Part shown: piece by piece, positions 1-64,000 of the stretch
Layout of the letters: the number at the start of each line of letters is the position of its first letter
Numbering within the stretch: position 1 is the first letter of the stretch
NCBI GenBank assembly: GCA_050287105.1
Contig: JBNKBG010000001.1
Coordinates: 1,546 to 65,545 of the forward strand
Length of the DNA stretch: 64,000 bases
DNA from: Thiohalomonadaceae bacterium
Lineage (GTDB): Bacteria; Pseudomonadota; Gammaproteobacteria; Thiohalomonadales; Thiohalomonadaceae
Direction: 5' to 3'
The notes under the pieces: generated by a model
The model's database searches: none
The model's input: only the letters and a program-made list of their open reading frames with translations
What the model was told of the DNA's origin: nothing
Position numbers and translations under genes: made by a program

Positions 1-363
1 AAGTTCGATGCCGATGGAAAAATCGTTGCAACGCTCGCGTCCCTCAAAACTGGAGGCACCGGCATGCCAAGCGCGTTGGTGAAACGGTACGTATTGCACC
101 AGTTCGCCATCGCGACGGATCAGTACGTGCGAAGAGACCTGCAATTGATAAATTTCAGCGAAATAGGGATGGACATTCGGATCGAGCCGATTGCAGAACA
201 GGTCGTCGATCCAGGGACCACCGAACTGCTGTGGCGGCAGGCTGATGTTGTGGATGACCAGCAACTCCGGTTCTGGATTGTCGGGACGTTCATCGCAGTT
301 GGGCGAAGGCACCTGGCGCGCCTCACGCAGTAGACCGCTCTCCCTGTCGATATGCAGGCTCAC
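1..363 (-). CDS. ampD: 1,6-anhydro-N-acetylmuramyl-L-alanine amidase AmpD, N-terminal 121 codons (runs off left edge)
   Basis: Own minus-strand translation from GTG at 363 to the window edge, no stop, not in the ORF track: VSLHIDRESGLLREARQVPSPNCDERPDNPEPELLVIHNISLPPQQFGGPWIDDLF...RAWHAGASSFEGRERCNDFSIGIEL. These are typical AmpD/amidase_2 motifs. GTGA overlap with the upstream stop. Confidence 0.8.
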   Translation of the reverse strand, partial: MSLHIDRESGLLREARQVPSPNCDERPDNPEPELLVIHNISLPPQQFGGPWIDDLFCNRLDPNVHPYFAEIYQLQVSSHVLIRRDGELVQYVPFHQRAWHAGASSFEGRERCNDFSIGIEL

Positions 364-701
364 GGCGCTTCCTGCGGCCCCTCTGAGAGGGCGGCGGTAA
401 TCGCGGCCTTGATGTGTTGTGGCAGAGGCTCCGCCTCGATCTGGGCGTGAAAATGGCCATCGCGAAAGAGGAACAGGGACGGCAGATGGAATACATCGAA
501 TTCGTTAGTCAGGGCCTGATCCTGCTGTGCATCTACCTCAAAAAGATTAAGCTCCGCGAACTCCTGTGGATGGCCTTCCAGCACCTGGCGCAACTGGCGA
601 CAGGAGCCGCAACCGGGTGCGGTAAACATAACGAGACTCAGACCCTTGCTATCCGCCAGGGTTGGATGAAAATCGAACTGGTTCAATCTGGTGAGCGCCA
701 T
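360..701 (-). CDS. thioredoxin-like protein (CGSC motif)
   Basis: 113 aa with FTAPGCGSCRQL, a thioredoxin-fold CxxC context. 4-nt overlap with the ampD start. Confidence 0.7.
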   Translation of the reverse strand: MALTRLNQFDFHPTLADSKGLSLVMFTAPGCGSCRQLRQVLEGHPQEFAELNLFEVDAQQDQALTNEFDVFHLPSLFLFRDGHFHAQIEAEPLPQHIKAAITAALSEGPQEAP

Positions 702-715
702 TGCATTGCTCTCCT

Positions 716-1129
716 TTAATCAATATCAGCAAACATCCCTTTCACTACCATGTCAGTGTAACTCACGATGCCCACGACCTCACCGCTTTTATCCACTACC
801 GGACAGCGCGAGAGATGAAAACGGGTAAACAGCCGTGCGCAGTAACGAATGTCCATGTCCGGATCAACGGTGATCACCGGCTTTGCCATCACCTCATAAA
901 CATTGAGCCGTTCTGGTGCGCGATCCTGCGCCAGAATTTTGCGGCCAATGTCGGAGATCAGGAGCATGCCGTATTCATCGTCGTCATGCCGCTTGTTGAC
1001 CACCAGACATTTGGTCTCCACATGCTTCATGGTGGCGACGGCATCACGTACCGTGGCCATACCGTCGACCATATCGAACTTGCGTTTCATCACGTCTTTA
1101 ACGCGAATAACCTTTCTGTCGCTGCCCAT
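716..1129 (-). CDS. CBS domain pair protein
   Basis: 137 aa with two CBS-like halves (VRVKDVM...V.D; VYEVMAKPVITVDPD...PVVDKSGEVVGIVS). Start overlaps the stop of the upstream PII-like gene. Confidence 0.75.
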   Translation of the reverse strand: MGSDRKVIRVKDVMKRKFDMVDGMATVRDAVATMKHVETKCLVVNKRHDDDEYGMLLISDIGRKILAQDRAPERLNVYEVMAKPVITVDPDMDIRYCARLFTRFHLSRCPVVDKSGEVVGIVSYTDMVVKGMFADID

Positions 1130-1479
1130 TAGATTTCCTCCTCTACCGCGGAAGTGAGTTGCTCTACCTGGTGGACGACGCCGACCGCATCCTCCACATC
1201 GATCTGAAAGGCGATCCCGGTGCCAGGTTTTTCGTCAAACTGTCCCACCTGGGCGATCTTCTCCAGAATCTTGCGACTCATGTGCTCCTCCACCAGGAAC
1301 ATCACCATGTCGCGCTGACTTTCCAGGGAGAGACCGAAGAAGGTCTTGCTCTTCTTGACCCCCTCGCCTCGCGCCTGATTAAGTACAGTGGCACCCGTGG
1401 CACCTGCCTCGCGTGCCGCATCCAGTACTGCATCGGTTTTGTCATCCTGTATCAGGGCAACCAGTAGTTTGAAATGCAT
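1129..1479 (-). CDS. P-II family (nitrogen regulatory protein-like) signalling protein
   Basis: 116 aa. The pattern KLLVALIQDDKTDAVLDAAREAGATGATVL..ARGEG fits a PII-like fold. Lies 2 nt downstream of a DUF1538 gene. Confidence 0.65.
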   Translation of the reverse strand: MHFKLLVALIQDDKTDAVLDAAREAGATGATVLNQARGEGVKKSKTFFGLSLESQRDMVMFLVEEHMSRKILEKIAQVGQFDEKPGTGIAFQIDVEDAVGVVHQVEQLTSAVEEEI

Positions 1480-1481
1480 GC

Positions 1482-2267
1482 TTATTCTCCCAGGTTTTCA
1501 CGCTGCCTGTAGCGGCGCGCTCTCCATTCACTCAGTTGTGCATAACCCATCACCGACATGATCGGAAACAGGCTGGCGAAGGCAATCAGGCCGAAGCCGT
1601 CGAGCATTGGACTACGACCCGGCACCGTGCTCGCCAGCCCCAGTCCAAGGGCGGTGACCAGCGGCACAGTGACCGTGGAGGTGGTAACGCCGCCGGAATC
1701 GTAGGCCAGGGCGACGATCAGTTTCGGCGCGTAGAGGGTCTGTATAATCACCACCACGTAACCGGCAATGATGTAATAGTGCAGCGGCGTACCGGTAACA
1801 ATACGGAAGGCACCGAGGGCGATACCGAGCGCAACACCGATTGCCACGGCAGTGCGCAGACCCCAGACACCAATGGCGCCACCGGAGACCTCATTGGCCT
1901 TGATCGCCACGGCGATCAGCGAGGGTTCTGCCACGGTGGTGGCGAAGCCAATGGACAGGGCGAAAAGGTAGACCCACCAGTAGTCATCCCAATGCAGGGC
2001 GCGATCGATATCTCCACCAAGAATGAAGGCCGGATCGGTCAACTGCTTGGCCATCAGTTCGCCAAGCGGAAACAGTGCCTCCTGCAGGCCGATAAGGAAT
2101 AGCGCCAGGCCAAGCAGGACGTAGCCAAATCCGATCAGAACCTTCTTGAGGTTAGCGATGGGACGGCGGATAACGAAGATCTGAAAACCAAAGATGATCA
2201 GGGCGATGGGCAATACATCACGCAGGGTGCCGAGCAGGGTATCCAGAATGAGATGCAGCAGTTCCAT
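1482..2267 (-). CDS. DUF1538 family integral membrane protein
   Basis: 261 aa, multi-TM. The motif [25 protein letters not shown] is shared with its paralog directly upstream. Confidence 0.7.
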   Translation of the reverse strand: MELLHLILDTLLGTLRDVLPIALIIFGFQIFVIRRPIANLKKVLIGFGYVLLGLALFLIGLQEALFPLGELMAKQLTDPAFILGGDIDRALHWDDYWWVYLFALSIGFATTVAEPSLIAVAIKANEVSGGAIGVWGLRTAVAIGVALGIALGAFRIVTGTPLHYYIIAGYVVVIIQTLYAPKLIVALAYDSGGVTTSTVTVPLVTALGLGLASTVPGRSPMLDGFGLIAFASLFPIMSVMGYAQLSEWRARRYRQRENLGE

Positions 2268-3004
2268 CAGCCGATCACCATGCCGTAGCCCATGACGAAG
2301 ATCATCGGTGTGAGTGAAGCGAAGGCGATCAGACCGAAGCCGTCGACCATCGGGTTGCGCCCCTTGATCGATGAGGCAAGACCGACACCGAGCGCCGTCA
2401 CCAGCGGTACGGTGATGGTGGAGGTGGTGACACCGCCGGAGTCGTAGGCGATGCCGATGATCTCTTCCGGGGCGAACATGGTCATCACTACTACGCCGAT
2501 GTAGCCGCCAATGATCAGATATTGAATCGGCCAGCCTTTGAGGATGCGCATCACGCCAAGGACAATGGCAAAACCGACAGAGAGTGCAACCGTGTAGCGA
2601 AGACCGCTGGCATAACTGGCCATGGATGCCTCTGAATGTTCGATCATCCCGCCCAGGGCAGCAACTTCCGCCGCCTCCCCTGCTACGGCGATCAGCGCCG
2701 GCTCCGCGACGGTGGTACCGAAACCGAGGGCGAAGGCGAAAGCTAGCAACCAGAACAGGCTACCCTTGCGGGCAAAATCGTAGGCCATACTTTCGCCGAT
2801 GGGGAAGAGCCCCATCTCCAGACCACGAATGAACAGGGTCAGGCCGAGTACCACCATCAGGGTACCGAAGAGCATGGCACCGAGGTTAGGGATGGGCTGC
2901 TGTAACACCACGATCTGGAAGAAACCGATAACAAGGATGATCGGCGCCAGATCACGCAGGCTATCCATAAAGGGACGTAAAACAGCAGGCAGGGGGAGAT
3001 TCAA
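2267..3004 (-). CDS. DUF1538 family integral membrane protein (paralog)
   Basis: 245 aa, multi-TM. The motif [25 protein letters not shown] is present. 1-nt stop/start overlap with the next gene. Confidence 0.7.
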
Positions 3005-3090
3005 AACTCAGCTCGTCATGGTTTGCGAATGTTTTGTTAAAGGTACACTATTGCCTCACCCGTGCAACCTTAGCCAATCGTTTCAAAACT

Positions 3091-3624
3091 ATGTCTCAAC
3101 AAACTCCTCAACGGGACAGTGCACACCGTACCGGCAAAGTCATGACTATTGCAGGCTGGATTGCCGGCCTCGCTCTTCTGACGCTGCTGTTTAACAACGT
3201 ACTCGAGAAACAGGAGAATCCCAATCAGCGCGTTGCCGCACGGATGGGGGATGGTGGGGTACGTGAGGTGGTGCTGCAGCGCAATCGTTATGGCCACTAC
3301 GTTGCCAATGGTGAGATCAATGGCCGTACGGTGGAGTTTTTGCTTGATACCGGCGCCACTGATGTTTCGATACCACAGTCCCTGGCAGCGCGATTGGGTC
3401 TGGAGCGTGGTCAACCGATTACCTACAACACTGCCAACGGCAATATCACCGCCTACCTGACACGCATTCGGGATTTACGCCTCGGTAATATTGCACTGCA
3501 GGACATTCCGGCGAGCATCAATCCTTATAAAGGTGACGAGACCATTTTGCTGGGCATGAGTTTTCTCAAGCATCTGGAGTTTACCCAGCGTGGCGATACG
3601 CTGATAATCCGGCAGTATCCATGA
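3091..3624 (+). CDS. retropepsin-like (clan AA) aspartic protease with N-terminal TM segment
   Basis: FLLDTGATDVSIP active-site motif and one TM helix. Start chosen at the internal ATG at 3091 (MSQQTPQRD); the ORF opens at 3034. Confidence 0.7.
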   Translation: MSQQTPQRDSAHRTGKVMTIAGWIAGLALLTLLFNNVLEKQENPNQRVAARMGDGGVREVVLQRNRYGHYVANGEINGRTVEFLLDTGATDVSIPQSLAARLGLERGQPITYNTANGNITAYLTRIRDLRLGNIALQDIPASINPYKGDETILLGMSFLKHLEFTQRGDTLIIRQYP

Positions 3625-3675
3625 CGAATAAATACCGCCTTTGCCGGGCGATGAAATAATAACGGGGGAAATGAG

Positions 3676-5034
3676 ATGGATGGCTTAATTGGGCAATTGA
3701 CCGAATGGACCGGAGAGCTTTCGAGCCTGTTGTGGGGTAACTACCTCACCCTGATCGCCCTGTTGGGCACCGGCATCTACCTGACCCTGCGCATGGGCTT
3801 TGTCCAGCTCAAGGGTTTTCGCCACAGCATCCAGCTCATCAGTGGCAAATACAGCGACCCGAGTCACCAGGGTGAGGTGTCGCACTTCCAGGCCCTGGCC
3901 ACCGCCCTCTCCGCCACCGTTGGCACCGGTAATATCGCCGGGGTCGCTACGGCGATCTCACTCGGTGGGCCGGGGGCGCTGTTCTGGATGTGGGTCACCG
4001 CCTTTGTTGGCATGGCCTCCAAATTCACCGAATGTACCCTGTCACTGAAATTCCGCGAGGTCGCCCCTGATGGGCAAATCTCCGGCGGACCGATGTACAC
4101 CCTGCTGCACGGGCTGAAGATGCCACGTACTGCGACCCTCTTCGCCAGTTTCGCCCTGATCGCCTCTTTCGGTATCGGCAATATGGTGCAGGCCAACTCA
4201 GTGGTCGATGGGCTGGGCTATATCTGGCCGGAGATCAAACAGGCAAGCTGGATGATTGGTACCGGGATGGCCATGCTGGTCGGACTGGTGATCCTCGGCG
4301 GAGTAAAGCGCATCGCCAAGGTGGCCAGCGCCATCGTCCCCTTTATGGCCGTACTCTATGTCTCTGCTGCGCTGATTGTGCTGTTCAACTATATCGATGC
4401 CATTCCGGCTGCCTTCACCACGATCCTCAATCACGCCCTCAACCCCTGGTCGGTAGGCGGTGCGGCTGTAGGTGAAGCGATCCGCTGGGGTGTGGCGCGC
4501 GGTCTCTTCTCCAATGAGGCCGGACTCGGTTCCTCACCGATGGCCCATGCCGCCGCACGCACCAACGAGCCGGTACGCGAGGGTTTGGTGGCGATGATGG
4601 AACCGTTCATCGACACCATCGTGATCTGTACCATGACCGGCCTGGTGATCGTGGTCACCGGTGCCTATGCCAGTGCACCGAAAGATGCGGTGGGTGCGGC
4701 ACTCACCGCCTACGCCTTCAGCCAGAGCCTGGGATCGGGCGGGGCAATGGTTGTGGGCATCGGCCTGGCGCTGTTTGCCTTCTCCACCATCATCGCCTGG
4801 TCCTATTACGGTGATCGCTCGGCGCACTTCCTCTTCGGCGAGAAGGCGGTGATGCCCTACCGGGTGGTCTATACGTTACTGGTAGTCTTCGGTGCAGCGG
4901 TTCCGCTCAATTTGGTATGGAACATCGCCGATGTCACCAATATTCTGATGGCACTGCCAAATCTGCTTTCACTGCTGTTGCTGGCTGGCCTGGTAAAGAA
5001 ATTGAAGGATGGTTATTTCGCCAGCGGCCATTAG
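3676..5034 (+). CDS. alanine/glycine:cation symporter (AGCS family)
   Basis: 452 aa, polytopic. FQALATALSATVGTGNIAGVATAI and FSNEAGLGSSP motifs are typical of sodium:alanine symporters. Confidence 0.85.
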   Translation: MDGLIGQLTEWTGELSSLLWGNYLTLIALLGTGIYLTLRMGFVQLKGFRHSIQLISGKYSDPSHQGEVSHFQALATALSATVGTGNIAGVATAISLGGPGALFWMWVTAFVGMASKFTECTLSLKFREVAPDGQISGGPMYTLLHGLKMPRTATLFASFALIASFGIGNMVQANSVVDGLGYIWPEIKQASWMIGTGMAMLVGLVILGGVKRIAKVASAIVPFMAVLYVSAALIVLFNYIDAIPAAFTTILNHALNPWSVGGAAVGEAIRWGVARGLFSNEAGLGSSPMAHAAARTNEPVREGLVAMMEPFIDTIVICTMTGLVIVVTGAYASAPKDAVGAALTAYAFSQSLGSGGAMVVGIGLALFAFSTIIAWSYYGDRSAHFLFGEKAVMPYRVVYTLLVVFGAAVPLNLVWNIADVTNILMALPNLLSLLLLAGLVKKLKDGYFASGH

Positions 5035-5065
5035 CCAGAGCAACAATGAGCAGTGTAATATTGCC

Positions 5066-5095
5066 GGACCCGCTGCGTGCGGGTCTGTTTCTATT
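5066..5095 (+). terminator. putative rho-independent terminator after the symporter gene
   Basis: gacccgc-tgcgt-gcgggtc hairpin followed by tgtttctatt. Confidence 0.5.
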
Positions 5096-5118
5096 CACTT
5101 CTGCGGGAGAAAAAACTA

Positions 5119-5463
5119 ATGAGCGAAATCACCACCACATCAGGCCTTAAAATCGAAGAACTGAAAGAAGGCGAAGGCAGCATTGCCGAAAGCGGGCAAA
5201 CGGTATCGGTGCACTACACCGGCTGGCTGACCGACGGCACCAAATTCGACTCCAGCAAGGATCGTAACCAGCCGTTTAGCTTTAACCTCGGTGCCGGCAT
5301 GGTCATAAAGGGCTGGGACGAAGGGGTTGCCGGAATGAAGATTGGCGGTACACGCAAGCTGACCATTCCTTCGCAACTGGGTTATGGCGCGCGCGGTGCA
5401 GGTGGTGTGATCCCGCCGGATGCCACACTGATCTTCGAGGTTGAACTGCTGGACATTCTCTGA
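5119..5463 (+). CDS. FKBP-type peptidyl-prolyl cis-trans isomerase
   Basis: [20 protein letters not shown]...[16 protein letters not shown]...[15 protein letters not shown] ribosome-binding site (RBS) 8 nt upstream of the ATG at 5119. Confidence 0.9.
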
Positions 5464-5464
5464 A

Positions 5465-6313
5465 GTGACCACCGCACTAACTATCGAAACCATCCGCGAG
5501 CAGGCACGCATCGCACTTGCTGAGGATATCGGCAAGGGCGATATCACTGGCGCCCTGATCGCCAAGTCGGCCGTTGCCACGGCCAGGGTGATCTGCCGGG
5601 AAAACGCGGTGATCTGTGGCTGTGAATGGTTTAACCAGGTATTTGCCCTGCTCGATACGTCGATACATATCGATTGGCATGTGGAAGATGGTTACCGGGT
5701 CGAACCCGGAAAAATGCTCTGCTCCCTGACCGGCCCCGCCAGGGCGCTGTTAAGTGGTGAAAGAACCGCACTCAACTTCCTGCAAACCCTCTCCGGTACC
5801 GCTACGCGGGCGGCGCAGTATGTGGCCGCAGTGGAAGGTACCGAGGTAAAGGTGCTCGATACCCGCAAAACCCTGCCGGGACTACGACTGGCGCAGAAAT
5901 ATGCGGTGAAGTGTGGTGGCGGGCAAAATCACCGTATCGGCCTGTTCGACGGGGTGCTGATAAAGGAGAACCACATCGCCGCCGCTGGCTCTATCGCCAA
6001 TGCGGTGGGGTGGGCACGCCAAACGACACCGCCAGGTATGCAGGTTGAGGTCGAAGTGGAGAATATGCAGGAGATCGAGGAGGCGCTGGTCGCAGGTGCC
6101 GATATTCTGCTACTGGACAATATGACCCCCGGCCAGCTGCGTGAGGCGGTAGACCGGGTCAAGGGGCGCGCCCTGCTGGAGGCATCTGGCGGGATAACAT
6201 TAGGAAATATAAGAGAAATTGCTGAAACCGGGGTCGACTTTATCTCCGTAGGGGAGATGACCAAGAATGTGGCGGCCATCGACCTCTCAATGCGTTTTAG
6301 CAGCCCGAGCTGA
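5465..6313 (+). CDS. nadC: nicotinate-nucleotide diphosphorylase (carboxylating)
   Basis: Motifs [38 protein letters not shown]. Start set at GTG 5465; the track ORF opens at 5441 and would overlap the FKBP gene. Confidence 0.9.
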
Positions 6314-6442
6314 ACCTCCCACGCGCCACATCAGGACTTGAACGGGTTTCCATTCTCAAAGAATACCAGTAGAAATAAAACGTAAAATAACATAAGGTTA
6401 GCTAGCGGTTCCGCTTACAATAAAACCTTTGGTATCAAGGAT

Positions 6443-8158
6443 ATGGCAACGACCAAGCTCAATGTGAACCTCAGCGGTCTGGCGCGAAAGCTGATCAACG
6501 ATGGTTTGCTCAGCGAGGAGGATGCGCTGCAGGCCACCGATGAGGCCGCCAAGCAGAAAATCCCCTTCGTCACATACGTTGTCGGCAAGAACAAGATTGG
6601 CGCTCGCGACCTGGCCATGGCCGCCTCGCAGGAGTTTGGCGTACCGGTTTTTGATCTGGATGCGATGGAGCTGGATAGCGACGTTACCAAGATGGTCAGC
6701 GAAAAGCTGGTCCGGCAACATCACGCACTCCCCTTATTCAAACGCGGCAACCGCATGTTTGTCGCGGTTTCTGACCCAACCAATCTGGTTGCGCTCGACG
6801 AAATCCGCTTCCATGTCAGTGCCCATACCGAGGCGGTACTGGTTGAGGAGAACAAGCTCAGCCACATGATCGACCGGGCGATGGAGGCACATGACACCTC
6901 CATGTCCGATTTCGGCGACTCCTCTCTGGATGACCTGGATATTACTGCCGAAGATGAAGATAAGGATAAGGATACCGGCAATGACATGGAAATCGACGAC
7001 GCGCCGGTCGTCCGTTTCGTCAACAAAATTCTGCTCGATGCGATCAACAAGGGCGCATCGGATATCCACTTTGAACCCTACGAAAAACGCTACCGTGTGC
7101 GTTTCCGTCAGGACGGCATGTTGTATGAAATGGCCAACCCGCCTATTCAGCTATCTGGCAAAATATCAGCACGTATCAAGGTTATGTCACGACTGGATAT
7201 CTCGGAGAAACGTGTTCCGCAGGATGGCCGAATCAAGTTGACCCTCTCCAAAAACAAGGCCATCGACTTTCGTGTCAGTACCTGCCCGACGCTGTTTGGT
7301 GAGAAGATCGTACTGCGTATTCTCGATCCCTCCAGCGCCAAGCTCGGTATCGATGCCCTGGGCTACGAGCCTGAGCAGAAAGATCTCTATATGGAAAACC
7401 TGGCCAAGCCTTATGGCATGATTTTGGTTACTGGTCCGACCGGTTCGGGTAAAACTGTTTCGCTCTACACCGGAATAAATATTCTCAATACCTCCAGCGT
7501 CAATATTTCCACGGCGGAAGACCCGGCAGAGATTAACCTTGAGGGGATTAACCAGGTTAACGTGAACCCCAAAGTGGGTCTGACCTTCGCTGCGGCGCTT
7601 AAGGCGTTCCTGCGCCAGGATCCAGACATCATCATGGTGGGTGAGATTCGAGACCTTGAGACGGCTGAAATTGCCATCAAGGCAGCACAAACCGGTCACA
7701 TGGTTATGTCTACCCTGCACACCAACGACGCACCACAAACTATTGCTCGTTTGATGAATATAGGTGTACCACCCTATAACATCGCCTCAGCATTAAACCT
7801 GATCATTGCCCAACGTCTTGCACGGCGCCTGTGTAATCAGTGCAAAAAGATCGAAGAGGTCCCCAAAGAAGCTCTGCTTGAAGAAGGTTTTAAGGCCGAA
7901 GAAATCCCAAAACTCAAACTATTCAAGGCAGTTGGCTGCGATCAATGCACCGATGGCTATAAGGGACGAGTTGGTATCTATCAGGTACTTCCTATCTCTG
8001 AAGAGATGGGGAAATTGATCATGAAAGGTGCTTCAGCCTATGAGATGGCCGATCAGGCACAGAAAGAGGGTATTCCGGATCTGCGCGCTTCAGCTCTAAA
8101 GAAGGTAAAGGAAGGCGTAACCAGCCTCGAAGAAATTAACCGAGTGACCAAGGATTAA
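6443..8158 (+). CDS. pilB: type IV pilus assembly ATPase PilB
   Basis: 571 aa. Has a GSPII N-terminal domain, Walker A GPTGSGKT, and a tetracysteine CNQC...CDQC motif. Confidence 0.95.
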   Translation: MATTKLNVNLSGLARKLINDGLLSEEDALQATDEAAKQKIPFVTYVVGKNKIGARDLAMAASQEFGVPVFDLDAMELDSDVTKMVSEKLVRQHHALPLFKRGNRMFVAVSDPTNLVALDEIRFHVSAHTEAVLVEENKLSHMIDRAMEAHDTSMSDFGDSSLDDLDITAEDEDKDKDTGNDMEIDDAPVVRFVNKILLDAINKGASDIHFEPYEKRYRVRFRQDGMLYEMANPPIQLSGKISARIKVMSRLDISEKRVPQDGRIKLTLSKNKAIDFRVSTCPTLFGEKIVLRILDPSSAKLGIDALGYEPEQKDLYMENLAKPYGMILVTGPTGSGKTVSLYTGINILNTSSVNISTAEDPAEINLEGINQVNVNPKVGLTFAAALKAFLRQDPDIIMVGEIRDLETAEIAIKAAQTGHMVMSTLHTNDAPQTIARLMNIGVPPYNIASALNLIIAQRLARRLCNQCKKIEEVPKEALLEEGFKAEEIPKLKLFKAVGCDQCTDGYKGRVGIYQVLPISEEMGKLIMKGASAYEMADQAQKEGIPDLRASALKKVKEGVTSLEEINRVTKD

Positions 8159-8166
8159 GTAATATT

Positions 8167-9417
8167 ATGGCGCAAACGGCTAAAGCAAAGGCAAAACCAG
8201 TCCAGACTGACATCTTCCTCTGGGAAGGAGTAGACAGAAAGGGTGCAAAAAAGAAGGGGGAGATCCAGGCCAATAATATGGTATTGGCTAAAGCTGAACT
8301 GCGCCGCCAAGGTGTTAATCCTACAAAAGTAAAACGTAAGCCAAAAGCACTTTTTGGTAGTGGTGGAGATAGTAGAGGGCGAAAGATTCAGGCCAAAGAT
8401 ATTGCAATCTTCGCACGCCAATTAGCAACCATGATGTCGTCTGGTGTACCTTTGGTACAATCATTTGAAATCATGGCTAAAGGGTCAGATAATCCAAGAC
8501 TTCGCAACCTAATTAATACCGTAAAAAATGATGTTGAAGGTGGTACTACATTATCCGACGCATTCAGGCGTCAACCAAAGTATTTTGATGACTTAGTCTG
8601 CAATCTGGTCAATGCAGGTGAGCAAGCTGGTATTCTGGAAAGCCTCCTTGACAAGATTGCGACCTATAAGGAAAAAACAGAGGCAATTAAATCCAAAGTA
8701 AAGAAGGCACTTTTCTATCCTATTGCTGTTGTGGTTGTTGCTTTCATAATCACTGCAATACTCTTAATCTATGTAATACCGCAATTCAAAGCTTTATTTT
8801 CCAATTTTGGTGCTGACTTACCAGCTCTGACCTTGATGGTCATTCAGCTTTCTGAAATTTTCCAGGAATACTGGTATGTTATTTTTGGTGGCCTTGCTTT
8901 ATTTGGATTTGCATTCGTTAGATTGAAACAAAGATCGAAAACCTTTAGTGATCAGCTTGAGCGTTTTTCTCTCAGCATCCCGGTAATCGGAAATATTCTC
9001 AACAAAGCAGCAATCGCAAGATTTGCTCGTACACTATCTACAATGTTTGCAGCTGGTGTGCCTTTAGTTGAAGCACTGGAATCTGTTGCCGGGGCTGTTG
9101 GTAATGCTAAATATCGCGCTGCTGTGATTCAGATGCGTGGTTCCGTCTCAACGGGTACCTCAATTACAGCCGCTATGGAACAAGTGAATGTTTTCCCTAA
9201 TATGGTTGTACAAATGGCCTCCATTGGTGAAGAGGCGGGTTCCCTAGATCATATGCTGGGAAAAGTAGCCGATTTCTACGAGCAGGAAGTAGATGATTTG
9301 GTAGACGGACTTAGTAGTCTTTTAGAACCCCTTATCATGGCCGTCCTGGGTGTTATCGTTGGTGGGCTAGTAATCGCGATGTATCTACCGATATTCAAAA
9401 TGGGCTCCGTTGTATAG
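8167..9417 (+). CDS. pilC: type IV pilus inner-membrane platform protein PilC
   Basis: 416 aa with two GspF-like repeats. Position follows pilB. Confidence 0.9.
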   Translation: MAQTAKAKAKPVQTDIFLWEGVDRKGAKKKGEIQANNMVLAKAELRRQGVNPTKVKRKPKALFGSGGDSRGRKIQAKDIAIFARQLATMMSSGVPLVQSFEIMAKGSDNPRLRNLINTVKNDVEGGTTLSDAFRRQPKYFDDLVCNLVNAGEQAGILESLLDKIATYKEKTEAIKSKVKKALFYPIAVVVVAFIITAILLIYVIPQFKALFSNFGADLPALTLMVIQLSEIFQEYWYVIFGGLALFGFAFVRLKQRSKTFSDQLERFSLSIPVIGNILNKAAIARFARTLSTMFAAGVPLVEALESVAGAVGNAKYRAAVIQMRGSVSTGTSITAAMEQVNVFPNMVVQMASIGEEAGSLDHMLGKVADFYEQEVDDLVDGLSSLLEPLIMAVLGVIVGGLVIAMYLPIFKMGSVV

Positions 9418-9425
9418 CCACTCAG

Positions 9426-10301
9426 ATGTTTGATTCTCTTACATTACTGTTTAGTACACAGCCAATCGCACTTGCGTTCTGTACTGCGGCACTAGGGCTC
9501 ATCATTGGTAGCTTCCTCAATGTTGTTATTTTCCGATTGCCGGAAATCCTGAAACGTGATTGGGAAAAGCAATGCCAAGAACTACTAAACCAAGAGAGTC
9601 AGAAGGCCGCCGCTCCATTCAATCTAATTATTCCCCGCTCTCATTGTCCTAGTTGCGGACACCCAATTGGTGTCTTTGAGAATATTCCTGTAGTTAGCTA
9701 TTTACTGCAACGAGGTCGTTGCAGGCACTGCAGTGCATCAATTTCTCCACGTTACCCGGCAATTGAAATACTTACAGCACTTTTATCCTGTTTTGTTGCA
9801 TGGAAGTTCGGATTCACTTTACACACTTTGTTTGCCATGGTGCTGACGTGGGCATTGATCGCACTATCATTCATTGATATTGACCATCAGCTGCTACCCG
9901 ATGATATTACCCTGCCCTTTCTCTGGTTTGGTTTAAGCTTAAGTCTCTTTGGTGTTTTTACCGACATGCAATCTGCCATTATCGGTGCCATGGCAGGATA
10001 TTTATCACTCTGGAGCGTATACCAACTCTTCAAACTCATCACCGGCAAGGAAGGTATGGGGTATGGTGATTTCAAGTTGCTCGCTCTTTTCGGAGCGTGG
10101 CTAGGTTGGTCTATGTTGCCACTTATCATTCTGCTTTCATCGCTTGTTGGTGCAATCATAGGTATTACCATGATTGCCGTCATGGGTAGAGACCGGCAGA
10201 TACCTATCCCCTTCGGACCCTATCTGGCTATTGCGGGGTGGATTGCCATGCTTTGGGGTAATGATATCAATACAGCATATCTAGCCTTCTCGACGCAGTA
10301 G
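9426..10301 (+). CDS. pilD: prepilin peptidase / N-methyltransferase PilD
   Basis: 291 aa, polytopic. Has the CPSC...CRHC zinc motif and GMGYGDFKL active-site region. Confidence 0.9.
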   Translation: MFDSLTLLFSTQPIALAFCTAALGLIIGSFLNVVIFRLPEILKRDWEKQCQELLNQESQKAAAPFNLIIPRSHCPSCGHPIGVFENIPVVSYLLQRGRCRHCSASISPRYPAIEILTALLSCFVAWKFGFTLHTLFAMVLTWALIALSFIDIDHQLLPDDITLPFLWFGLSLSLFGVFTDMQSAIIGAMAGYLSLWSVYQLFKLITGKEGMGYGDFKLLALFGAWLGWSMLPLIILLSSLVGAIIGITMIAVMGRDRQIPIPFGPYLAIAGWIAMLWGNDINTAYLAFSTQ

Positions 10302-10303
10302 CA

Positions 10304-10903
10304 ATGCTAGTAGTAGGTCTAACTGGTGGCATTGGATGCGGTAAATCAACGGCATGTGACTTTTTTGCACAACTTGGCGTACCCATCATTGATACGGACG
10401 AACTAGCAAGAGAGGCGGTTGCTATTGATTCCAGCACACTAGCTAGACTTACCGATGAATTTGGTACCGATATACTCCTTCCCGATAAAAGTCTTAATCG
10501 GTCTTTACTGCGCAAGCAAATCTTCAGTAATCCGACATCCCTTGCCAAGCTTGAAAGCATTTTACATCCGGAAATTCGGAGGCTACTCAGCCAACGTCTA
10601 TCTCAGATAGATACAGAGTATGTCATTGTTGCTATCCCACTCCTGCTGGAAAAGAACTGGCGAGACGCTGTTGATCGCATACTTGTTATTGACTGTCCTG
10701 TTGAACTTCAGACAGAGCGCGCACTGAAACGAGATCATGATACGGAAGAAGGAATTAAGCGCATTATGAAAATCCAGGTTAGTCGTGACGATCGCTTGGC
10801 TGCCGCAGATGATGTAATTCATAACGATTCTGATCTGGATAGCTTAATGCAGCAGGTCAACAAGCTAAACATATACTATACTCATCTCGTTTCCGCACAG
10901 TAA
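10304..10903 (+). CDS. coaE: dephospho-CoA kinase
   Basis: VVGLTGGIGCGKST P-loop. Conserved position after pilD. Confidence 0.9.
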   Translation: MLVVGLTGGIGCGKSTACDFFAQLGVPIIDTDELAREAVAIDSSTLARLTDEFGTDILLPDKSLNRSLLRKQIFSNPTSLAKLESILHPEIRRLLSQRLSQIDTEYVIVAIPLLLEKNWRDAVDRILVIDCPVELQTERALKRDHDTEEGIKRIMKIQVSRDDRLAAADDVIHNDSDLDSLMQQVNKLNIYYTHLVSAQ

Positions 10904-10938
10904 CGTAATACAATCTTGGATCAAGACTACTAAACGTA

Positions 10939-11706
10939 ATGCATGACTATACGATATATGAGCACCCTCTGAATGAGCGGATAAGGATGATGCTGAAACT
11001 AGAGCATCTGTTCCGTCAAGCTGCATATTTTCTTGAACAGAAAGATATCTGGTGCAGTCGCATTTATGTGATGAGCCTGCTGGACATACTTGATCTATTC
11101 TCCCGTGGAGACATCAAAACCGAATTACTCAAGGAACTTGATCGTTCAGCCGAAAATCTCGGTCAACTAATGCGTTACCCAGATATTGACCACGACAGAC
11201 TTGGCTCAATACTACGTGCAATCGAACATCTTATTGAAAATATTCATGCTATGACAACCACACCAGGATCTGCACTGAAAAGTGATGAATTACTTGGCGC
11301 TATACGCCAGCGTAGTACCATACCAGGAGGAACCTGCGATTTTGACCTTCCACGGTTCAATCTATGGCTTCATAGTAACTACTCTCAAAGACTAGTAGAT
11401 CAAAAGCGATGGTTTGCGTCACTGGATCCGATACGACAAACCATAGAACTCCTACTTAAAATGATACGTGGTAGTGCTGAATTTTCTAATAAAGAAACTG
11501 TCGATGGGAGTTACACTGAACAACTTGAAAAGTCGCTACCCTATCAAATGGTTCGCGTACGCCTTCCTGATAGTGCTGACTATTTTGCAGAAATTAGTGG
11601 CAGCAAGCACCGCTTCACCATTCGCTTCCTTCGACCATCTGAGAATGGAAAGAGTGAGGCCATATCGGAAAATATACCCTTCCAACTAGCCCTATGCCGA
11701 CTATGA
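10939..11706 (+). CDS. zapD: cell division protein ZapD
   Basis: 255 aa. N-terminus [19 protein letters not shown] is typical of ZapD. Located between coaE and yacG. Confidence 0.85.
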
Positions 11707-11912
11707 CAACCTACATTAAGTGTCCAAACTGCCAAAAGCAGACAACCTGGAAAGACAACAAATGGAGACCGTTTTGCAGTGAGCGCTGCAAGACTATTGA
11801 TCTTGGTGACTGGGCAAGCGAGCGACATTTTATTGCAGGAGATGAGCTCCTACAAGAAATTGACGAAGAGACGCTAACAGCTAATTTACATCAGTACGAA
11901 AAGGGAAATTAG
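11694..11912 (+). CDS. yacG: DNA gyrase inhibitor YacG (zinc finger)
   Basis: CPNCQK...[17 protein letters not shown]. Confidence 0.85.
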
Positions 11913-12318
11913 CAGTATATTTTTTTCCTGCATCAACAAATTCGACTATGGCATTCCAGTCCGTCCTTGATGCAGTACAAACAGGTAATGTTGTTTTACC
12001 CACCCATGATCCATTACTACGTATAAGTCGATAACGATTTAAACCCATATCCATTCCTACCATCTGAAAATCCACGACAACACCTTGCCCTCCATCAGTG
12101 GCACCCTCAATTTTTAGTTGTGTAGCAAACGGGTTCAGGGGCTTAACATCCGGGCCTAACTGTAATGTGAGCGTATATCCCGCATTACTTACGACACAGC
12201 TCATAACCGCAGCATCACATGCCTTTGCGTTACCTAGTTCGATAGCAATATCACTATTGCCACACGCACTTAACATACAAGAAAGTAGAGGGATGAGAGA
12301 AATGTGATACTTATACAT
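11881..12318 (-). CDS. putative lipoprotein, function unknown
   Basis: 145 aa. Signal peptide with lipobox LSAC. The convergent 32-nt overlap with yacG makes the exact 3' end less certain. Confidence 0.45.
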
Positions 12319-12327
12319 AGCGTATAC

Positions 12328-13314
12328 CTAACTATTTTTCCAAAATGTACGAATACCAGCAATACCTTGGGCACCACTCTGCCATGCCTGTGACAAATTA
12401 CTAATGTGCATTCCACCTAGTGCGTAGACGGGTACAGCAGATTCATCACATACCGTCATGAAAGTCTCCCAGCCCATTGGTTCTGTATCAGGATGCGAAA
12501 GTGTCCTCTCGACAGGCCCCAAAAGAACAAAATCACACCCAATCCTATTTGCATGTCGCACTTCTTCAATGCTGTGGCATGAAGCACTAAGTAATTTCGT
12601 ATCAGGAACTGTCCTACTATTTGTTTTAAGCAGATGTTTTGATGGAAGGTGCCATCCATCAAAATCAAGCTCTGCTATCTTATGCGTATCTATCTTTCTC
12701 ATTTCTATATTTAAAATTACTTTGCAGCATCTACGGTGACAGATAGATATCACTTCTTCAGCCAATTCTACGTATTCCGATGGTGCAAGTGATTTAGCTC
12801 TAAACTGGAGAAGCGTAATTCCATTTAGTAAACTGGAATCTAGCTGTTTCAGGTAGCCATCCCAGCCCTTATCAGTATCACACGGCTCAGGAGTAATCAT
12901 ATACTTATCGGGAAGCTGGCATGCTGTCACAATGGTTTTGTTGGCAGCGGGAATTTGTGTAACAGCCATATCATCCAGAGAAACCCACTTAACAGCTTGT
13001 CCCTCTGCCCCGGCTGGTTCACCCTTATAGGTAGTAACAAGCCAAACATCTAAGAGGACATGCTTATCTGGATAATCATACGGAATACGAATTAGTGGAC
13101 GTGAATCCGTAATGGTGATGCGTAGCTCTTCATAAATCTCCCTAACTAATGCCTCTTCTACGGTTTCACCTACCTCCACCTTACCACCAGGAAATTCCCA
13201 TAATCCGCCTTGATGTGAATCGGGATGACGCTGAGATATTAAGATACATCCATCCTCATCACGAATAACTGCTACAGCGACAATTTGACGGTTATGCTGC
13301 ATAAAATGCATCAC
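12328..13314 (-). CDS. Nudix (MutT-like) hydrolase fused to a ThiE-like (thiamine-phosphate synthase fold) domain
   Basis: Nudix box GGKVEVGETVEEALVREIYEELRI in the N-terminal half. The C-terminal half is TIM-barrel ThiE-like (ASCHS..E...A...G.DFVLLGPV). Same fusion and position as the Pseudomonas mutT-argJ-secA neighbourhood. Confidence 0.8.
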   Translation of the reverse strand: MMHFMQHNRQIVAVAVIRDEDGCILISQRHPDSHQGGLWEFPGGKVEVGETVEEALVREIYEELRITITDSRPLIRIPYDYPDKHVLLDVWLVTTYKGEPAGAEGQAVKWVSLDDMAVTQIPAANKTIVTACQLPDKYMITPEPCDTDKGWDGYLKQLDSSLLNGITLLQFRAKSLAPSEYVELAEEVISICHRRCCKVILNIEMRKIDTHKIAELDFDGWHLPSKHLLKTNSRTVPDTKLLSASCHSIEEVRHANRIGCDFVLLGPVERTLSHPDTEPMGWETFMTVCDESAVPVYALGGMHISNLSQAWQSGAQGIAGIRTFWKNS

Positions 13315-13328
13315 CTGAATACACCATT

Positions 13329-14543
13329 TCAGGTACGATACTCTGCATTAATTTTTACGTACTCATATGAGAAATCACATGTCCACACTGTTGTTTGGGT
13401 ATTACCTCTCCCCAGCACCACATGTATGGTTATCTCTTCGCCGGACATAGCCAGCTGACCCAGCTCTTCCGTGTAGCCGACATCTGGTTCGCCATTGTGA
13501 ATAACGCAGACATCACCAAGATATATATCAACCCTACCAAGGTCCAGGTCATTTACACCGGCACGTCCTACCGCAGCGAGTATTCTCCCCCAATTAGGGT
13601 CTGATGCAAATAGTGCCGTTTTCACTAATGGAGAATGTGCGATCGTATAAGCTATTTTACTAGCTTCATCATCACATTTGGCTTCTGCTACTTTAATGGT
13701 GACAAACTTAGTTGCCCCTTCACCATCCTTAACGATCTGCTGCGCAAGACTGGTCATGATTTCATCAAGTGCTGATTCAAATAACACCTGATCATTTGTG
13801 CACTCTTCAACAGCTACTTCCGATTCACCACTCGCAATCAATACACACGCATCATTTGTTGAAGTATCACCATCTACAGTAATCCGGTTAAATGACTTAT
13901 TTACAGATGAGAGCAGAGCGCGGTGCAATATAGATGCTTCGATAACGGCATCGGTTGCTACAAAGGCAAGCATAGTCGCCATATCTGGACGAATCATGCC
14001 TGAACCTTTAGCGATACCCGTTATGGTTACCTCACCAGTCGACAACATTACTTTTCCCGTCGCACCTTTTGGCACCGTGTCAGTAGTGAGTATTGCTGAC
14101 GCCGCTTCGCCCCAGCTATTTGCATCGAGCCGCGAGGTAACTTCAGGTATAACGTTTTGAATACGCTCAACAGGCAGCGGAGCGCCAATTACGCCAGTTG
14201 AGAACGGCAACACCTCTTCAACCAGGCACTCGGTTGCATCAGCAATACAGCGGCAACATGTTACAGCATCAGTATATCCGGCAGCACCAGTACCAGCATT
14301 GGCGTTCCCGGTATTTATTAGCAGATATCGTGGTTTGGAACGACTCAGGTGCTCTCTGGCGAGTACTACCGGAGCGGCACAAAATAAATTTCGGGTAAAT
14401 GTCGCAGCAACCGAGCAAGAGTCAGACAGCTCAAAAAGAACCACATCCTTACGCCCAGGTTTCTTGATGCCAGCAGAGGCTGTGGCAATTCTCACGCCAG
14501 CTATCGGCATTAATTCTGGCAGACCACTATATAAAACGGCCAT
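13329..14543 (-). CDS. argJ: bifunctional glutamate N-acetyltransferase / amino-acid acetyltransferase
   Basis: 404 aa with motifs NTGNANAGTG, TTDT.PK and GMI.P.MATML. Confidence 0.95.
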   Translation of the reverse strand: MAVLYSGLPELMPIAGVRIATASAGIKKPGRKDVVLFELSDSCSVAATFTRNLFCAAPVVLAREHLSRSKPRYLLINTGNANAGTGAAGYTDAVTCCRCIADATECLVEEVLPFSTGVIGAPLPVERIQNVIPEVTSRLDANSWGEAASAILTTDTVPKGATGKVMLSTGEVTITGIAKGSGMIRPDMATMLAFVATDAVIEASILHRALLSSVNKSFNRITVDGDTSTNDACVLIASGESEVAVEECTNDQVLFESALDEIMTSLAQQIVKDGEGATKFVTIKVAEAKCDDEASKIAYTIAHSPLVKTALFASDPNWGRILAAVGRAGVNDLDLGRVDIYLGDVCVIHNGEPDVGYTEELGQLAMSGEEITIHVVLGRGNTQTTVWTCDFSYEYVKINAEYRT

Positions 14544-14557
14544 ACTCTACTCCGCAG

Positions 14558-17263
14558 TTAGGCAACTTTCCCATGACATTGTTTGTATTTTTTACCAGAA
14601 CCACATGGGCAAGGTTCATTCCGTCCTACTTTCTTACCGTCTCTAACAAATGGCTGCGCCACATCACCAGCACTATCATCTTCTTCGTCGGGTGAGAAGG
14701 TATTAATTTCATCATGCTCATACTGCATATCAATATTACTGCGACGCTGCTGTTCAACTGCCGCGACATCTTCTTCAGCTTTCACCTCAACTTTTGAAAT
14801 AATCTTGATGACATCATATTTTATGCGGTCAAGAAGTTGCGTAAATAGTTCGAATGCCTCTCGTTTATACTCCTGCTTAGGGTTCTTTTGCGCATAGCCA
14901 CGCAGATGTATTCCCTGCCTGAGATAGTCCATTGCGGCAAGATGCTCTTTCCAAAGCGTGTCAAGAACCTGAAGCATTATGGCCTTTTCAAAGTGTCGAA
15001 TGACATCGCTACCCGCCTGCTGCTCCTTATTTGCATATAGCGTTTTCATTTCTTCAAGAACCCGATCTCGCAGAGACTCTTCATGTAATGATTCATCAGA
15101 TTCAAGCCAACCACGAATATCCATTTTCGCCGAAAAATCATCGTCAAGACGAGTTTCCAGCCCTGCAACATCCCATTGTTCTTCAATGCTCTGTGGTGGA
15201 ATATATTCGTCAATTACTGCATTGATCACATCTTCACGAATGGTTTGAATTGTTCCCGATATATCCACCTGGGACATCAAATCAGTGCGTTGCTCATAAA
15301 TAACCTTACGCTGATCATTTGCAACGTCGTCATATTCAAGCAGATTCTTTCGTATATCAAAGTTATGTCCCTCAACCTTGCGCTGGGCATTTTCAATTGC
15401 ACGGGATACCCATGGATGCTCGATAGCTTCGCCTTCTTGCATGCCCAGTCTTTGCATAATGGAAGAGACTCTATCAGATGCAAAAATGCGCATCAGGTTG
15501 TCTTCCAGGGAAAGATAGAATCGACTTGATCCAGGGTCTCCCTGGCGACCAGAGCGCCCACGTAATTGATTATCTATACGGCGCGATTCATGACGCTCAG
15601 TACCAATAATATGCAGACCACCTGCATCAATTACTTTCTGATGCCGTATATTCCAGTCGACCTTTTCTGCTTCAATAGTCGCGTCCGATGCATTTTCACC
15701 CAATGCAGCTAGTGCAGCGTCAGGGTTACCTCCAAGTACGATATCAGTACCACGTCCGGCCATGTTGGTTGCGATAGTTACCGCGCCAGGGCTGCCAGCC
15801 TGAGCAACAATTTCGGCTTCACGCTCATGTTGTTTGGCATTCAGTACTTCGTGTTTGATGCCATTCTTTTTCAGTAGTTCTGACAGATATTCAGATATCT
15901 CAATTGATGTGGTACCTACTAAAGTCGGTTGCCCGCGTTTATTACAATCCCTGATGTCTTCAACGATGGCATCAAATTTTTCCTTCGCCGAAAGATAAAT
16001 CAGGTCACCCATATCATTGCGAATCATCGGCCGGTGAGTTGGAATGACCAGAACTTCGAGATTATAGATTTGCTGGAACTCGTAGGCCTCTGTATCCGCA
16101 GTACCTGTCATACCAGACAGTTTGTTGTACAAGCGAAAATAGTTTTGAAAGGTAATTGAGGCCAGGGTTTGGTTCTCACTCTCTATCTTAACGCCCTCTT
16201 TCGCCTCTATCGCCTGATGCAATCCATCGGACCAGCGTCGCCCAGCCATTGTACGACCAGTAAATTCATCAACTATGACGATCTGTCCATTACTAACGAT
16301 ATAATCCACATCTTTGTGGAACAATACATGAGCACGTAGCGCCGCATTAACATGGTGCATGAGATTGATATTCGCGGCGTCATATAGTGATTCGCCGTCA
16401 GAAAGCAACTTCTCTTGCATCAGCAAATTTTCAATACGCTCGTGCCCATCTTCGGTGAGATGCACTTGTTTGGATTTTTCATCCACAGTGTAGTCGCCTG
16501 GTCCATCCTCTTCTTCGACCTTCTTCAGTCTGGGAACCAGCTTATTGATACTGACGTATAGATTTGAACTGTCTTCTGCCTGACCCGAGATAATAAGCGG
16601 CGTTCTTGCCTCGTCGATCAGGATAGAGTCAACTTCGTCGACTATTGCATAGTTCAGTTCACGCTGCGCCTTATCCTCAAGGCTAAATGCCATATTGTCA
16701 CGCAGATAATCAAAACCAAATTCGTTATTCGTGCCATAGACAATGTCACAGCTATAAGCGTGTTGACGCTCTTCCTGTCCAATACCATTGACGATTACGC
16801 CTGTCGTCATTCCAAGGAAGGTATATAAGCGCCCCATCCATTCCGCATCCCGGCGTGCAAGATAGTCATTCACTGTAATTACGTGCACACCTTTACCCGA
16901 TAGCGCATTCAGATACGCGGGCAGCGTTGCCATCAGGGTTTTACCTTCACCGGTACGCATTTCGGCGATTTTTCCGTTATGTAGTGCCATGCCACCGATC
17001 ATCTGCACATCGTAGTGGCGCATACCAAATACGCGCTTGCTTGCCTCGCGCACAACCGCAAATGCTTCCGGTAATAGGGAGTCGAGTGTATCGCCCTGTT
17101 GCAGTCGTTTCTTGAATTCGACGGTCTTGGCCTGCAAAGCAGAATTATTTAGCGACTCATACTCCGGTTCCAGTGCATTAATTGAGTCAACCGTCTTACG
17201 CATGCGCTTAACTGCACGATCATTACGGCTGCCGAAAATATTGCTGAAAATTTTGCTAATCAT
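14558..17263 (-). CDS. secA: preprotein translocase ATPase SecA
   Basis: 901 aa with MRTGEGKTL Walker [20 protein letters not shown], and C-terminal zinc motif [14 protein letters not shown]. Confidence 0.98.
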
Positions 17264-17324
17264 CTAATGTCTCATCCCAATACAAAGCATACAATTAAAC
17301 GGAGTATTGCCTGAAACTGCGCGG

Positions 17325-18533
17325 CTACTCCACCTTGGCGACAGGTGAATAATCACCTGTACGCAAGTACTCGGGGGATGATCCAGATGCCAAGGATGGT
17401 GAGGAAATACTTATGGTCCCGCGCTGATCGATTAAGAGCGAGGTGTGAGGGAAATCTTTCCGCGTTAAATCCGAGATAATATTTGCTGCAGTGTTTTTTT
17501 CATCAGGCAGCGTACCAACTTCTCTCTGCTGCTTTGCTGAAACAATCTTTCCGCCTATGAAACGCCCTGTACTATCCATGTCTGCCAGTAACAGTGGCGC
17601 TATACCATTTTCATCGCGGATATTGATACCCCAGTGAGTGGCAAAATTACCCAGACTGTAGGCGATCAAGCGTTCCTGATACAGTTCTAGTGCACGCGGC
17701 ACATGTGGCCCATGGCCAATCACCAGATCAGCTCCCGCCTCCACAGCCATGTGGGCAAATTCCACTACGTCACCGCGATCCTCGCCATGAAAATATTCAT
17801 GGGCAAAAGGAATACGCATGCTATCTGCACCCTCAGCACCACCATGGATAGAAACGATAACGATGCCATGCTCAGAGGAGAGTTGTTCTATCTGTTTCCT
17901 TGCTTTGGCAATATCCAACATATCGTTGGCGCCTTTAAAGGGAGCAAAAGCAATCACCGCAACCAGCTGCCCTTTTACCTGCAAAACCGCAATATCACCT
18001 TCTCTACCACTATGTCCAATACCGGCTGCGGCAAGAACAGCCATGCTGCTATCACGCCCCTGCTCGCCAAAATCACGTGCATGATTGTTAGCAAGACTAA
18101 GAACATCAAAACCAGCCAGCTTTAACTGTTCAACAAATCGGCCTGGTGTTCTAAACAGATAACAACTGTTGGGCGAAGAACACTGTTTTTCCGGTTCACC
18201 GCCATCAAGCAGGGAACCTTCCAGGTTACCAAAAGTGATATCGGCCTGGCGCAGCTCTTCAGCCATCGCCTGCAATAGACGCACATCATCAGAAGGAAGG
18301 TGATCATTAGGGAAATCGTTACCCAGCATAATATCGCCGACCGCAGCCACACGGAGATTTGGCAACACTTCGGCACGATTATCGGGAACTTCCTGTCTTA
18401 CCCCATTACTGGAACAGGCAGCAAGAAAGAACGACAGACACAACGCGACACCTCGTGCCGAGTAGTGTCGACCCGAGTGGCTTCTGTTATGTTTTGCCGT
18501 AAAACCGCTCTTCATGGATGACATACTGCTCAC
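17325..18533 (-). CDS. CapA/PGA_cap family metallophosphatase-like lipoprotein
   Basis: 402 aa with lipobox FLAAC. Motifs GD.M.G, NLE, LANNH and HGG.E are typical of the CapA family. Confidence 0.7.
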   Translation of the reverse strand: MSSMSSMKSGFTAKHNRSHSGRHYSARGVALCLSFFLAACSSNGVRQEVPDNRAEVLPNLRVAAVGDIMLGNDFPNDHLPSDDVRLLQAMAEELRQADITFGNLEGSLLDGGEPEKQCSSPNSCYLFRTPGRFVEQLKLAGFDVLSLANNHARDFGEQGRDSSMAVLAAAGIGHSGREGDIAVLQVKGQLVAVIAFAPFKGANDMLDIAKARKQIEQLSSEHGIVIVSIHGGAEGADSMRIPFAHEYFHGEDRGDVVEFAHMAVEAGADLVIGHGPHVPRALELYQERLIAYSLGNFATHWGINIRDENGIAPLLLADMDSTGRFIGGKIVSAKQQREVGTLPDEKNTAANIISDLTRKDFPHTSLLIDQRGTISISSPSLASGSSPEYLRTGDYSPVAKVE

Positions 18534-18643
18534 CTACCCGCTGCAATACACGGGCTTATTAAACGACAAAGCCGCATCCAATGAGACGCGGCCTGTATTC
18601 CCCCTCAAAGGGAGCTGTGGCTGACTGACCTGCATTTGCTCGG

Positions 18644-19573
18644 TCAGTTAGAAGCGTATATGTACTTGCCCGGGTCAACCGTCCTGCCATTTACCCAAAC
18701 TTCAAAATGCACGTGAGGCCCAGTGGAACGTCCGGTTGACCCCATCTTGGCAATCAGTTGACCTTTCTTAATCGTGTCACCCACCTTAATCAAGGTCTCC
18801 TTGCAATGACCATAGCGGGTCACATAGCCGTTACCATGATTAATCTCGACCAGATTACCGTAGCCATAACGCTTGCCTGACCAGGTTACAACGCCAGCGG
18901 CAACCGCGAGAATATCGCTACCATCTTTACCGGCCAGATCGACACCCTTGTGGAATTCCGGTTTGCCGGTGAAGGGATCGTTACGGGTACCATAGCTGGA
19001 GGAGAGCCAACCTTTGGTAATGGGTCTGCCAGCCGGGAGAACCTCAGCCTGCAGATTACGGTTCATAATCATTGATTCCAATACGCTCAACTGCTTATCA
19101 CGGTCATCAAGCTGTTTGCTGAGTTCATTGAGTTGGGACATAAAATCTGCAACCTGAATGGTGCTGACTGCGGCACTGGCTTCTTCCGGACCACCTTGTG
19201 CCGGTGGCGTGGAAAAATCGAACTCGCCACTATCCAGACCGGCACTACGGGTCAAACGCTGCCCCAGTGCATCCAGGCGGATAACATGCGCCTGCATCTT
19301 GCCAAGGCGCAGAGTCAGGGCATTCAGATTTTCATCAGCAACGCGCTTTGCATCCACAATATCTGCACGCTGTTTATCCAGCTCTGCATTAACGGCTTCT
19401 GCCAGAGCGAGTGGATCAAGAGGGGCATCATCACGACCGAGCTGATATCCGCCATAAAGCGCCAGTGCAGGCAAAGCAAGGAACACCACCGCGGCGATCG
19501 CCATGATCTTGCCTCTATCGAGACTAAGGCAGCCGGAACCGCCAAGACGTTTGGATACCAGTAGTACGTTCAT
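18644..19573 (-). CDS. M23 family metallopeptidase (murein DD-endopeptidase-like) with coiled-coil N-terminus
   Basis: C-terminal HKGVDLAG...YGNLVEINHGNGYVTRYGH...GSTGRSTGPHVHFEV. Confidence 0.9.
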   Translation of the reverse strand: MNVLLVSKRLGGSGCLSLDRGKIMAIAAVVFLALPALALYGGYQLGRDDAPLDPLALAEAVNAELDKQRADIVDAKRVADENLNALTLRLGKMQAHVIRLDALGQRLTRSAGLDSGEFDFSTPPAQGGPEEASAAVSTIQVADFMSQLNELSKQLDDRDKQLSVLESMIMNRNLQAEVLPAGRPITKGWLSSSYGTRNDPFTGKPEFHKGVDLAGKDGSDILAVAAGVVTWSGKRYGYGNLVEINHGNGYVTRYGHCKETLIKVGDTIKKGQLIAKMGSTGRSTGPHVHFEVWVNGRTVDPGKYIYASN

Positions 19574-19627
19574 TTATACTTTGCCTATAATTTTGTTTTG
19601 TATAACAAGAGTTTGTATCATAGCGAG

Positions 19628-20095
19628 ATGCAAATCAACAAACCACGCACATTCCCTGAACTGCTCGCCGATCAGGATAATCCTCAACTGAACGGCTTGG
19701 TACGTCGTGGCCGGCATCTCCATGGACTGCGTGTCCTGCTCGGCGAATTACTGGGAGGGGAACTATCAACACACTGCCAACTGGCAAACATCAAGGGCAA
19801 CACCCTCGTCCTGGCTGCCAGCTCAACCGCCTGGGCAACCCGCGTGCGTTACCAGACTCCCCAACTACTACAAAAAATCAGACTGGATGAGCGCTTCAGC
19901 GGTATCGGCAATATCCATGTTCGGATCGTACCGCCTGAATCTCCTACTGACGCTCCCCGTCATGTTCGACGTGCCACCATGTCGGAAGCAGCATCGTCAT
20001 GTATCAATCAGTGCGCGGAAGGTATTGATGATCCGCGTCTAAGTTCTGCCCTGAAACACCTGGCAAAACAAAAACGGTCAGGTACTACTACCTGA
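19628..20095 (+). CDS. DUF721 (DciA-like) protein
   Basis: Motif GNTLVLAASSTAWATRVRYQTPQLLQKI. Conserved location divergent from the M23 peptidase and next to lpxC. Start taken at the ATG at 19628. Confidence 0.6.
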   Translation: MQINKPRTFPELLADQDNPQLNGLVRRGRHLHGLRVLLGELLGGELSTHCQLANIKGNTLVLAASSTAWATRVRYQTPQLLQKIRLDERFSGIGNIHVRIVPPESPTDAPRHVRRATMSEAASSCINQCAEGIDDPRLSSALKHLAKQKRSGTTT

Positions 20096-20098
20096 CCG
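20075..20098. terminator. perfect 10-bp hairpin between convergent DUF721 and lpxC genes
   Basis: cggtcaggta-ctac-tacctgaccg. It overlaps the DUF721 stop codon. Confidence 0.5.
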
Positions 20099-20108
20099 TC
20101 TGAAATTC

Positions 20109-21020
20109 TTAGCTTGCGGCCACCGGCTGCATGTACGAGATAGGCGCCTCTTTCGGATCCTCGAAGGTCACCAGTTCCCACGCATCCTCATTGGCCAGCA
20201 AAGTTCTCAGCAATTGATTGTTCATGGCATGGCCAGACTTATGCCCACTGAAGGCGCCGATCAGGCTGTGGCCAAGCAAGTAGAGATCGCCGATAGCATC
20301 AAGCACCTTGTGCTTAACAAACTCATCCTCGTAGCGCAGACCGTCTTCGTTCAGAATCCGGTAATCGTCAACGACGATGGCATTATCCAGACTTCCACCC
20401 AATGCAAGATTACGCGCTCTGAGGGACTCCAGTTGACTCATAAAGCCAAAGGTTCGTGCGCGGCTAACTTCCTTAACAAATGAGATAGTGGAGAAGTCGA
20501 TCTCCGCCATCTGGCTGCGACAGGTGAAGACAGGATTATCAAAATCGATTGAGAGTGAGACCTTGAAACCGCTGAAGGGTTCAAACTGAACCCACTTGTC
20601 ACCATCTTCCACCCGTACGGTCTTCTTGATGCGAATAAAGCGCTTGGGTGCATTCTGCTCCACGATACCAGCGGACTGGATCAGGAACACAAACGGACCG
20701 GCACTGCCATCCATGATGGGCACTTCAGCGGCACTTAAATCAACATAGGCATTGTCGATACCGAGGCCAGCCATCGCGGATAGCAGATGCTCAACCGTAG
20801 AGATGCGAACATCGCCATCTGCCAACGTTGAGGAGAGAGTTGTTTCGCCAACGTTTTCCGCCTTGGCAATAACCTCGACCACCGGCTCCAGATCAATACG
20901 ACGGAAGATAATCCCGGCATCAACAGGCGCAGGGCGCAGGGTCAAATAGACCTTTTCACCAGTGTGCAGACCAACACCGGTCGCACGAATAACGTTTTTA
21001 AGTGTTCTTTGGCGAATCAT
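20109..21020 (-). CDS. lpxC: UDP-3-O-acyl-N-acetylglucosamine deacetylase
   Basis: 303 aa. [19 protein letters not shown] and [12 protein letters not shown] motifs. Confidence 0.97.
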
Positions 21021-21147
21021 CGTTCCCTTAAACCCCTGAATTTACTGGCACTCTGCCCCATTATCGGACGAGAATAGTACCACACAGGGATTATCCCTGC
21101 CTAGTGAATGGATTCACAATTCCTGACATCCCTGCCCGGAGACAGGG

Positions 21148-22287
21148 TTAGTCAGCCTGACGGCGCAAAAATGCTGGAATATCAAGATATTCCATGCCCT
21201 TATCGCCCTGCTTCTGTATGACCTCACTATCTACCGCCTTGTTCCGCAAAACGGTCGGTCGGTCATAATCCACATCCTGCTTCTGTTTATTAACTACCAA
21301 TTTGACCGGCTGTTCTGCGACCGACTCCGCACCCCGGCCAAGTCCCGTGGCGACAACTGTGACGCGCAACTCATCATGCATCTCTGGGTCAATCACGGTA
21401 CCCACAACCACAGTTGCGTTGTCAGAGGCGAACCCTTTGATGGTATTACCCACCTCTTCGAACTCACCGATAGCCATGTCCAGGCCGGCAGTCACATTGA
21501 CCAGGATGCCGCGTGCGCCGGAAAGGTCCACATCTTCCAGCAGCGGGCTGGCAACCGCACTTTCAGCCGCTTCGCGGGCTCGATCCTCACCTGACGCAAC
21601 GCCGGTTCCCATCATTGCCATACCCATCTCTGACATAACGGTGCGTACGTCGGCAAAGTCGACGTTAATCAGGCCAGGGCGAGTGATCAATTCTGCAATG
21701 CCCTGCACCGCACCAAGAAGCACATTATTGGCAGCCTTAAATGCATCCAGCAGAGTTACCTGCTTACCCAGTACGGTCAGCAGTTTCTCGTTAGGAATGG
21801 TAATCAGCGAATCGACATACTTCTTCAACTCGGCAATCCCATCCTCGGCCGCGCTCATCCGCTTGTTACCTTCGAAGGGGAATGGCTTGGTCACTACGGC
21901 AACGGTAAGGATTCCCATCTCCTTGGCCACCTGGGCAACAATGGGAGCACCACCAGTGCCGGTACCACCGCCCATGCCCGCAGTAATGAAGACCATGTCC
22001 GCACCAGCAAGCGCCTCTTCGATGCGATCCCGATCCTCCATCGCCGCCTGACGGCCAATATCCGGATTGGCGCCAGCTCCGAGACCCTTGGTGATATGGG
22101 TGCCGATCTGGATCAGCGTCTTACTGGACGCACGCTCCAGAGCCTGGGCATCGGTGTTGGCGCAGATAAAATCGACGCCTTCAATCGATGCGCAGACCAT
22201 ATGCTCGACCGCGTTACCACCGCCGCCGCCAATACCCACGACCTTGATGACCGCGCTTTGACCTCTACTATCCATCAGTTCAAACAT
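21148..22287 (-). CDS. ftsZ: cell division GTPase FtsZ
   Basis: GGGGGNAV and [12 protein letters not shown] tubulin signatures. Confidence 0.98.
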
Positions 22288-22335
22288 GCCACACCTCCTC
22301 GCTTACCGACGGGTCACCCCGCCAACAAAAGTTAT

Positions 22336-23571
22336 TTAGAAATTACCCTGAAACCAGCTCTTCATTCGTTGCATCACGCTTTTCATTCCGCCCGCCCCGC
22401 CGAGTTCACTCAGCCCCTGGCCGCGATTGTGCTGACCGAACAGCAACAGACCGACCCCGGTGGCGTAAATAGGATTGCGTACCACATCGACCAGGCCACT
22501 GACCCCCTGCGGTACACCCAGGCGCACCGGCATATGGAAGATCTCCTCGGCCAGATCGACAGCGCCCTCCATCTTTGAGGTACCGCCGGTGAGCACGATG
22601 CCCGCGGCGCAGATATCCTCGAAGCCGCTACGCCGCAGTTCCGCCTGAACCAGGGTGAACAGCTCCTCGTATCGGGGCTCAACGACCTCGGCCAGGGTTT
22701 GCCGCGCCAGGCGGCGTGGTGGACGCTCGCCTACGCTGGGCACTTCGATGGTCTCGTCCGCATTGGCCAGCTGAGTCAGGGCACAGGCGTACTTGATCTT
22801 GATGTCTTCGGCGTTCTGGGTCGGGGTGCGCATCGCCACGGCGATGTCATTGGTCACCTGATCCCCGGCGATAGGAATCACCGCGGTATGACGGATTGCC
22901 CCTTCGCTGAACACCGCAATATCGGTGGTACCACCGCCGATATCGACCAGACAGACACCCAATTCCTTCTCGTCTTCACTCAACACCGCATAACTGGAAG
23001 CCAGTTGTTCCAGAATGATGTCGTCCACATCAAGGCCGCAGCGACGTACACACTTGATGATGTTCTGGGCCGCGCTGACCGCACCGGTAACCAGATGCAC
23101 CTTGGCTTCAAGACGCACACCAGACATGCCCACCGGCTCCCGGATCCCTTCCTGATTGTCGATAATGAATTCCTGCGGCAGTACGTGCAGGATTTGCTGG
23201 TCAGCGGGAATAGCCACAGCGCGCGCCGCATCGATCACCCGATCCACATCACTATGAGTCACCTCCTTCTCACGGATGGCGACAATGCCGTGGGAGTTAA
23301 TGCTCTTGATATGGCTACCGGCGATCCCCGCGTAGACCGAGTGGATTTGGCAACCCGCCATCAACTCCGCCTCTTCCACCGCACGCTGGATCGACTGCAC
23401 CGTCGACTCGATATTGACCACCACCCCCTTCTTCAGACCACGCGATGGGTGTGAACCGATACCGATGATGTCGACTCCGCTTTCATCATTCATTTCACCG
23501 ACAATCGCCACCACCTTGGAGGTGCCGATATCGAGGGCGACAATTAATCTCTTTTCCAGTTTTTTCGACAT
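22336..23571 (-). CDS. ftsA: cell division protein FtsA
   Basis: 411 aa, actin-like (LDIGTSKV, DIGGGTTD). Confidence 0.97.
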   Translation of the reverse strand: MSKKLEKRLIVALDIGTSKVVAIVGEMNDESGVDIIGIGSHPSRGLKKGVVVNIESTVQSIQRAVEEAELMAGCQIHSVYAGIAGSHIKSINSHGIVAIREKEVTHSDVDRVIDAARAVAIPADQQILHVLPQEFIIDNQEGIREPVGMSGVRLEAKVHLVTGAVSAAQNIIKCVRRCGLDVDDIILEQLASSYAVLSEDEKELGVCLVDIGGGTTDIAVFSEGAIRHTAVIPIAGDQVTNDIAVAMRTPTQNAEDIKIKYACALTQLANADETIEVPSVGERPPRRLARQTLAEVVEPRYEELFTLVQAELRRSGFEDICAAGIVLTGGTSKMEGAVDLAEEIFHMPVRLGVPQGVSGLVDVVRNPIYATGVGLLLFGQHNRGQGLSELGGAGGMKSVMQRMKSWFQGNF

Positions 23572-23589
23572 TTCCTCATTCCCTCCGGG

Positions 23590-24348
23590 CTAAGCCGCGG
23601 CCTGTTCACCTTCACGCCAGCGGACGGCAAAGCCGTTGGTATAACGCAAATCGACGCTATCTATCTTTTTCAGTTTTGCCTTCAACACCTGAGCAAAAAC
23701 ACGCACAAACCTTAACAATCTCGTATGCATATCCCTGCGTCCCAGACGCAGCAGCAGACCATCCTCGAAATTCAGACTCCAGGCACGACGCTCATTCATG
23801 GTCAGGTGCGAAATCCGCAGACCTAACGGCGCCAACATTCCCTGCATCGCCTGATACTCCTTCATCAACACCTTCTCGCTTTGCGCCGGTCCTCGCAGCA
23901 GCGGCAGGGAATCCCACTGCTGCATATCTGCCGGTACAAACACCTCACCCTGCGCATTCAGCAAACCACCGTTGCTCCAGCGGGCAACCGCTTTCTGTTC
24001 AGTCACCCTCACCACCAGCAGGTCCGGCCACTCACGTCGTACCGAGGCCGACGCCACCCAGGGCAACGCCTCTAACTCCTTGCAAATCACTTCCACATCA
24101 ACGGCCATGAAACCGTCCGTGACATGCGGCCGCACCGCATTGCGTATGTCGTCCTGAGTCAACTGCTTCAGCGAACTCTCGATGCGAATGGTCGTCAGCG
24201 GCAGGGTTGTCGGATCGACCAACTGTTGTAATAACCAGTAGCCAACGGCGACCACGGCGATAACCGGCAATAGTGCCAGAGGCCATCGCGGCAGGGGCTT
24301 GCGCACTTTCACCCCTCTGCGGGTTGCACCTTTAGCCGGCTTTGCCAT
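23590..24348 (-). CDS. ftsQ: cell division protein FtsQ
   Basis: POTRA plus FtsQ domain with one TM helix. Start chosen at ATG 24348 (MAKPAKG); the track ORF opens at 24414. Confidence 0.85.
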
Positions 24349-25282
24349 GCGCCTCCCCCATGCTCCCTTCGAGGATCCGCCAGACCAGATCCTCAATCCC
24401 GATCCCGGCAACACGTGCCGCCATCGGTACCAGACTGTGATCGGTCATACCCGGCAGGGTGTTAGCCTCCAGCAGGTAAGCCTTGCCCTGCTCATCAAGC
24501 AAAATGTCGATACGCCCCCAACCGCGGCAACCCAGGGCAGCAAAGGCATTGAGCGCCAACTGCTGCATCTCCCGGGTTTTCTCCTCGCCAAGATCAGCAG
24601 GACAAAGGTATTCGGTTTCGTCACCCAGATATTTGGCCTCGTAGTCGTAGAACTCCGCCTTAGGCACGATCTTCACCACTGGCAACGCCTCGCCATCAAG
24701 GATCGCCACGGTGTACTCACCACCACCGAGGTACTGCTCAGCCAGCACCAGGGAATCGTGTTGCGCCGCCCTGGTGTAGGCCGCCGCCAGTTCACCTGGC
24801 TTCGTCACCTTGCTGATGCCCACGCTGGAACCTTCCCGCGCCGGTTTAACGAACAGCGGCAGGCCAAGCTGTTTTTCCACCGCAGCCAGATCGCTCTTCT
24901 CATCCAGAACCACACAGGCCGGTACCGGCAACTCGAGACTCTGCCACAGCAATTTGCAGCGCCACTTATCCATACCCAGTGCCGATGCCAGCACGCCGCT
25001 ACCGGTATAGGGCACACTCAGCAGTTCCAACGCCCCCTGCATAGTGCCGTCCTCACCGCCGCGACCATGCAGCATGATGAAGCAGCGATCGAAACCACCC
25101 GCCTGTAACTGCTGCAATACATCGCTGCCGACGTCGACAGGATGGACATCCACGCCTCTTGCCTGCAGCGCCGCCAACACCGTCGCGCCGCTCTTCAACG
25201 ACACCTCGCGCTCGGCGGAGGTACCGCCCAACAGCAGGGCCACCTTGCCGAATTGCGCCGGGTCGGTGATAGCTGATCTCAT
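24332..25282 (-). CDS. ddl: D-alanine--D-alanine ligase
   Basis: 316 aa, ATP-grasp fold, with [11 protein letters not shown] and [10 protein letters not shown] motifs. Confidence 0.95.
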
Positions 25283-26190
25283 GCTGCGCTCCCCGTTCTT
25301 TCACCGATGATGTGCACTTCGCGCTGCAGACGAATGCCGTGCTTATGTTCCACTTCGTTCTGTACCAGATCGATCAAGGCTTCGATCTCGGTCGCCGTTG
25401 CGTTACCGCTGTTGACGATAAAGTTGGCGTGTTTTTCCGAGACACAGGCGCCGCCGATGCAGCGTCCTTTCAAACCGGCGCTATCGATCAGACGTGCCGC
25501 ATAATCCCCTTCCGGATTGCGGAACACGGATCCGGCATTGGGTAGTCGGGTCGGCTGACTCGCACCGCGTATTTCCAGCAACTCCCGTATACGACTCTGT
25601 AACTGCTCGGGATCGCCCGGTGCCATTTTCATCTGCGCGGCAACAAACCACTCACCTAGCGGAGCCTCCACATGGCGATAACCGACGCGATATTCGCTCG
25701 GACTGCGGGTACGCAACACGCCCATGTGATCCACAGTTTCCAGCTGTTCCACCAGTTGCCAGGTCTCGCTGCCGAAACAACCGGCATTCATGCGTAACGC
25801 GCCGCCCATAGTGCCGGGGATACCACAAAGAAATTCAGCACCCGCCAGACCCTCACGGGCACAGAAACGGGCAACCAGGGCACAGGAGACACCGCTCTCG
25901 ACCCGTATCCGGTTTTCATCCAGCCGGGTCATCTCATTCAATACACCACTGGTGGCGATCACCGTGCCGCCGACACCGCTCTCACGCACCAGCAGATTGC
26001 TACCGAGACCGATCCAGTAGAGCGGTTCGTCTTCCGGTAGACGCCGAATAAATTCCACCAGATCATCCAGATCGGCAGGACGGTAGTAACGTCGTGCAGG
26101 ACCACCGACACGCCAAGTGGTGTGACGCGACATCGGTTCGTTCTCTCTCAACTCACCGCGCAACGGTTGTATCTTGCGCATGGTCATCAT
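25279..26190 (-). CDS. murB: UDP-N-acetylenolpyruvoylglucosamine reductase
   Basis: 303 aa with GLGSNLL and AGSVFRNP motifs. ATGA coupling with its neighbours. Confidence 0.95.
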
Positions 26191-27623
26191 GCGGAACCCT
26201 CCAGTTCGACCGGCAGGCGCTGGGCAATCGCACCAATGTCGCCTGCTCCCATGGTCAACAACACATCACCTTCCTGCAGCACACCGTTGAGGGTCTCGAC
26301 CAGTTCGCCGTGCTCACTGATAAAGACCGGGTCGACCTTGCCGCGGGCGCGAATCGCACGACACAGGGTACGGCTGTCGGCACCGGGTACCGGCTCCTCA
26401 CCCGCCGCATAGACCTCCAGCACCAGCAGCGCATCGGGCTCGGAGAGCACCTCGGTAAAATCCTCGAAGAGATCACGGGTGCGGCTGTAACGGTGCGGCT
26501 GGAACAGCACCACCAGACGACGATCCGGCCAGGCACCACGCGCCGCCGCCAGGGTGGCCGCCACTTCCCGCGGGTGGTGACCGTAGTCGTCCACCAGCGT
26601 CACCCTGCCGTTGCGGGTTTCGACCTCGCCACCGATCTGGAAGCGACGCCCGATGCCCTGGAACTTGTCCAGCGCCGCGATGATCGCCTCATCACTGATC
26701 CCCAGATCGCTGGCCACGGCAATGGCCGCTAGAGCGTTGAGCACGTTGTGCCGCCCCGGCATGTTGAGGGTGACCTGCAGTCTCTTTTCCATCCCGACAC
26801 GGGAAACGGAAAAGCGGGTGCGAAGACCCTCGTAATGGATCTCGGTAGCGCGGATATCCGCCTCTTCGCTGATGCCGTAGGTCACAACCCGACGGGTGAC
26901 GCTGGGCAAAATGTTGCGCACCTCTTCATCATCCAGGCAAAGCACCGCCAGCCCATAGAAGGGGAGGTTGTGCAGGAATTCGATAAAGGTCTGACGCAGG
27001 CGGTTGAAGTCCCCGCCATAGGTGGCCATGTGATCCGCATCGATGTTGGTGACGATCGCGGTCATCGGTTGCAGGTGGAGGAACGAGGCATCGCTCTCAT
27101 CCGCCTCGGCGACCAGGAAGTGTCCACCGCCAAGGCGGGCGTTGGTACCGGCGCTGTTGAGACGGCCACCGATGACAAAGGTCGGGTCGAGCCCACCCTC
27201 GGCCATTAAACTGGCGGTCAGGCTGGTGGTAGTGGTCTTGCCGTGGGTACCGGCAACCGCGATACCGTGACGGAAGCGCATCAGCTCCGCCAGCATCTCG
27301 GCACGAGGTACCACCGGAATGCGCGCCTCGCGTGCCGCCTGTACTTCAGGGTTGCTCTCCTTCACTGCCGAGGAGATCACCACCACGTCACAGCCTTCGA
27401 TATTCTCAGCCGCGTGGCCGATGTGGACCACTGCACCCGCCTCCGCCAGATGGCGAGTCACCGGGTTCTGTTTCAGGTCGGAGCCACTCACCGCATAACC
27501 AAGATTGAGCAACACCTCGGCAATACCACCCATGCCGGAGCCGCCGATACCCACCATATAGATATGGCGGATGCGCCCCATGACGTTCTTACCCGCTAAT
27601 TCCACCGGGGTACCCTTGATCAT
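26187..27623 (-). CDS. murC: UDP-N-acetylmuramate--L-alanine ligase
   Basis: 478 aa with [12 protein letters not shown] and [10 protein letters not shown] motifs. Confidence 0.95.
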
Positions 27624-28723
27624 GCCGCTCTCTCCTCGATGGCCGCCTCAAGACAGGCCGTCACTACATCGTTGGTCGCTTCAGGACGGGCCAGCTTGCG
27701 CGCCCTGTTAGCCATCGCGCACAGCTTCTCCCGTCCCCTTGCCGGTTCGGCGCAGAATTCGCGCAACATCCCGGCCAGTTTCTCCTCATCCAATGTGCTC
27801 TGTTGCACCAGTAGTGCGGCACCCTCGTCGGCCAGGTAACGGCCATTGGCGCTCTGATGGTCATCCACCGCAAAGGGGAACGGCACCAGCACAGCGGGCA
27901 CGCCGGCAATCGCCAGTTCGCTCACAGTCAACGCACCGGAGCGACACAGCACCAGATCGGCCCACTCATACATCGCCGCCATATCGTCGATAAAGGGCAA
28001 CAACTCCGCGCTCACCCCCGCCTCGGCATAACTCGCCTCGGTGGTCTGCAGATGCTTCTTTCCGGTCTGGTGGCGCACCTGCGGCCGAATGGCCTCGGGC
28101 AGCAGCGCCAGCGCCTTCGGCAAAGTCTGGTTAAACACCATCGCACCAAGAGAGCCGCCGAGAACGAAAAGGCGAATCGGCCCGTTGTGTTCGGCATAGC
28201 GGGCATCCGGCTCCGCCACCTGCATGATGTCGCTGCGCACCGGGTTGCCAGTGAAGCGCACATGACCGCCGCTGAAGGTATCGGGGAAGGCCTCCAGCAC
28301 CGTCAGCGCAAGATGGGAGAGCAGGCGATTGGTTAAACCGGCGATGGCGTTCTGTTCGTGGATCACCAGCGGCCGCCCGGAGAGACGGGCGGCGACACCG
28401 CCGGGGCCAGTGACGAAACCGCCCATCCCCAGCACCAGTGCCGGACGACGACGACGCAGGACAGAAAGTGCCTGAAACAGCGCCACACTGAGTCGCCACG
28501 GTGCCAGTAACCAACCAGCCAGACCCTTGCCACGCAATCCGGCGATGCTGATGTAGTCGATGGGAAATCCGGCCTGTGGCACCAGTTCCGCCTCCAGACC
28601 ACGCTGGGTACCGAGCCAGCTCACCTCGTGACCACGCTGGCGCAGTTCACGCGCCACTGCCAGCGCCGGGAAGACATGTCCGCCGGTGCCGCCCGCCATG
28701 ATCAGGATGCGTAGTCCGCTCAT
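27620..28723 (-). CDS. murG: undecaprenyldiphospho-muramoylpentapeptide beta-N-acetylglucosaminyltransferase
   Basis: [24 protein letters not shown]. Start at ATG 28723, overlapping the ftsW TGA (ATGA). Confidence 0.95.
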
Positions 28724-29898
28724 GCCCGCACCCTCCTTACCGCGCCCGCGTGTTGCGGGGTCTCCAGTGCCACTCGCTGCACCAGTGCCAGAGCGACACA
28801 CATCACCAGCATACTGCTGCCGCCGTAGCTCATCAGCGGCAGGGTCAGCCCCTTGGTTGGCAGCAGGCCCATGTTTACACCCATATTGATAAAGGCCTGC
28901 AGGGCGAACATAAAACCGATGCCGTAGCAGAGGTAACCGGCGAAGGGCATACCCGCCACGTCAGCATTGCGTGCGATGCGAAAGATACGGCTCACAACCA
29001 CCACAAAGAGCATCACCACCAGACTGCCACCCACCATGCCCAGCTCTTCCACCAGCACGGCATAGACAAAATCGGTATGTGCCTCCGGCAGGTAGAACAG
29101 CTTCTGCACGCTGCCACCGAGCCCGACGCCAAACCACTCACCGCGACCGAAGGCGATCAACGCCTGGGTCAACTGGAAACCACTATTGAACGGATCGGCC
29201 CAGGGATTGAGGAAGGCGGTCAGGCGTTCCATTCGATAGGGGGCGGAGATCGCCAGCAACGCCACCGAGCCGATCGACATCATGATCAGCACCCCAAACA
29301 GCCACACCCGCACCCCACCGAGGAACATCATTCCCAGCACCGTGGCACCGAGGATCACCGCGGTACCGAAGTCAGGCTCGGCCAGCAGCAGGATCCCCAT
29401 CAGCAGCACCAGCGACATCGGCTTGAGGAACCCGGCGACGCTGTTGCGCACCTCGTCGCCACGGCGTACCAGATAACCGCCCAGATAGATGATCATCGCC
29501 AGCTTGGCCACTTCAGATACCTGCAGGGTGAACGGCCCCAGCGCCAGCCAGCGGGTACTGCCGTTGACCGTGCGGCCGATACCCGGCAGCAGCACCAGCA
29601 ACAGCAGCACGATGGAGACCAGCAACAGCACCGGCCCGCTACGCTCCCAGAACTGCAGTGGCAGTTGCCAGACAACCAGGGCCAGGGCGATACCCAGCCC
29701 CGCATAGAGTCCCTGACGCACGATGAAATAGGTGGGATCGCCGACACGACTGTCGGCAATAGTCACCGAGGCGGAGGCGATCATCACCAGGCCGAGCGCC
29801 AGCAGGGTTAGCGCCGCGATCAGCAGTGGCCAGTCAACGGCGCGGTTCTGCGTGCGTTTGGCCTCGTGGATAACGGGTAGGATCGCGGCCCAGCTCAT
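28720..29898 (-). CDS. ftsW: SEDS family peptidoglycan glycosyltransferase FtsW
   Basis: 392 aa, polytopic, with EAHTDF and PTKGLTLPLMSYGGSS motifs. Confidence 0.95.
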   Translation of the reverse strand: MSWAAILPVIHEAKRTQNRAVDWPLLIAALTLLALGLVMIASASVTIADSRVGDPTYFIVRQGLYAGLGIALALVVWQLPLQFWERSGPVLLLVSIVLLLLVLLPGIGRTVNGSTRWLALGPFTLQVSEVAKLAMIIYLGGYLVRRGDEVRNSVAGFLKPMSLVLLMGILLLAEPDFGTAVILGATVLGMMFLGGVRVWLFGVLIMMSIGSVALLAISAPYRMERLTAFLNPWADPFNSGFQLTQALIAFGRGEWFGVGLGGSVQKLFYLPEAHTDFVYAVLVEELGMVGGSLVVMLFVVVVSRIFRIARNADVAGMPFAGYLCYGIGFMFALQAFINMGVNMGLLPTKGLTLPLMSYGGSSMLVMCVALALVQRVALETPQHAGAVRRVRA

Positions 29899-31262
29899 GC
29901 CACCCTCCCCTTCACCGCGGCAACAAAGGCATCGCCCCGGGCGGCGTAATTACTGAACATATCGAAGCTGGCGCAGGCCGGTGAGAGCAGCACGCTATCG
30001 CCGGACTGGGCGGCCTTCGCCGCACGTTTCACCGCCTGCTTCATGTCTTTGGCGTGTTCGATAGGCGCCGCGCCTTCGATGGCCCGTTCGATCAGGGCGG
30101 CATCCTCGCCGATCAGCACCACCGCACGGGCACGCTCTGCCACCGCCTCACGCAGCGGCGCGAAATCCTGTCCCTTGCCCTGACCACCGGCGATCAGCAC
30201 CACCTTCTCACCGGGCATTCCGGCCAGCGCGGCCAGGGTGGCACCGACATTGGTGCCCTTGGAATCTTCGTAGTAATTCACGCCGTCGATCTCGGCGACC
30301 CACTGACAGCGGTGCGGCAGGCCGGGGAATTCACGCAGGGTTTGCAGCATGGCGGGCATTGCCAGTCCAGCGGCGTTACCGAGGGCCAGCGCCGCCAGGG
30401 CATTGGCCTGGTTGTGACGGCCCGGCATGCGCATTTCGCTGGCGGCCATCAGCGCTTCACTGCCACGGACCAGCCAGTCGACGCCGTCGATCCGGCGCAG
30501 GCCGAAATCGCTTTCTGTCGCCGGTTCGCCGAGACAGAAACGCACCACCTCACGATCGGGCAGCACCATCGCCGCCACCCGCGGATCGTCGGCATTGATC
30601 ACCATCACCCCGTCACCGGCGTAGATGCCGGATTTGATCGCGGCGTAGTTCTCCATGGTCAGGTGACGATCCAGGTGATCGTCGCTAAGGTTCAGCACCA
30701 CCGCGGCGCGGCAGTTGAGGGATCGAGTCACCTCCAACTGGAAGCTGGAGAGCTCCATTACATAAAGGTCCGGTGTCTCTTCATCCAGCAGTTCCAGCGC
30801 CGGGGTACCGATGTTGCCGCCGACCAGCACCTTCTTGCCCGCGGCACGGGCCATCTCGCCCAGCAGCGCGGTCACGGTGCTCTTGCCGTTGGAACCGGTG
30901 ATCGCCACGACCGGCGCCTGGGCCTGACGGGCAAACAGTTCGATATCTCCCAACACCTCGATCCCCGCCGCGGCGGCGGCGCTGATGGCCGGTTCCTGCG
31001 GGGCGACGCCGGGGCTGAGTAGCAATCGTGCCGCGTGGAGGAACAGATCTTCGTTGAACTCACCGAGCCACACCGACACCTGCGGAAACTCACGGCGCAG
31101 CTCTTCCAGACCCGGCGGATGGGCACGATTGTCGGCCACGGCGAACGGCTCGCCGAGCGCGGCAAGGAAACGGGCGCAGGCAAGCCCGGTCTGTCCCAGA
31201 CCGACCACCAGGGTTAACCCCTCAGCCGCGTTTGTCTTTGCCATGTTCATCGCCAGCGCCAT
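29895..31262 (-). CDS. murD: UDP-N-acetylmuramoylalanine--D-glutamate ligase
   Basis: 455 aa with ITGSNGKSTV. Position between mraY and ftsW. Confidence 0.95.
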   Translation of the reverse strand: MALAMNMAKTNAAEGLTLVVGLGQTGLACARFLAALGEPFAVADNRAHPPGLEELRREFPQVSVWLGEFNEDLFLHAARLLLSPGVAPQEPAISAAAAAGIEVLGDIELFARQAQAPVVAITGSNGKSTVTALLGEMARAAGKKVLVGGNIGTPALELLDEETPDLYVMELSSFQLEVTRSLNCRAAVVLNLSDDHLDRHLTMENYAAIKSGIYAGDGVMVINADDPRVAAMVLPDREVVRFCLGEPATESDFGLRRIDGVDWLVRGSEALMAASEMRMPGRHNQANALAALALGNAAGLAMPAMLQTLREFPGLPHRCQWVAEIDGVNYYEDSKGTNVGATLAALAGMPGEKVVLIAGGQGKGQDFAPLREAVAERARAVVLIGEDAALIERAIEGAAPIEHAKDMKQAVKRAAKAAQSGDSVLLSPACASFDMFSNYAARGDAFVAAVKGRVA

Positions 31263-31268
31263 CTCGCC

Positions 31269-32351
31269 TTAACGAAGCTTCAAAGTGGAAAGACCGATCA
31301 GCACCAGAATGACGGTGATGATCCAGAAACGGACAATGACCCGCGGTTCGGGCCAGCCCTTCAATTCAAAGTGGTGATGCAGCGGTGCCATGCGGAAGAT
31401 GCGCCGCCCGGTCAGCTTGAACGAGGCGACCTGCAGAATGACCGAGACGGTCTCCATGACGAAGACCCCGCCCATGATCAGCAGTACCAGTTCCTGGCGC
31501 ACCACCACCGCGATCACACCCAGCGCCGCGCCGAGACCCAGAGCGCCCACGTCGCCCATGAAGACCTGTGCCGGATAGGTGTTGAACCAGAGGAAACCGA
31601 GTCCGGCACCGACGATGGCGCCGCAGAAGATCACCACCTCGCCCACACCGGGGATGTAGGGAATGCCGAGATAACCGGCGAAATTGACGTTACCGGTGAG
31701 GTAGGCGAAGAGTCCCAGCGCACCGCCGACCATGACCGTCGGCAGGATCGCCAGACCGTCCAGGCCATCGGTCAGGTTGACCGCGTTGCTGGAGCCGACG
31801 ATGACGAAGTAGGTCAGCACCACGAACATCCCACCCATCGGCAACGCGACAGTCTTAAAGAAGGGTACGATCAGTTCCAGCTCAGACGGGACCTTGGCGG
31901 TATAGAAGAGGAAGAACGCTGCGCCGAGACCGACGATAGTCTGCAACAGATATTTATGTTTCGCCCGCAGCCCCTGCGACTGCTTCTTGATCAATTTTTT
32001 GTAGTCATCCATCCAGCCGATAGCACCGAACAGCAGGGTCACTGCCATCACCACCCAGATGTAGCGATTGGAGAGGTCGGCCCAAAGCAGCGTGCTGACG
32101 GCGATAGCGGCGAGGATCAACGCCCCGCCCATGGTCGGGGTACCCGCCTTGGAGAGGTGACTCTGCGGACCATCGTCGCGCACGAACTGGCCCACCTGGT
32201 GATGGCTCAATCTGCGGATGATGGTGGGCCCAAGCAGCAGCGAGATCGCCAATGCGCTGAGGGCACCAAGAATGGCGCGCAGGGTCAGATACTGGAATAC
32301 ATTGAATGCACTGTAGAACTGGCTCAGGTATTCAGTCAGATAGAGCAACAT
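31269..32351 (-). CDS. mraY: phospho-N-acetylmuramoyl-pentapeptide transferase
   Basis: MLLYLTEYL... start at ATG 32351, directly after the murF stop. Polytopic, with [13 protein letters not shown]. Confidence 0.95.
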
Positions 32352-32352
32352 G

Positions 32353-33711
32353 TCAACCTTCCTCCCCGGAAGTGAGCGCCTCGACGACACGTTCCATGTG
32401 ACTGCTACGTGAACCTTTAACCAGCACAGTGATCTCCCTGTCCATCTTCGTTAGCAGCGCATCAATGAGTTGTTGTTGTTGTGCGAAGTAAAAACCGTTT
32501 TCACCAAAGGCCTCGCTCGCGGCGCTACTCAGCTCTCCGGTGGCATAGAGGGCGTCGATGCCCAGTTGCCGCGCATCCAGTCCCACCTTGCGGTGCAACT
32601 CACTCGCCTCAGCACCCAGCTCGCCCATATCGCCCATGGCAAAGAGGCGGGTACCGTCACAACCGGCCAGCACCTCCAACCCGGCGCGCATCGAGGCGGG
32701 GTTGGCGTTATAGCTGTCGTCGAGCACGATGGCGCCGTTGATGCCGTGGCGCAGTTGCAGCCGTCCGGCGACAGGGGTCATCTGATTCAGCCCCGCAGCG
32801 ATCTGCTCCAGCTCGATCCCCAGGGCGATCCCGGCGGAGACCGCCGCCAGGGCATTCAAAATGTTGTGCCGACCCGGCAACGGCAGGCTGAGTTGGAACT
32901 CACCCAGCGGAGTCAGTACTTCCAGCTCGCTGCCATGGAGATCGCCGAGGCCGCGTACCCCCACATTGGCCCTGTTTTTCAGGCCGAAGGTGATGCTGCG
33001 ATGACCTGCACTCAGTTCACCCCAGTACTCGGCGAAGGGGTCATCGGCGTTGATGATCGCCACCCCATCCTCGGCCAATCCCTGGAAGATCTCGCCCTTG
33101 GCCTGCGCCACCTCGGCGATGGTGCCGAAACCGGCCAGATGCGCCTCGGCCGCGTTGGTGATGATCGCCACCTGGGGCTGGGTCAGCCCGGTGAGATAGG
33201 CGATCTCACCCATATGATTGGCGCCCATCTCGATCACGCCGTAGTCGTGCTCCGCGGTCAGGCGCAACAGGGTCAGCGGTACGCCGATGTCGTTATTCAG
33301 GTTGCCGCGGGTTGCCAGGGTCTTGCCTGCACGGGCCAGGATCGCCGCGCACATCTCTTTCACCGTGGTTTTGCCGTTGCTGCCGGTCACCGCCAGCAGG
33401 TGGGTACCCAGATGCTGGCGCCAGGCAGCGGCCAGTTGGCCCAGCGCCAGGCGGGTGTCTTCGACGACCAGTTGCGGAATAGCAATCTCTACCGGGTGCT
33501 CCACCAGCGCCGCGGCGGCCCCGGCAGTGAGTGCTGCCTGCAGGTGGTCGTGACCATCGTGGTTCGGTCCCTTGAGGGCAACAAACAACATCCCCGCCTC
33601 GATGGTGCGGGTGTCGCTGCTGACGCCGTGGAATTCACGATCGCTACCGTGCAGTTCGGCACCGAGCCACTGGGCGGCCTGGGTCAGAGTGGTGCGAATG
33701 CCTTCAGCCAT
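32353..33711 (-). CDS. murF: UDP-N-acetylmuramoyl-tripeptide--D-alanyl-D-alanine ligase
   Basis: 452 aa with [13 protein letters not shown]. Confidence 0.95.
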
Positions 33712-35212
33712 GACGCACCTCCTCGCCCAGCAGGCGGGCCGCTTCGACCCGGTCGCTGTAGGGGATCACTTGATCGCCGATCTTCTGCTCGCATTCGTGG
33801 CCCTTGCCCGCTACCAGGATCACATCCCCGGCATGACTGCGTTCAATCGCATGGGAAATGGCCTGGGTACGATCGCGGTCGACGTAAACCGCATCGGGCT
33901 CCATGATGCCGCCGAGGATCTGCTCGATGATGGTATAGGGGTCTTCGCGGCGCGGATTGTCGTCGGTCACCACCACGCTGTCTGCCAACTGTTCGGCAAT
34001 CCTACCCATCAGAGGGCGCTTCTCCTGATCCCGATCACCGCCGCAACCGAAGATGCACCAGAGGCGCCCTGTGGTGTGTTCGCGCAGGGCCGAAAGAGCG
34101 TTCTCCAGTGCGTCCGGGGTGTGGGCATAGTCGACCACCAGCAGTGGTTTGGCGCCACCGCCGAAGGCCTCCATCCGCCCCGGCACCGTCGTCACCTGCG
34201 CCAGTCGCGCCAATGCATCACTGAATTCATAGCCCAGCGCCAGTAGGGCGCCGCAGGCGGCCAACAGGTTGGCGGCGTTGAAACGACCCAGCAGGCCGCT
34301 CTGTAGTTCACCGCTGTGGCCTTTGTAATGAACGCTCATGCGCAGACCGCTGCCGTCCAGTTGCAGGTGGTCGCCACGTAGTTGTGCTTCGCCGCGCAGG
34401 CTGTAGCTGATCGAATCCACACCCTGCGGCAGTTTGGCCAGCCACTCGCGGCCCACCGGGTCGTCGGCATTGATGACGGCATGTTTCACTGCGGGGAAAT
34501 GGAGCAGGCGCTGCTTGGCCTCGGCGTAACTGGCCATGTCGCCGTGGTAATCGAGGTGCTCGTGGCTCAGATTGGTAAAGACCGCCACATCGAAATGGAC
34601 GCCGTTGACCCGCCCCTGATCGAGGGCGTGGGAGGAGACCTCCATCGACACGTGACGAGCACCGGCGTCGGCCATCTCCGCCAGTTGCCGTTGCAGGCTG
34701 ACCGCATCGGGAGTGGTGTGACCGGTATCGGTGAGTTGACCGTAGAGGCCACTGCCGAGGGTGCCGACCACGCCGCAGGGGGCGTCTCGACCGATCGCCT
34801 GGGCGATAAACTGGCTCACCGAAGTCTTGCCGTTGGTGCCGGTGACACCGACTACCTGTAGCACTGCCGAGGGGTCGGCGTAGAAACGGGCAGCGATTTC
34901 GCTGGCGTGCCAGTGCAGCGCTGCCACTTCGAATACCGGTACGGCAAAGCCGTGCAAATCGAGTCCGCGGGTCTCTTCACCCGGCTCCAGTGCCACGGCT
35001 ACCGCGCCCCGCTCGATGGCATCGTCGATATAGCGCACACCGTGTTGTGCGGTACCCGCACAGGCGAGGAACAACTCGCCCGGCTGGATCTGGCGGCTGT
35101 TGAGAGAGAGACCGCTGACACTGAGTTGCGGCAGCCGTGCCAGATCGACAAAACCTGCAAACAGGGTTTGCAGGTCCATACCGTTGGAGTCGTGACGCAG
35201 GACGCTCATCAT
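33704..35212 (-). CDS. murE: UDP-N-acetylmuramoyl-L-alanyl-D-glutamate--2,6-diaminopimelate ligase
   Basis: 502 aa with VTGTNGKTS and DNPR motifs. Confidence 0.95.
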   Translation of the reverse strand: MMSVLRHDSNGMDLQTLFAGFVDLARLPQLSVSGLSLNSRQIQPGELFLACAGTAQHGVRYIDDAIERGAVAVALEPGEETRGLDLHGFAVPVFEVAALHWHASEIAARFYADPSAVLQVVGVTGTNGKTSVSQFIAQAIGRDAPCGVVGTLGSGLYGQLTDTGHTTPDAVSLQRQLAEMADAGARHVSMEVSSHALDQGRVNGVHFDVAVFTNLSHEHLDYHGDMASYAEAKQRLLHFPAVKHAVINADDPVGREWLAKLPQGVDSISYSLRGEAQLRGDHLQLDGSGLRMSVHYKGHSGELQSGLLGRFNAANLLAACGALLALGYEFSDALARLAQVTTVPGRMEAFGGGAKPLLVVDYAHTPDALENALSALREHTTGRLWCIFGCGGDRDQEKRPLMGRIAEQLADSVVVTDDNPRREDPYTIIEQILGGIMEPDAVYVDRDRTQAISHAIERSHAGDVILVAGKGHECEQKIGDQVIPYSDRVEAARLLGEEVRHG

Positions 35213-36933
35213 CGGCTGTCCCCTGTCAGGGCCGCTACCCTGACCCCTTTGTAACTCCCCAGATCATCCGGCGGCACATCGAGCAAACGTAACGCCCCCT
35301 CCATCACCCGGGCAAAGACCGGTGCGGCGATCACCCCGCCGTAGTACTCGCCGTCGTCAGGCGTATCCACCACCACCACCATCGCCAGGCGCGGTTTGCT
35401 CACCGGCGCCAGACCGGCAAAGATGGCGTAGTAGTTGTCTTCGTTGTAACCGCCACCGCTGGCCTTGCGCACCGTGCCGGTCTTACCAGCGATACGATAG
35501 CCGGCCACCTGGGCACGGGTACCTGTACCGCCCTTCTGTACTACCGCTTCCAGCATCTTGCGTACGTCGCGGGCGATCTCCGGGGCGATCACCCGACGAG
35601 CCTCCGGGAGTTGCTCGCGGTCGCGTTTAAGGAAACTGATCGGCCGCTGCATACCATCGGCGGCCAGTGCGGCGTAGGCGTTGGCCAGTTGCAGGGTGGT
35701 CACCGAGAGACCATAGCCGTAGGAAACCGTGGCGCGCTCTGCCTGGCGCCAGTCCTGATAGGCATTGAGCAGGCCAGCCGCTTCACCAGGAAAACCACTG
35801 CCGGTATCGTAACCAAAGCCGAAGCGGACATAGGTGTCCCACAGCCGCTGCGGCTTGAGCGACAGGGCAATACGGCTGGCACCGACGTTGCTCGATTTCT
35901 GGATCACGGTAGCGACGTCGATCATGCCGTAGTCATGGGCATCACGGATGGTAAAGCTGCCCAGCTTGAGCGTGCCCGGATGGGTATTGATCGGGGTATG
36001 CGGACGATATTTACCACTCTCCAGCGCCGCGGCGATGGTGAACGGTTTCATGGTGGAGCCGGGCTCAAACAGATCGGTCACGGCGCGGTTACGGAAACGG
36101 GCGCTATCGAGATCGTGACGGTTGTTAGGGTTATAGGCGGGCTGGTTGACCATCGCCAGCACCTCGCCGGTCTTCACATCCAGCAGCACCACCGATCCGG
36201 CGCGGGCGTGATGGTGGGTCACTGCGGCCTTGAGTTCGCGGTAGGCCAGATACTGGATGCGCTGATCGATGCTCAGTTGCAGGTCTGCGCCATGACGCGG
36301 GTCGCTGAGGCTCTCCACGTTCTCCACCACGCGACCCAGGCGATCCTTGATCACCCGCTTGCTACCCGGCGTGCCACGCAGGGTTTCGTCCATCATCAAC
36401 TCAATGCCTTCCTGGCCACTGTCATCGACGTTGGTAAAGCCAACCACATGGGCCGCCACTTCGCCCATGGGGTAGTAGCGACGGTACTCAGGCTGCAGCG
36501 AAACGCCGGGGACACCCAGCGCCACCACCTGCTGCGCCAACTCAGGATTGATGTGACGGCGCAGATAGACGAACTCTTTCTCCATACGGCTGGCGAGCAG
36601 CTTCTCCAGAAAGCCCGCCGGCAGTTCAAGCAGTTTGCTCAGTTCAGGCCAATGCTCACGCGCCTCGGCCAGTTCCTGAGGATTGGCCCAGACCGATTCG
36701 ACCGGGGTACTCATGGCCAGCGGCTCACCATTGCGATCGGTGATCATGCCGCGATGCGCCGGTATAGAAACCACGCGCAGATAACGGGCGTCGCCCTGCC
36801 CCTGCAGGAATTCACGCTGATTGAGATTGAGATCCCCCATACGCCACAGCAACGCGACAACACCCAACAGCAACAGCAGCTTCACGAAGCGAAGCCGCTG
36901 GGGGTAACCACCGCTGTAGACGTTGTCACTCAT
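35209..36933 (-). CDS. ftsI: peptidoglycan D,D-transpeptidase FtsI (PBP3)
   Basis: STMKP, SSN and KTGT motifs. Start at ATG 36933 overlapping the ftsL TGA; the track ORF opens at 37053. Confidence 0.93.
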   Translation of the reverse strand: MSDNVYSGGYPQRLRFVKLLLLLGVVALLWRMGDLNLNQREFLQGQGDARYLRVVSIPAHRGMITDRNGEPLAMSTPVESVWANPQELAEAREHWPELSKLLELPAGFLEKLLASRMEKEFVYLRRHINPELAQQVVALGVPGVSLQPEYRRYYPMGEVAAHVVGFTNVDDSGQEGIELMMDETLRGTPGSKRVIKDRLGRVVENVESLSDPRHGADLQLSIDQRIQYLAYRELKAAVTHHHARAGSVVLLDVKTGEVLAMVNQPAYNPNNRHDLDSARFRNRAVTDLFEPGSTMKPFTIAAALESGKYRPHTPINTHPGTLKLGSFTIRDAHDYGMIDVATVIQKSSNVGASRIALSLKPQRLWDTYVRFGFGYDTGSGFPGEAAGLLNAYQDWRQAERATVSYGYGLSVTTLQLANAYAALAADGMQRPISFLKRDREQLPEARRVIAPEIARDVRKMLEAVVQKGGTGTRAQVAGYRIAGKTGTVRKASGGGYNEDNYYAIFAGLAPVSKPRLAMVVVVDTPDDGEYYGGVIAAPVFARVMEGALRLLDVPPDDLGSYKGVRVAALTGDSR

Positions 36934-37193
36934 GGACGTACGATCACCACTGATCCGGGAGAGGGAATCACCATATCCAGTTTGTCGCTGGCGGCCTGTT
37001 CGATGCGACCGTGGGTGGCCCATGTGCTCTGCTCCAGTTGCAGCCGGCCCCACTCTGCATTCAGGTCGTCGCGAACCTTGAGCAACTCCTCCATCTCGAC
37101 GAACAACTTGCGCGAGGTGTGGGTACTGAACACCACCGCCAGGGCGGTGGCAAAAACCAGGGCGGCCAGGCCACCAAGCATTGAGCGCATCAT
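36930..37193 (-). CDS. ftsL: cell division protein FtsL
   Basis: 87 aa, single TM helix plus coiled coil. Position between rsmH and ftsI. Confidence 0.85.
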
Positions 37194-38128
37194 TGCCCGA
37201 TCCTCTCTGCTACACGCAGCACGGCGCTTCGTGCCCGCGGGTTGATGGCCAGCTCTTCTTTACCGGCGCGAATATCCCGGCCGACCAGGCGCAGACGCCG
37301 GTTGAAATGCGCCTCGGTCACTGGCAGGTCGGGGGGAAACTCACCACCCCGCGCCTCATCCCGGATAAAGCGTTTGACCCGACGATCCTCCAGTGAGTGG
37401 AAGCTGATCACCGCCAGACGCCCACCTGGCGCAAGCATCTCCACCGACTGTGTCAGTACCTGTTCCAAATCATCCAGCTCCGAATTGATGAAAATACGAA
37501 TTGCCTGAAAACTGCGCGTGGCCGGATTCTTATCCTTCTCCCATTTCGGGTTGGCCTCGGCGACGATCTTCGCCAGCCGCGCAGTGGTAGTGATAGGGCT
37601 CTGCTCACGCTGCTGCACGATGGCGCGGGCGATACGTTTGGCGAAGCGCTCTTCGCCATACTCTTTCAATACGTTTGCGATCTCCGCTTCCTTGGCCTGT
37701 GCCAGCCATTGCGCAGCACTAAGACCACTGCTTGGGTCCATACGCATATCCAGCGGGCCGTCATGGCTGAAGCTAAAACCGCGCTCAGGGTCGTCCAGTT
37801 GGGGGGATGAGACCCCCAGATCGAGCAGTATGCCGTCGACCTTACCCATCCAACCGCGCTGTTCCGCTTCCCGACCAAGCATGGTGAAGCTCCCCTGCAC
37901 AATCTCGAACCGTGGGTCAGCGGCGAAACGCTGCCGCGCAACCTCAACCGCCTGCGGGTCCTTATCCATTCCCAGCAGACGGCCCTTTTCATTCAGGCGC
38001 TGCAAAATGGCCGCACTATGCCCACCCCGGCCAAAGGTGCCGTCCAGATAGATCCCATCCGGACGTATGTTCAGTGCCACCAGTACCTCGTCGAACAGTA
38101 CCGGGCGGTGCTCCAGTGCCTTCCCCAT
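37190..38128 (-). CDS. rsmH: 16S rRNA (cytosine1402-N4)-methyltransferase
   Basis: HRPVL..EV...L......[12 protein letters not shown] and DLGVSS motifs. Confidence 0.95.
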
Positions 38129-38131
38129 GAT

Positions 38132-38593
38132 TCAGAGAGAGAGGTTCTGGAGTTCCGGCGGCAGTTGCCCATCGGCGATGGACTCGTCTGCCAGCCAGTT
38201 ATCCCGCTGTGCGTTCCACAGCGCGGCATCCCACAATTCAAATTTCTTGCCCTGGCCGATCAGCACCACCTGCTTGTCCAGGTTGGCGTATTGGCGCAGC
38301 GGCGGGGGGAGGAGCAGACGGCCGTTGCCATCCATCTCCACATCGGTGGCATGACCCATCAGCAGGCGTTGTACCCGGCGGGCCTGGGAGTTGAAACTGG
38401 GCAGGGCATCGAGTTTCTGCTCGATCGCCTCCCATTCGGGCTGGGGGTAGATGAGCAGGCAGCGCTCCTCGGTATCGATGGTGATCACCAGACGACCATC
38501 GCTACGCTCGTTCAAGCGCTCGCGATAACGCGTCGGCATCGCCATGCGACCCTTGGCATCCAGATTGAGTTCTGTCACTCCCCGAAACAACAC
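38132..38593 (-). CDS. mraZ: transcriptional regulator MraZ
   Basis: GTG start. FRGVTELNLDAKGRMAMPTRYR, duplicated SpoVT/AbrB-like halves. Confidence 0.95.
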   Translation of the reverse strand: MLFRGVTELNLDAKGRMAMPTRYRERLNERSDGRLVITIDTEERCLLIYPQPEWEAIEQKLDALPSFNSQARRVQRLLMGHATDVEMDGNGRLLLPPPLRQYANLDKQVVLIGQGKKFELWDAALWNAQRDNWLADESIADGQLPPELQNLSL

Positions 38594-38624
38594 CCGGTGG
38601 CTCTCCTCGTTAGTGAAGCCTTAC

Positions 38625-38687
38625 TCCACTTTGATCCACTTTGTCCCACATTTGTACACTATATGAAGCGAGGAGCCGAAATGTCAA
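38625..38687 (-). promoter_or_regulatory. Pmra-like sigma70 promoter plus three 10-nt-phased GTGG[G/A]N MraZ-box repeats
   Basis: On the minus strand: TTGACA (38687-38682), 18-nt spacer, TATAGT (38663-38658). Then GTGGGA (38650-38645), GTGGAT (38640-38635) and GTGGAG (38630-38625), exactly 10 nt apart. Confidence 0.7.
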
Positions 38688-38865
38688 GTAAATTACGGGA
38701 CGAGATCTCGTAATTCCTGCTTATTTCACAATAACTTACGAAAAGTGGCGCAGGGTGGGAGCAGTGTAGAAAATGGGGGTAAGGAGAGAGCGTTTTTCAA
38801 TCAATCTGTTGAGGTGAGAACTTAAAGTAAAGTCTCAAGTTCTGGGGTAAACTGGAGGGGAAAAA

Positions 38866-39219
38866 GAGGGAGCCGGCCTGTAAGCCGGGTTCTGTCGAGA
38901 ACAGTCATTCATCTGCGATGCCCGTCACCGGACACCTGAAGCGACCTACCCGGGAACAGCGCGGGCCGCGCCATTGTTCCCCTATTTGGTCTTGCTCCGG
39001 GTGGGGTTTACCTTGCCACGAACTGTTGCCAGCCGCGCGGTGCGCTCTTACCGCACCATTTCAACCTTACCTGTGCTCCCGAAGAAGCCATCGGCGGTAT
39101 ATTTTCTGCTGCACTTTCCGTCGGCTCTCACCGCCCAGGCGTTACCTGGCACCCTGCCCTGTGGAGCCCGGACTTTCCTCCATATCCGAAGATACAGCGA
39201 CTGTCCGGCCGACTCCCGC
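38866..39219 (-). ncRNA. rnpB: RNase P RNA, bacterial type A
   Basis: The reverse complement contains GGAGGAAAGTCCGGGCTCCACAGGGCAGGGTGCCAGGTAACGCCTGGG, GGTAAGAGCGCACCGCG, ACCCGGAGCAAGACCAAATAGGGG and AGATGAATGACTGT...ACAGAACCCGGCTTA. A P1 helix is formed by GGGAGTCGGCCGG and CCGGCCGGCTCCC. Ends are approximate. Confidence 0.93.
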
Positions 39220-39265
39220 GCATAAGATACCCTTTAACGGGAAAGATTCAATCAATAAGTGGCTG

Positions 39266-40111
39266 TTATGCCTCTTTTTTCTCCAGCAGATGCTGGTAGA
39301 GAGTGTTTTTCCTGCCACCGCTGATCCGCGCCGCCAGCGCCGCCGCCTGTTTCAGGGGTAACTCCTCCGCCAGCATCTCGGCGATACGCTGCCCTTCCCG
39401 GTCGTCCTCCTCAGCGACGGCGGGGGCACCGTGTAGCAGAACGACAAACTCTCCCTTCTGCTGGTTGGCATCCTGCAGCACCCACTCCTGCAACTCGCCC
39501 AGGCTGGCGTGGCGGATGGTCTCAAAGGTCTTGGTCAGCTCCCGCGCCAGCACTGCCTCTCGCTCAGCACCCAATATGACGACCATGTCGGCAAGGGATT
39601 CAACGATGCGATGTGGGGATTCGTAGAACATCAGAGTACGTGGCTCGTCACGTAGTGATTCCAGTTGCTTGCGCCGGTTACCCGACTTGGCCGGGAGGAA
39701 CCCCTCGAAACAGAAGCGGTCTGTAGGCAGGCCACTCGCTGAAAGCGCGGCGATCAGGGCACTGGGACCGGGTATTGGCACGACTTTCAACCCGGCCAAT
39801 TGGGCATCGCGCACCAGTACATAACCCGGATCGCTGATCAGCGGTGTCCCCGCATCGGAGATCAGGGCGATCGACTTGCCTGCCTGCAGCTGTTCGATCA
39901 GGAGACCACTCCTCTCCCGTTCGTTATGCTCATGCAGGGAGAATAGCGGGGTGGTAATGGAGAAATGACGCAGCAATCCGGCACTGTGTCGGGTATCCTC
40001 AGCGGCGATACGATCGACCTGACGCAGGATATCCACACCACGAGGCGAGAGATCGCCCAGATTGCCGATCGGTGTCGCAACGATATAAAGAACACCGGCT
40101 TCAATTGACAC
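39266..40111 (-). CDS. rsmI: 16S rRNA (cytidine1402-2'-O)-methyltransferase
   Basis: LYIVATPIGNLGDLSPR. 281 aa. Divergent from lpoA, as in enterobacteria. Confidence 0.93.
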   Translation of the reverse strand: MSIEAGVLYIVATPIGNLGDLSPRGVDILRQVDRIAAEDTRHSAGLLRHFSITTPLFSLHEHNERERSGLLIEQLQAGKSIALISDAGTPLISDPGYVLVRDAQLAGLKVVPIPGPSALIAALSASGLPTDRFCFEGFLPAKSGNRRKQLESLRDEPRTLMFYESPHRIVESLADMVVILGAEREAVLARELTKTFETIRHASLGELQEWVLQDANQQKGEFVVLLHGAPAVAEEDDREGQRIAEMLAEELPLKQAAALAARISGGRKNTLYQHLLEKKEA

Positions 40112-42062
40112 TGCGTCACCTCACCAAGATACTGTGCAATTTGCAGAACACCCGGCAGTTTCCGGGTGCGAGATAGCGGAACATATCATCCCATGCAGAC
40201 GCAGAAGAATATATTGGTTTTACTCCTTGTTGCAGCCCTGTTTGGCTGCGCCGGCGGTCCTTCACGCAAAGTCTACTCCCCAGAGGAGAAACCGGCCGCC
40301 GCCGCCGAGGCGATGCAGAGCGGTGACTATCAACTGGCCGCCTCACTCTACAGCCAACTCGCCGCGAGCGTGCCACCTCCCAGAGGTTTTGAATACGGCT
40401 ATCTCGCTGCCCAGGCGATGTTCCAGGCAGGCCTGTTGAATCAGGCAAGTGAACAGCTGCAACTGTTGCCAGAGAGAAATCTGTCGCTGGAACTGCGCAT
40501 GAAGGCGCAACTGTTGCGCGCTGAGATCCCACTCAAGCGTGATCCGGATCTGGCCCTCAGCATCCTGAGCACACCAGCGGTACCGGAAAATCTGCTCAAG
40601 GATGGCGCCACGCTCTTCTCCCAATATCACCAGCTACGCGGCCGAGCCTTTGCCCGAGTGGGTAACCATCTCGAAACCGCACGCGAGTACATCCTGCATG
40701 AGCTCTACCTCAGTGACGAGCAGCAGATCCAGAATGTGCAGATGGCGATCTGGCAATCCCTCTCTCTGCTCACCCCCCAGGCACTACGCCAGCTAAGAGT
40801 GCAGCCGCCACCGGATGCCCTGAGTGGCTGGATGGAACTGGTGGAGATCTCCAAGGACTACAACCTGACACCGCTCCAGGTGCAAAAACGGATCGCCACC
40901 TGGCGCTCGCGCTACAGAGGTCACCCTGCACGAGAGCCGGTACTGCAGATGTTGATCGAACGCAGCCGCGAACTGGCGCAACGTCCCGGCAGCATCGGCC
41001 TGTTACTGCCGCTGAGTGGTCGCTTCAGTGCCGCCGGCAAGGCGATCCAGGAGGGACTATTTGCCGCCTACTATCAGGACCCGCAACACGAATCGATCAC
41101 CCTGCATATCTACGACACCGGTGAAAACCCGGAGCAGGCGGAAGCGGCCTATGAGAAGGCGGTAGATGAAGGGGCGGAATTTATCATCGGCCCACTGGAC
41201 AAAACTGCCACCGCACAACTTGCGGATCGCAGCAGCCTGCCGGTTCCCACCATGGCGTTGAACTACGCCCAGCGCGCCAGCAGCGAACGCTTCTACCAGT
41301 TCAGCCTGGCTCCGGAGGATGAGGCACGTGAGGTTGCGGATCGCGCCTGGCAGGAGGGCCACACCCATGCCGCGTTGCTGTTGCCGCAAAGTAGTCTGGG
41401 CGACCGTCTTGCCGAGGCATTTAAGGCACGCTGGCTCCAGCTGGGCGGCAGCATAGGCAGCGAGAGCCGTTACGACGGGGTCAACAACGACTTCTCTATC
41501 CCGATTAAAAACCTGCTTAACATTAACGACAGTGAATTCCGCAAACGCCGTGTCAGTCAGCTGATTTCCGGCAAGGTCGAGTTCACGCCGCGTCGTCGTC
41601 AGGACATCGATTTTATCTTCCTTGCCGCCTTCCCGCGTCAGGCTCGTCTGATCCGGCCGCAGTTGAAGTTCTACCATGCCGCCGATCTGCCCATCCTCGC
41701 CACCTCACACCTATATCAGGGTGAAATCAACCGTAACGCAGACCGCGACATGGATGACATCACCTTCTGCGATATGCCGTGGACTCTGGATGCACCGAGT
41801 TCGTTACAGGATTTCCGCCGCCAGAATGCCAAGGAGTTTGAAAAACACCGTGGCGAATTGCAGCGGCTGGTAGCGCTGGGTGTCGATGCCTACCGCCTGG
41901 TACCGCTGTTGACCATGCTGGAGAGTCACCCCTTCGAACACTATCGTGGCGAGACCGGCAAGCTGTCGGTCAGCGAAAACGGGCGTATCGAACGCCAGCT
42001 ATTGTGGGCCCAATTCACCCGCGGTATACCGCGACTCCAGGAAGAGCGTGTGGTGGAGATCA

Positions 42063-43042
<980 letters not shown>

Positions 43043-43044
43043 CA

Positions 43045-43620
43045 GTGGTACTACGTCTTAGCGTCCTCCTCACCCTGCTCTCTCTGCTCTCCTCCTGTGC
43101 TGCACCGCTGGTGATCGCCGGAAGTGCGGCGGCGGGCGTGATGATCGCCAAAGACAACCGCAGCCCCGAGGTGATGCTCAATGACGAACGCATTGAACTC
43201 AGCGCCCAGGAGCGCATTACCGCCGATGCGGAGCTGCTCGCCAGCAGCCACATCAACATCACCAGCTATAACGGCGTGGTATTGATCACTGGGGAAGTAC
43301 TGCTACCGATGTACAAGGCACAGGTCGAGAAGCTGGTACGGGAAGAGAATGGTGTACGCGAAATACGTAATGAACTGCGCATCGCTCCGGCCAGCAGCAC
43401 CGAGAGCCGCCGCAACGACACCCTGCTCACCTCCCGGGTGCTCTCGCGCCTGTTCGATGCCGAGAATATCGATTCGACCAACGTCAAGGTGGTCAGCGAA
43501 AATGCCACCGTCTACCTGATGGGCATGCTCAATCGAGCCGAGGCGGAGCGCGTGGTAGAGGTGGCGCGCCGCACCTCCGGCGTGGCACGCGTGGTCAAGG
43601 TCTTCGAATACACGGGATGA
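43045..43620 (+). CDS. dual-BON-domain lipoprotein (DolP/YraP-like)
   Basis: GTG start, lipobox LSSC, two BON-like segments. Synteny after diaA. Confidence 0.8.
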   Translation: MVLRLSVLLTLLSLLSSCAAPLVIAGSAAAGVMIAKDNRSPEVMLNDERIELSAQERITADAELLASSHINITSYNGVVLITGEVLLPMYKAQVEKLVREENGVREIRNELRIAPASSTESRRNDTLLTSRVLSRLFDAENIDSTNVKVVSENATVYLMGMLNRAEAERVVEVARRTSGVARVVKVFEYTG

Positions 43621-45032
43621 GCAGCAACGACTCCCGGCTCTCCCCGGCATTTCTTGCCGCCCTGCAGCAGCACCTCCCGGCTGATACGATCTGCCTCGAC
43701 CAGGCGGAGCGCTGGACCTACGGCTATGACAATAGCCGCCTGCACAGCCTGCCGGACGTGGTGGTCAAGGCAGAGAGCGAGGCGCAGATCGCCACCCTGC
43801 TGAAATTATGCAGCAAACACCGCATACCGGTAACCGCCCGCGGCAGTGGTACCGGCACCGCTGGCGCAGCGGTACCGCTACAACACGGCGTGCTCCTCTC
43901 CTGCGAAAACCTCAACCAGATCCTCAAGGTCGACCCGGACAACCGGGTGATCGTAGTTCAGCCGGGCGTCAGCAACGGTCAGGTCCAACAGGCCGCAGCC
44001 GCCCACGGTTTCTTCTGGCCACCGGACCCCACCAGCACCGAGATCTGCACCATTGGCGGTAACCTCGCCTGCAACGCAGCAGGACCACGTGCAGTCAAGT
44101 ACGGCACGCCACGGGAGAACACGCTGGGACTACGTGCCGTCACCATCGATGGAGAGGTAGTGAAAACCGGCTGCTATACCACCAAGGGCGTGGTGGGCTA
44201 CGACCTGACCCGGTTGTTGATCGGCGCTGAGGGCACCCTGGCGGTGATCACCGAAGCGACCCTCAAGCTCACCCCGCTGCCCGCAAGCAAACGCACCCTG
44301 CGCGCCATCTACCGTGACATGGGCTGCGCCGCCCGCGCCGTCTCCCGCATCATGGCCGGGGCCGTTACTCCCTGCACCCTGGAGTTCATGGACGGTCAGG
44401 CGCTGAACATGATCCGCGACTATAGCGACAACAACCTCCCCACGGAGGCGGGTGCACTTCTGATGATCGAGGTGGATGGCAGTGACGCCAGTGTGGAAGC
44501 CGATGCCCGTGCTGTGCAGGCCGCTGCCGAGGTGGAAGGCTGTCTCGGGGTCATACTCGCCAGCAGCAGGGAAGAGGTCGCCGCCCTGTGGACCCTGCGC
44601 AAGGCGCTCTCCCCTGCCCTGCGTAACGTGGCACCAAAGAAGATCAACGAAGACGTGGTGGTGCCGGTATCGCGCATGCCGGAACTGCTCGACGGCATCG
44701 GCAGGCTGTCACAGCAGCACGCCATCACCATCGTCAACTTCGGCCATGCGGGTAACGGCAATATCCACGTCAACCTGCTGGTCAATCCGGACGACCCGGC
44801 GGAGATGGCTCGCGCCGAGGTTTGCCTGGCAGAACTGTTCGATCTGGTGTTGTCACTGGACGGCACCCTCTCAGGCGAACACGGCATCGGTGTGGTGAAA
44901 CGGGAGTTTGTCGCCCGTGAGCTGGACCCGGTGGCGCTAAGGCTAATGCAACAGATCAAACAGCAGTTCGATCCCCACAACCTGCTCAATCCCGGTAAGG
45001 CTTTGCCTGATGCGGTGAAAGGTGAAAGGTGA
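43617..45032 (+). CDS. FAD-binding oxidase (GlcD / D-lactate dehydrogenase-like)
   Basis: 471 aa. RGSGTGTAGAAVP FAD-binding PCMH region and C-terminal GEHGIG..K motif. Confidence 0.85.
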   Translation: MSSNDSRLSPAFLAALQQHLPADTICLDQAERWTYGYDNSRLHSLPDVVVKAESEAQIATLLKLCSKHRIPVTARGSGTGTAGAAVPLQHGVLLSCENLNQILKVDPDNRVIVVQPGVSNGQVQQAAAAHGFFWPPDPTSTEICTIGGNLACNAAGPRAVKYGTPRENTLGLRAVTIDGEVVKTGCYTTKGVVGYDLTRLLIGAEGTLAVITEATLKLTPLPASKRTLRAIYRDMGCAARAVSRIMAGAVTPCTLEFMDGQALNMIRDYSDNNLPTEAGALLMIEVDGSDASVEADARAVQAAAEVEGCLGVILASSREEVAALWTLRKALSPALRNVAPKKINEDVVVPVSRMPELLDGIGRLSQQHAITIVNFGHAGNGNIHVNLLVNPDDPAEMARAEVCLAELFDLVLSLDGTLSGEHGIGVVKREFVARELDPVALRLMQQIKQQFDPHNLLNPGKALPDAVKGER

Positions 45033-45079
45033 AAGGTAATAATCTCTCTCGGCTTCGGTGCTGTTGAAAGCCTTTCCCT

Positions 45080-45577
45080 TTAACCTTTTACCTCCAAAAG
45101 CTCCCGATAGATCGCCGTGTCCTCGTCACCATGGGTGACGATGAGGATACGTTCAAATTGGGATTCGTATTCGCGCATCACCGAGAGGGCGATACGGGCG
45201 GCCTCCGGCTTGGGATAGCCGTAGACGCCAGTGCTGATGGCGGGAAAGGCGATGCTGCGAAGCTGCTGCCTCAGCGCCAGTTCCAGGGCATGGCGATAGC
45301 AGGCGGCAAGCTGTTCGGCCTCACCCCGCGTACCACCGTGCCAGACCGGGCCAACGGTGCTGATCACATGCTTTGCAGGGAGTTGAAAACCGGGACTGAG
45401 CCGGGCCTCGCCGGTCGGACAACCACGCAGGGTGGCGTTGAATTCCCGCAATTGCGGCCCTGCGGCCCGATGGATGGCGCCATCCACGCCGCCACCGCCC
45501 AACAGGCTGCTGTTGGCAGCGTTGACGATGGCATCGACTTCACATTGGGTGATATCACCCTGGATGAGTTCAAGCAT
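45080..45577 (-). CDS. macro domain protein (O-acetyl-ADP-ribose deacetylase-like)
   Basis: [40 protein letters not shown]. Start at the internal ATG at 45577. Confidence 0.85.
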
Positions 45578-45611
45578 ATCGCCTCCGCAGGTGGAGGAAG
45601 AAGGGAGCGCC

Positions 45612-46013
45612 CTATTTGACCACGCGCAGTTTGGGTCGTTTTTTGGCCTCACTGCGTGAACCTGTGCCCGACGGCGGCTCGTCGTTGTTGTCTTCCTCGG
45701 TGAAGACCATCCCCTTGCCATTTTCCCGGGCGTAGATCGCCAGCACCGACATCACCGGTATGCTGATGTGCATCGGTGAGCCGCTGAAGCGGGCGTCCAT
45801 CTCTACCAGCTCATTTCCCAGTTGCAGATTTTGCACCGCACTGGGATTGATGTTGAGGACGATCTTGCCGCCCTCAACAAACTGCCTCGGCACCACCACC
45901 TTCTCGTCCTCGGCGTTCACCAGAACGTAAGGGGTCATGCCGTTGTCGACGATCCAGTCGTACAGGGCACGAATCAGGTAGGGACGGCTTGGCGTCATGA
46001 CTGCTTCAGGCAT
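45612..46013 (-). CDS. sspB: ClpXP adaptor / stringent starvation protein B
   Basis: [24 protein letters not shown]. Start at ATG 46013, with AGAGG upstream. Confidence 0.9.
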
Positions 46014-46047
46014 AGTAGTGCCTCTGCTCCTCGCCGATGCAGGACAG

Positions 46048-46680
46048 TTAGTCGCGCATCTCGCGCTCAAGCATACTCAAACTGGCCTGGAACGATTCAA
46101 GGGCAAACATTCGATCCATATAGGCCAGCAGGGGTGCAGCCTGCTTGGGCAGGGAAATATTCATCGCGGGCAAACGCCACAACAGCGGTGCCATGGCGCA
46201 ATCCACCAGGGAAAACTCGTCGCTGAGGAAGTAGGGCTTTTGCTCGAAGATAGGGCTAATCATCATCAGATTGTCCCGAATCTCTTTCTTCGCCTTAACG
46301 ACCGCTTTGTCCTTGTCACTACCATTGGCCGCCACATTGTAGTGGCTGTAAAGATCCTGCTCGATACGGTGCAGCATCAGGCGGTTGGTAGCGCGGGAGA
46401 CCGGGTCGACCGGCATCAGCGGCGGATGAGGAAAACGCTCATCCAGATATTCCATAATCACCTGTGAGTCGTAGAGCACCAGCTCACGATCCACCAGGGT
46501 CGGTACAGAGTTGTAGGGATTCAGATCGATCAGATCTTCCGGCAGTTTGCCGTAGTCGACCGGGACGATATCGACATTGATCCCCTTCTCAGCCAGGACG
46601 ATGCGGACGCGGTGGCTATAAACGTCGGTATCGCCGGAAAACAGCGTCATTACAGAGCGGCGGTTGGCAACCACACCCAT
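46048..46680 (-). CDS. sspA: stringent starvation protein A (GST-like)
   Basis: MTLFSG..D.YSHRVRIVLAEKG. Start at ATG 46680, preceded by AGGAGA. The longer track ORF would run through a strong terminator hairpin. Confidence 0.9.
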   Translation of the reverse strand: MGVVANRRSVMTLFSGDTDVYSHRVRIVLAEKGINVDIVPVDYGKLPEDLIDLNPYNSVPTLVDRELVLYDSQVIMEYLDERFPHPPLMPVDPVSRATNRLMLHRIEQDLYSHYNVAANGSDKDKAVVKAKKEIRDNLMMISPIFEQKPYFLSDEFSLVDCAMAPLLWRLPAMNISLPKQAAPLLAYMDRMFALESFQASLSMLEREMRD

Positions 46681-46702
46681 CTTATTCTCCTGCATAGCAA
46701 GT

Positions 46703-46740
46703 TCCAAATAACAAAGAAGGGGGGCACATGGCCCCCCTTC
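46703..46740 (-). terminator. rho-independent terminator downstream of petC
   Basis: Perfect 10-bp GC-rich stem gaaggggggc-acatg-gccccccttc (46716-46740). On the minus strand it is followed by TTTGTTATTTGG. Confidence 0.75.
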
Positions 46741-46824
46741 AAAAATCCTGTCCGACAAAACTACTGTCGACTTCTGGCGTTGGCCGGACGGCTATATTAC
46801 CACATCCGACACGCCTTCAGGATT

Positions 46825-47562
46825 TCAATGTACGTCTTTCCAGTATTCCTTCTTCAGGGCATAGGCAAAGACGAACAGAACAGCCAGGAACAGCAGTACC
46901 CAGATACCAATCTGTGTACGCTTGAGCTGCACCGGCTCGCCAACATAGACCAGGAAAGCGGTCAGGTCGCGGGCGGCCTGATCGTACTCTTCCTTGTTCA
47001 TGCTACCGGGCTGGACGATCTCAAAACCGGTGATATGGGTCGTTTCGTTACCCTCGGCATCGGTTGTGGTCTCGGTAACCGCCTTCTGCATCCCCTGCAG
47101 TTCCCACAGCACATGGGGCATGCCCACGTCCGGGAACATCAGGTTATTGACACCAAACGGACGCTTGGGGTCGATGTAGAAAGTGGTGAGGTAGTTGTAG
47201 ATGTAATCCACACCCCGGGCACGGGCCATGACGCTCAGATCCGGCGGCGGGTTACCAAACCAGCGCTTGGCATCAGCCTTGGGCATAGCCACGTTCATGG
47301 TGGAACCGATCTTGTCCGAGGCCAGCATCAGGTTCTTCTTCACCTGCTCGTCGGTCAGACCCAGATCCTCACCCATGCGGCTATAGCGCTGGGATTCGGC
47401 TGAGTGACAGCTCAGGCAGTAGTTGACGAACAGCTTGGCCCCGTGACGCAGGGATTCCTTGTTGCTCAGGTCGATATTGGCTTTTTCCATGTGCGGACCC
47501 GCGCCGGAGGCCATCACGGCAACCGGGAGCGCGAGCAGCAGTGCAGTAATCAGTTTCTTCAT
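46825..47562 (-). CDS. petC: cytochrome c1
   Basis: Signal peptide, CLSCHS heme motif, C-terminal TM anchor. Confidence 0.92.
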   Translation of the reverse strand: MKKLITALLLALPVAVMASGAGPHMEKANIDLSNKESLRHGAKLFVNYCLSCHSAESQRYSRMGEDLGLTDEQVKKNLMLASDKIGSTMNVAMPKADAKRWFGNPPPDLSVMARARGVDYIYNYLTTFYIDPKRPFGVNNLMFPDVGMPHVLWELQGMQKAVTETTTDAEGNETTHITGFEIVQPGSMNKEEYDQAARDLTAFLVYVGEPVQLKRTQIGIWVLLFLAVLFVFAYALKKEYWKDVH

Positions 47563-48797
47563 TTTGTCACCCTCTCCGGTACCGGCTTGGTTTTTTCATA
47601 CTTCGGAATAATCGCCAGGGCGATAAAGAAGACGAAGTAGTAGATCGTACCGATCTGGGCCAGCAGCTTGTACAGGTCGGTGGTCGGCTGCATACCGAGG
47701 TAACCCAGCATGACGAAGTCCGCAACGAAGACAAACAGCAGCACCTTGAAGCAAAGACCACGGTAGCGGATGGATTTGACCTTCTGACGGTCAATCCACG
47801 GCAGGAAGAACAGAATCACTACCGCCGCACCCATCGCCATAACACCCGGGAAGGCGGAACCGGCCATGGACGGTACCGCACGCAGGATGGCGTAGAACGG
47901 GGTGAAGTACCAAACCGGCGCAATGTGTGGCGGGGTCTTCAGCGGGTTAGCTGCTTCGAAGTTCGGGTGTTCCAGGAAATACCCGCCCATCTCAGGAGCG
48001 AAGAAGACGATGGCAAAGAAGATCATCAGGAAGACCACCACGCCGACGATATCTTTCACGGTGTAGTAGGGATGGAACGGGATACCATCCAGCGGGATGT
48101 GGGTCACCGGATCCTTGTTCTTCTTGATCTCAACGCCGTCGGGGTTGTTGGAGCCAACCTCGTGCAGGGCGATGATGTGTGCCACCACCAGACCCAGCAG
48201 TACCAGCGGTACCGCGATGACATGGAAGGCGAAGAAGCGGTTCAAAGTCGCGTCGGAGACCACGAAGTCACCACGAATCCACAGTGACAGGTCGTCGCCT
48301 ACGAACGGTACGGCGCTGAACAGGTTAACGATAACCTGGGCACCCCAATAGGACATCTGGCCCCAGGGCAGCAGGTAACCGAAGAATGCTTCTGCCATCA
48401 GTGCCAGATAGATCAGGCAACCGAAGATCCAGATCAGCTCGCGTGGCGCCTTGTAGGAGCCATACATCAGACCGCGGAACATGTGCAGGTAGACCACAGC
48501 GAAGAACGCCGAGGCACCGGTGGAGTGGGTGTAACGAATTACCCAGCCCCAGTTCACATCACGCATGATGTATTCCACAGAGGCGAAGGCCAGGGTGGCG
48601 TCCGGCTTGTAGCTCATGGTGAGGAAGATGCCGGTAACGATCTGGATAACCAGTACCAGCAGTGCCAGGGAACCGAAGAAGTACCAGAAATTAAAGTTCT
48701 TCGGCGCATAGTATTCAGAGAGGTGTTCCTTCCACATCTTGGTCAGCGGGAAGCGGGCATCCACCCAGCCCAGCAGTTGGGTCAACATGCTGTTCAT
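47559..48797 (-). CDS. petB: cytochrome b
   Basis: 412 aa, polytopic. Typical N-terminus plus the PEWY-equivalent region (APVWYFTPFYAILR). Confidence 0.95.
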   Translation of the reverse strand: MNSMLTQLLGWVDARFPLTKMWKEHLSEYYAPKNFNFWYFFGSLALLVLVIQIVTGIFLTMSYKPDATLAFASVEYIMRDVNWGWVIRYTHSTGASAFFAVVYLHMFRGLMYGSYKAPRELIWIFGCLIYLALMAEAFFGYLLPWGQMSYWGAQVIVNLFSAVPFVGDDLSLWIRGDFVVSDATLNRFFAFHVIAVPLVLLGLVVAHIIALHEVGSNNPDGVEIKKNKDPVTHIPLDGIPFHPYYTVKDIVGVVVFLMIFFAIVFFAPEMGGYFLEHPNFEAANPLKTPPHIAPVWYFTPFYAILRAVPSMAGSAFPGVMAMGAAVVILFFLPWIDRQKVKSIRYRGLCFKVLLFVFVADFVMLGYLGMQPTTDLYKLLAQIGTIYYFVFFIALAIIPKYEKTKPVPERVTK

Positions 48798-49396
48798 TAC
48801 GCGGCACCTCCGTCTTCACCCACAACGATCTGGGTGTTGCTCAGGAATTTGTAGGGCGGAACCGCCAGGTTCTTCGGCGCCGGTACACCGGCGAAGACGC
48901 GACCGGAGAGGTCAAAACGCGAACCGTGGCAGGGGCAGAAGAAGCCGCCTTTCCAATCCGGACCGAGGTCGGCGGGGGCTACATCAGGACGGTAGGTGGG
49001 GGAACAACCGAGGTGGGTACAGATGCCGACGATCACGGCGTATTCTTTATGGTCTTCACGGGCACGGAATACATTTTTCGCATATTCCGGCTGTTGCGCC
49101 GCTTCACATGAGGGGTCGAGAAGAGCGCCATCAATACTCGGCAGGTCATTCAGATTCTGCTCGGTACGACGAACGATCCAGACCGGCTTGCCGCGCCACT
49201 CAACCGTCATCAACTGACCTGGTTCGAGTTTACTGACATCGGCCTCAACCGGGGCCCCGGCAGCCTGCGCGCGAGCGCTGGGCCACATGGACATCACCAA
49301 CGGGGCAACCGCAAAACCTGCACCCACAGCACCAACAACACTCGTGGCAGCTGTGAGGAAGCGACGGCGACCCTTATCTACGCCTTCTGTGCTCAT
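48797..49396 (-). CDS. petA: ubiquinol-cytochrome c reductase Rieske iron-sulfur subunit
   Basis: Tat-like RRRFL, CTHLGC and CPCHGS motifs. Start at ATG 49396. Confidence 0.93.
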   Translation of the reverse strand: MSTEGVDKGRRRFLTAATSVVGAVGAGFAVAPLVMSMWPSARAQAAGAPVEADVSKLEPGQLMTVEWRGKPVWIVRRTEQNLNDLPSIDGALLDPSCEAAQQPEYAKNVFRAREDHKEYAVIVGICTHLGCSPTYRPDVAPADLGPDWKGGFFCPCHGSRFDLSGRVFAGVPAPKNLAVPPYKFLSNTQIVVGEDGGAA

Positions 49397-49586
49397 TAAG
49401 CCTCTCCCAACTAAAAAATGGTTTTGTAAACCGTAAAAACGCGCACAAAAATGCGCCCGCCACTGCTGCTGCGGACTCCCGTGCGCGTAAATCATCAGTA
49501 AATAAGAAGTTTCTTATTGACCAGATTATTTAGACGCGTAGTTTCGTATAAACCATGCGCCACGGTCAAGCAGACAGGGGGCCTAA

Positions 49587-50345
49587 TTAGGCCGGATTGG
49601 CAATATCAACGAATTGAAATTCCAGAGAAAAATACTCGGACATAGACCTGCCCAACGCCTCAACGCCAAGCCGTTCGGTAGCGTGGTGTCCGGCAGAAAG
49701 ATAGTGGATCCCCAGTTCCCGTGCGGCATGTACCGTCGGTTCGGATATCTCACCACTAATATAGGCATCCAGCCCCAACGCGGCGGCGGCCTCAATATAA
49801 TCCTGTGCCGCGCCACTGCACCAACCGACCCGGCGTACGGGGTGCTCTCCCCCTTCAATCACCAGCGGCTCCCGCTGTAACGGCTCGCCGATCTGTCGCG
49901 CCAACTCATCCAGTGACAACGGCTGCGGCAGGCTACCAAACATCCCCAGCCCACCGTTGGGCCCGGAGCCAAAACGCCCCTCGCACTCAATGCCCCAGAG
50001 GCGACCCAGTTGGGCGTTATTTCCCAGCTCAGTGTGCCCATCCAGCGGCAGGTGATAGGCCAGCAGGGAGATATCGTTGGCAAGCAACGCCTTGATCCGG
50101 TTGCGTTTAATCCCGGTGATTGGCCCCGCCTCCCCTTTCCAGAAGTAACCGTGGTGAACCAGAAGCAGATCGGCCCCCTGCTCCAGCGTCGCATCGATCA
50201 GCGCCTGCGAGGCACTCACTCCGGCAATGATGGAATTCACCTCAGCCCGCCCCTCGATCTGCAGACCGTTCGGGCAGTAATCCTGGTAGGCACCCACATC
50301 GAGCAGGGTGTCACAGTATTGAACCAGTTCACTCAGGGCCACCAT
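49587..50345 (-). CDS. Nif3-like dinuclear metal centre protein (YbgI family)
   Basis: 252 aa with LLVHHG.FW and GHHATE motifs. Confidence 0.88.
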   Translation of the reverse strand: MVALSELVQYCDTLLDVGAYQDYCPNGLQIEGRAEVNSIIAGVSASQALIDATLEQGADLLLVHHGYFWKGEAGPITGIKRNRIKALLANDISLLAYHLPLDGHTELGNNAQLGRLWGIECEGRFGSGPNGGLGMFGSLPQPLSLDELARQIGEPLQREPLVIEGGEHPVRRVGWCSGAAQDYIEAAAALGLDAYISGEISEPTVHAARELGIHYLSAGHHATERLGVEALGRSMSEYFSLEFQFVDIANPA

Positions 50346-50411
50346 GCGCTAATCTCTCCCATCAGGTAATATGCCAATTCTTCAACACCAGAATTGTAAG
50401 GTTCGCCAACC

Positions 50412-51578
50412 ATGAGTCTACCGAAAACTGCCCGATTCCTGTTTCAGTCGATCACGGTCGGCCTCGCCATTGCCTTTCTGGTGTTAGTCTCACGTCCCGA
50501 TCTCCTGCCCACTGCTAAAGACAAGAACATCGTCACCTTTGTTGAAAGCGATGGCGCCAATTCACGGGTCTACCAGACCGGTCCTGTATCCTACGCCGAG
50601 GCCGTAGACATTGCAGCCCCGGCAGTGGTCAACATCCACAGCCGCAAGACTGTGATTCAGTCCAGCCCGCTACTCGACGACCCCTTCTTCCGCCGCTTCT
50701 TCGGCGACCAGTTAGGCGCACCGCAAAAACGTCAGGAGACCTCGCTTGGCTCTGGCGTTATCGTCAACGAACACGGCTTTATCCTCACCAATAATCATGT
50801 CATCGATGGTGCTGAAGAGATCCGCGTCACCCTGCGCGATGGGCGTACCACCGAGGCCAAGGTTATCGGCAAGGACACCGAAGCCGACCTGGCGGTACTT
50901 AAGGTGGAACTGGATAAACTACCGGTGATCACCTTGGGTAAATCGGATGCACTGCGTGTCGGCGATGTGGTGCTGGCCATCGGTAACCCCTTCGGCGTCG
51001 GTCAAACCGTGACTCAGGGAATCGTCAGTGCCACCGGCCGTAGCGAACTGGGGATCAACACCTTCGAAAACTTCATTCAGACCGACGCGGCGATCAACCC
51101 CGGTAACTCCGGCGGTGCACTGATCACCGCACGGGGTGAACTCATCGGCATCAACACCGCCATCTTCAGCCAGTCCGGCGGCTCCGAAGGGATCGGCTTC
51201 GCCATCCCGGTCAGCCTGGCCAAGGTCAGCATGGCGCAGATCGTCGAGAAGGGTTACGTCAGCCGTGGCTGGCTGGGCATCGAGATCCAGGAACTCACCC
51301 CCGACCTGGCCGAATCCTTCGACCTCAAGGGTGAAAAAGGGGTGATCATCTCCGGCGTGTTGCGTAATGGCCCCGCCGACAAGGCAGGCCTGGAACCCGG
51401 CGATGTCATTAAACAGATCAACGGTAAAGCGATCGAAAGCGTTCATGCCGCGCTTAACGCCATCGCCCAGACTCAACCGAGCGAGGCGCTGACCATAAAC
51501 GGCATTCGTAACGGCAAGTCAGTGGAGATCAAAGCGACAGTGGCGGAACGACCACAGCAGCAGCAACAAAGTCGCTAA
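50412..51578 (+). CDS. DegS/AlgW-type periplasmic serine endoprotease (single PDZ)
   Basis: N-terminal TM helix, catalytic HV..., D.A.LK and GNSGGAL motifs, one PDZ domain. Confidence 0.88.
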   Translation: MSLPKTARFLFQSITVGLAIAFLVLVSRPDLLPTAKDKNIVTFVESDGANSRVYQTGPVSYAEAVDIAAPAVVNIHSRKTVIQSSPLLDDPFFRRFFGDQLGAPQKRQETSLGSGVIVNEHGFILTNNHVIDGAEEIRVTLRDGRTTEAKVIGKDTEADLAVLKVELDKLPVITLGKSDALRVGDVVLAIGNPFGVGQTVTQGIVSATGRSELGINTFENFIQTDAAINPGNSGGALITARGELIGINTAIFSQSGGSEGIGFAIPVSLAKVSMAQIVEKGYVSRGWLGIEIQELTPDLAESFDLKGEKGVIISGVLRNGPADKAGLEPGDVIKQINGKAIESVHAALNAIAQTQPSEALTINGIRNGKSVEIKATVAERPQQQQQSR

Positions 51579-51820
51579 CTGTCACTATTCAGTAATTTCA
51601 TTAAGTACTGCGTTCCATAGCACGTCTTTTCTTTCTGAAAAGCAATCAATACCAATACGCCTGCACAAAATTATGCACAGCACACGAAAATAACAAACAG
51701 TGAGAACTGTATTTAAATATTTTTCTTTCCTTCTAGAGACAATGTATTATGTATGTATAGAGCGATGGCAATGTGCTTCCAGGTTTAGGCGACCAGATAA
51801 CATGAGAATCGTGAAATTTC

Positions 51821-52663
51821 TTAGTTCCAATCGAAATCATTACCATAACCATACTTAGTCAGAGACTCACCAGCAGTCTCTTTAAAAGCTTTGATATGCT
51901 CAGGCTTAAATAATTCTCTCCAGCCTCCGCTTTCCCCCCTTCTGAAAGTTAAAGTTTTTGTCGAGTAAATATTTTCACAAATATAATCAAGTTCTTTTTC
52001 TGTTAGGGCAATCTCAAGATGTTCGGCAATTGACATAACACATGTTCGCTGCATCTCACGGGTTCCACCACCCCTTTCCCCAATCAGTTCTTCAAAACGA
52101 ACAACGAGTGAACACTCCTCTTCGAACCACTCCTCAAATCTCAAAAGCGCATCGGAAAGCGGTGAAACAATACCATCAACTCCCTGTATAATCGCCATTA
52201 GACGCGCATCATCATCAGGAAGTGAACTAAAGTAATTATGAGCATGGTGGGTTAAATCTATTGATGTCACGTATTTTACATAAGAAACGGCAATGTCCCT
52301 AGGATCCCTTATCATGAACAGCACTTTAACTCCCTGTTCCTTGACGAGTGATAGCACTTCAGGATGAGAAGGAAGATGTGCATTCCAGAACTGGCCTTTT
52401 TTAATATTACGTATACGATGAGACGTCAAACTGTCTATTTCGTCCCAACCCCTCAACGTTCTTTTCCCCACATTTCTTAGAAGAGGAAATCTTTCCAGAG
52501 TACGCTCAAGCATATTGGTTCCAGCCTTGGGAAAGCTATTCATCAACACCCTAGGCCCCACAAATCTGCCTTTAATTGCGCTAACGCTCATTCCACGCAA
52601 AGTAACAGCGATCTTCTTGCGCCCGAAATATAAATATCTATCTAATAAATTCTGCTGTTTCAT
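51821..52663 (-). CDS. sulfotransferase family protein
   Basis: 280 aa with a PKAGTNML (5'-PSB-like) and an IRDPRDIAVS (3'-PB-like) PAPS-binding motif. AT-rich flanks. Confidence 0.65.
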   Translation of the reverse strand: MKQQNLLDRYLYFGRKKIAVTLRGMSVSAIKGRFVGPRVLMNSFPKAGTNMLERTLERFPLLRNVGKRTLRGWDEIDSLTSHRIRNIKKGQFWNAHLPSHPEVLSLVKEQGVKVLFMIRDPRDIAVSYVKYVTSIDLTHHAHNYFSSLPDDDARLMAIIQGVDGIVSPLSDALLRFEEWFEEECSLVVRFEELIGERGGGTREMQRTCVMSIAEHLEIALTEKELDYICENIYSTKTLTFRRGESGGWRELFKPEHIKAFKETAGESLTKYGYGNDFDWN

Positions 52664-52775
52664 GATGATTCCAACACTTAGAATAAGAGGAAAAGAAAGG
52701 GCAGTCTATTGAATTACGCTGTACTAATCTAACACAAGACTAACAAATAATTTCACTCAACGCTGTCAACAGAGC

Positions 52776-52839
52776 AAAGAGAACGGGGACAGACCAAAGA
52801 GAACGGGGACAAAGAGAACGGGGACAGACCACGGTTTTC
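52776..52839. repeat. REP-like repeat cluster at the 3' side of rayT
   Basis: aaagagaacggggacagacc at 52776-52795, a truncated copy at 52796-52810, a full copy at 52811-52830. cggggacagaccacggttttc (52819-52839) is the exact reverse complement of a 21-mer in both right-hand copies. Confidence 0.8.
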
Positions 52840-53533
52840 AGTATTCTTCACGCCTTGGTCTCCCAGATTTTCCAGGCGTCACACGCCTGCCAAGCATCGT
52901 CTCCACCTGCTCCGCAAAGCGGCCATCCCCTAACACAAAGTTACCATTAGTTGATTTCCTAATTTCATCAATAACACCAGGTTCCATTTGGTAACGAAAC
53001 AACTCACGATAAGCGACCTGCCTCTCAATATCGCTTTCCCCTAGAGCCGTATACAACGGATGAGGACTTAGCAACTTATTACCATCCATCCCTTGTCCGT
53101 TTGCACGATAACTTGACCAAGGGTAGTCCGCAGGATGATCAACCATACCGGCACGAACTGGATTCAGTTCAATGTAACGATGGCAGGTGAGCAGGTATGT
53201 CTCATCTTGAATCAAACAGGAGCGGTAGCGTCCCTCCCATAAGGTTCCACTACGCCGATAGGTGCGATTGACGTATTGCACATACCGCTGACCTAGTTTC
53301 TTCATCATCTGCCCTACTGATTCAGCCTTATCAGGCGTTAGCAGCATATGCACATGATTAGTCATTAAGACATAGGAATGAATCGCACATCCTGTTTCCT
53401 CAGCATATTTCCCTAGCCACTCCAGATAGAACTGGTAGTCCTGGTCGGCATAGAAACAGGCCTGACGATTGTTTCCTCTCTGAATGATATGTAGCGGGAT
53501 ATTAGGCAGCGCTACCCTTGGACGCCTTGGCAT
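52838..53533 (-). mobile_element. REP-associated tyrosine transposase (RayT / IS200-like Y1 transposase)
   Basis: 231 aa: HIIQRGNNRQACF, VLMTNHVHMLLTP (HUH), YIELNPVRAGMV..P.DYPWSSY (catalytic Y region). Flanked by inverted REP-like repeats. Confidence 0.85.
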
Positions 53534-53576
53534 AACGATCTTCCATGATCTAGCAGAACGTTTATAGGGTACTAAA

Positions 53577-53660
53577 TGTCAGGCACCTGGAAAACCGTGG
53601 TCTGTCCCCGGTTATTTTAATGTCAGGCACCTGGAAAACCGTGGTCTGTCCCCGGTTATT
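53577..53660. repeat. two direct copies (44-nt period) of a 40-nt REP-like element at the 5' side of rayT
   Basis: tgtcaggcacctggaaaaccgtggtctgtccccggttatt at 53577-53616 and 53621-53660. It contains the inverted 21-mer of the left cluster. Confidence 0.85.
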
Positions 53661-53874
53661 TCGCAAGATCCCCGCTTCGTTACTGCCGACCCTGGCCAGA
53701 TTGTTTGCGGTGTCGCTGGAGGAGCTGACGGGGATGGAGAAGATGCCGACCAAGCGCGGCCCGGCCTCTATCCTGCAACGGCAGATCGAGCAAATCGGGA
53801 TGATGCCAAGGCCAAAACAGAAGTTCATTACGGAGATGCTGGAGGCGCTGATTAAACAGCAACAGGCTTCTTAG
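53661..53874 (+). pseudogene. 5'-truncated XRE-family HTH regulator remnant
   Basis: The translation ...LPTLARLFAVSLEELTG..KRGPASILQRQIEQIGMMPRPKQKFITEMLEALIKQ looks like the last HTH helix plus C-terminal tail of small XRE-type proteins. The N-terminal helices are missing, and the frame is entered straight from the REP copy. Confidence 0.5.
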
Positions 53875-53947
53875 AGAAGACGCTGACCAAGGGTGCTGTA
53901 ACACCCAAGGCCAGCTAACCAAAACCCAACTACACAGGAGTTGAGCA

Positions 53948-54199
53948 ATGGCTAAGCGCGATTGTACGGGTAAAACACGCCCAGGAAAAATCCCCACCCA
54001 TAAATGGCTTACCGTCGGTAGGTTCTATTACTACTACACTCCCACCAAAGACGCTCCACCCGGCACGTCCAATCACTCGGTCATGGTGCCTGCGATTAAC
54101 ATCAAGGGCCGCTGGCTGGATGAGGCTGGCTTTGCCATTGGGGCCAAGGTCAGGGTGAGGGTCTGTCAGGGGTGTTTGGTGATGACGGTTGAGGAGTGA
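53948..54199 (+). CDS. symE: SymE family type I toxin (AbrB/SpoVT-fold)
   Basis: 83 aa. LTVGR...VPAINIKGRWLDEAGFAIGAKVRVRVCQGCLVMT aligns with E. coli SymE (LTVSY...[34 protein letters not shown]). AGGAG RBS upstream. Confidence 0.8.
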   Translation: MAKRDCTGKTRPGKIPTHKWLTVGRFYYYYTPTKDAPPGTSNHSVMVPAINIKGRWLDEAGFAIGAKVRVRVCQGCLVMTVEE

Positions 54200-54207
54200 G
54201 GAAAAGA

Positions 54208-54240
54208 AAGCCCCGCTTGCCGGGTGGCAGGCGGGGCTTT
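54208..54240. terminator. bidirectional rho-independent terminator between symE and the Rhs operon end
   Basis: aaagccccgc...gcggggcttt 10-bp stem, A-rich upstream, cttttc downstream. Confidence 0.7.
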
Positions 54241-54270
54241 TCGATCTGAAAGGGCGAGTTCAGTCAGGAA

Positions 54271-54666
54271 CTAATCCCAGTAGCTTTTCTTCCTTGGGAA
54301 AAACTCCATCGCACCGACATTGCCGGAGAAGGTGAATTTGCCATGAATTCCATCTTCTTGAATGGAGCCAGCAAAGCTACCACCGTATAACGTGTCAGCA
54401 ATAGCAAATCTAATATTCCCCTTCTCAATAGTTGGATGCACAACAATCAAATTACCTGCACCACCCTCGCATATCTGGAGCGTCCCAACGTATCCTTTTT
54501 TCGTAACAATGATCCGCAACTCAACTCCTGACAAATCTCCCGACTCATCGTTATAAGCAATGCTGGAAAACGTTCCTGTATATTTAACTCCATCTGCTAA
54601 TGCACAGTTAGCAACGAGTGCAATCAGCAAAACAAACAACAAATATATTTTCGTGTTTTTCATCAT
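54271..54666 (-). CDS. exported small protein, candidate immunity for the orphan M15-like toxin
   Basis: Signal peptide MMKNTKIYLLFVLLIALVANCALA. The ATG overlaps the toxin TGA (ATGATGA). No recognisable family. Confidence 0.55.
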   Translation of the reverse strand: MMKNTKIYLLFVLLIALVANCALADGVKYTGTFSSIAYNDESGDLSGVELRIIVTKKGYVGTLQICEGGAGNLIVVHPTIEKGNIRFAIADTLYGGSFAGSIQEDGIHGKFTFSGNVGAMEFFPRKKSYWD

Positions 54667-55202
54667 TTGCACCCGCAATCTGCTGCGCCACTCGCGGCAT
54701 CTTTCTGAGCATCTGCAATATACTTCGACCGATTACCTCGACCACCAGGAACTTCATTGTAGAAGTGAACAGGGTCTGGAGTGCTGAAATTCCCACCCCA
54801 GCTTATTCCCGCAGCCGCCGCATTAGCCGCAACGGTTGCTTGCTGCGCTTCACTAAACGTTCTCATGCTAACGTCAAAGGCATACCCTGCCTCATGCAAG
54901 CTAGTACCGGCTTGCGCTGGTGTAGTTGCATTCGGATTATTCTGTAATTGCGCCTGATATGCCGTAGTACGGAAACCTTCCGTGAACGTAACATCCGTGC
55001 CAGTAGCATGGTTCTTTGCAATGAAGTCCATAACCTTTGGATAGAAACTGTCATCCATATAAGTATCGCCAAGGCCAGGAAGGTTAGCTTTGCACAACTT
55101 CAATCCTAGAGGATCAATAAAGTTGATCGGGTCATTGAAGACGTAGGAGTAGAAATTCAGACCACCGTTAAACCTGATCGGGTCCTTTGCGGTAAACCCC
55201 AC
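54663..55202 (-). CDS. orphan Rhs C-terminal cassette: Rhs core remnant plus LAS/peptidase M15 (VanY-like) toxin domain
   Basis: aa 1-34 DPIRFNGGLNFYSYVFNDPINFIDPLGL matches the Rhs core end. Then GFRTTAYQAQL, SLHEAGYAFD and WGG..STPDPVHF, the GxRxxxxQ / SxHxxGxAxD / DxxH motifs of M15 zinc peptidases. Only a GTG start with no SD, so it may be silent. Confidence 0.7.
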   Translation of the reverse strand: MGFTAKDPIRFNGGLNFYSYVFNDPINFIDPLGLKLCKANLPGLGDTYMDDSFYPKVMDFIAKNHATGTDVTFTEGFRTTAYQAQLQNNPNATTPAQAGTSLHEAGYAFDVSMRTFSEAQQATVAANAAAAGISWGGNFSTPDPVHFYNEVPGGRGNRSKYIADAQKDAASGAADCGCK

Positions 55203-55207
55203 TAGTT

Positions 55208-55750
55208 TTAATCATCAAACTCCATGAGGCATTTTTTATACGATTTATTCCAACTTAACTTCTCTTCAATTACATGCTTATATTTATCCATAAACTCCGT
55301 TTTAAGTTTCACCTCATCTCCTTTTGAGTCAGCAAGACTAAAGCCAGAGTCGATTGCCTTACATGTTGTTTCAATTAAGAACTGTCGATTCCGCAGGACA
55401 TCGAGAATTTCACTATGTTTTCTCTCAAAAATATCCAGAAACGTCTCGCCAACATGTTCGGTTATGTCTGAACTTGCACTTTTGTATGCAGCAAACACTA
55501 TGAGCAGATAAACTCTCAAATCCGCATCAGATGAGTCACTCGCTTTCATTCGCTGCCAATAGCTATTATACAAGTCACCCCACTCTCTATAGCGTTCAAG
55601 CTTTGCTTTAGCATCGCCTCCCTTAGAACTAACGTTCAGAAGTTTATCTACAATTATGTATGCTTCCTTTTCTGTCAGCACATCACTTGCGCAAGCAGAC
55701 AGCGAAACGAGTGATAAGCCTATCATCATCAAGAATTGACATATCTTCAT
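55208..55750 (-). CDS. lipoprotein, candidate immunity protein for the main Rhs C-terminal toxin
   Basis: MKICQFLMMIGLSLVSLSAC lipobox. AAGGTGAG RBS 7 nt before ATG 55750. Directly downstream of the Rhs stop. About 32% GC in a hand-counted line. No recognisable family. Confidence 0.6.
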   Translation of the reverse strand: MKICQFLMMIGLSLVSLSACASDVLTEKEAYIIVDKLLNVSSKGGDAKAKLERYREWGDLYNSYWQRMKASDSSDADLRVYLLIVFAAYKSASSDITEHVGETFLDIFERKHSEILDVLRNRQFLIETTCKAIDSGFSLADSKGDEVKLKTEFMDKYKHVIEEKLSWNKSYKKCLMEFDD

Positions 55751-55771
55751 GAACGTTCTCACCTTAGCAAC

Positions 55772-58700
55772 TCACTGTTTAGTAACAGTGACACCTTCTT
55801 CACGCCCAAAATTGCTGAAGAAAGAGTCACATTGGTCTGGCTTAATTGTAAAGCAGGCATCAGAACCAGTATTCGATTGACTGTACCCACAATGAACAAA
55901 CACACTTGAAGCAGTGGAATTGGGCGAGCCATCGTTTGTTGGCAAGTCATCAGGGAAGAATATGCCTGGGCGCGGGTTTCCGTTAGCATCCGGTGTCGCT
56001 CTAAACGTATTGATCCCCTCATATGTGCCAGGAGCAACAGTGTTTTCATTGGCAGGATCGTTCGGGACAGTACTACCTTCCCCAGTAAATACAACATTGC
56101 CATTTGAATCTGTCACCGTAACAGTGGAATCGTATGTACCAGAACCACTACCAGGAGTGAATACCACTGTAGATTGCAGCCCAGAAGGATCAATTCCATT
56201 GATCGGGTCGCTAAATGCGTAAGCGTAGAGGTTCGTTTGGCCTCCCCCGAATTTAATTGGATCATCTGCGGTCCACCTTCCCGTCACCGCATCATAATCC
56301 CTCGCCCCAAACCGTGTCAGTTGGGTGTGCTGGTCATAGATGCCGCCCGAAAACCCAAACGGCTGGAATCCGGGATTGGTGTCGTTGGTGACATTCCCGA
56401 ATTCATCATAGTCCATTCGCTGCACGATTTCGCCTGTGCTGCTGTTGACGATGAGCCTCGGACTGCCGAGGTGGTCGCTGATGATGCGATAGGTGATGCC
56501 ACCCTTGACCATGTAGCTCGGGACGTTGCCTTTTTCAGCGTAGGTGAATCTTGCTGTGACGTTCCCTGCCCCATCCAATTCGGCGATGGGATTGAGCTGG
56601 TCGCGGTAGAGGAAGCCCTGTACCAGTACACCGTCGACTTTTTTACCGATTCGCCGGTTCTGCCCATCGATGAGATAGTCGATGGTCATTCCACCCGGTA
56701 GAGTGACCTGCATCAGGTTACCCAGCAGGTCGTAGTGGTAGTTGGTGGTTAACCCCGCTTCGGTTTTGCTCAGTAACTCACCATTAGTGGTGTAGCTATA
56801 ACTGGCTCCACCATAGGTCAACAACCGATCCTGCTCATCATAGGTGGCACCGGTGCCGTTGTGGTCGATGCGGTTACCATTAAGGTCGTAGGTGTAAGTG
56901 GAAACAATGACGCCATCCTTACTCACCGTCTGCAATCTACCCGCCAGGTCGTAACCGTAGTCGTAGATGGTAGTCACGCCTTCTATGTTTTCGGTCTTTT
57001 GGGTGATACGGCCCAGTTTGTCTCGCTGGTATTGGGTGTCCAGCACGGTGGTGCCACTAATTTGCGCGGTTTCACCTGTCGCCTCACCGAAGCCGTTGTA
57101 GGTACAGCTGGTGGTGAGATTGCTCAGGGTGGTACCGGTAAGCAGGCCGTTTACAAGACTGCGATCCAGAGTCAGATCACCCGCTTGTGATAACAGACCA
57201 TCATCATCGTAACCATAGCTGACAGCGCTACCGTTGACGCTGCGGCTGGTGATCCAGAAGTTGTTGTCGTATGTCTGGCTGACGTTGCCGCTGATGTCGC
57301 CCGCCCATGTGGTGGAGAGGGGCAGGAAGCCATCGTAACTATAAGTGAGGGTGTTGCCATCAGGCGCGGTCAGTGTACTCAGTTTGCCCGTGGTGGCGTT
57401 GTAGTCATAGCCGTACTGGCCTCGCGGAATAGTAAGTGTGGCAAGCTTGCCCCCACTGTTGTAGCCGAGGGTGACTGTCTGGCCGTCCGGACGCAGGACT
57501 TTGGTCAATTGCTTGTCGAGGTTGTAGCTGTATTGAGTGATTGTTTCCACGCCGCTCAGGTTAGGTGGTGTGTAGTCAGTCTCTTTATCAACAGTGTTGT
57601 AACTGAAAACGTGGGCGCTTTTCCCCGGCGGGGTGAGGCTGGTGAGGTTGCCGTTGGCATCGTAGCCATATTGGATAATACGACCATCAGGCAGTTTCTG
57701 TTCGGTTACCCGACCCACAGCATCATTGGTAAAGATAACATTTCGACCCATCGGATCGGTGATACTCCCGAGATAACCTTGGTTGTCGTAATCGAAAGTG
57801 AGAGAACGGACAGTAGCACCGATTCCTGTTGTGATACCGGTTAGGCGGCCACGAGTATCGTAATTGTAATTTACCGCATCAAGATCAAATCTCTGATCTA
57901 AAACCGGCCGACCTTTATCGTTCAGCTCGACATGACTCTGGCGACCGGCAGGAGTCGTTGCCGTCCAGGTGTGTGTGGCAGCGTCGTAAGCGGTGGAGGA
58001 AGTCCTACCGTTGACCGTAGTAGTTTCCGATAGCGTGGTCAAATCGCTGGCGTCGGTCAGTGAAGCCGTGCGATCAGCGCTGAGAGAGAGGGTTATGCCT
58101 GCCTGGGTAGTGATGGTGGAAGCATTCACGTAGGGCGCCCCCATGCCGTCACGCGGGTCGGGTACCCTGTGCAAAGTACGCACAGTGCCATCTGCAGCGG
58201 TAGCTGTTTCTGCAATCTCGTTGTCTGTGGTCGTGATATGGCGGGTAGCCACAGTACCGTCCGGGGAAATTGAGGTTCTTAATATTTCCGTTTCGTTCAG
58301 TCGCTCGACGCCAAAGCGTGAGATGCGGCCTTCCCCACTGGTCATGCTCCCTTCGAAACCGTTGTCTGTCTGGGTGCGAGCGAGTATCCAGCCACCGCCA
58401 TCGGGCTGAGACTCACTAGTCAAACGACCGAGGGTATCGTACCCATAAATGTATTCTGCCCCTGCCGGTTTCTTGAAAGATGTCATGAGACCACCCGATG
58501 TGTATCCCATTTGGTACGTTTCACCAACAGGATTGGCGACTGAGGCAAGGTAGCCATTAGGATCCAGTGTAACTATGGTACGTTGTCCATCAGGAGCAGT
58601 GATGGCAGTAGGTTTACCTGTGATATCGCGTTCGATGGTGATGGTGTTGCCGTCGCCATCTTCGAAACCGATGAGATTCCCGTCGCCGTCATAATTAAAC

Positions 58701-61700
58701 GTCTGGCGTACCGTGCCGGTTACGCTATCAAGAGTACGGAGGTGTCGACCCGAAACATTGAATACGTAGTATTCGCTGTGATCAGCAGCAGGAACCATGA
58801 ATTCGCCGGTCGACAATTCGATGCCCGGAGGAGCTACCCGGCGGATACGGAAGTTGTAGGTGTCCGCAATGTAGAGACTGCCGTCGGGGCCGAGGGCTAC
58901 ATCGTGCGGCCGGTATATATGCGCCAGGATGGCCGGGCTACCGTCACCGCCATAACCGGCAACACCGATGCCAGCTACAGTGGTGATGATACCTTCTGGG
59001 CTCACCTGGCGAATACGGTGGCCTCTATTCTCTGCAATGTAGAGATTGCCATCTGGGCTGAAGGCGACGCCAGACGGCCCGTTGAGCAATGCCTGTGTAG
59101 CCGGACCATCATCACTGCCATAACCACCACCGGCCACGGTGGTGATAATACCATCCGAGCTCACCCGGCGGATTCGGCCGCTGTAATAATCCGCAATGTA
59201 GAGGCTACCGTCGGGGCTGAGTGCCAGACCGTTCGGGTAGCGGAACTGCGCCAGTGTAGCCAGACCACCGTCGCCACCATGACCCCAAGCACCGCTACCG
59301 GCCACAGTGGTGATGATGCCGTCCGGACTCACCCGACGGACGCGATTGTTAAGAGTATCCGAAATATAGAGGCTACCGTCGGGTCCAAGGGCAACACCAC
59401 CTGGGCCGGAGAGTTGTGCCTGGGTGGCTGGGCCGCCGTCGCCGCTAAAACCTGAAACACCGGTGCCAACCACAGTAGTGATGATGCCGTCTGCCCCCAC
59501 CATGCGGACACTATGACTACCGTAGTCCGCTATGTAGAAGCTACCGTCAGAGCCGATGGTGATATCGGACGGGGAGACGAGCTGCGCCTGAGTGGCCAAA
59601 CCGCCGTCACCGCTATATCCACTAGTGCCTGTACCGGCCACAGTGCTAATGATGCCGTTCGGGCTCACCCGGCGGATACTGGGATAGGTGGTGTCCGCAA
59701 TGTAGAGGCTGCCGTCGGGGCCGAGAGCGATACCGTGCGGGGTAGTTAACCGTGCCTGGGCGGCCGGACCGCCGTCGCCACTATAACCGACAACACCTGT
59801 GCCAGCCACGGTGGTAATGATATTGCCCTGAGCGGCTGCACGGCGCCACGTTCCGTCGCCCCGGTAGAGGATGGACTCAGCTGTGCCGTAAGTGTGCTGC
59901 GCATCCAGGCTCCATCTACCCATTTCGGCGGCACTCGCTATATTGCCGCTTACAGCAACTGTGTGCTGCCGGGATAAAACCACTTCCGCAGTCGCCCGGT
60001 TCCCGCCAATAGCCACGCCGGTACCGATCCGAGCAAAAGAAGAGGAAAACCCGCTAGGTTTACTATAGATGGCACTATAGACAAAGTGCAGGCTAGAGGT
60101 AAGGTTGACATAGCCCATCACGGACCGGCCAAACCCATCCTTTCCGTCCCACTGGAATGTGGTGTGCAAATTCGGCGCAGGAACAAAGGTCTGGTGGTGA
60201 ATCTGCCCGGCCACACGGATTTCGAGTTCTATTCGTTTCAGTGAACTCGGTACGGAAGAACCACTTATCGAAATATCGACTGTTCTACCCGCGACATAAC
60301 CCGGCACACGATCAGAGCGATAGTTGAGAGTATAGGATGTACCTGTGATTGGAATCGACTCACCCAGCACCTGATTCTCCGCTTCGATGATACAGCCGGT
60401 GCATTCTGTTGGATCGAATGGCTTGTCTTTATTTTTCGTCTTTGCCAAATCTACAAGCGGCGGTACCGCATTATTCGGCGGTACAAACGGCCAATTGTAA
60501 TCCCAAGGTGTAAAGTGGGTGATCGGTGCGCGCCACAGGCTCTTACCTGGCTGGTAGAGTTGTACCAGTTGCGCACGCTCTGCGTCGGTAATTCCAAGGG
60601 CGGCCAGTGCAGCCACATCAGCGGGTACACCACTGCCATCGACATCAATATCTGCCATACCGTTGCTGACAGAAAGTATTTCGATCACCCGACCGTTATC
60701 CGACGGAATCCAGGTAGCTTTATCGCGGTCGTACCAGCCCACTGGCACGATCCCTCCAACAGGGAAACCGATGAAGTTGTCGACGTAGACGGGTACCGGC
60801 TGGTTGAATTGCACTGTCCTGGCACCAGCATTGATTGCTTCGTCCACACTCAGTTCCACCGCGTAAGTATAACCGCTGCTCGGCGGCAATTTGCCCGGCA
60901 TGGTATCGGGGCCTTCCGTACCGACGGTGTATTCGGTGGCACGGACGTTCATTGAAGTGAGTGGTTGTGTGCTGCCGTCTGGCATAACCATGCTAGCCTG
61001 GAGCCCCTGAGGAAAAAGAATGGTCGCCTGGCGACTACCGTCGGCGTCTGTCATGACGCTGCCCTGCGCCACCTGGAATGGTGTGCTGGAGTTAAGGTCG
61101 ATGGTGGCGACGTTTGTGTCTAGCGGAATCATCACCACGTCCGACAGCCAAGCGTAGTCCTTCCACGGCGCATTCACTTGCCGTTGTACCGGCAGGTAGC
61201 CTTCCTTTATGTAGTTGACGGTGAGGATGCCTCCGCCATTTACCGCCATATCGAACATGCCGTCGGTACGAGTACCGGACCAGCCGAATTCACTGTGATT
61301 GAGAATGCTGATGGTCACACCTTTCAATGGTGCGCCGCCACGGGTAGTGACCTTGCCGCGCAGTATCGCGACACGACGCTCCTTAATGGTGTTTGGTGGT
61401 ACATCAAACTGAATCGGATGGCTACCACTGTAGAGAAAGGCAGTGGAGTCGTATAGTTTAGTGGCCACAGTCGGATCGTTAGGTGGTGCGACATTGGCTG
61501 GGTCGACCGGCACGTACCCGTTATTGGGTATCGGTGTCACATTGCCGGTAGAGATCGTTACATCTTCTACAGCGGTGTTACCTGCACCGTCACGCACAGT
61601 GATAATCAGATCATCGCCTGGGCTCGTAGCCAATTGCGCGCTAAAACTACCGTCCGCAGCAACCTGCACCGTCACCGATTCTCCGGTGGACGTATTGGTA

Positions 61701-63328
61701 ATGGTGATCCAGCTACCCGGTTCAGCACTACCTGGCGCACCAGTGATGATCGCGCTACCTGCTTCGATGACGATCGTGATCAAATCACCGTTTACAGGTT
61801 GCGGAGCGATGGTGTCGAGGGTACCGCTGAGGGCATAGGTGGTACTGTTACCCGCCAGATCGGTGGCAATGATATCGAAGCTGTTGCTACCCTCAGTCAA
61901 TGCAGCGCTGTGACTGAAATAATTCTGCGCATTGAGGAGCAGTGCAGTCCCGTTAATCGTGGCTTTGACTGTCTCGTTAATCGCACCGTTAATAGTGAGC
62001 GGAGTCTGGTTGGTAATGAAATCGTTGGCCGGAGTATCGACAGTAATGACTGGAGGAATAGTATCGACGGTGAAGGTAACTTCAGTTTTGTCCGAGGTGT
62101 TACCGGCGAAGTCTTCGACATGAGCCGCCAGAACGGCACCACCATCGGAAAGAGGGCTGGCCAGTGTGCATTGGGCTGTGGCCTCTGTCGTATCACATGT
62201 CGCTGCGACTTCGGCACCATTGATATATAGTTTCAGGCTATCACCATCCACCCCCATACCATTGTCGCTATAACTGACCTTGATGGTGGGCAGGTTGGTA
62301 TTGAGGTAGCTGCCATCCAGCGGCAGGGTAATAGTGAGTGTGGGAGCAGTTGTGTCATAGTAGATCGCCAGGGCGCGAATAGCTTTACTTCGATTCGCGT
62401 CACCAATGGCATGGCGTATTTGCCCAGATGAATCTATGTGGATTAATTGTTTGTTGTTTGCCAACCAGGCGCTACCGTCGGCCTTGTCGGCTACCAATGC
62501 GACGCTCCTACCTCCAAAATGGGCTCCACGATAAGGATCGATATCTACTTGTAATAGACCACTACCATCGGTCTTGAGCAGGTTCTTCTCGCCTACAGCC
62601 CAGACTGCTCCGCTGTAGTCCGAGGCCAGAAAATCAATTGGTCTAATGCCTTGCTGAAACTTTAAAGTGCCTGTTTCATCAACACGCATCAATTCCTTCT
62701 CGGTAGCGAACCACAGTTCCTGCAAATATTCGTCAAATGAAATTGCCTTGATCTTGTCCTTTGTATTGAGAATATTCTGCAGGACTAGTGTTGCGCCCTG
62801 ATCGTCAACAAGATACAACCATTTTTCATCTGCCAACCAAACTTGAGAGGACAGTGGAGCATAGGTGAGCCCGGTGATATTTTCCTTTGCTTGAACATAC
62901 GCCAGCAGGTCCCCTGAAGAGGAATAGTGTGTCAATTGATGCTCATAGGCCAGCCAGATAGAGCCGTCGAGAGGCTCTATCAGCATCTCCGTATTACCCG
63001 CTCCTGGGCATCCATTAATACAGGTAATTGGATAGTTACCTATCACGGTCCCATCAAAGGCATAGGCAGTAAGTTGTTTCTTGCCGTAAGTCCAGACTAC
63101 GCCACGTTTTTCATCCAGAGCGAGTTCTTTTACATTCACTGTACTGCCGATCTCGAACAAAATTGTGCCGTCGGTGGTAGCTAGTTTGAGGATACCATCC
63201 GTCTCCGCTACCCACAGGGCACCGACATAATCGTTATTGAGGTTGGTTATCGCTTCAGCAGTGAAGGTGGTAAATAAAAGGGCGAGGGTAGAGAAAACAA
63301 TGGCGCGAAGAATGGTGGCGTGTAGCAC
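55772..63328 (-). CDS. 2518-aa secreted RHS/YD-repeat polymorphic toxin with teneurin-like architecture
   Basis: GTG start with AAGGGAG RBS. aa 1-26 Sec signal (..FTAEA). aa 36-310 seven W-containing ~42-aa repeats. aa 325-593 three Ig-like modules. aa 651-718 carboxypeptidase-regulatory/TTR-like ([19 protein letters not shown]). aa 1168-1500 six NHL repeats ([26 protein letters not shown]). aa 1530-2350 YD repeats. aa 2341-2384 Rhs core end [44 protein letters not shown]. aa 2385-2518 variable CT. Confidence 0.92.
58829..59827 (-). repeat. six intragenic tandem repeats (~160-170 nt) encoding the NHL blades
   Basis: Recurrent plus-strand motif gtagag[ga]ct[ag]ccgtcgggg at about 58871, 59041 (diverged), 59201, 59361, 59531 (diverged) and 59701. 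Confidence 0.8.
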
Positions 63329-63634
63329 TGGTGTACTCCCTTACATACAGTCTTTATTTGGCGCATTGTGCGATAACAACTGAAAGCAACGCAACCCTTC
63401 TTTCTGGTCAGGATTTATGATGTATAACTCATTGATGAATAGAGAGATGTATTTCATTCATTCCATGAGTACAAAAAATCCATATTCCGCCTGACGTATT
63501 CTGTCATGCTGGGATGGAGTTTCAGTCAGGCATGACTATCCAGTGATGCTATATATCCTAACTTGCGCCGGAATAGCAGAGAGATTTATCTAAGTATGTG
63601 GTGCTAAAATCCAGTCGACCAAGAAGGCAAATCT

Positions 63635-64000
63635 TTAGTGTCCAATTACTTCACTTAGCGCTGACAGCAGGGCTGTATTCTCATTGGCTTTACCAATAGT
63701 GATACGCAGATACTGTTCGATACGTGGCGCACGGAAGTGGCGCACGATGATGCTACGTTCACGCAGCTTTGCTGCGAGTTTTTCCGCATCGTATTCCGGG
63801 TGTCTGGCGAAGATGAAGTTGGCTGCGGAAGACAGGACATCAAAACCCAGCTCGCGCATTTTTTGCGTCAACGTGTCGCGCTCGTCGATCACCGCCTGCC
63901 GGGTACGCTCGAAATGATCACGGTCCTGCATCGCTGCGGTGGCCCCCACTATGGCGAGGCGATCCAGCGGATAGGAGTTGAAACTGTCCTTTACACGCAC
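63635..64000 (-). CDS. hisC: histidinol-phosphate aminotransferase, C-terminal part (runs off right edge)
   Basis: ...[53 protein letters not shown] is typical of the HisC C-terminus. Confidence 0.85.

Follow-up and report, generated by a model that had tools for sequence, protein, structure and literature searches.

Polymorphic toxins in which an L,D-peptidase is linked to RHS repeats were predicted more than a decade ago by Zhang, de Souza, Anantharaman, Iyer and Aravind (Zhang et al., 2012; PMC3482391). A periplasmic toxin related to YkuD is Tlde1 (Tae5; DUF2778, PF10908 Tlde1_dom), a T6SS effector of Salmonella Typhimurium in which H121 and C131 are essential and whose immunity protein carries a Sec signal (PMC9638812; bioRxiv 10.1101/2020.02.18.954545). 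For bacterial TLPs, the functions listed for the C-terminal domain are OMP-like, ART, HINT, nuclease, protease and peptidase (PMC13018210). Here, we describe a C-terminal tip that is probably a compact, divergent member of the YkuD-fold superfamily and the exchangeable toxic part of a polymorphic Rhs toxin of the teneurin-like type.

The stretch of DNA that was analyzed, referred to as the window, comprises 64,000 nucleotides of a contig from a Thiohalomonadaceae bacterium. An open reading frame at 55772..63328 on the minus strand encodes a giant teneurin-like Rhs protein of 2518 amino acids; its parts, and the gene that follows it, are these:

56177..63328, minus strand: teneurin-like Rhs/YD carrier, residues 1-2384 (translation and Pfam matches).
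56177..56410, minus strand: Rhs-associated core, residues ~2307-2384, ending in the DPSGL autoproteolysis/demarcation motif (NCBIfam TIGR03696).
55775..56176, minus strand: C-terminal toxin domain, Q2385-Q2518, 134 amino acids, with a predicted divergent YkuD/L,D-transpeptidase-like fold (family, profile, AlphaFold2 and Foldseek).
55892..55894, minus strand: codon of His2479 (tip residue 95), predicted catalytic base, invariant in 39/39 tips and aligned with the catalytic His of LdtMt2 (FVHS).
55853..55855, minus strand: codon of Cys2492 (tip residue 108), predicted nucleophile, in G-S-D-A-C-F-T-I, invariant in 39/39 tips and aligned with the Cys of S-H-G-C-L-N in LdtMt2.
55208..55750, minus strand: candidate immunity lipoprotein of 180 amino acids, stop included, with an alternative GTG start at 55762 (translation and homologues).

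The carrier begins with a Sec-type signal peptide, judged by eye to be cleaved before ITN, and continues through Ig-like, TTR, FN-plug, NHL and YD-shell domains. Pfam matches were obtained to TEN_NHL (E=1e-44), TEN_YD-shell (4e-42), RHS_repeat (2.5e-37), TTR_TEN1-4 (5e-24) and Big_13; those to TTR_TEN1-4 and TEN_NHL exceed the Pfam cut-offs, and FN-plug_TEN1-4 falls just short (E=1e-5, 26.1 bits vs a cut-off of 27.8). TTR, FN-plug and NHL precede the shell, as in the teneurin superfold, and the shell leads into a core whose DPxGL end demarcates a variable C-terminal domain, as in Rhs polymorphic toxins. The core model TIGR03696 matches over its entire length (E=3.1e-19, profile positions 1-76 of 76) and stops exactly at L2384, the last residue of IDPSGL, so that the toxin tip is Q2385-Q2518, precisely the 134 residues after DPSGL that had been marked out in the original prediction. 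The Pfam scan found no PAAR domain in the carrier, and no T6SS gene lies among the neighboring genes at ~46.8-64 kb, which include hisC, a degS-like gene, NIF3 and petABC. With a Sec signal on the carrier, no PAAR and no T6SS neighbors in that interval, delivery by a T6SS (PAAR/VgrG/Hcp) is not supported and a T6SS framing does not apply. No tRNA gene flanking the island was found. The GC content is 38.9% in the immunity gene (23-50% in 60-nt windows), 46.3% in the tip, 61.2% in the NHL region and 54.8% in the whole window, so that an earlier hand count of 32% against 58% for the first and third of these was a fair one.

The tip had been placed in no nameable toxin family, and direct searches agree: alone, it gave no Pfam or NCBIfam match even at E<=1, no match in PADLOC and a chance match only among PDB sequences (E=4), and neither tblastn against plasmids nor a word-indexed search of 5.8 billion proteins gave anything useful. 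The features picked out by eye are present, namely APGTYEGI and a His (H2479) separated by 12 residues from the Cys (C2492) of an S-x-A-C motif. Relatives were recovered solely by an exhaustive HMMER scan with the tip, which, out of 1.84 billion representatives, returned 44 matches at E<=1e-3. Five of these (P0008, P0029, P0031, P0037 and P0043) were discarded as Ig-like or repeat proteins that match the N-terminal, beta-strand-rich portion of the tip in multiple stretches, leaving 39 genuine relatives. Nearly all are Rhs tips, and most come after an Rhs ...DPxGL junction; a single-protein scan of genome contigs found one close locus only.

Across the 39-tip alignment, only three columns are invariant: H95, G97 and C108, corresponding to H2479, G2481 and C2492. 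G104, T110 and P113 are conserved in at least 90% of the tips, and 35 of the 39 carry S105 and 37 carry Gly or Ala at position 107, giving the family signature H-x-G-x(6)-G-S-x-[GA]-C-x-T-[IV]-x-P. The position of the motif His varies across the family (Asp in this tip), and a Thr two residues past the Cys is near-invariant. In this tip, Ala replaces the Gly before the Cys; it does so in 7 of the 39 members overall, and is thus a tolerated variant. Cys96 and Cys116 covary perfectly, with both present in 24 tips, neither in 15 and a single one in none (Fisher p=4e-11), which suggests that the pair may form a disulfide and that the tip may operate in an oxidizing compartment.

The assignment of the fold draws on several comparisons. 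When the family profile was searched against the PDB, M. tuberculosis LdtMt2 was the best match (E=2.3e-4), its catalytic His and Cys falling opposite the conserved pair of the family, and all 26 of the 26 matches listed were L,D-transpeptidases or ErfK/YkuD proteins. Among the 39 relatives, Pfam recognized YkuD in 16 at E<=1 (best 2.6e-10), Tlde1_dom in 4 and DUF5675 in 1. The AlphaFold2 model of the tip (pLDDT 96.5, pTM 0.90) was used in a Foldseek search of the PDB, in which the best 50 matches were all L,D-transpeptidases or YkuD proteins (probability 0.84-1.00), at a moderate structural likeness (TMq 0.36-0.52, E ~1e-3); a search of the viral library BFVD with the same model returned phage DUF5675, endolysin and tail-lysozyme proteins with TMq up to 0.72. 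The conserved His and Cys, the latter in a [S/T]-x-G-C-hydrophobic context, are likewise those of YkuD. The tip itself does not reach the gathering score of PF03734 (no match at E<=1), and its closest subclade gave a single, sub-threshold YkuD match (E=0.009, 17 bits vs 23.4). The canonical motif HXX14-17[S/T]HGCh (PMC9638812) is replaced in the tip by H-x12-C and S-D-A-C-F-T, with Asp for His, Ala for the Gly before the Cys and Thr for the usual Arg/Asn two residues past it. An hhalign comparison of the closest subclade with separate YkuD-annotated Rhs tips gave a probability of 17.5% and aligned the His...Cys segment alone; because such links are weak, the fold assignment rests on the PDB profile, the Pfam matches of relatives and Foldseek. 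The YkuD-like resemblance, originally drawn from the motif, thus extends to both profile and structure, and the fallback reading of a new toxin fold is ruled out by the same matches.

The gene downstream had been described as lying 9-21 nt from the toxin gene and encoding a 180-residue lipobox protein, which translation confirms: it starts either 9 nt (GTG 55762) or 21 nt (ATG 55750) past the Rhs stop, and AAGGTGA stands before the ATG, which agrees with the 180-aa gene call in the databases. The N-terminus reads MKICQFLMMIGLSLVSLSAC followed by ASD, with an L-S-A-C lipobox and the codon of Cys20 at 55691-55693. In the AlphaFold2 model (pLDDT 78.9), the mature part is all-alpha, and a PDB fold search with this model gave no match (best E=0.72). 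No Pfam or PADLOC family was found at E<=1, and NCBIfam gave a chance-level match to SpoIID only (E=0.12). The known immunity families of L,D-peptidase toxins (Imm16/DUF2750, Imm57 and Tldi1/DUF2195) were not matched, and the lack of any Pfam match at E<=1 leaves no link to them. Only 4 homologues occur in 5.8 billion proteins, and wherever their context exists a homologous tip adjoins. As in Tlde1-type systems, the gene of an exported immunity protein thus lies beside the toxin gene (21 nt downstream).

The toxin-lipoprotein pair was found again at three other loci (L001, L002 and L003). At L002, the immunity protein is 56% identical and the tip consists mostly of identical residues (by eye); at L001 and L003, both in Thiohalomonadaceae MAGs, the pair is present as an orphan cassette. 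The DNA identity of the cassette is 92.7%, vs 81% for the adjacent Rhs core. In a related MAG, the YkuD-like cassette is orphaned and its lipoprotein gene truncated, an arrangement that, like the non-canonical motif (Gly to Ala, His to Asp), could be expected of a degenerate or inactive YkuD-like domain carried as a non-toxic passenger beside a lipoprotein unrelated to it. We find this explanation scarcely credible, given that His, Gly and Cys are invariant in 39 diverged sequences that tolerate the Ala variant, that the pairing persists down to the immunity-protein identity seen at L002, and that the cassette is more conserved than the Rhs core.

Immediately downstream of the lipoprotein gene lies a second, orphan module:

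54663..55202, minus strand: orphan Rhs tip, comprising the last ~33 core residues (DPLGL) and a VanY/Peptidase_M15-type (LAS metallopeptidase) domain (Pfam and TIGR03696).
54271..54678, minus strand: putative immunity gene for the orphan M15 tip, whose product starts with a signal peptide (LIALVANCALA/DG) (translation).

The orphan tip matches VanY (1.3e-6) and Peptidase_M15_4 (4.9e-6) in Pfam, TIGR03696 over residues 2-34 (1.8e-9) and, weakly, the L,D-endopeptidase MepK (E=0.02); by its sequence, it is predicted to be a peptidoglycan peptidase. Its candidate immunity protein belongs to no family in Pfam, NCBIfam or PADLOC, and the same gene order is seen at L004. The M15 orphan here and the orphaned YkuD-like cassettes at L001 and L003 are of the kind expected of exchangeable tip-immunity cassettes with orphan modules.

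Exported partners also accompany distant relatives of the tip: at L005, L006 and L007, three unrelated downstream genes each encode a signal peptide or lipobox, and at L005 one Rhs array holds both a Tlde1_dom tip and a tip of the present family. Together, the lipoprotein partner, the exported partners of relatives, the Cys-pair covariation and the M15 orphan with its own exported partner point to a tip that would act in the periplasm. The proposal that a divergent YkuD-like toxin is paired with an exported lipoprotein is thus supported by the profile and Foldseek matches, the invariant residues and the exported partners. In the related MAG, a tip on the same Rhs scaffold has an immunity protein that lacks a signal peptide, and the carrier is therefore not limited to periplasmic toxins; one carrier locus appears able to swap periplasm-acting and cytoplasm-acting tips. 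That tip, the diverged motif and a subclade that escapes Pfam recognition would also suit a Cys-His YkuD-like scaffold re-used away from peptidoglycan, for instance as an acyltransferase or thiol peptidase whose substrate would be a protein or lipid of the envelope or cytoplasm. We regard this as very improbable, since all four of the unrelated immunity candidates beside family members are exported, peptidoglycan stems are the substrate of every characterized protein with this fold (PMC9638812), and the covarying Cys pair suggests an oxidizing compartment.

The tip most likely attacks the cell wall, and a course of events can be proposed. The tip would be synthesized as the C-terminus of the 2518-residue protein, and the carrier, with its signal peptide, would be exported together with the tip by the Sec pathway; from what is known of Rhs and TLP biology, the YD shell would enclose the tip and the Rhs core would cut it at DPSGL. 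Within the periplasm of a neighboring cell, Cys2492, activated by His2479, would attack the L,D (mDAP3-D-Ala4) bond of peptidoglycan stems; by analogy with Tlde1, L,D-carboxypeptidase and/or D-amino-acid exchange is the likeliest activity. Usable tetrapeptide stems would be depleted and cross-linking deranged, leading to failure of the wall. The downstream lipoprotein, predicted to be anchored facing the periplasm, would shield the producer, presumably by binding the tip. We infer the peptidoglycan substrate, the bond attacked and passage through the outer membrane of the target.

The same fold and compartment could also serve a reaction other than Tlde1-like carboxypeptidase or exchange activity: an L,D-endopeptidase acting on 3-3 cross-links, a DpaA/LdtF-like amidase that frees Braun lipoprotein, or a transpeptidase that introduces aberrant cross-links. 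The S-D-A-C-F-T surroundings differ from those of classical LDTs and Tlde1 ([ST]-H-G-C-h-[RN]), the nearest structures are the wall-degrading DUF5675, endolysin and tail-lysin modules of phages, cross-link hydrolysis was proposed for RHS L,D-peptidase toxins by Zhang et al. (PMC3482391), and the orphan tip in the same array is an M15 peptidase that weakly resembles MepK. None of the computed results discriminates between bond specificities, however, and Tlde1, the sole experimentally characterized YkuD-type interbacterial toxin, is a carboxypeptidase/exchange enzyme (PMC9638812), so that we judge another reaction unlikely. A bolder reading, which we likewise hold to be doubtful, is that the family forms a third, self-standing branch of YkuD-fold toxins, outside Tlde1 and the classical LDTs and structurally nearest to phage DUF5675, with an optional disulfide, a specificity differing from that of Tlde1 (e.g., for 3-3 cross-links or the Lpp-peptidoglycan link, which it would cleave) and delivery into the periplasm of a neighbor by a Sec-exported teneurin-like shell instead of a T6SS. 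If true, it would provide a handle on the delivery route of bacterial teneurins.

On the reading that we prefer, a Tlde1-like attack on the wall by a divergent YkuD-fold tip, a tip that annotation libraries had left blank now gains a fold assignment, predicted catalytic residues and a probable compartment, and a rare family (some 40 representatives in 1.84 billion proteins) is defined by a clear signature. To the recently described bacterial teneurin-like carriers is added a payload that is predicted to target the cell wall and is paired with a candidate immunity lipoprotein, and studies of peptidoglycan stem-peptide chemistry gain a small, confidently modeled and probably disulfide-stabilized L,D-peptidase variant.

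Among known systems, Tlde1 shares with the tip a single compact YkuD-related domain, a His-Cys spacing below that of classical LDTs (H-x12-C in the tip vs H-x9-C, H121/C131, in Tlde1) and a signal peptide on the immunity protein, and some Tlde1 members are Rhs-fused. The capping-subdomain insert of Tlde1 is not evident in the tip; no Tlde1a structure (7UMA and others) is among the best 50 Foldseek PDB matches, the tip has no match to PF10908 and only 4 of 39 relatives match it weakly (best E=0.0027), and aligning the family profile with a Tlde1_dom Rhs tip by hhalign gave a probability of 1.5%. Membership in Tlde1/DUF2778 is not supported, given the lack of a Pfam match and the hhalign result. 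From the original analogy with Tlde1, the YkuD-type His/Cys pair and the exported immunity protein therefore stand, whereas the family membership falls along with the T6SS framing, and the tip resembles classical YkuD and phage DUF5675 more closely than it does Tlde1/DUF2778. Classical LDTs (PF03734), including M. tuberculosis LdtMt2, B. subtilis YkuD and E. faecium Ldtfm, provide the best profile and PDB structure matches; these are housekeeping enzymes with additional Ig-like, LysM or PG-binding domains and a longer His-Cys loop, whereas the tip has no accessory domains and lies in a toxin-immunity context. The highest structural likeness is to phage DUF5675 (PF18925; TMq 0.53-0.72, probability 1.0, predicted structures only), whose modules are, like the tip, compact stand-alone YkuD-like units, found in wall-attacking endolysins, tail lysins and polyvalent proteins; unlike the tip, to which they are 11-16% identical, they occur in proteins of phage lysis or entry rather than in toxin-immunity cassettes.

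The carrier resembles the bacterial TLPs (Raoelijaona et al., 2026; PMC13018210) in its superfold of TTR, FN-plug, NHL and YD shell, its Sec signal, its polymorphic C-terminal domain of ~15 kDa and the immunity gene directly downstream. The main text of that paper contains none of the words "transpeptidase", "YkuD" and "peptidoglycan", and the part of its supplements that was available contains neither "transpeptidase" nor "YkuD"; as far as these sources extend, a cell-wall-directed TLP toxin with lipoprotein immunity would therefore add to the TLP repertoire. The toxins predicted by Zhang et al. likewise place an L,D-peptidase (YkuD) thiol-peptidase beta fold at the C-terminus of RHS repeats, beside an adjacent immunity gene and with a predicted attack on peptidoglycan (PMC3482391); they differ in that the subclade of the present tip is missed by the Pfam YkuD model, that the carrier is teneurin-like with a Sec signal and that the lipoprotein, with no Pfam match at E<=1, shows no link to their Imm16/DUF2750 or Imm57. 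Because Rhs-linked L,D-peptidase toxins had already been predicted, the tip is not new in kind, and since these toxins and Tlde1 already establish the concept, no new principle is involved. Thus, the tip is a previously unannotated member of the toxin type predicted in 2012, carried on a newly characterized type of scaffold.

The sequence features described in the original prediction (APGTYEGI, the His/Cys stretch, the DPSGL motif and a lipobox gene 9–21 nt downstream) were confirmed by translation, and the toxin tip and its neighbors are laid out as follows.

55772–63328, minus strand: teneurin-like Rhs ORF, 2518 aa by translation
55775–56176, minus strand: tip, Q2385–Q2518, 134 aa, after DPSGL
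55889–55891 and 55829–55831, minus strand: codons of C2480 and C2500, the Cys pair of the tip (tip residues 96 and 116)
55208–55750, minus strand: immunity candidate, a 180-aa lipoprotein

By its Pfam matches the carrier is teneurin-type in architecture, with Ig-like domains, TTR_TEN1-4, six NHL repeats (TEN_NHL, 1e-44) and a teneurin YD shell with RHS repeats (4e-42), together with an FN-plug at 26.1 bits, just under the 27.8 cut-off; a PAAR domain was not found by Pfam. The N-terminus (before ITN) reads by eye as a Sec/SPI-type signal peptide. The ~300 residues behind it (residues about 27–330, window about 62340–63250, minus strand) match no Pfam or NCBIfam family and contain a repeating '...W(L/A/V)A..(K/N).L..(V/I/T)D..G' pattern that resembles beta-propeller blades; this segment might be the counterpart of the 'TIP' region at the N-terminus of bacterial teneurin-like proteins (TLPs). 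The Rhs-associated core (TIGR03696, NCBIfam, E=3e-19) stops exactly at DPSGL, and the tip is therefore delimited as the last 134 residues. The whole window has a GC content of 54.8%; the NHL region lies above this at 61.2%, the tip (46.3%) and the immunity gene (38.9%) below it.

Searched alone, the tip gave no useful match in Pfam, NCBIfam, PADLOC, PDB sequences, plasmids or a word-indexed protein search. When 1.84 billion representatives were scanned exhaustively with phmmer, 44 proteins passed E≤1e-3, five of which were dropped as repeat-protein artefacts, leaving 39 for alignment; in these relatives, the tip mostly lies straight behind an Rhs junction (…DPxGL) or occurs as a short orphan fragment. 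The His and Cys singled out from the sequence proved to be among the only invariant columns of the 39-tip alignment, namely H95, G97 and C108 (H2479, G2481 and C2492), while G104, T110 and P113 reach at least 90% conservation, giving the family signature H-x-G-x6-G-S-x-[GA]-C-x-T-[IV]-x-P. Two further cysteines, C96 and C116, are both present in 24 sequences, both absent from 15 (which usually carry Trp at position 116) and never found singly (Fisher p=4e-11, not corrected for phylogeny). This co-occurrence suggests an optional structural disulfide near the active site; as the pattern expected of such a bond in an extracytoplasmic protein, it was counted towards a periplasmic site of action.

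When the profile of the 39-tip alignment was compared with PDB sequences, the only matches were L,D-transpeptidases (LDTs) and ErfK/YkuD proteins, with LdtMt2 at the top (E=2.3e-4); the family His aligns with the His of LdtMt2 ...FVHS..., and the family G-S-x-G-C-l-T with its T-S-H-G-C-L-N. Scanned singly against Pfam, 16 of the 39 members touch YkuD (best 2.6e-10), four touch Tlde1_dom and one touches DUF5675; within the tip's own subclade a single member has a YkuD match, which is sub-threshold. An AlphaFold2 model of the tip built from this alignment reached a mean pLDDT of 96.5 and a pTM of 0.90, and all 50 of its top-ranked Foldseek neighbors in the PDB are LDTs (probability 0.84–1.00, TMq 0.36–0.52), including LdtMt1/2/5, M. 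smegmatis and M. abscessus LDTs, B. subtilis YkuD, E. faecium Ldtfm, Bd1075 and the G. oxydans 1,3-LDT. Because of these profile, Pfam, AlphaFold2 and Foldseek results, the tip, as modelled, is a compact, divergent YkuD-fold domain; together with the lipobox of the neighboring gene, they support the original prediction of a divergent YkuD-like tip with an exported lipoprotein candidate. The alternative offered there, a new toxin fold, is refuted, the profile matches and the Foldseek PDB top 50 all being YkuD-fold enzymes. Among viral predicted structures, the best matches to the model were DUF5675 proteins, an endolysin and tail-lysozyme/polyvalent proteins (TMq up to 0.72).

The downstream ORF has two possible starts past the Rhs stop, a GTG at 9 nt and an ATG at 21 nt that is preceded by AAGGTGA, and its product begins MKICQFLMMIGLSLVSLSAC, followed by ASD..., a lipoprotein signal with the lipobox LSAC. 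Because Ala occupies position +2, the lipoprotein is probably anchored in the outer membrane, facing the periplasm. Its model is all-alpha (pLDDT 78.9), and neither a family match nor a fold neighbor was found. Only four relatives exist among 5.8 billion proteins, and wherever context is available they directly follow a homologous tip: locus L004 repeats the gene order of the window, and in locus L002 a partial Rhs protein bears a clearly homologous tip (judged by eye, a large majority of positions agree) and is accompanied by an immunity protein that shares 56% identity with the lipoprotein of the window (lipobox MSAC). The partners of distant family members are unrelated in sequence, and each begins with either a lipobox or a signal peptide (L005, 336 aa; L006, 162 aa; L007, 164 aa with LNAC). 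A second immunity family is suggested by the motif C-x-x-x-N-F-[DE]-x-L-Y-x-x-N/D-Y-x-x-F-W-x-I-L, common to the L005 and L006 partners.

Tip and immunity gene also recur as an orphan pair. In two Thiohalomonadaceae MAGs, the tip cassette is an orphan located behind another Rhs tip and a ParD/ParE pair, window 55170–56282 corresponding to 7468–8581 of L001 and 5584–6801 of L003; the orphan tip (273-aa ORF P0001) has 99% amino acid identity to that of the window, the lipoprotein gene is truncated (124–128 aa), and the orphan is preceded by a different main tip and its 202-aa partner. This partner has no signal peptide, and the carrier is therefore not limited to periplasmic payloads. The L001 cassette shows 92.7% DNA identity to window 56282–55170, a stretch that opens ~35 codons ahead of DPSGL, covers the tip and its immunity gene, and reaches the first part of the following orphan, whereas identity between the neighboring Rhs core and the main gene of L001 is no more than 81%. 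This contrast is the classic Rhs pattern and indicates tip displacement or cassette exchange. The next orphan and the rest of the array side of the island comprise the following features.

54663–55202, minus strand: orphan Rhs module, 179 aa, with a VanY/Peptidase_M15_4 metallopeptidase domain (a peptidoglycan peptidase), 6 nt downstream of the immunity gene
54271–55202, minus strand: the same module plus its partner, a 135-aa signal-peptide ORF overlapping the 179-aa fragment
53948–54199, plus strand: SymE type I toxin family ORF, 83 aa (PF08845, E=1.8e-15), low-GC island
53620–53874, plus strand: 84-aa ORF before the SymE-type ORF, no family match, low-GC island
52838–53533, minus strand: IS200-like Y1 transposase (PF01797, 1.2e-15), possibly RAYT-type
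51821–52663, minus strand: sulfotransferase-domain gene, about 40% GC, lying like the transposase between the Rhs array and a degS-like protease

The M15 ORF starts inside an Rhs core (…DPINFIDPLGL), the last 33 core residues being fused to the peptidase, and with its partner is predicted to form a second cell-wall toxin/immunity pair of the array. The lipoprotein partner, the exported partners of the wider family, the Cys pair and this M15 orphan are four lines of evidence that point to action in the periplasm. The island is bounded by hisC on one side and by the degS-like protease, NIF3 and petABC on the other; the transposase and the low-GC sulfotransferase gene mark its far end, and no tRNA gene was found nearby.

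Two other arrays carry related tips. In the metagenomic array L005 (1–4821), Pfam identifies the main tip as Tlde1_dom, and its partner is a 133-aa signal-peptide protein; the orphan that follows (P0050) is a member of the present family and is paired with the 336-aa exported protein. A single scaffold can therefore accept either of two types of YkuD-related toxin. In L007 (49–2129), behind the short orphan P0044 and its lipoprotein partner lies a 360-aa Rhs-junction protein in which the N-terminal 40 residues of P0044 recur, but whose tip is another, different YkuD/Tlde1-like one (…IAIHSGRGNPAHMTNGCIRT…).

A mechanism can be proposed that starts from the observed fold, invariant His and Cys, Rhs demarcation, conserved exported partner and family-wide export of partners. 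By analogy with Rhs and TLP structures (PMC13018210), the core would cut at DPSGL and the shell would enclose the tip. Following LDT chemistry, Cys2492, activated by His2479, would react with the mDAP3 carbonyl of a stem tetrapeptide to give an acyl-enzyme. As for Tlde1, the result may be L,D-carboxypeptidase activity and/or D-amino-acid exchange, such that cross-linking would be starved or corrupted, leading to swelling and lysis (PMC9638812; bioRxiv 10.1101/2020.02.18.954545). The periplasm-facing lipoprotein would bind and block the tip.

TLPs are established carriers of toxins whose immunity genes lie downstream, and the 2026 paper describing them makes no mention of peptidoglycan or transpeptidase payloads (PMC13018210). 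The concept of Rhs-linked YkuD-type toxins is itself already established, L,D-peptidase toxins on RHS proteins having been predicted by Zhang et al. in 2012 (PMC3482391); the present analysis annotates an unrecognized subfamily of tips, assigns to a teneurin-like carrier a predicted periplasm-directed payload, and supplies testable predicted catalytic and disulfide residues. Another known system is Tlde1/Tae5, a YkuD-related effector whose killing from the periplasm was shown by experiment, which needs H121 and C131, has a His–Cys spacing shorter than that of YkuD, and in some cases occurs as an Rhs fusion (PMC9638812; bioRxiv 10.1101/2020.02.18.954545). The tip resembles Tlde1 in fold and logic, yet is no member of that family; it is likewise unrecognized by the PF03734 YkuD model and, in contrast to the canonical YkuD motif, has H-x12-C and S-D-A-C-F-T. 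It is thus a new, sequence-divergent toxin of an already known type, with the same fold and logic.

Follow-up and report, generated by a model that had tools for sequence, protein, structure and literature searches.

The open reading frame at 55772-63328, from an uncultured gammaproteobacterium, very probably (about 80% in our estimate) encodes a teneurin-like protein (TLP) of the bacterial kind, which is a platform for polymorphic toxins. The assignment follows from a match to the structure of the Bacillus inaquosorum TLP (BiTLP), a match to teneurins, the Pfam TEN_* domains and the alignment of catalytic and cleavage residues. The whole stretch of DNA that was analysed (64 kb) is called the window. 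New in this locus are a toxin tip of YkuD fold followed by a candidate immunity gene for a lipoprotein, a silent orphan tip (VanY/M15) paired with a second candidate immunity gene, and payload switching among sister genomes.

Family identity and domain order

The presence of TLPs in bacteria was pointed out in 2018-2019 (PMC5851990, PMC6425310), and BiTLP has been characterised by cryo-EM (Raoelijaona et al., Nat Commun 2026, PMC13018210; PDB 9pt5/9ifo). The latter study deals with the Sec signals of TLPs, with their polymorphic toxic tips and with their immunity genes, and it states explicitly that a delivery machinery for them is not evident. The first-pass annotation had proposed a stand-alone, Sec-exported YD-shell toxin and considered this mode of deployment poorly described. 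The interpretation was right yet not new, because the family had already been described, together with its Sec signals and immunity genes and the absence of an evident delivery machine (PMC13018210).

Residues 387-2384 of the TLP align end to end with the BiTLP cryo-EM structure (E=0, 1432 bits), and residues ~980-2376 align with teneurins 2-4 (E ~1e-110). The match to BiTLP over ~2000 residues bears out the teneurin-type architecture (TTR, FN-plug, NHL and YD shell, in this order) that had been proposed for the protein. Pfam and TIGR searches matched the Ig-like, TTR, NHL, YD-shell and Rhs core regions and gave no match for PAAR. No start other than the GTG codon is possible. The reading frame is closed by a stop 4 codons upstream of it, and the Shine-Dalgarno sequence AAGGGAG precedes it at 7 nt. 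The features of the protein are as follows.

55772..63328, (-) strand: TLP open reading frame, 2518 aa, GTG start
63251..63328, (-) strand: predicted signal peptide, SPI type, aa 1-26, cut AEA/ITN, from sequence reading
62354..63250, (-) strand: 7-bladed beta-propeller, aa ~27-325, from AlphaFold2 and Foldseek
61529..62353, (-) strand: three Ig-like domains, aa ~326-600, from Pfam, and aligned to BiTLP from aa 387
61130..61384, (-) strand: TTR (transthyretin-like) domain, aa 649-733, from PF25020 TTR_TEN1-4
60413..61129, (-) strand: TIP domain, aa ~734-972, from a profile match to BiTLP
60059..60412, (-) strand: FN-plug, aa ~973-1090, predicted autoproteolysis site G978/C979, from PF24329 and the BiTLP alignment
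58829..59836, (-) strand: six-bladed NHL propeller, aa ~1165-1500, from Pfam
56177..58795, (-) strand: YD shell and Rhs core, aa 1512-2384, predicted cut after L2384, from Pfam and TIGR03696
55775..56176, (-) strand: toxin tip (CTD), aa 2385-2518, predicted L,D-transpeptidase (YkuD) fold, from profile, AlphaFold2 and Foldseek

Signal peptide, propeller and Ig stalk

The Sec signal proposed for aa 1-26 has the features of an SPI-type signal: its n-region is basic, its h-region is hydrophobic, and A-x-A occupies -3/-1. No lipobox Cys was seen on reading aa 1-26. The layout of n-, h- and c-regions with A-x-A is conserved across the homologs P0002-P0009. The seven propeller-like repeats described behind the signal gave no match in a Pfam search of aa ~27-325. 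They are supported by an AlphaFold2 model of aa 27-345 (pLDDT 86, 28 strands), for which the best Foldseek matches are 7-bladed propellers with TM scores of 0.73-0.75, among them 7bid (0.73), the S-layer YVTN propeller 1l0q (0.74) and YncE. Pfam recovers the three Ig-like modules as Big_13 (357-423), Glucodextran_B (426-500) and Big_6 (533-586). The propeller and the Ig stalk may serve as receptor-binding or target-binding modules, and the protein may be released or displayed at the surface.

Superfold and predicted self-cleavage sites

The TTR domain was identified as such (TTR_TEN1-4 at 649-733, E 5e-24). The segment of ~440 aa that follows it had been left unassigned. The module is present, and the BiTLP alignment now assigns it to a TIP domain followed by the FN-plug. 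The name TIP is taken from PMC13018210. A TIP profile (A4) searched against the PDB matches BiTLP 481-713 (E 8e-100) and no other PDB entry, and no Pfam model matched the domain. It contains many invariant residues, including the motif HFTPWDxNWP.

The FN-plug matches PF24329 at aa 1019-1086 with 26.1 bits, just below the cut-off of 27.8, and the FN-plugs of the sister proteins P0004 and P0007 exceed the cut-off. Its alignment to BiTLP over 653-867 has an E-value of 9e-50. In this alignment, BiTLP G723/S724 falls on TLP G978/C979, with Cys in place of Ser. The cleavage position is Ser or Cys family-wide, and Gly-Cys occurs in 8 of the 18 members aligned (A1). Judged from sequence, Cys-based self-cleavage at G978/C979 is plausible.

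The six NHL blades are confirmed by TEN_NHL (six stretches, E 1e-44), with NHL matching five stretches. The YD repeats correspond to TEN_YD-shell at aa 1512-2356 (E 4e-42), where the alignment to 9pt5 is continuous. By homology to the BiTLP cryo-EM structure, the shell would close around the tip. TIGR03696 matches aa 2307-2384 (E 1e-18), and TLP residues R2343, D2356, D2380 and L2384 align with BiTLP R2103, D2116, D2140 and L2144. The Rhs core had been described as running from DPxG to DPxGL. The core, its catalytic residues and its end at L2384 stand, but the first motif is DPIK instead of the usual DPxG. Variation of the first DPxG motif has also been noted in PMC13018210.

The toxin tip

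The variable tip of 134 aa was correctly delimited at aa 2385-2518 and is unrelated to the tips of the closest homologs. In the alignment of its family (A2), G50, H95, G97 and C108 are invariant. The catalytic candidates are H2479 and C2492, both invariant in the family. A tip profile searched against the PDB gives LdtMt2 as its top matches, with H...SxGC aligned, and the residues facing H2479 and C2492 are presumably H336 and C354. The AlphaFold2 model of the tip has a pLDDT of 94.9, and all of the top 50 Foldseek matches are L,D-transpeptidases or YkuD proteins, with moderate TM scores of 0.36-0.54. In a Pfam search with aa 2385-2518, no model reaches threshold, and YkuD (PF03734) is matched by 9 of 22 tip relatives. 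The link to YkuD thus runs through the relatives and the profile (E ~2e-3). The tip carries GSDAC at the position of the usual S-x-G-C.

From these matches we infer that the tip is a peptidoglycan toxin of YkuD / L,D-transpeptidase fold, similar to Tlde1. Peptidoglycan targeting is established for Tlde1a, a toxin that has this fold (PMC9638812). Membership of the Tlde1 family itself (PF10908), which is marked by a capping subdomain and a dual pocket, was considered and rejected. The tip has no match, and 2 of 22 relatives match Tlde1_dom weakly (E 0.0026), compared with the 9 that match YkuD, which places the tip in a branch separate from Tlde1.

Candidate immunity genes and the orphan cassette

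Four further features lie downstream of the TLP.

55208..55750, (-) strand: candidate immunity gene 1, 180 aa, lipoprotein signal MKICQFLMMIGLSLVSLSAC/A, from position and lipobox on sequence reading
54663..55202, (-) strand: orphan toxin cassette, a 34-aa Rhs core tail fused to VanY/Peptidase_M15, from TIGR03696 and Pfam
54271..54666, (-) strand: candidate immunity gene 2, 131 aa, signal peptide ...ANCALA/DG, from sequence reading
54207..54240, (-) strand: intrinsic-terminator-like hairpin at the end of the array, from RNA fold

The rule that the immunity gene lies downstream of the TLP has been tested experimentally (PMC13018210). Candidate immunity gene 1 has no family match in HMM searches, and a copy with 83% identity follows the corresponding tip in the sister locus L084. 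Behind the homologous tip in P0009 there is likewise a lipoprotein gene, with no detectable similarity between the two lipoproteins (E 0.067).

Residues 2-34 of the orphan cassette match TIGR03696 positions 44-76, and the remainder has Pfam matches to VanY and Peptidase_M15_4. No Shine-Dalgarno sequence was found ahead of the cassette. Candidate immunity gene 2 overlaps it through ATGA. The fold of 54205-54265 on the (-) strand (dG -31.4 kcal/mol, z -6.4) is a hairpin followed by a U-run.

Cassette exchange between sister genomes

In Rhs and CdiA systems, orphan arrays consist of promoterless tips with a short core stretch, each followed by an immunity gene, and the orphan tips can replace the expressed tip through homologous recombination (PMC3150448, PMC3967940). 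The synteny of hisGDC, TLP, array and degS is kept in L083 and L084. The TLP backbone is 74-82% identical to those of the sisters, and the homology between the main TLP genes ends at the end of the core, at about window position 56190. L084 carries the expressed tip as an orphan (99% identity). The last cassette of L083 matches the orphan cassette at 99% identity, and candidate immunity gene 2 is 100% identical in L083. Cassettes have therefore been swapped in position between sister genomes, making payload switching by cassette recombination visible. The tip and immunity region has a GC content of 45-47%, compared with 53-58% in the gene body. The sister TLP P0005 carries an M23 payload.

These observations bear on the possibility that the protein, like the animal teneurins, serves mainly in cell-cell adhesion or kin recognition, with a toxin role that is secondary or vestigial. 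The large N-terminal propeller and the Ig stalk would suit such a protein, and a signalling or adhesion role has been left open (PMC13018210). On the other hand, the cleavage residues lost in metazoan teneurins are all intact, and the tip keeps its invariant His/Cys pair. The immunity genes, together with orphan cassettes in active exchange, point to selection on toxicity, which makes a primary role in adhesion quite unlikely.

Delivery

The first reading had found neither a PAAR N-terminus nor a T6SS, Tc or TPS neighbour in the window, and both statements agree with our searches. No PAAR or MIX domain was matched in the TLP; a predicted Sec/SPI-type signal and a beta-propeller stand there instead. 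A scan of open reading frames from 150 aa upwards, which took in most of the 64-kb window apart from a few frames (3034-3624, 38132-38593 and 43045-43620), found no T6SS, Tc or TPS genes. The content of the window is housekeeping, with the dcw cluster, secA, pilBCD, petABC and lpxC. Beside 80 related loci from many phyla, no recurrent neighbour gene family was detected. A T6SS, Tc or T2SS partner may still be encoded farther away in the genome. A CdiA or two-partner secretion toxin was considered and rejected, as no TPS domain, FHA repeats or CdiB/TpsB were detected in the protein or the window.

A T6SS-delivered Rhs effector would share the YD shell, the Rhs core and the polymorphic tip with its immunity gene, and the tip family also occurs on ordinary Rhs proteins carrying DUF6531. 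Its VgrG, PAAR or adaptor genes might be encoded beyond the 64-kb window to which the gene survey applied. This assignment was rejected and is highly improbable. The N-terminus has no PAAR, prePAAR, MIX or VgrG-binding domain but a conserved predicted Sec signal and a propeller, and no tss genes were found in the window or beside the 80 related loci. To our knowledge, a Sec-exported periplasmic protein cannot be loaded onto the cytoplasmic T6SS spike. In addition, the family reaches Gram-positive phyla, including Bacillota and Actinomycetota, and we know of no T6SS in such phyla.

Hardly more credible is a fused TcB-TcC-type cocoon that injects through a TcA pentamer encoded elsewhere. The YD cocoon, the aspartyl-protease self-cleavage motif and the small encapsulated toxin would fit, but TcA- and TcB-type domains (SpvB, TcdB mid) are absent from the protein and the window, and a TcA-like neighbour occurs in 0 of 80 loci. 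The FN-plug closure and NHL propeller are those of teneurins, not the TcB propeller, and the protein was rejected as a Tc BC component.

It is also rather unlikely that the toxin is not actively secreted. According to this explanation, a periplasmic capsule would be released by lysis of a subpopulation or in vesicles and would hit exposed cell walls such as those of Gram-positive neighbours, and self-protection during maturation would be the sole task of the immunity lipoproteins. No outer-membrane export device is evident in the window or beside the 80 related loci, the peptidoglycan-acting payloads (YkuD, M15 and the M23 of P0005) need no cytoplasmic entry, and lysis-type release is known for Tc toxins (as cited in PMC13018210). 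However, there is no lysis cassette nearby, and some sister tips in the same slot are followed by genes without signal peptides, which points to cytoplasmic targets and thus to a real translocation step.

Proposed mechanism

For the TLP as an exported polymorphic toxin, the following sequence of events is proposed. Sec would export the precursor, and signal peptidase I would cleave it behind A26. By homology, the TTR, TIP, FN-plug, NHL and YD superfold would close in the periplasm around the C-terminal tip. The Rhs aspartyl-protease core, whose residues R2343, D2356 and D2380 are conserved, would cut after L2384, and a second self-cleavage may occur in the FN-plug at G978/C979. The free 14-kDa toxin would remain within the shell. 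The N-terminal propeller and Ig stalk may mediate surface attachment or target binding. Once delivered, the L,D-transpeptidase-fold toxin would damage the stem peptides of periplasmic peptidoglycan, as the T6SS effector Tlde1 does. The adjacent downstream lipoprotein gene, with its position and export signal, would encode the immunity protein, which would sit at the site both of toxin action and of TLP maturation. The payload is exchangeable, as the comparison with sister genomes shows. The promoterless orphan VanY/M15 tip shares the ~100-nt core tail needed for recombination and is paired with an exported candidate immunity protein.

More tentatively, the TLP of this lineage could be a chromosomally fixed, SPI-exported, apparatus-free 270-kDa capsule that is re-armed from an orphan array. 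With peptidoglycan as the substrate of several payloads (YkuD, M15, M23), the capsule would need only to breach the outer membrane of the target, perhaps through the TIP domain, which is universally conserved. If this is true, the locus is a tractable entry point to the unsolved delivery mechanism of TLPs.

Comparison with known systems

The TLP shares with BiTLP the order of signal, adhesion/Ig region, TTR, TIP, FN-plug, NHL, YD shell, Rhs core, tip and immunity gene, and with BiTLP-type TLPs a polymorphic tip of ~15 kDa and the catalytic Arg/Asp/Asp residues. It differs from BiTLP in the extra 7-bladed N-terminal propeller, the Cys for Ser at the FN-plug site and the YkuD-fold tip. Compared with published TLPs, it has a gammaproteobacterial host and an SPI-type signal, whereas the Gram-negative TLPs, mainly myxobacterial, have SPII lipoprotein signals (PMC13018210). 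It also has the downstream orphan tip and immunity cassette with evidence of exchange; orphans, peptidoglycan and transpeptidases are not mentioned in PMC13018210.

The metazoan teneurins 1-4 and Ten-m have the same TTR, FN-plug, NHL and YD-shell superfold. They are adhesion receptors with a transmembrane helix, EGF repeats and an ABD/Tox-GHH tail outside the shell, and they have neither the TIP domain nor the self-cleavage motif. With Salmonella Tlde1/Tlde1a the tip shares a small domain of YkuD fold whose active site is a His/Cys pair. The Salmonella toxin is antibacterial and has a periplasmic peptidoglycan target and a periplasmic immunity protein (PMC9638812). Tlde1 is a T6SS cargo, while the TLP tip would be carried inside a YD shell.

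Like the TLP, WapA of Bacillus subtilis combines a Sec signal and YD repeats with a C-terminal polymorphic toxin that is paired with immunity, and it has no injection machine of its own. It does not have the TTR, TIP, FN-plug and NHL superfold and is anchored in the Gram-positive wall, whereas the TLP host has an outer membrane to cross. Comparable to WapA are other Sec-dependent YD/Rhs contact-dependent toxins (see PMC3967940, PMC5566331). The orphan array is found here on a TLP rather than on a T6SS Rhs protein or CdiA, and its exchange is read from the sister genomes.

Family membership

Animal nervous systems are wired by teneurin receptors, whose bacterial ancestors are the teneurin-like proteins (TLPs). 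In a search of all PDB sequences with the 2518-aa protein, the best matches are two entries named "Teneurin-like protein" (9pt5 and 9ifo; E = 0, 1432 bits), which align in a single stretch, query residues 387-2384 on chain residues 154-2144. Teneurins 2, 3 and 4 and Ten-m come next, at 1e-86 to 1e-112, while Rhs proteins of type VI secretion systems (T6SS) match only at ~1e-30 and over the last few hundred residues. The two entries represent the Bacillus inaquosorum TLP (BiTLP), published by Raoelijaona et al. (Nat Commun 2026, PMC13018210). The features defined there for bacterial TLPs are a signal peptide, variable adhesion domains, TTR, FN-plug, NHL, YD shell and Rhs-type self-cleavage, with a TIP domain in 96% of members, a ~15-kDa polymorphic toxic tip at the end and an immunity gene downstream (PMC13018210). 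Bacterial TLPs had been noticed earlier (PMC5851990, PMC6425310). Since its best PDB matches are the published TLPs, the 2518-aa protein is, by sequence comparison, a bona fide member of this family. The first-pass annotation had proposed a possible stand-alone, Sec-exported YD-shell toxin, a mode of deployment that it called poorly described in Gram-negative bacteria. The reading is supported and coincides with the published view of the family, but the novelty does not stand, as it is already in PMC13018210.

Among 185,579 species genomes (GTDB), at least 545 relatives were found, the best match at 55%. The best 80 of these loci are found in Pseudomonadota, Myxococcota, Acidobacteriota, Actinomycetota, Chloroflexota, Planctomycetota, Verrucomicrobiota, Nitrospirota, Bdellovibrionota and others. 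Many TLP tips elsewhere, in other phyla (loci L006, L009, L022, L038, L041, L062, L072, L076 and others), are glycine-zipper-like and hydrophobic. They resemble the membrane-permeabilising tip of BiTLP, which is toxic only if directed to the periplasm (PMC13018210).

Architecture and predicted self-cleavage

The gene is one open reading frame from 63328 to 55772 on the minus strand. GTG is the sole usable start, with AAGGGAG 7 nt before it and an in-frame stop four codons upstream. A consensus promoter scan found no site upstream of the gene, and its site count was below that of shuffles. By classical rules the N-terminus is a signal-peptidase-I substrate, with a basic n-region, a 14-residue hydrophobic core, A-x-A at -3/-1, no lipobox cysteine and a predicted cut before ITN. 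This layout is retained in the eight closest homologs, and a conserved motif follows directly after it.

The predicted structure of the N-terminal 300 residues, made with a 12-sequence alignment, has 28 strands (pLDDT 86), and its best matches are seven-bladed propellers: designer WRAP-T at TM 0.73, an archaeal S-layer YVTN propeller at TM 0.74, and YncE of E. coli. Direct Pfam/NCBIfam scans, even at E <= 10, gave no family for this module and nothing usable for the TIP segment, the tip or the two candidate immunity ORFs downstream. The remaining modules were matched as follows.

Modules of the 2518-aa protein matched by family models
aa 357-423, Big_13 (Pfam)
aa 426-500, Glucodextran_B (Pfam)
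aa 533-586, Big_6 (Pfam)
aa 649-733, TTR_TEN1-4 (E 5e-24)
aa 1019-1086, FN-plug_TEN1-4 (26.1 bits, under the cut-off of 27.8)
six stretches, TEN_NHL (E 1e-44)
aa 1512-2356, TEN_YD-shell (E 4e-42)
aa 2307-2384, Rhs_assc_core (NCBIfam, E 1e-18)

For the TIP domain (aa ~734-972), a profile search of the PDB found only the solved bacterial TLP, at its residues 481-713 (8e-100). Outside the core motif, no part of the TLP is better conserved than this domain (60413-61129, minus strand): 12 diverse sequences share 43 invariant columns, W-R-x4-H-F-x3-D-x-N among them. The published cryo-EM maps do not resolve it (PMC13018210). The modules listed in the first-pass annotation (a cleavable Sec signal, seven propeller-like repeats, three Ig-like modules, a TTR domain, six NHL blades, YD repeats, an Rhs core end and a 134-aa variable tip, all in one 2518-aa frame) are all real, because the domain map, once TIP and FN-plug are included, accounts for each of them. 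The ~440-aa segment left unassigned resolves into these two domains.

In a residue-level alignment, R2343, D2356, D2380 and L2384 align with R2103, D2116, D2140 and L2144 of BiTLP, and the four positions are invariant in an 18-protein alignment. The FN-plug cut of BiTLP, between G723 and S724, falls on G978 and C979 here, with another cysteine a few residues upstream, as with C719 of BiTLP. The residue after the glycine is Ser in 10 and Cys in 8 of the 18 proteins; across the 80 loci, a pattern search picked up 18 sites (14 Ser, 4 Cys). From this alignment the protein would be expected to cleave itself at the corresponding sites.

The toxin tip

The tip (aa 2385-2518; 55775-56176) was assigned only through a search of 1.84 billion representative proteins, a profile and a structure model. 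The search gave 44 relatives, most of them directly after the Rhs DPxGL motif. Their alignment is invariant at G50, H95, G97 and C108, and the last three correspond to H2479, G2481 and C2492 in the motif (I/V)HCG...RGSxGC(I/L)T. Against the PDB, the 19 best profile matches are Mycobacterium L,D-transpeptidase 2 (E about 2e-3), with its catalytic His and SHGC cysteine aligned. The AlphaFold2 model (pLDDT 94.9) gave, in a Foldseek search of the PDB, L,D-transpeptidases or YkuD as all 50 of the best 50 matches (probability 0.91-1.0, TM 0.36-0.54). Pfam YkuD is matched directly by 9 of 22 relatives (best 2.5e-10). The tip family also occurs on ordinary Rhs proteins with DUF6531 or DUF6443.

An antibacterial toxin with the L,D-transpeptidase fold is already known: Salmonella Tlde1a, which acts in the periplasm of the target, where it trims and exchanges the stem peptides of peptidoglycan (PMC9638812). 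From the fold and this precedent, we conclude that the tip is predicted to work like Tlde1. Membership in the Tlde1 family itself was rejected, as Tlde1_dom is matched weakly by just 2 of the 22 relatives.

Candidate immunity genes and the orphan tip

Features downstream of the TLP gene
55208-55750, candidate immunity gene 1, starting 21 nt after the TLP stop codon; its product starts with MKICQFLMMIGLSLVSLSAC/A, which is a canonical lipobox
54663-55202, orphan toxin tip (promoterless spare tip), 179 aa, 5 nt after the immunity gene 1 stop, no Shine-Dalgarno
54271-54666, candidate immunity gene 2, 131 aa, signal peptide (...ANCALA/DG), ATGA overlap with the orphan
53948-54199, plus strand, 83-aa ORF matching SymE_toxin (E 1.8e-15)
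52838-53533, minus strand, REP-associated tyrosine transposase (NF047646, E 8.5e-22)

The lipobox and the signal peptide indicate that both candidate immunity proteins are exported (predicted), as expected for cell-wall-acting toxins. The confidently assigned, peptidoglycan-targeting payload and these exported candidates would together place the site of toxin action in the periplasm. A related tip, that of homolog P0009, also has a lipoprotein gene after it. Immunity gene 1 has no significant similarity to that lipoprotein beyond the signal peptide; it is labelled an immunity gene for its position, its export signal and its joint occurrence with the tip in a sister genome (locus L084).

The ORF at 54663-55202 is by its sequence an orphan toxin tip: its start corresponds to the final 33 positions of the Rhs core model, and it continues into a VanY/Peptidase_M15 domain, in which what we take by eye to be the LAS zinc ligands (SLHEAGYAFD...DPVHF) are still readable. 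A strong hairpin with a U-run follows candidate immunity gene 2 (dG -31.4, z -6.4). Orphan core tails were found downstream at 5 of 56 loci by regex, an underestimate because the identical pattern missed many main-gene cores.

The 83-aa ORF lies on the opposite strand; SymE is a type I toxin-antitoxin toxin. This ORF and the terminator hairpin lie in a ~270-nt element (~53962-54241). In each sister array the element is found again at 87-90% identity, immediately behind the first immunity gene, and it may serve as a cassette junction or spacer. Two 40-nt direct copies (aataaccggggacagaccacggttttccaggtgcctgaca; 53577-53616 and 53621-53660) adjoin the transposase gene; together they have the look of a REP/RAYT pair that inserted where the toxin array ends.

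Neighbourhood and delivery

Pfam/NCBIfam scans covered most of the window's ORFs of 150 aa or longer. Those with matches are housekeeping genes (Ump antiporter, nadC, pilBCD, coaE, zapD, argJ, secA, M23 peptidase, lpxC, ftsZAQ-ddl-murBCG-ftsW-murD-mraY-murFE-ftsI-rsmH, rsmI, lpoA, gmhA, FAD oxidase, macro domain, sspA, petABC, NIF3, degS), beside a sulfotransferase and the REP-associated transposase. Nothing connects pilBCD, a type IV pilus assembly set, to the TLP. At ~8000-18000 the GC content falls to 43.5-47.5%, against 56-63% on both sides, with genes that are still core (pilC, pilD, coaE, zapD, NUDIX-thiE, argJ, secA).

The scan found no T6SS, Tc or TPS component in the neighbourhood and no PAAR match in the TLP, as had been claimed, and on these grounds delivery as a T6SS, a Tc or a CdiA toxin was rejected. 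BLASTP clustering of the flanking ORFs at the best 80 loci, which misses remote homology, gave no conserved partner gene; what recurs is limited to further TLP/Rhs fragments (13 loci) and to regulators and kinases here and there. The earlier statement that there is no recognisable delivery apparatus thus holds in the window and across these family flanks.

Evidence for cassette exchange among sister genomes

SecA of the source is 73% identical to those of Thiohalobacter and Thiohalomonas and is placed among uncultured Gammaproteobacteria; the presence of lpxC and of the dcw cluster shows that the organism is a diderm. Two MAGs with SecA 85% identical, GCA_050288165.1 (locus L083) and GCA_050298215.1 (L084), carry a TLP in exactly the matching slot: hisG-hisD-hisC, TLP, tip/immunity array, then ompA-like, degS, NIF3 and petABC. 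Backbone genes share 74-82% DNA identity with the sisters, and homology of the main gene ends at ~56190, the cleavage-site codon. Beyond it, the expressed tip has a counterpart in GCA_050298215.1, an orphan tip (L084 17216-18037) that matches it at 133 of 134 positions; behind that orphan lies a truncated version of the lipoprotein gene, candidate immunity gene 1 (83%). The VanY orphan (99%) and its partner, candidate immunity gene 2 (100%), are near-identical or identical to the last cassette of L083. These blocks are 93-97% identical at the DNA level, and the tip/immunity region has 45-47% GC, against 53-58% for the gene body.

Other tips in the shared slot have downstream proteins without signal peptides, so the platform presumably also carries toxins with cytoplasmic targets. 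The orphans at L083 16324-16920 and L084 17216-18037 have different tips and a common, conserved ~45-aa leader (…SEKxRLGKILTxxVPxWKKAxANDCxVxExxEISVRRASGDR) that immediately precedes the Rhs core tail FTAxDP…; the window's VanY orphan lacks this leader. A second TLP in GCA_050298215.1 (P0005, 2892 aa; L085 8001-16679, contig JBNKTT010000035.1) lies at an unrelated chromosomal site, has a Peptidase_M23 tip and is followed by an exported 168-aa ORF. The sulfotransferase gene (PF00685; 51821-52663, minus strand) replaces the OmpA/Gly-zipper lipoprotein gene that adjoins degS in both sisters; judged by gene content, the end of the island is remodelled here.

Comparison with known systems

For TLPs no delivery machinery is evident (PMC13018210), and the locus leaves that picture unchanged while adding detail: a Gram-negative TLP with a plain Sec/SPI signal in a gammaproteobacterium, a seven-bladed N-terminal propeller, a candidate Cys nucleophile at the FN-plug site, and a YkuD-fold payload with candidate lipoprotein immunity and orphan-cassette exchange. 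These additions are useful and would not surprise a polymorphic-toxin specialist. Orphan cassettes switching at a TLP gene are seen clearly here for the first time, to our knowledge, through comparison of three sister genomes. The TLP paper makes no mention of orphans, peptidoglycan or transpeptidases (PMC13018210). The locus is a reasonable model for studying export, target entry and payload exchange in a kind of system already known. Orphan replacement has been described for T6SS Rhs and CdiA (PMC3150448, PMC3967940), and the three sister genomes suggest that the same behaviour extends to the TLP locus.
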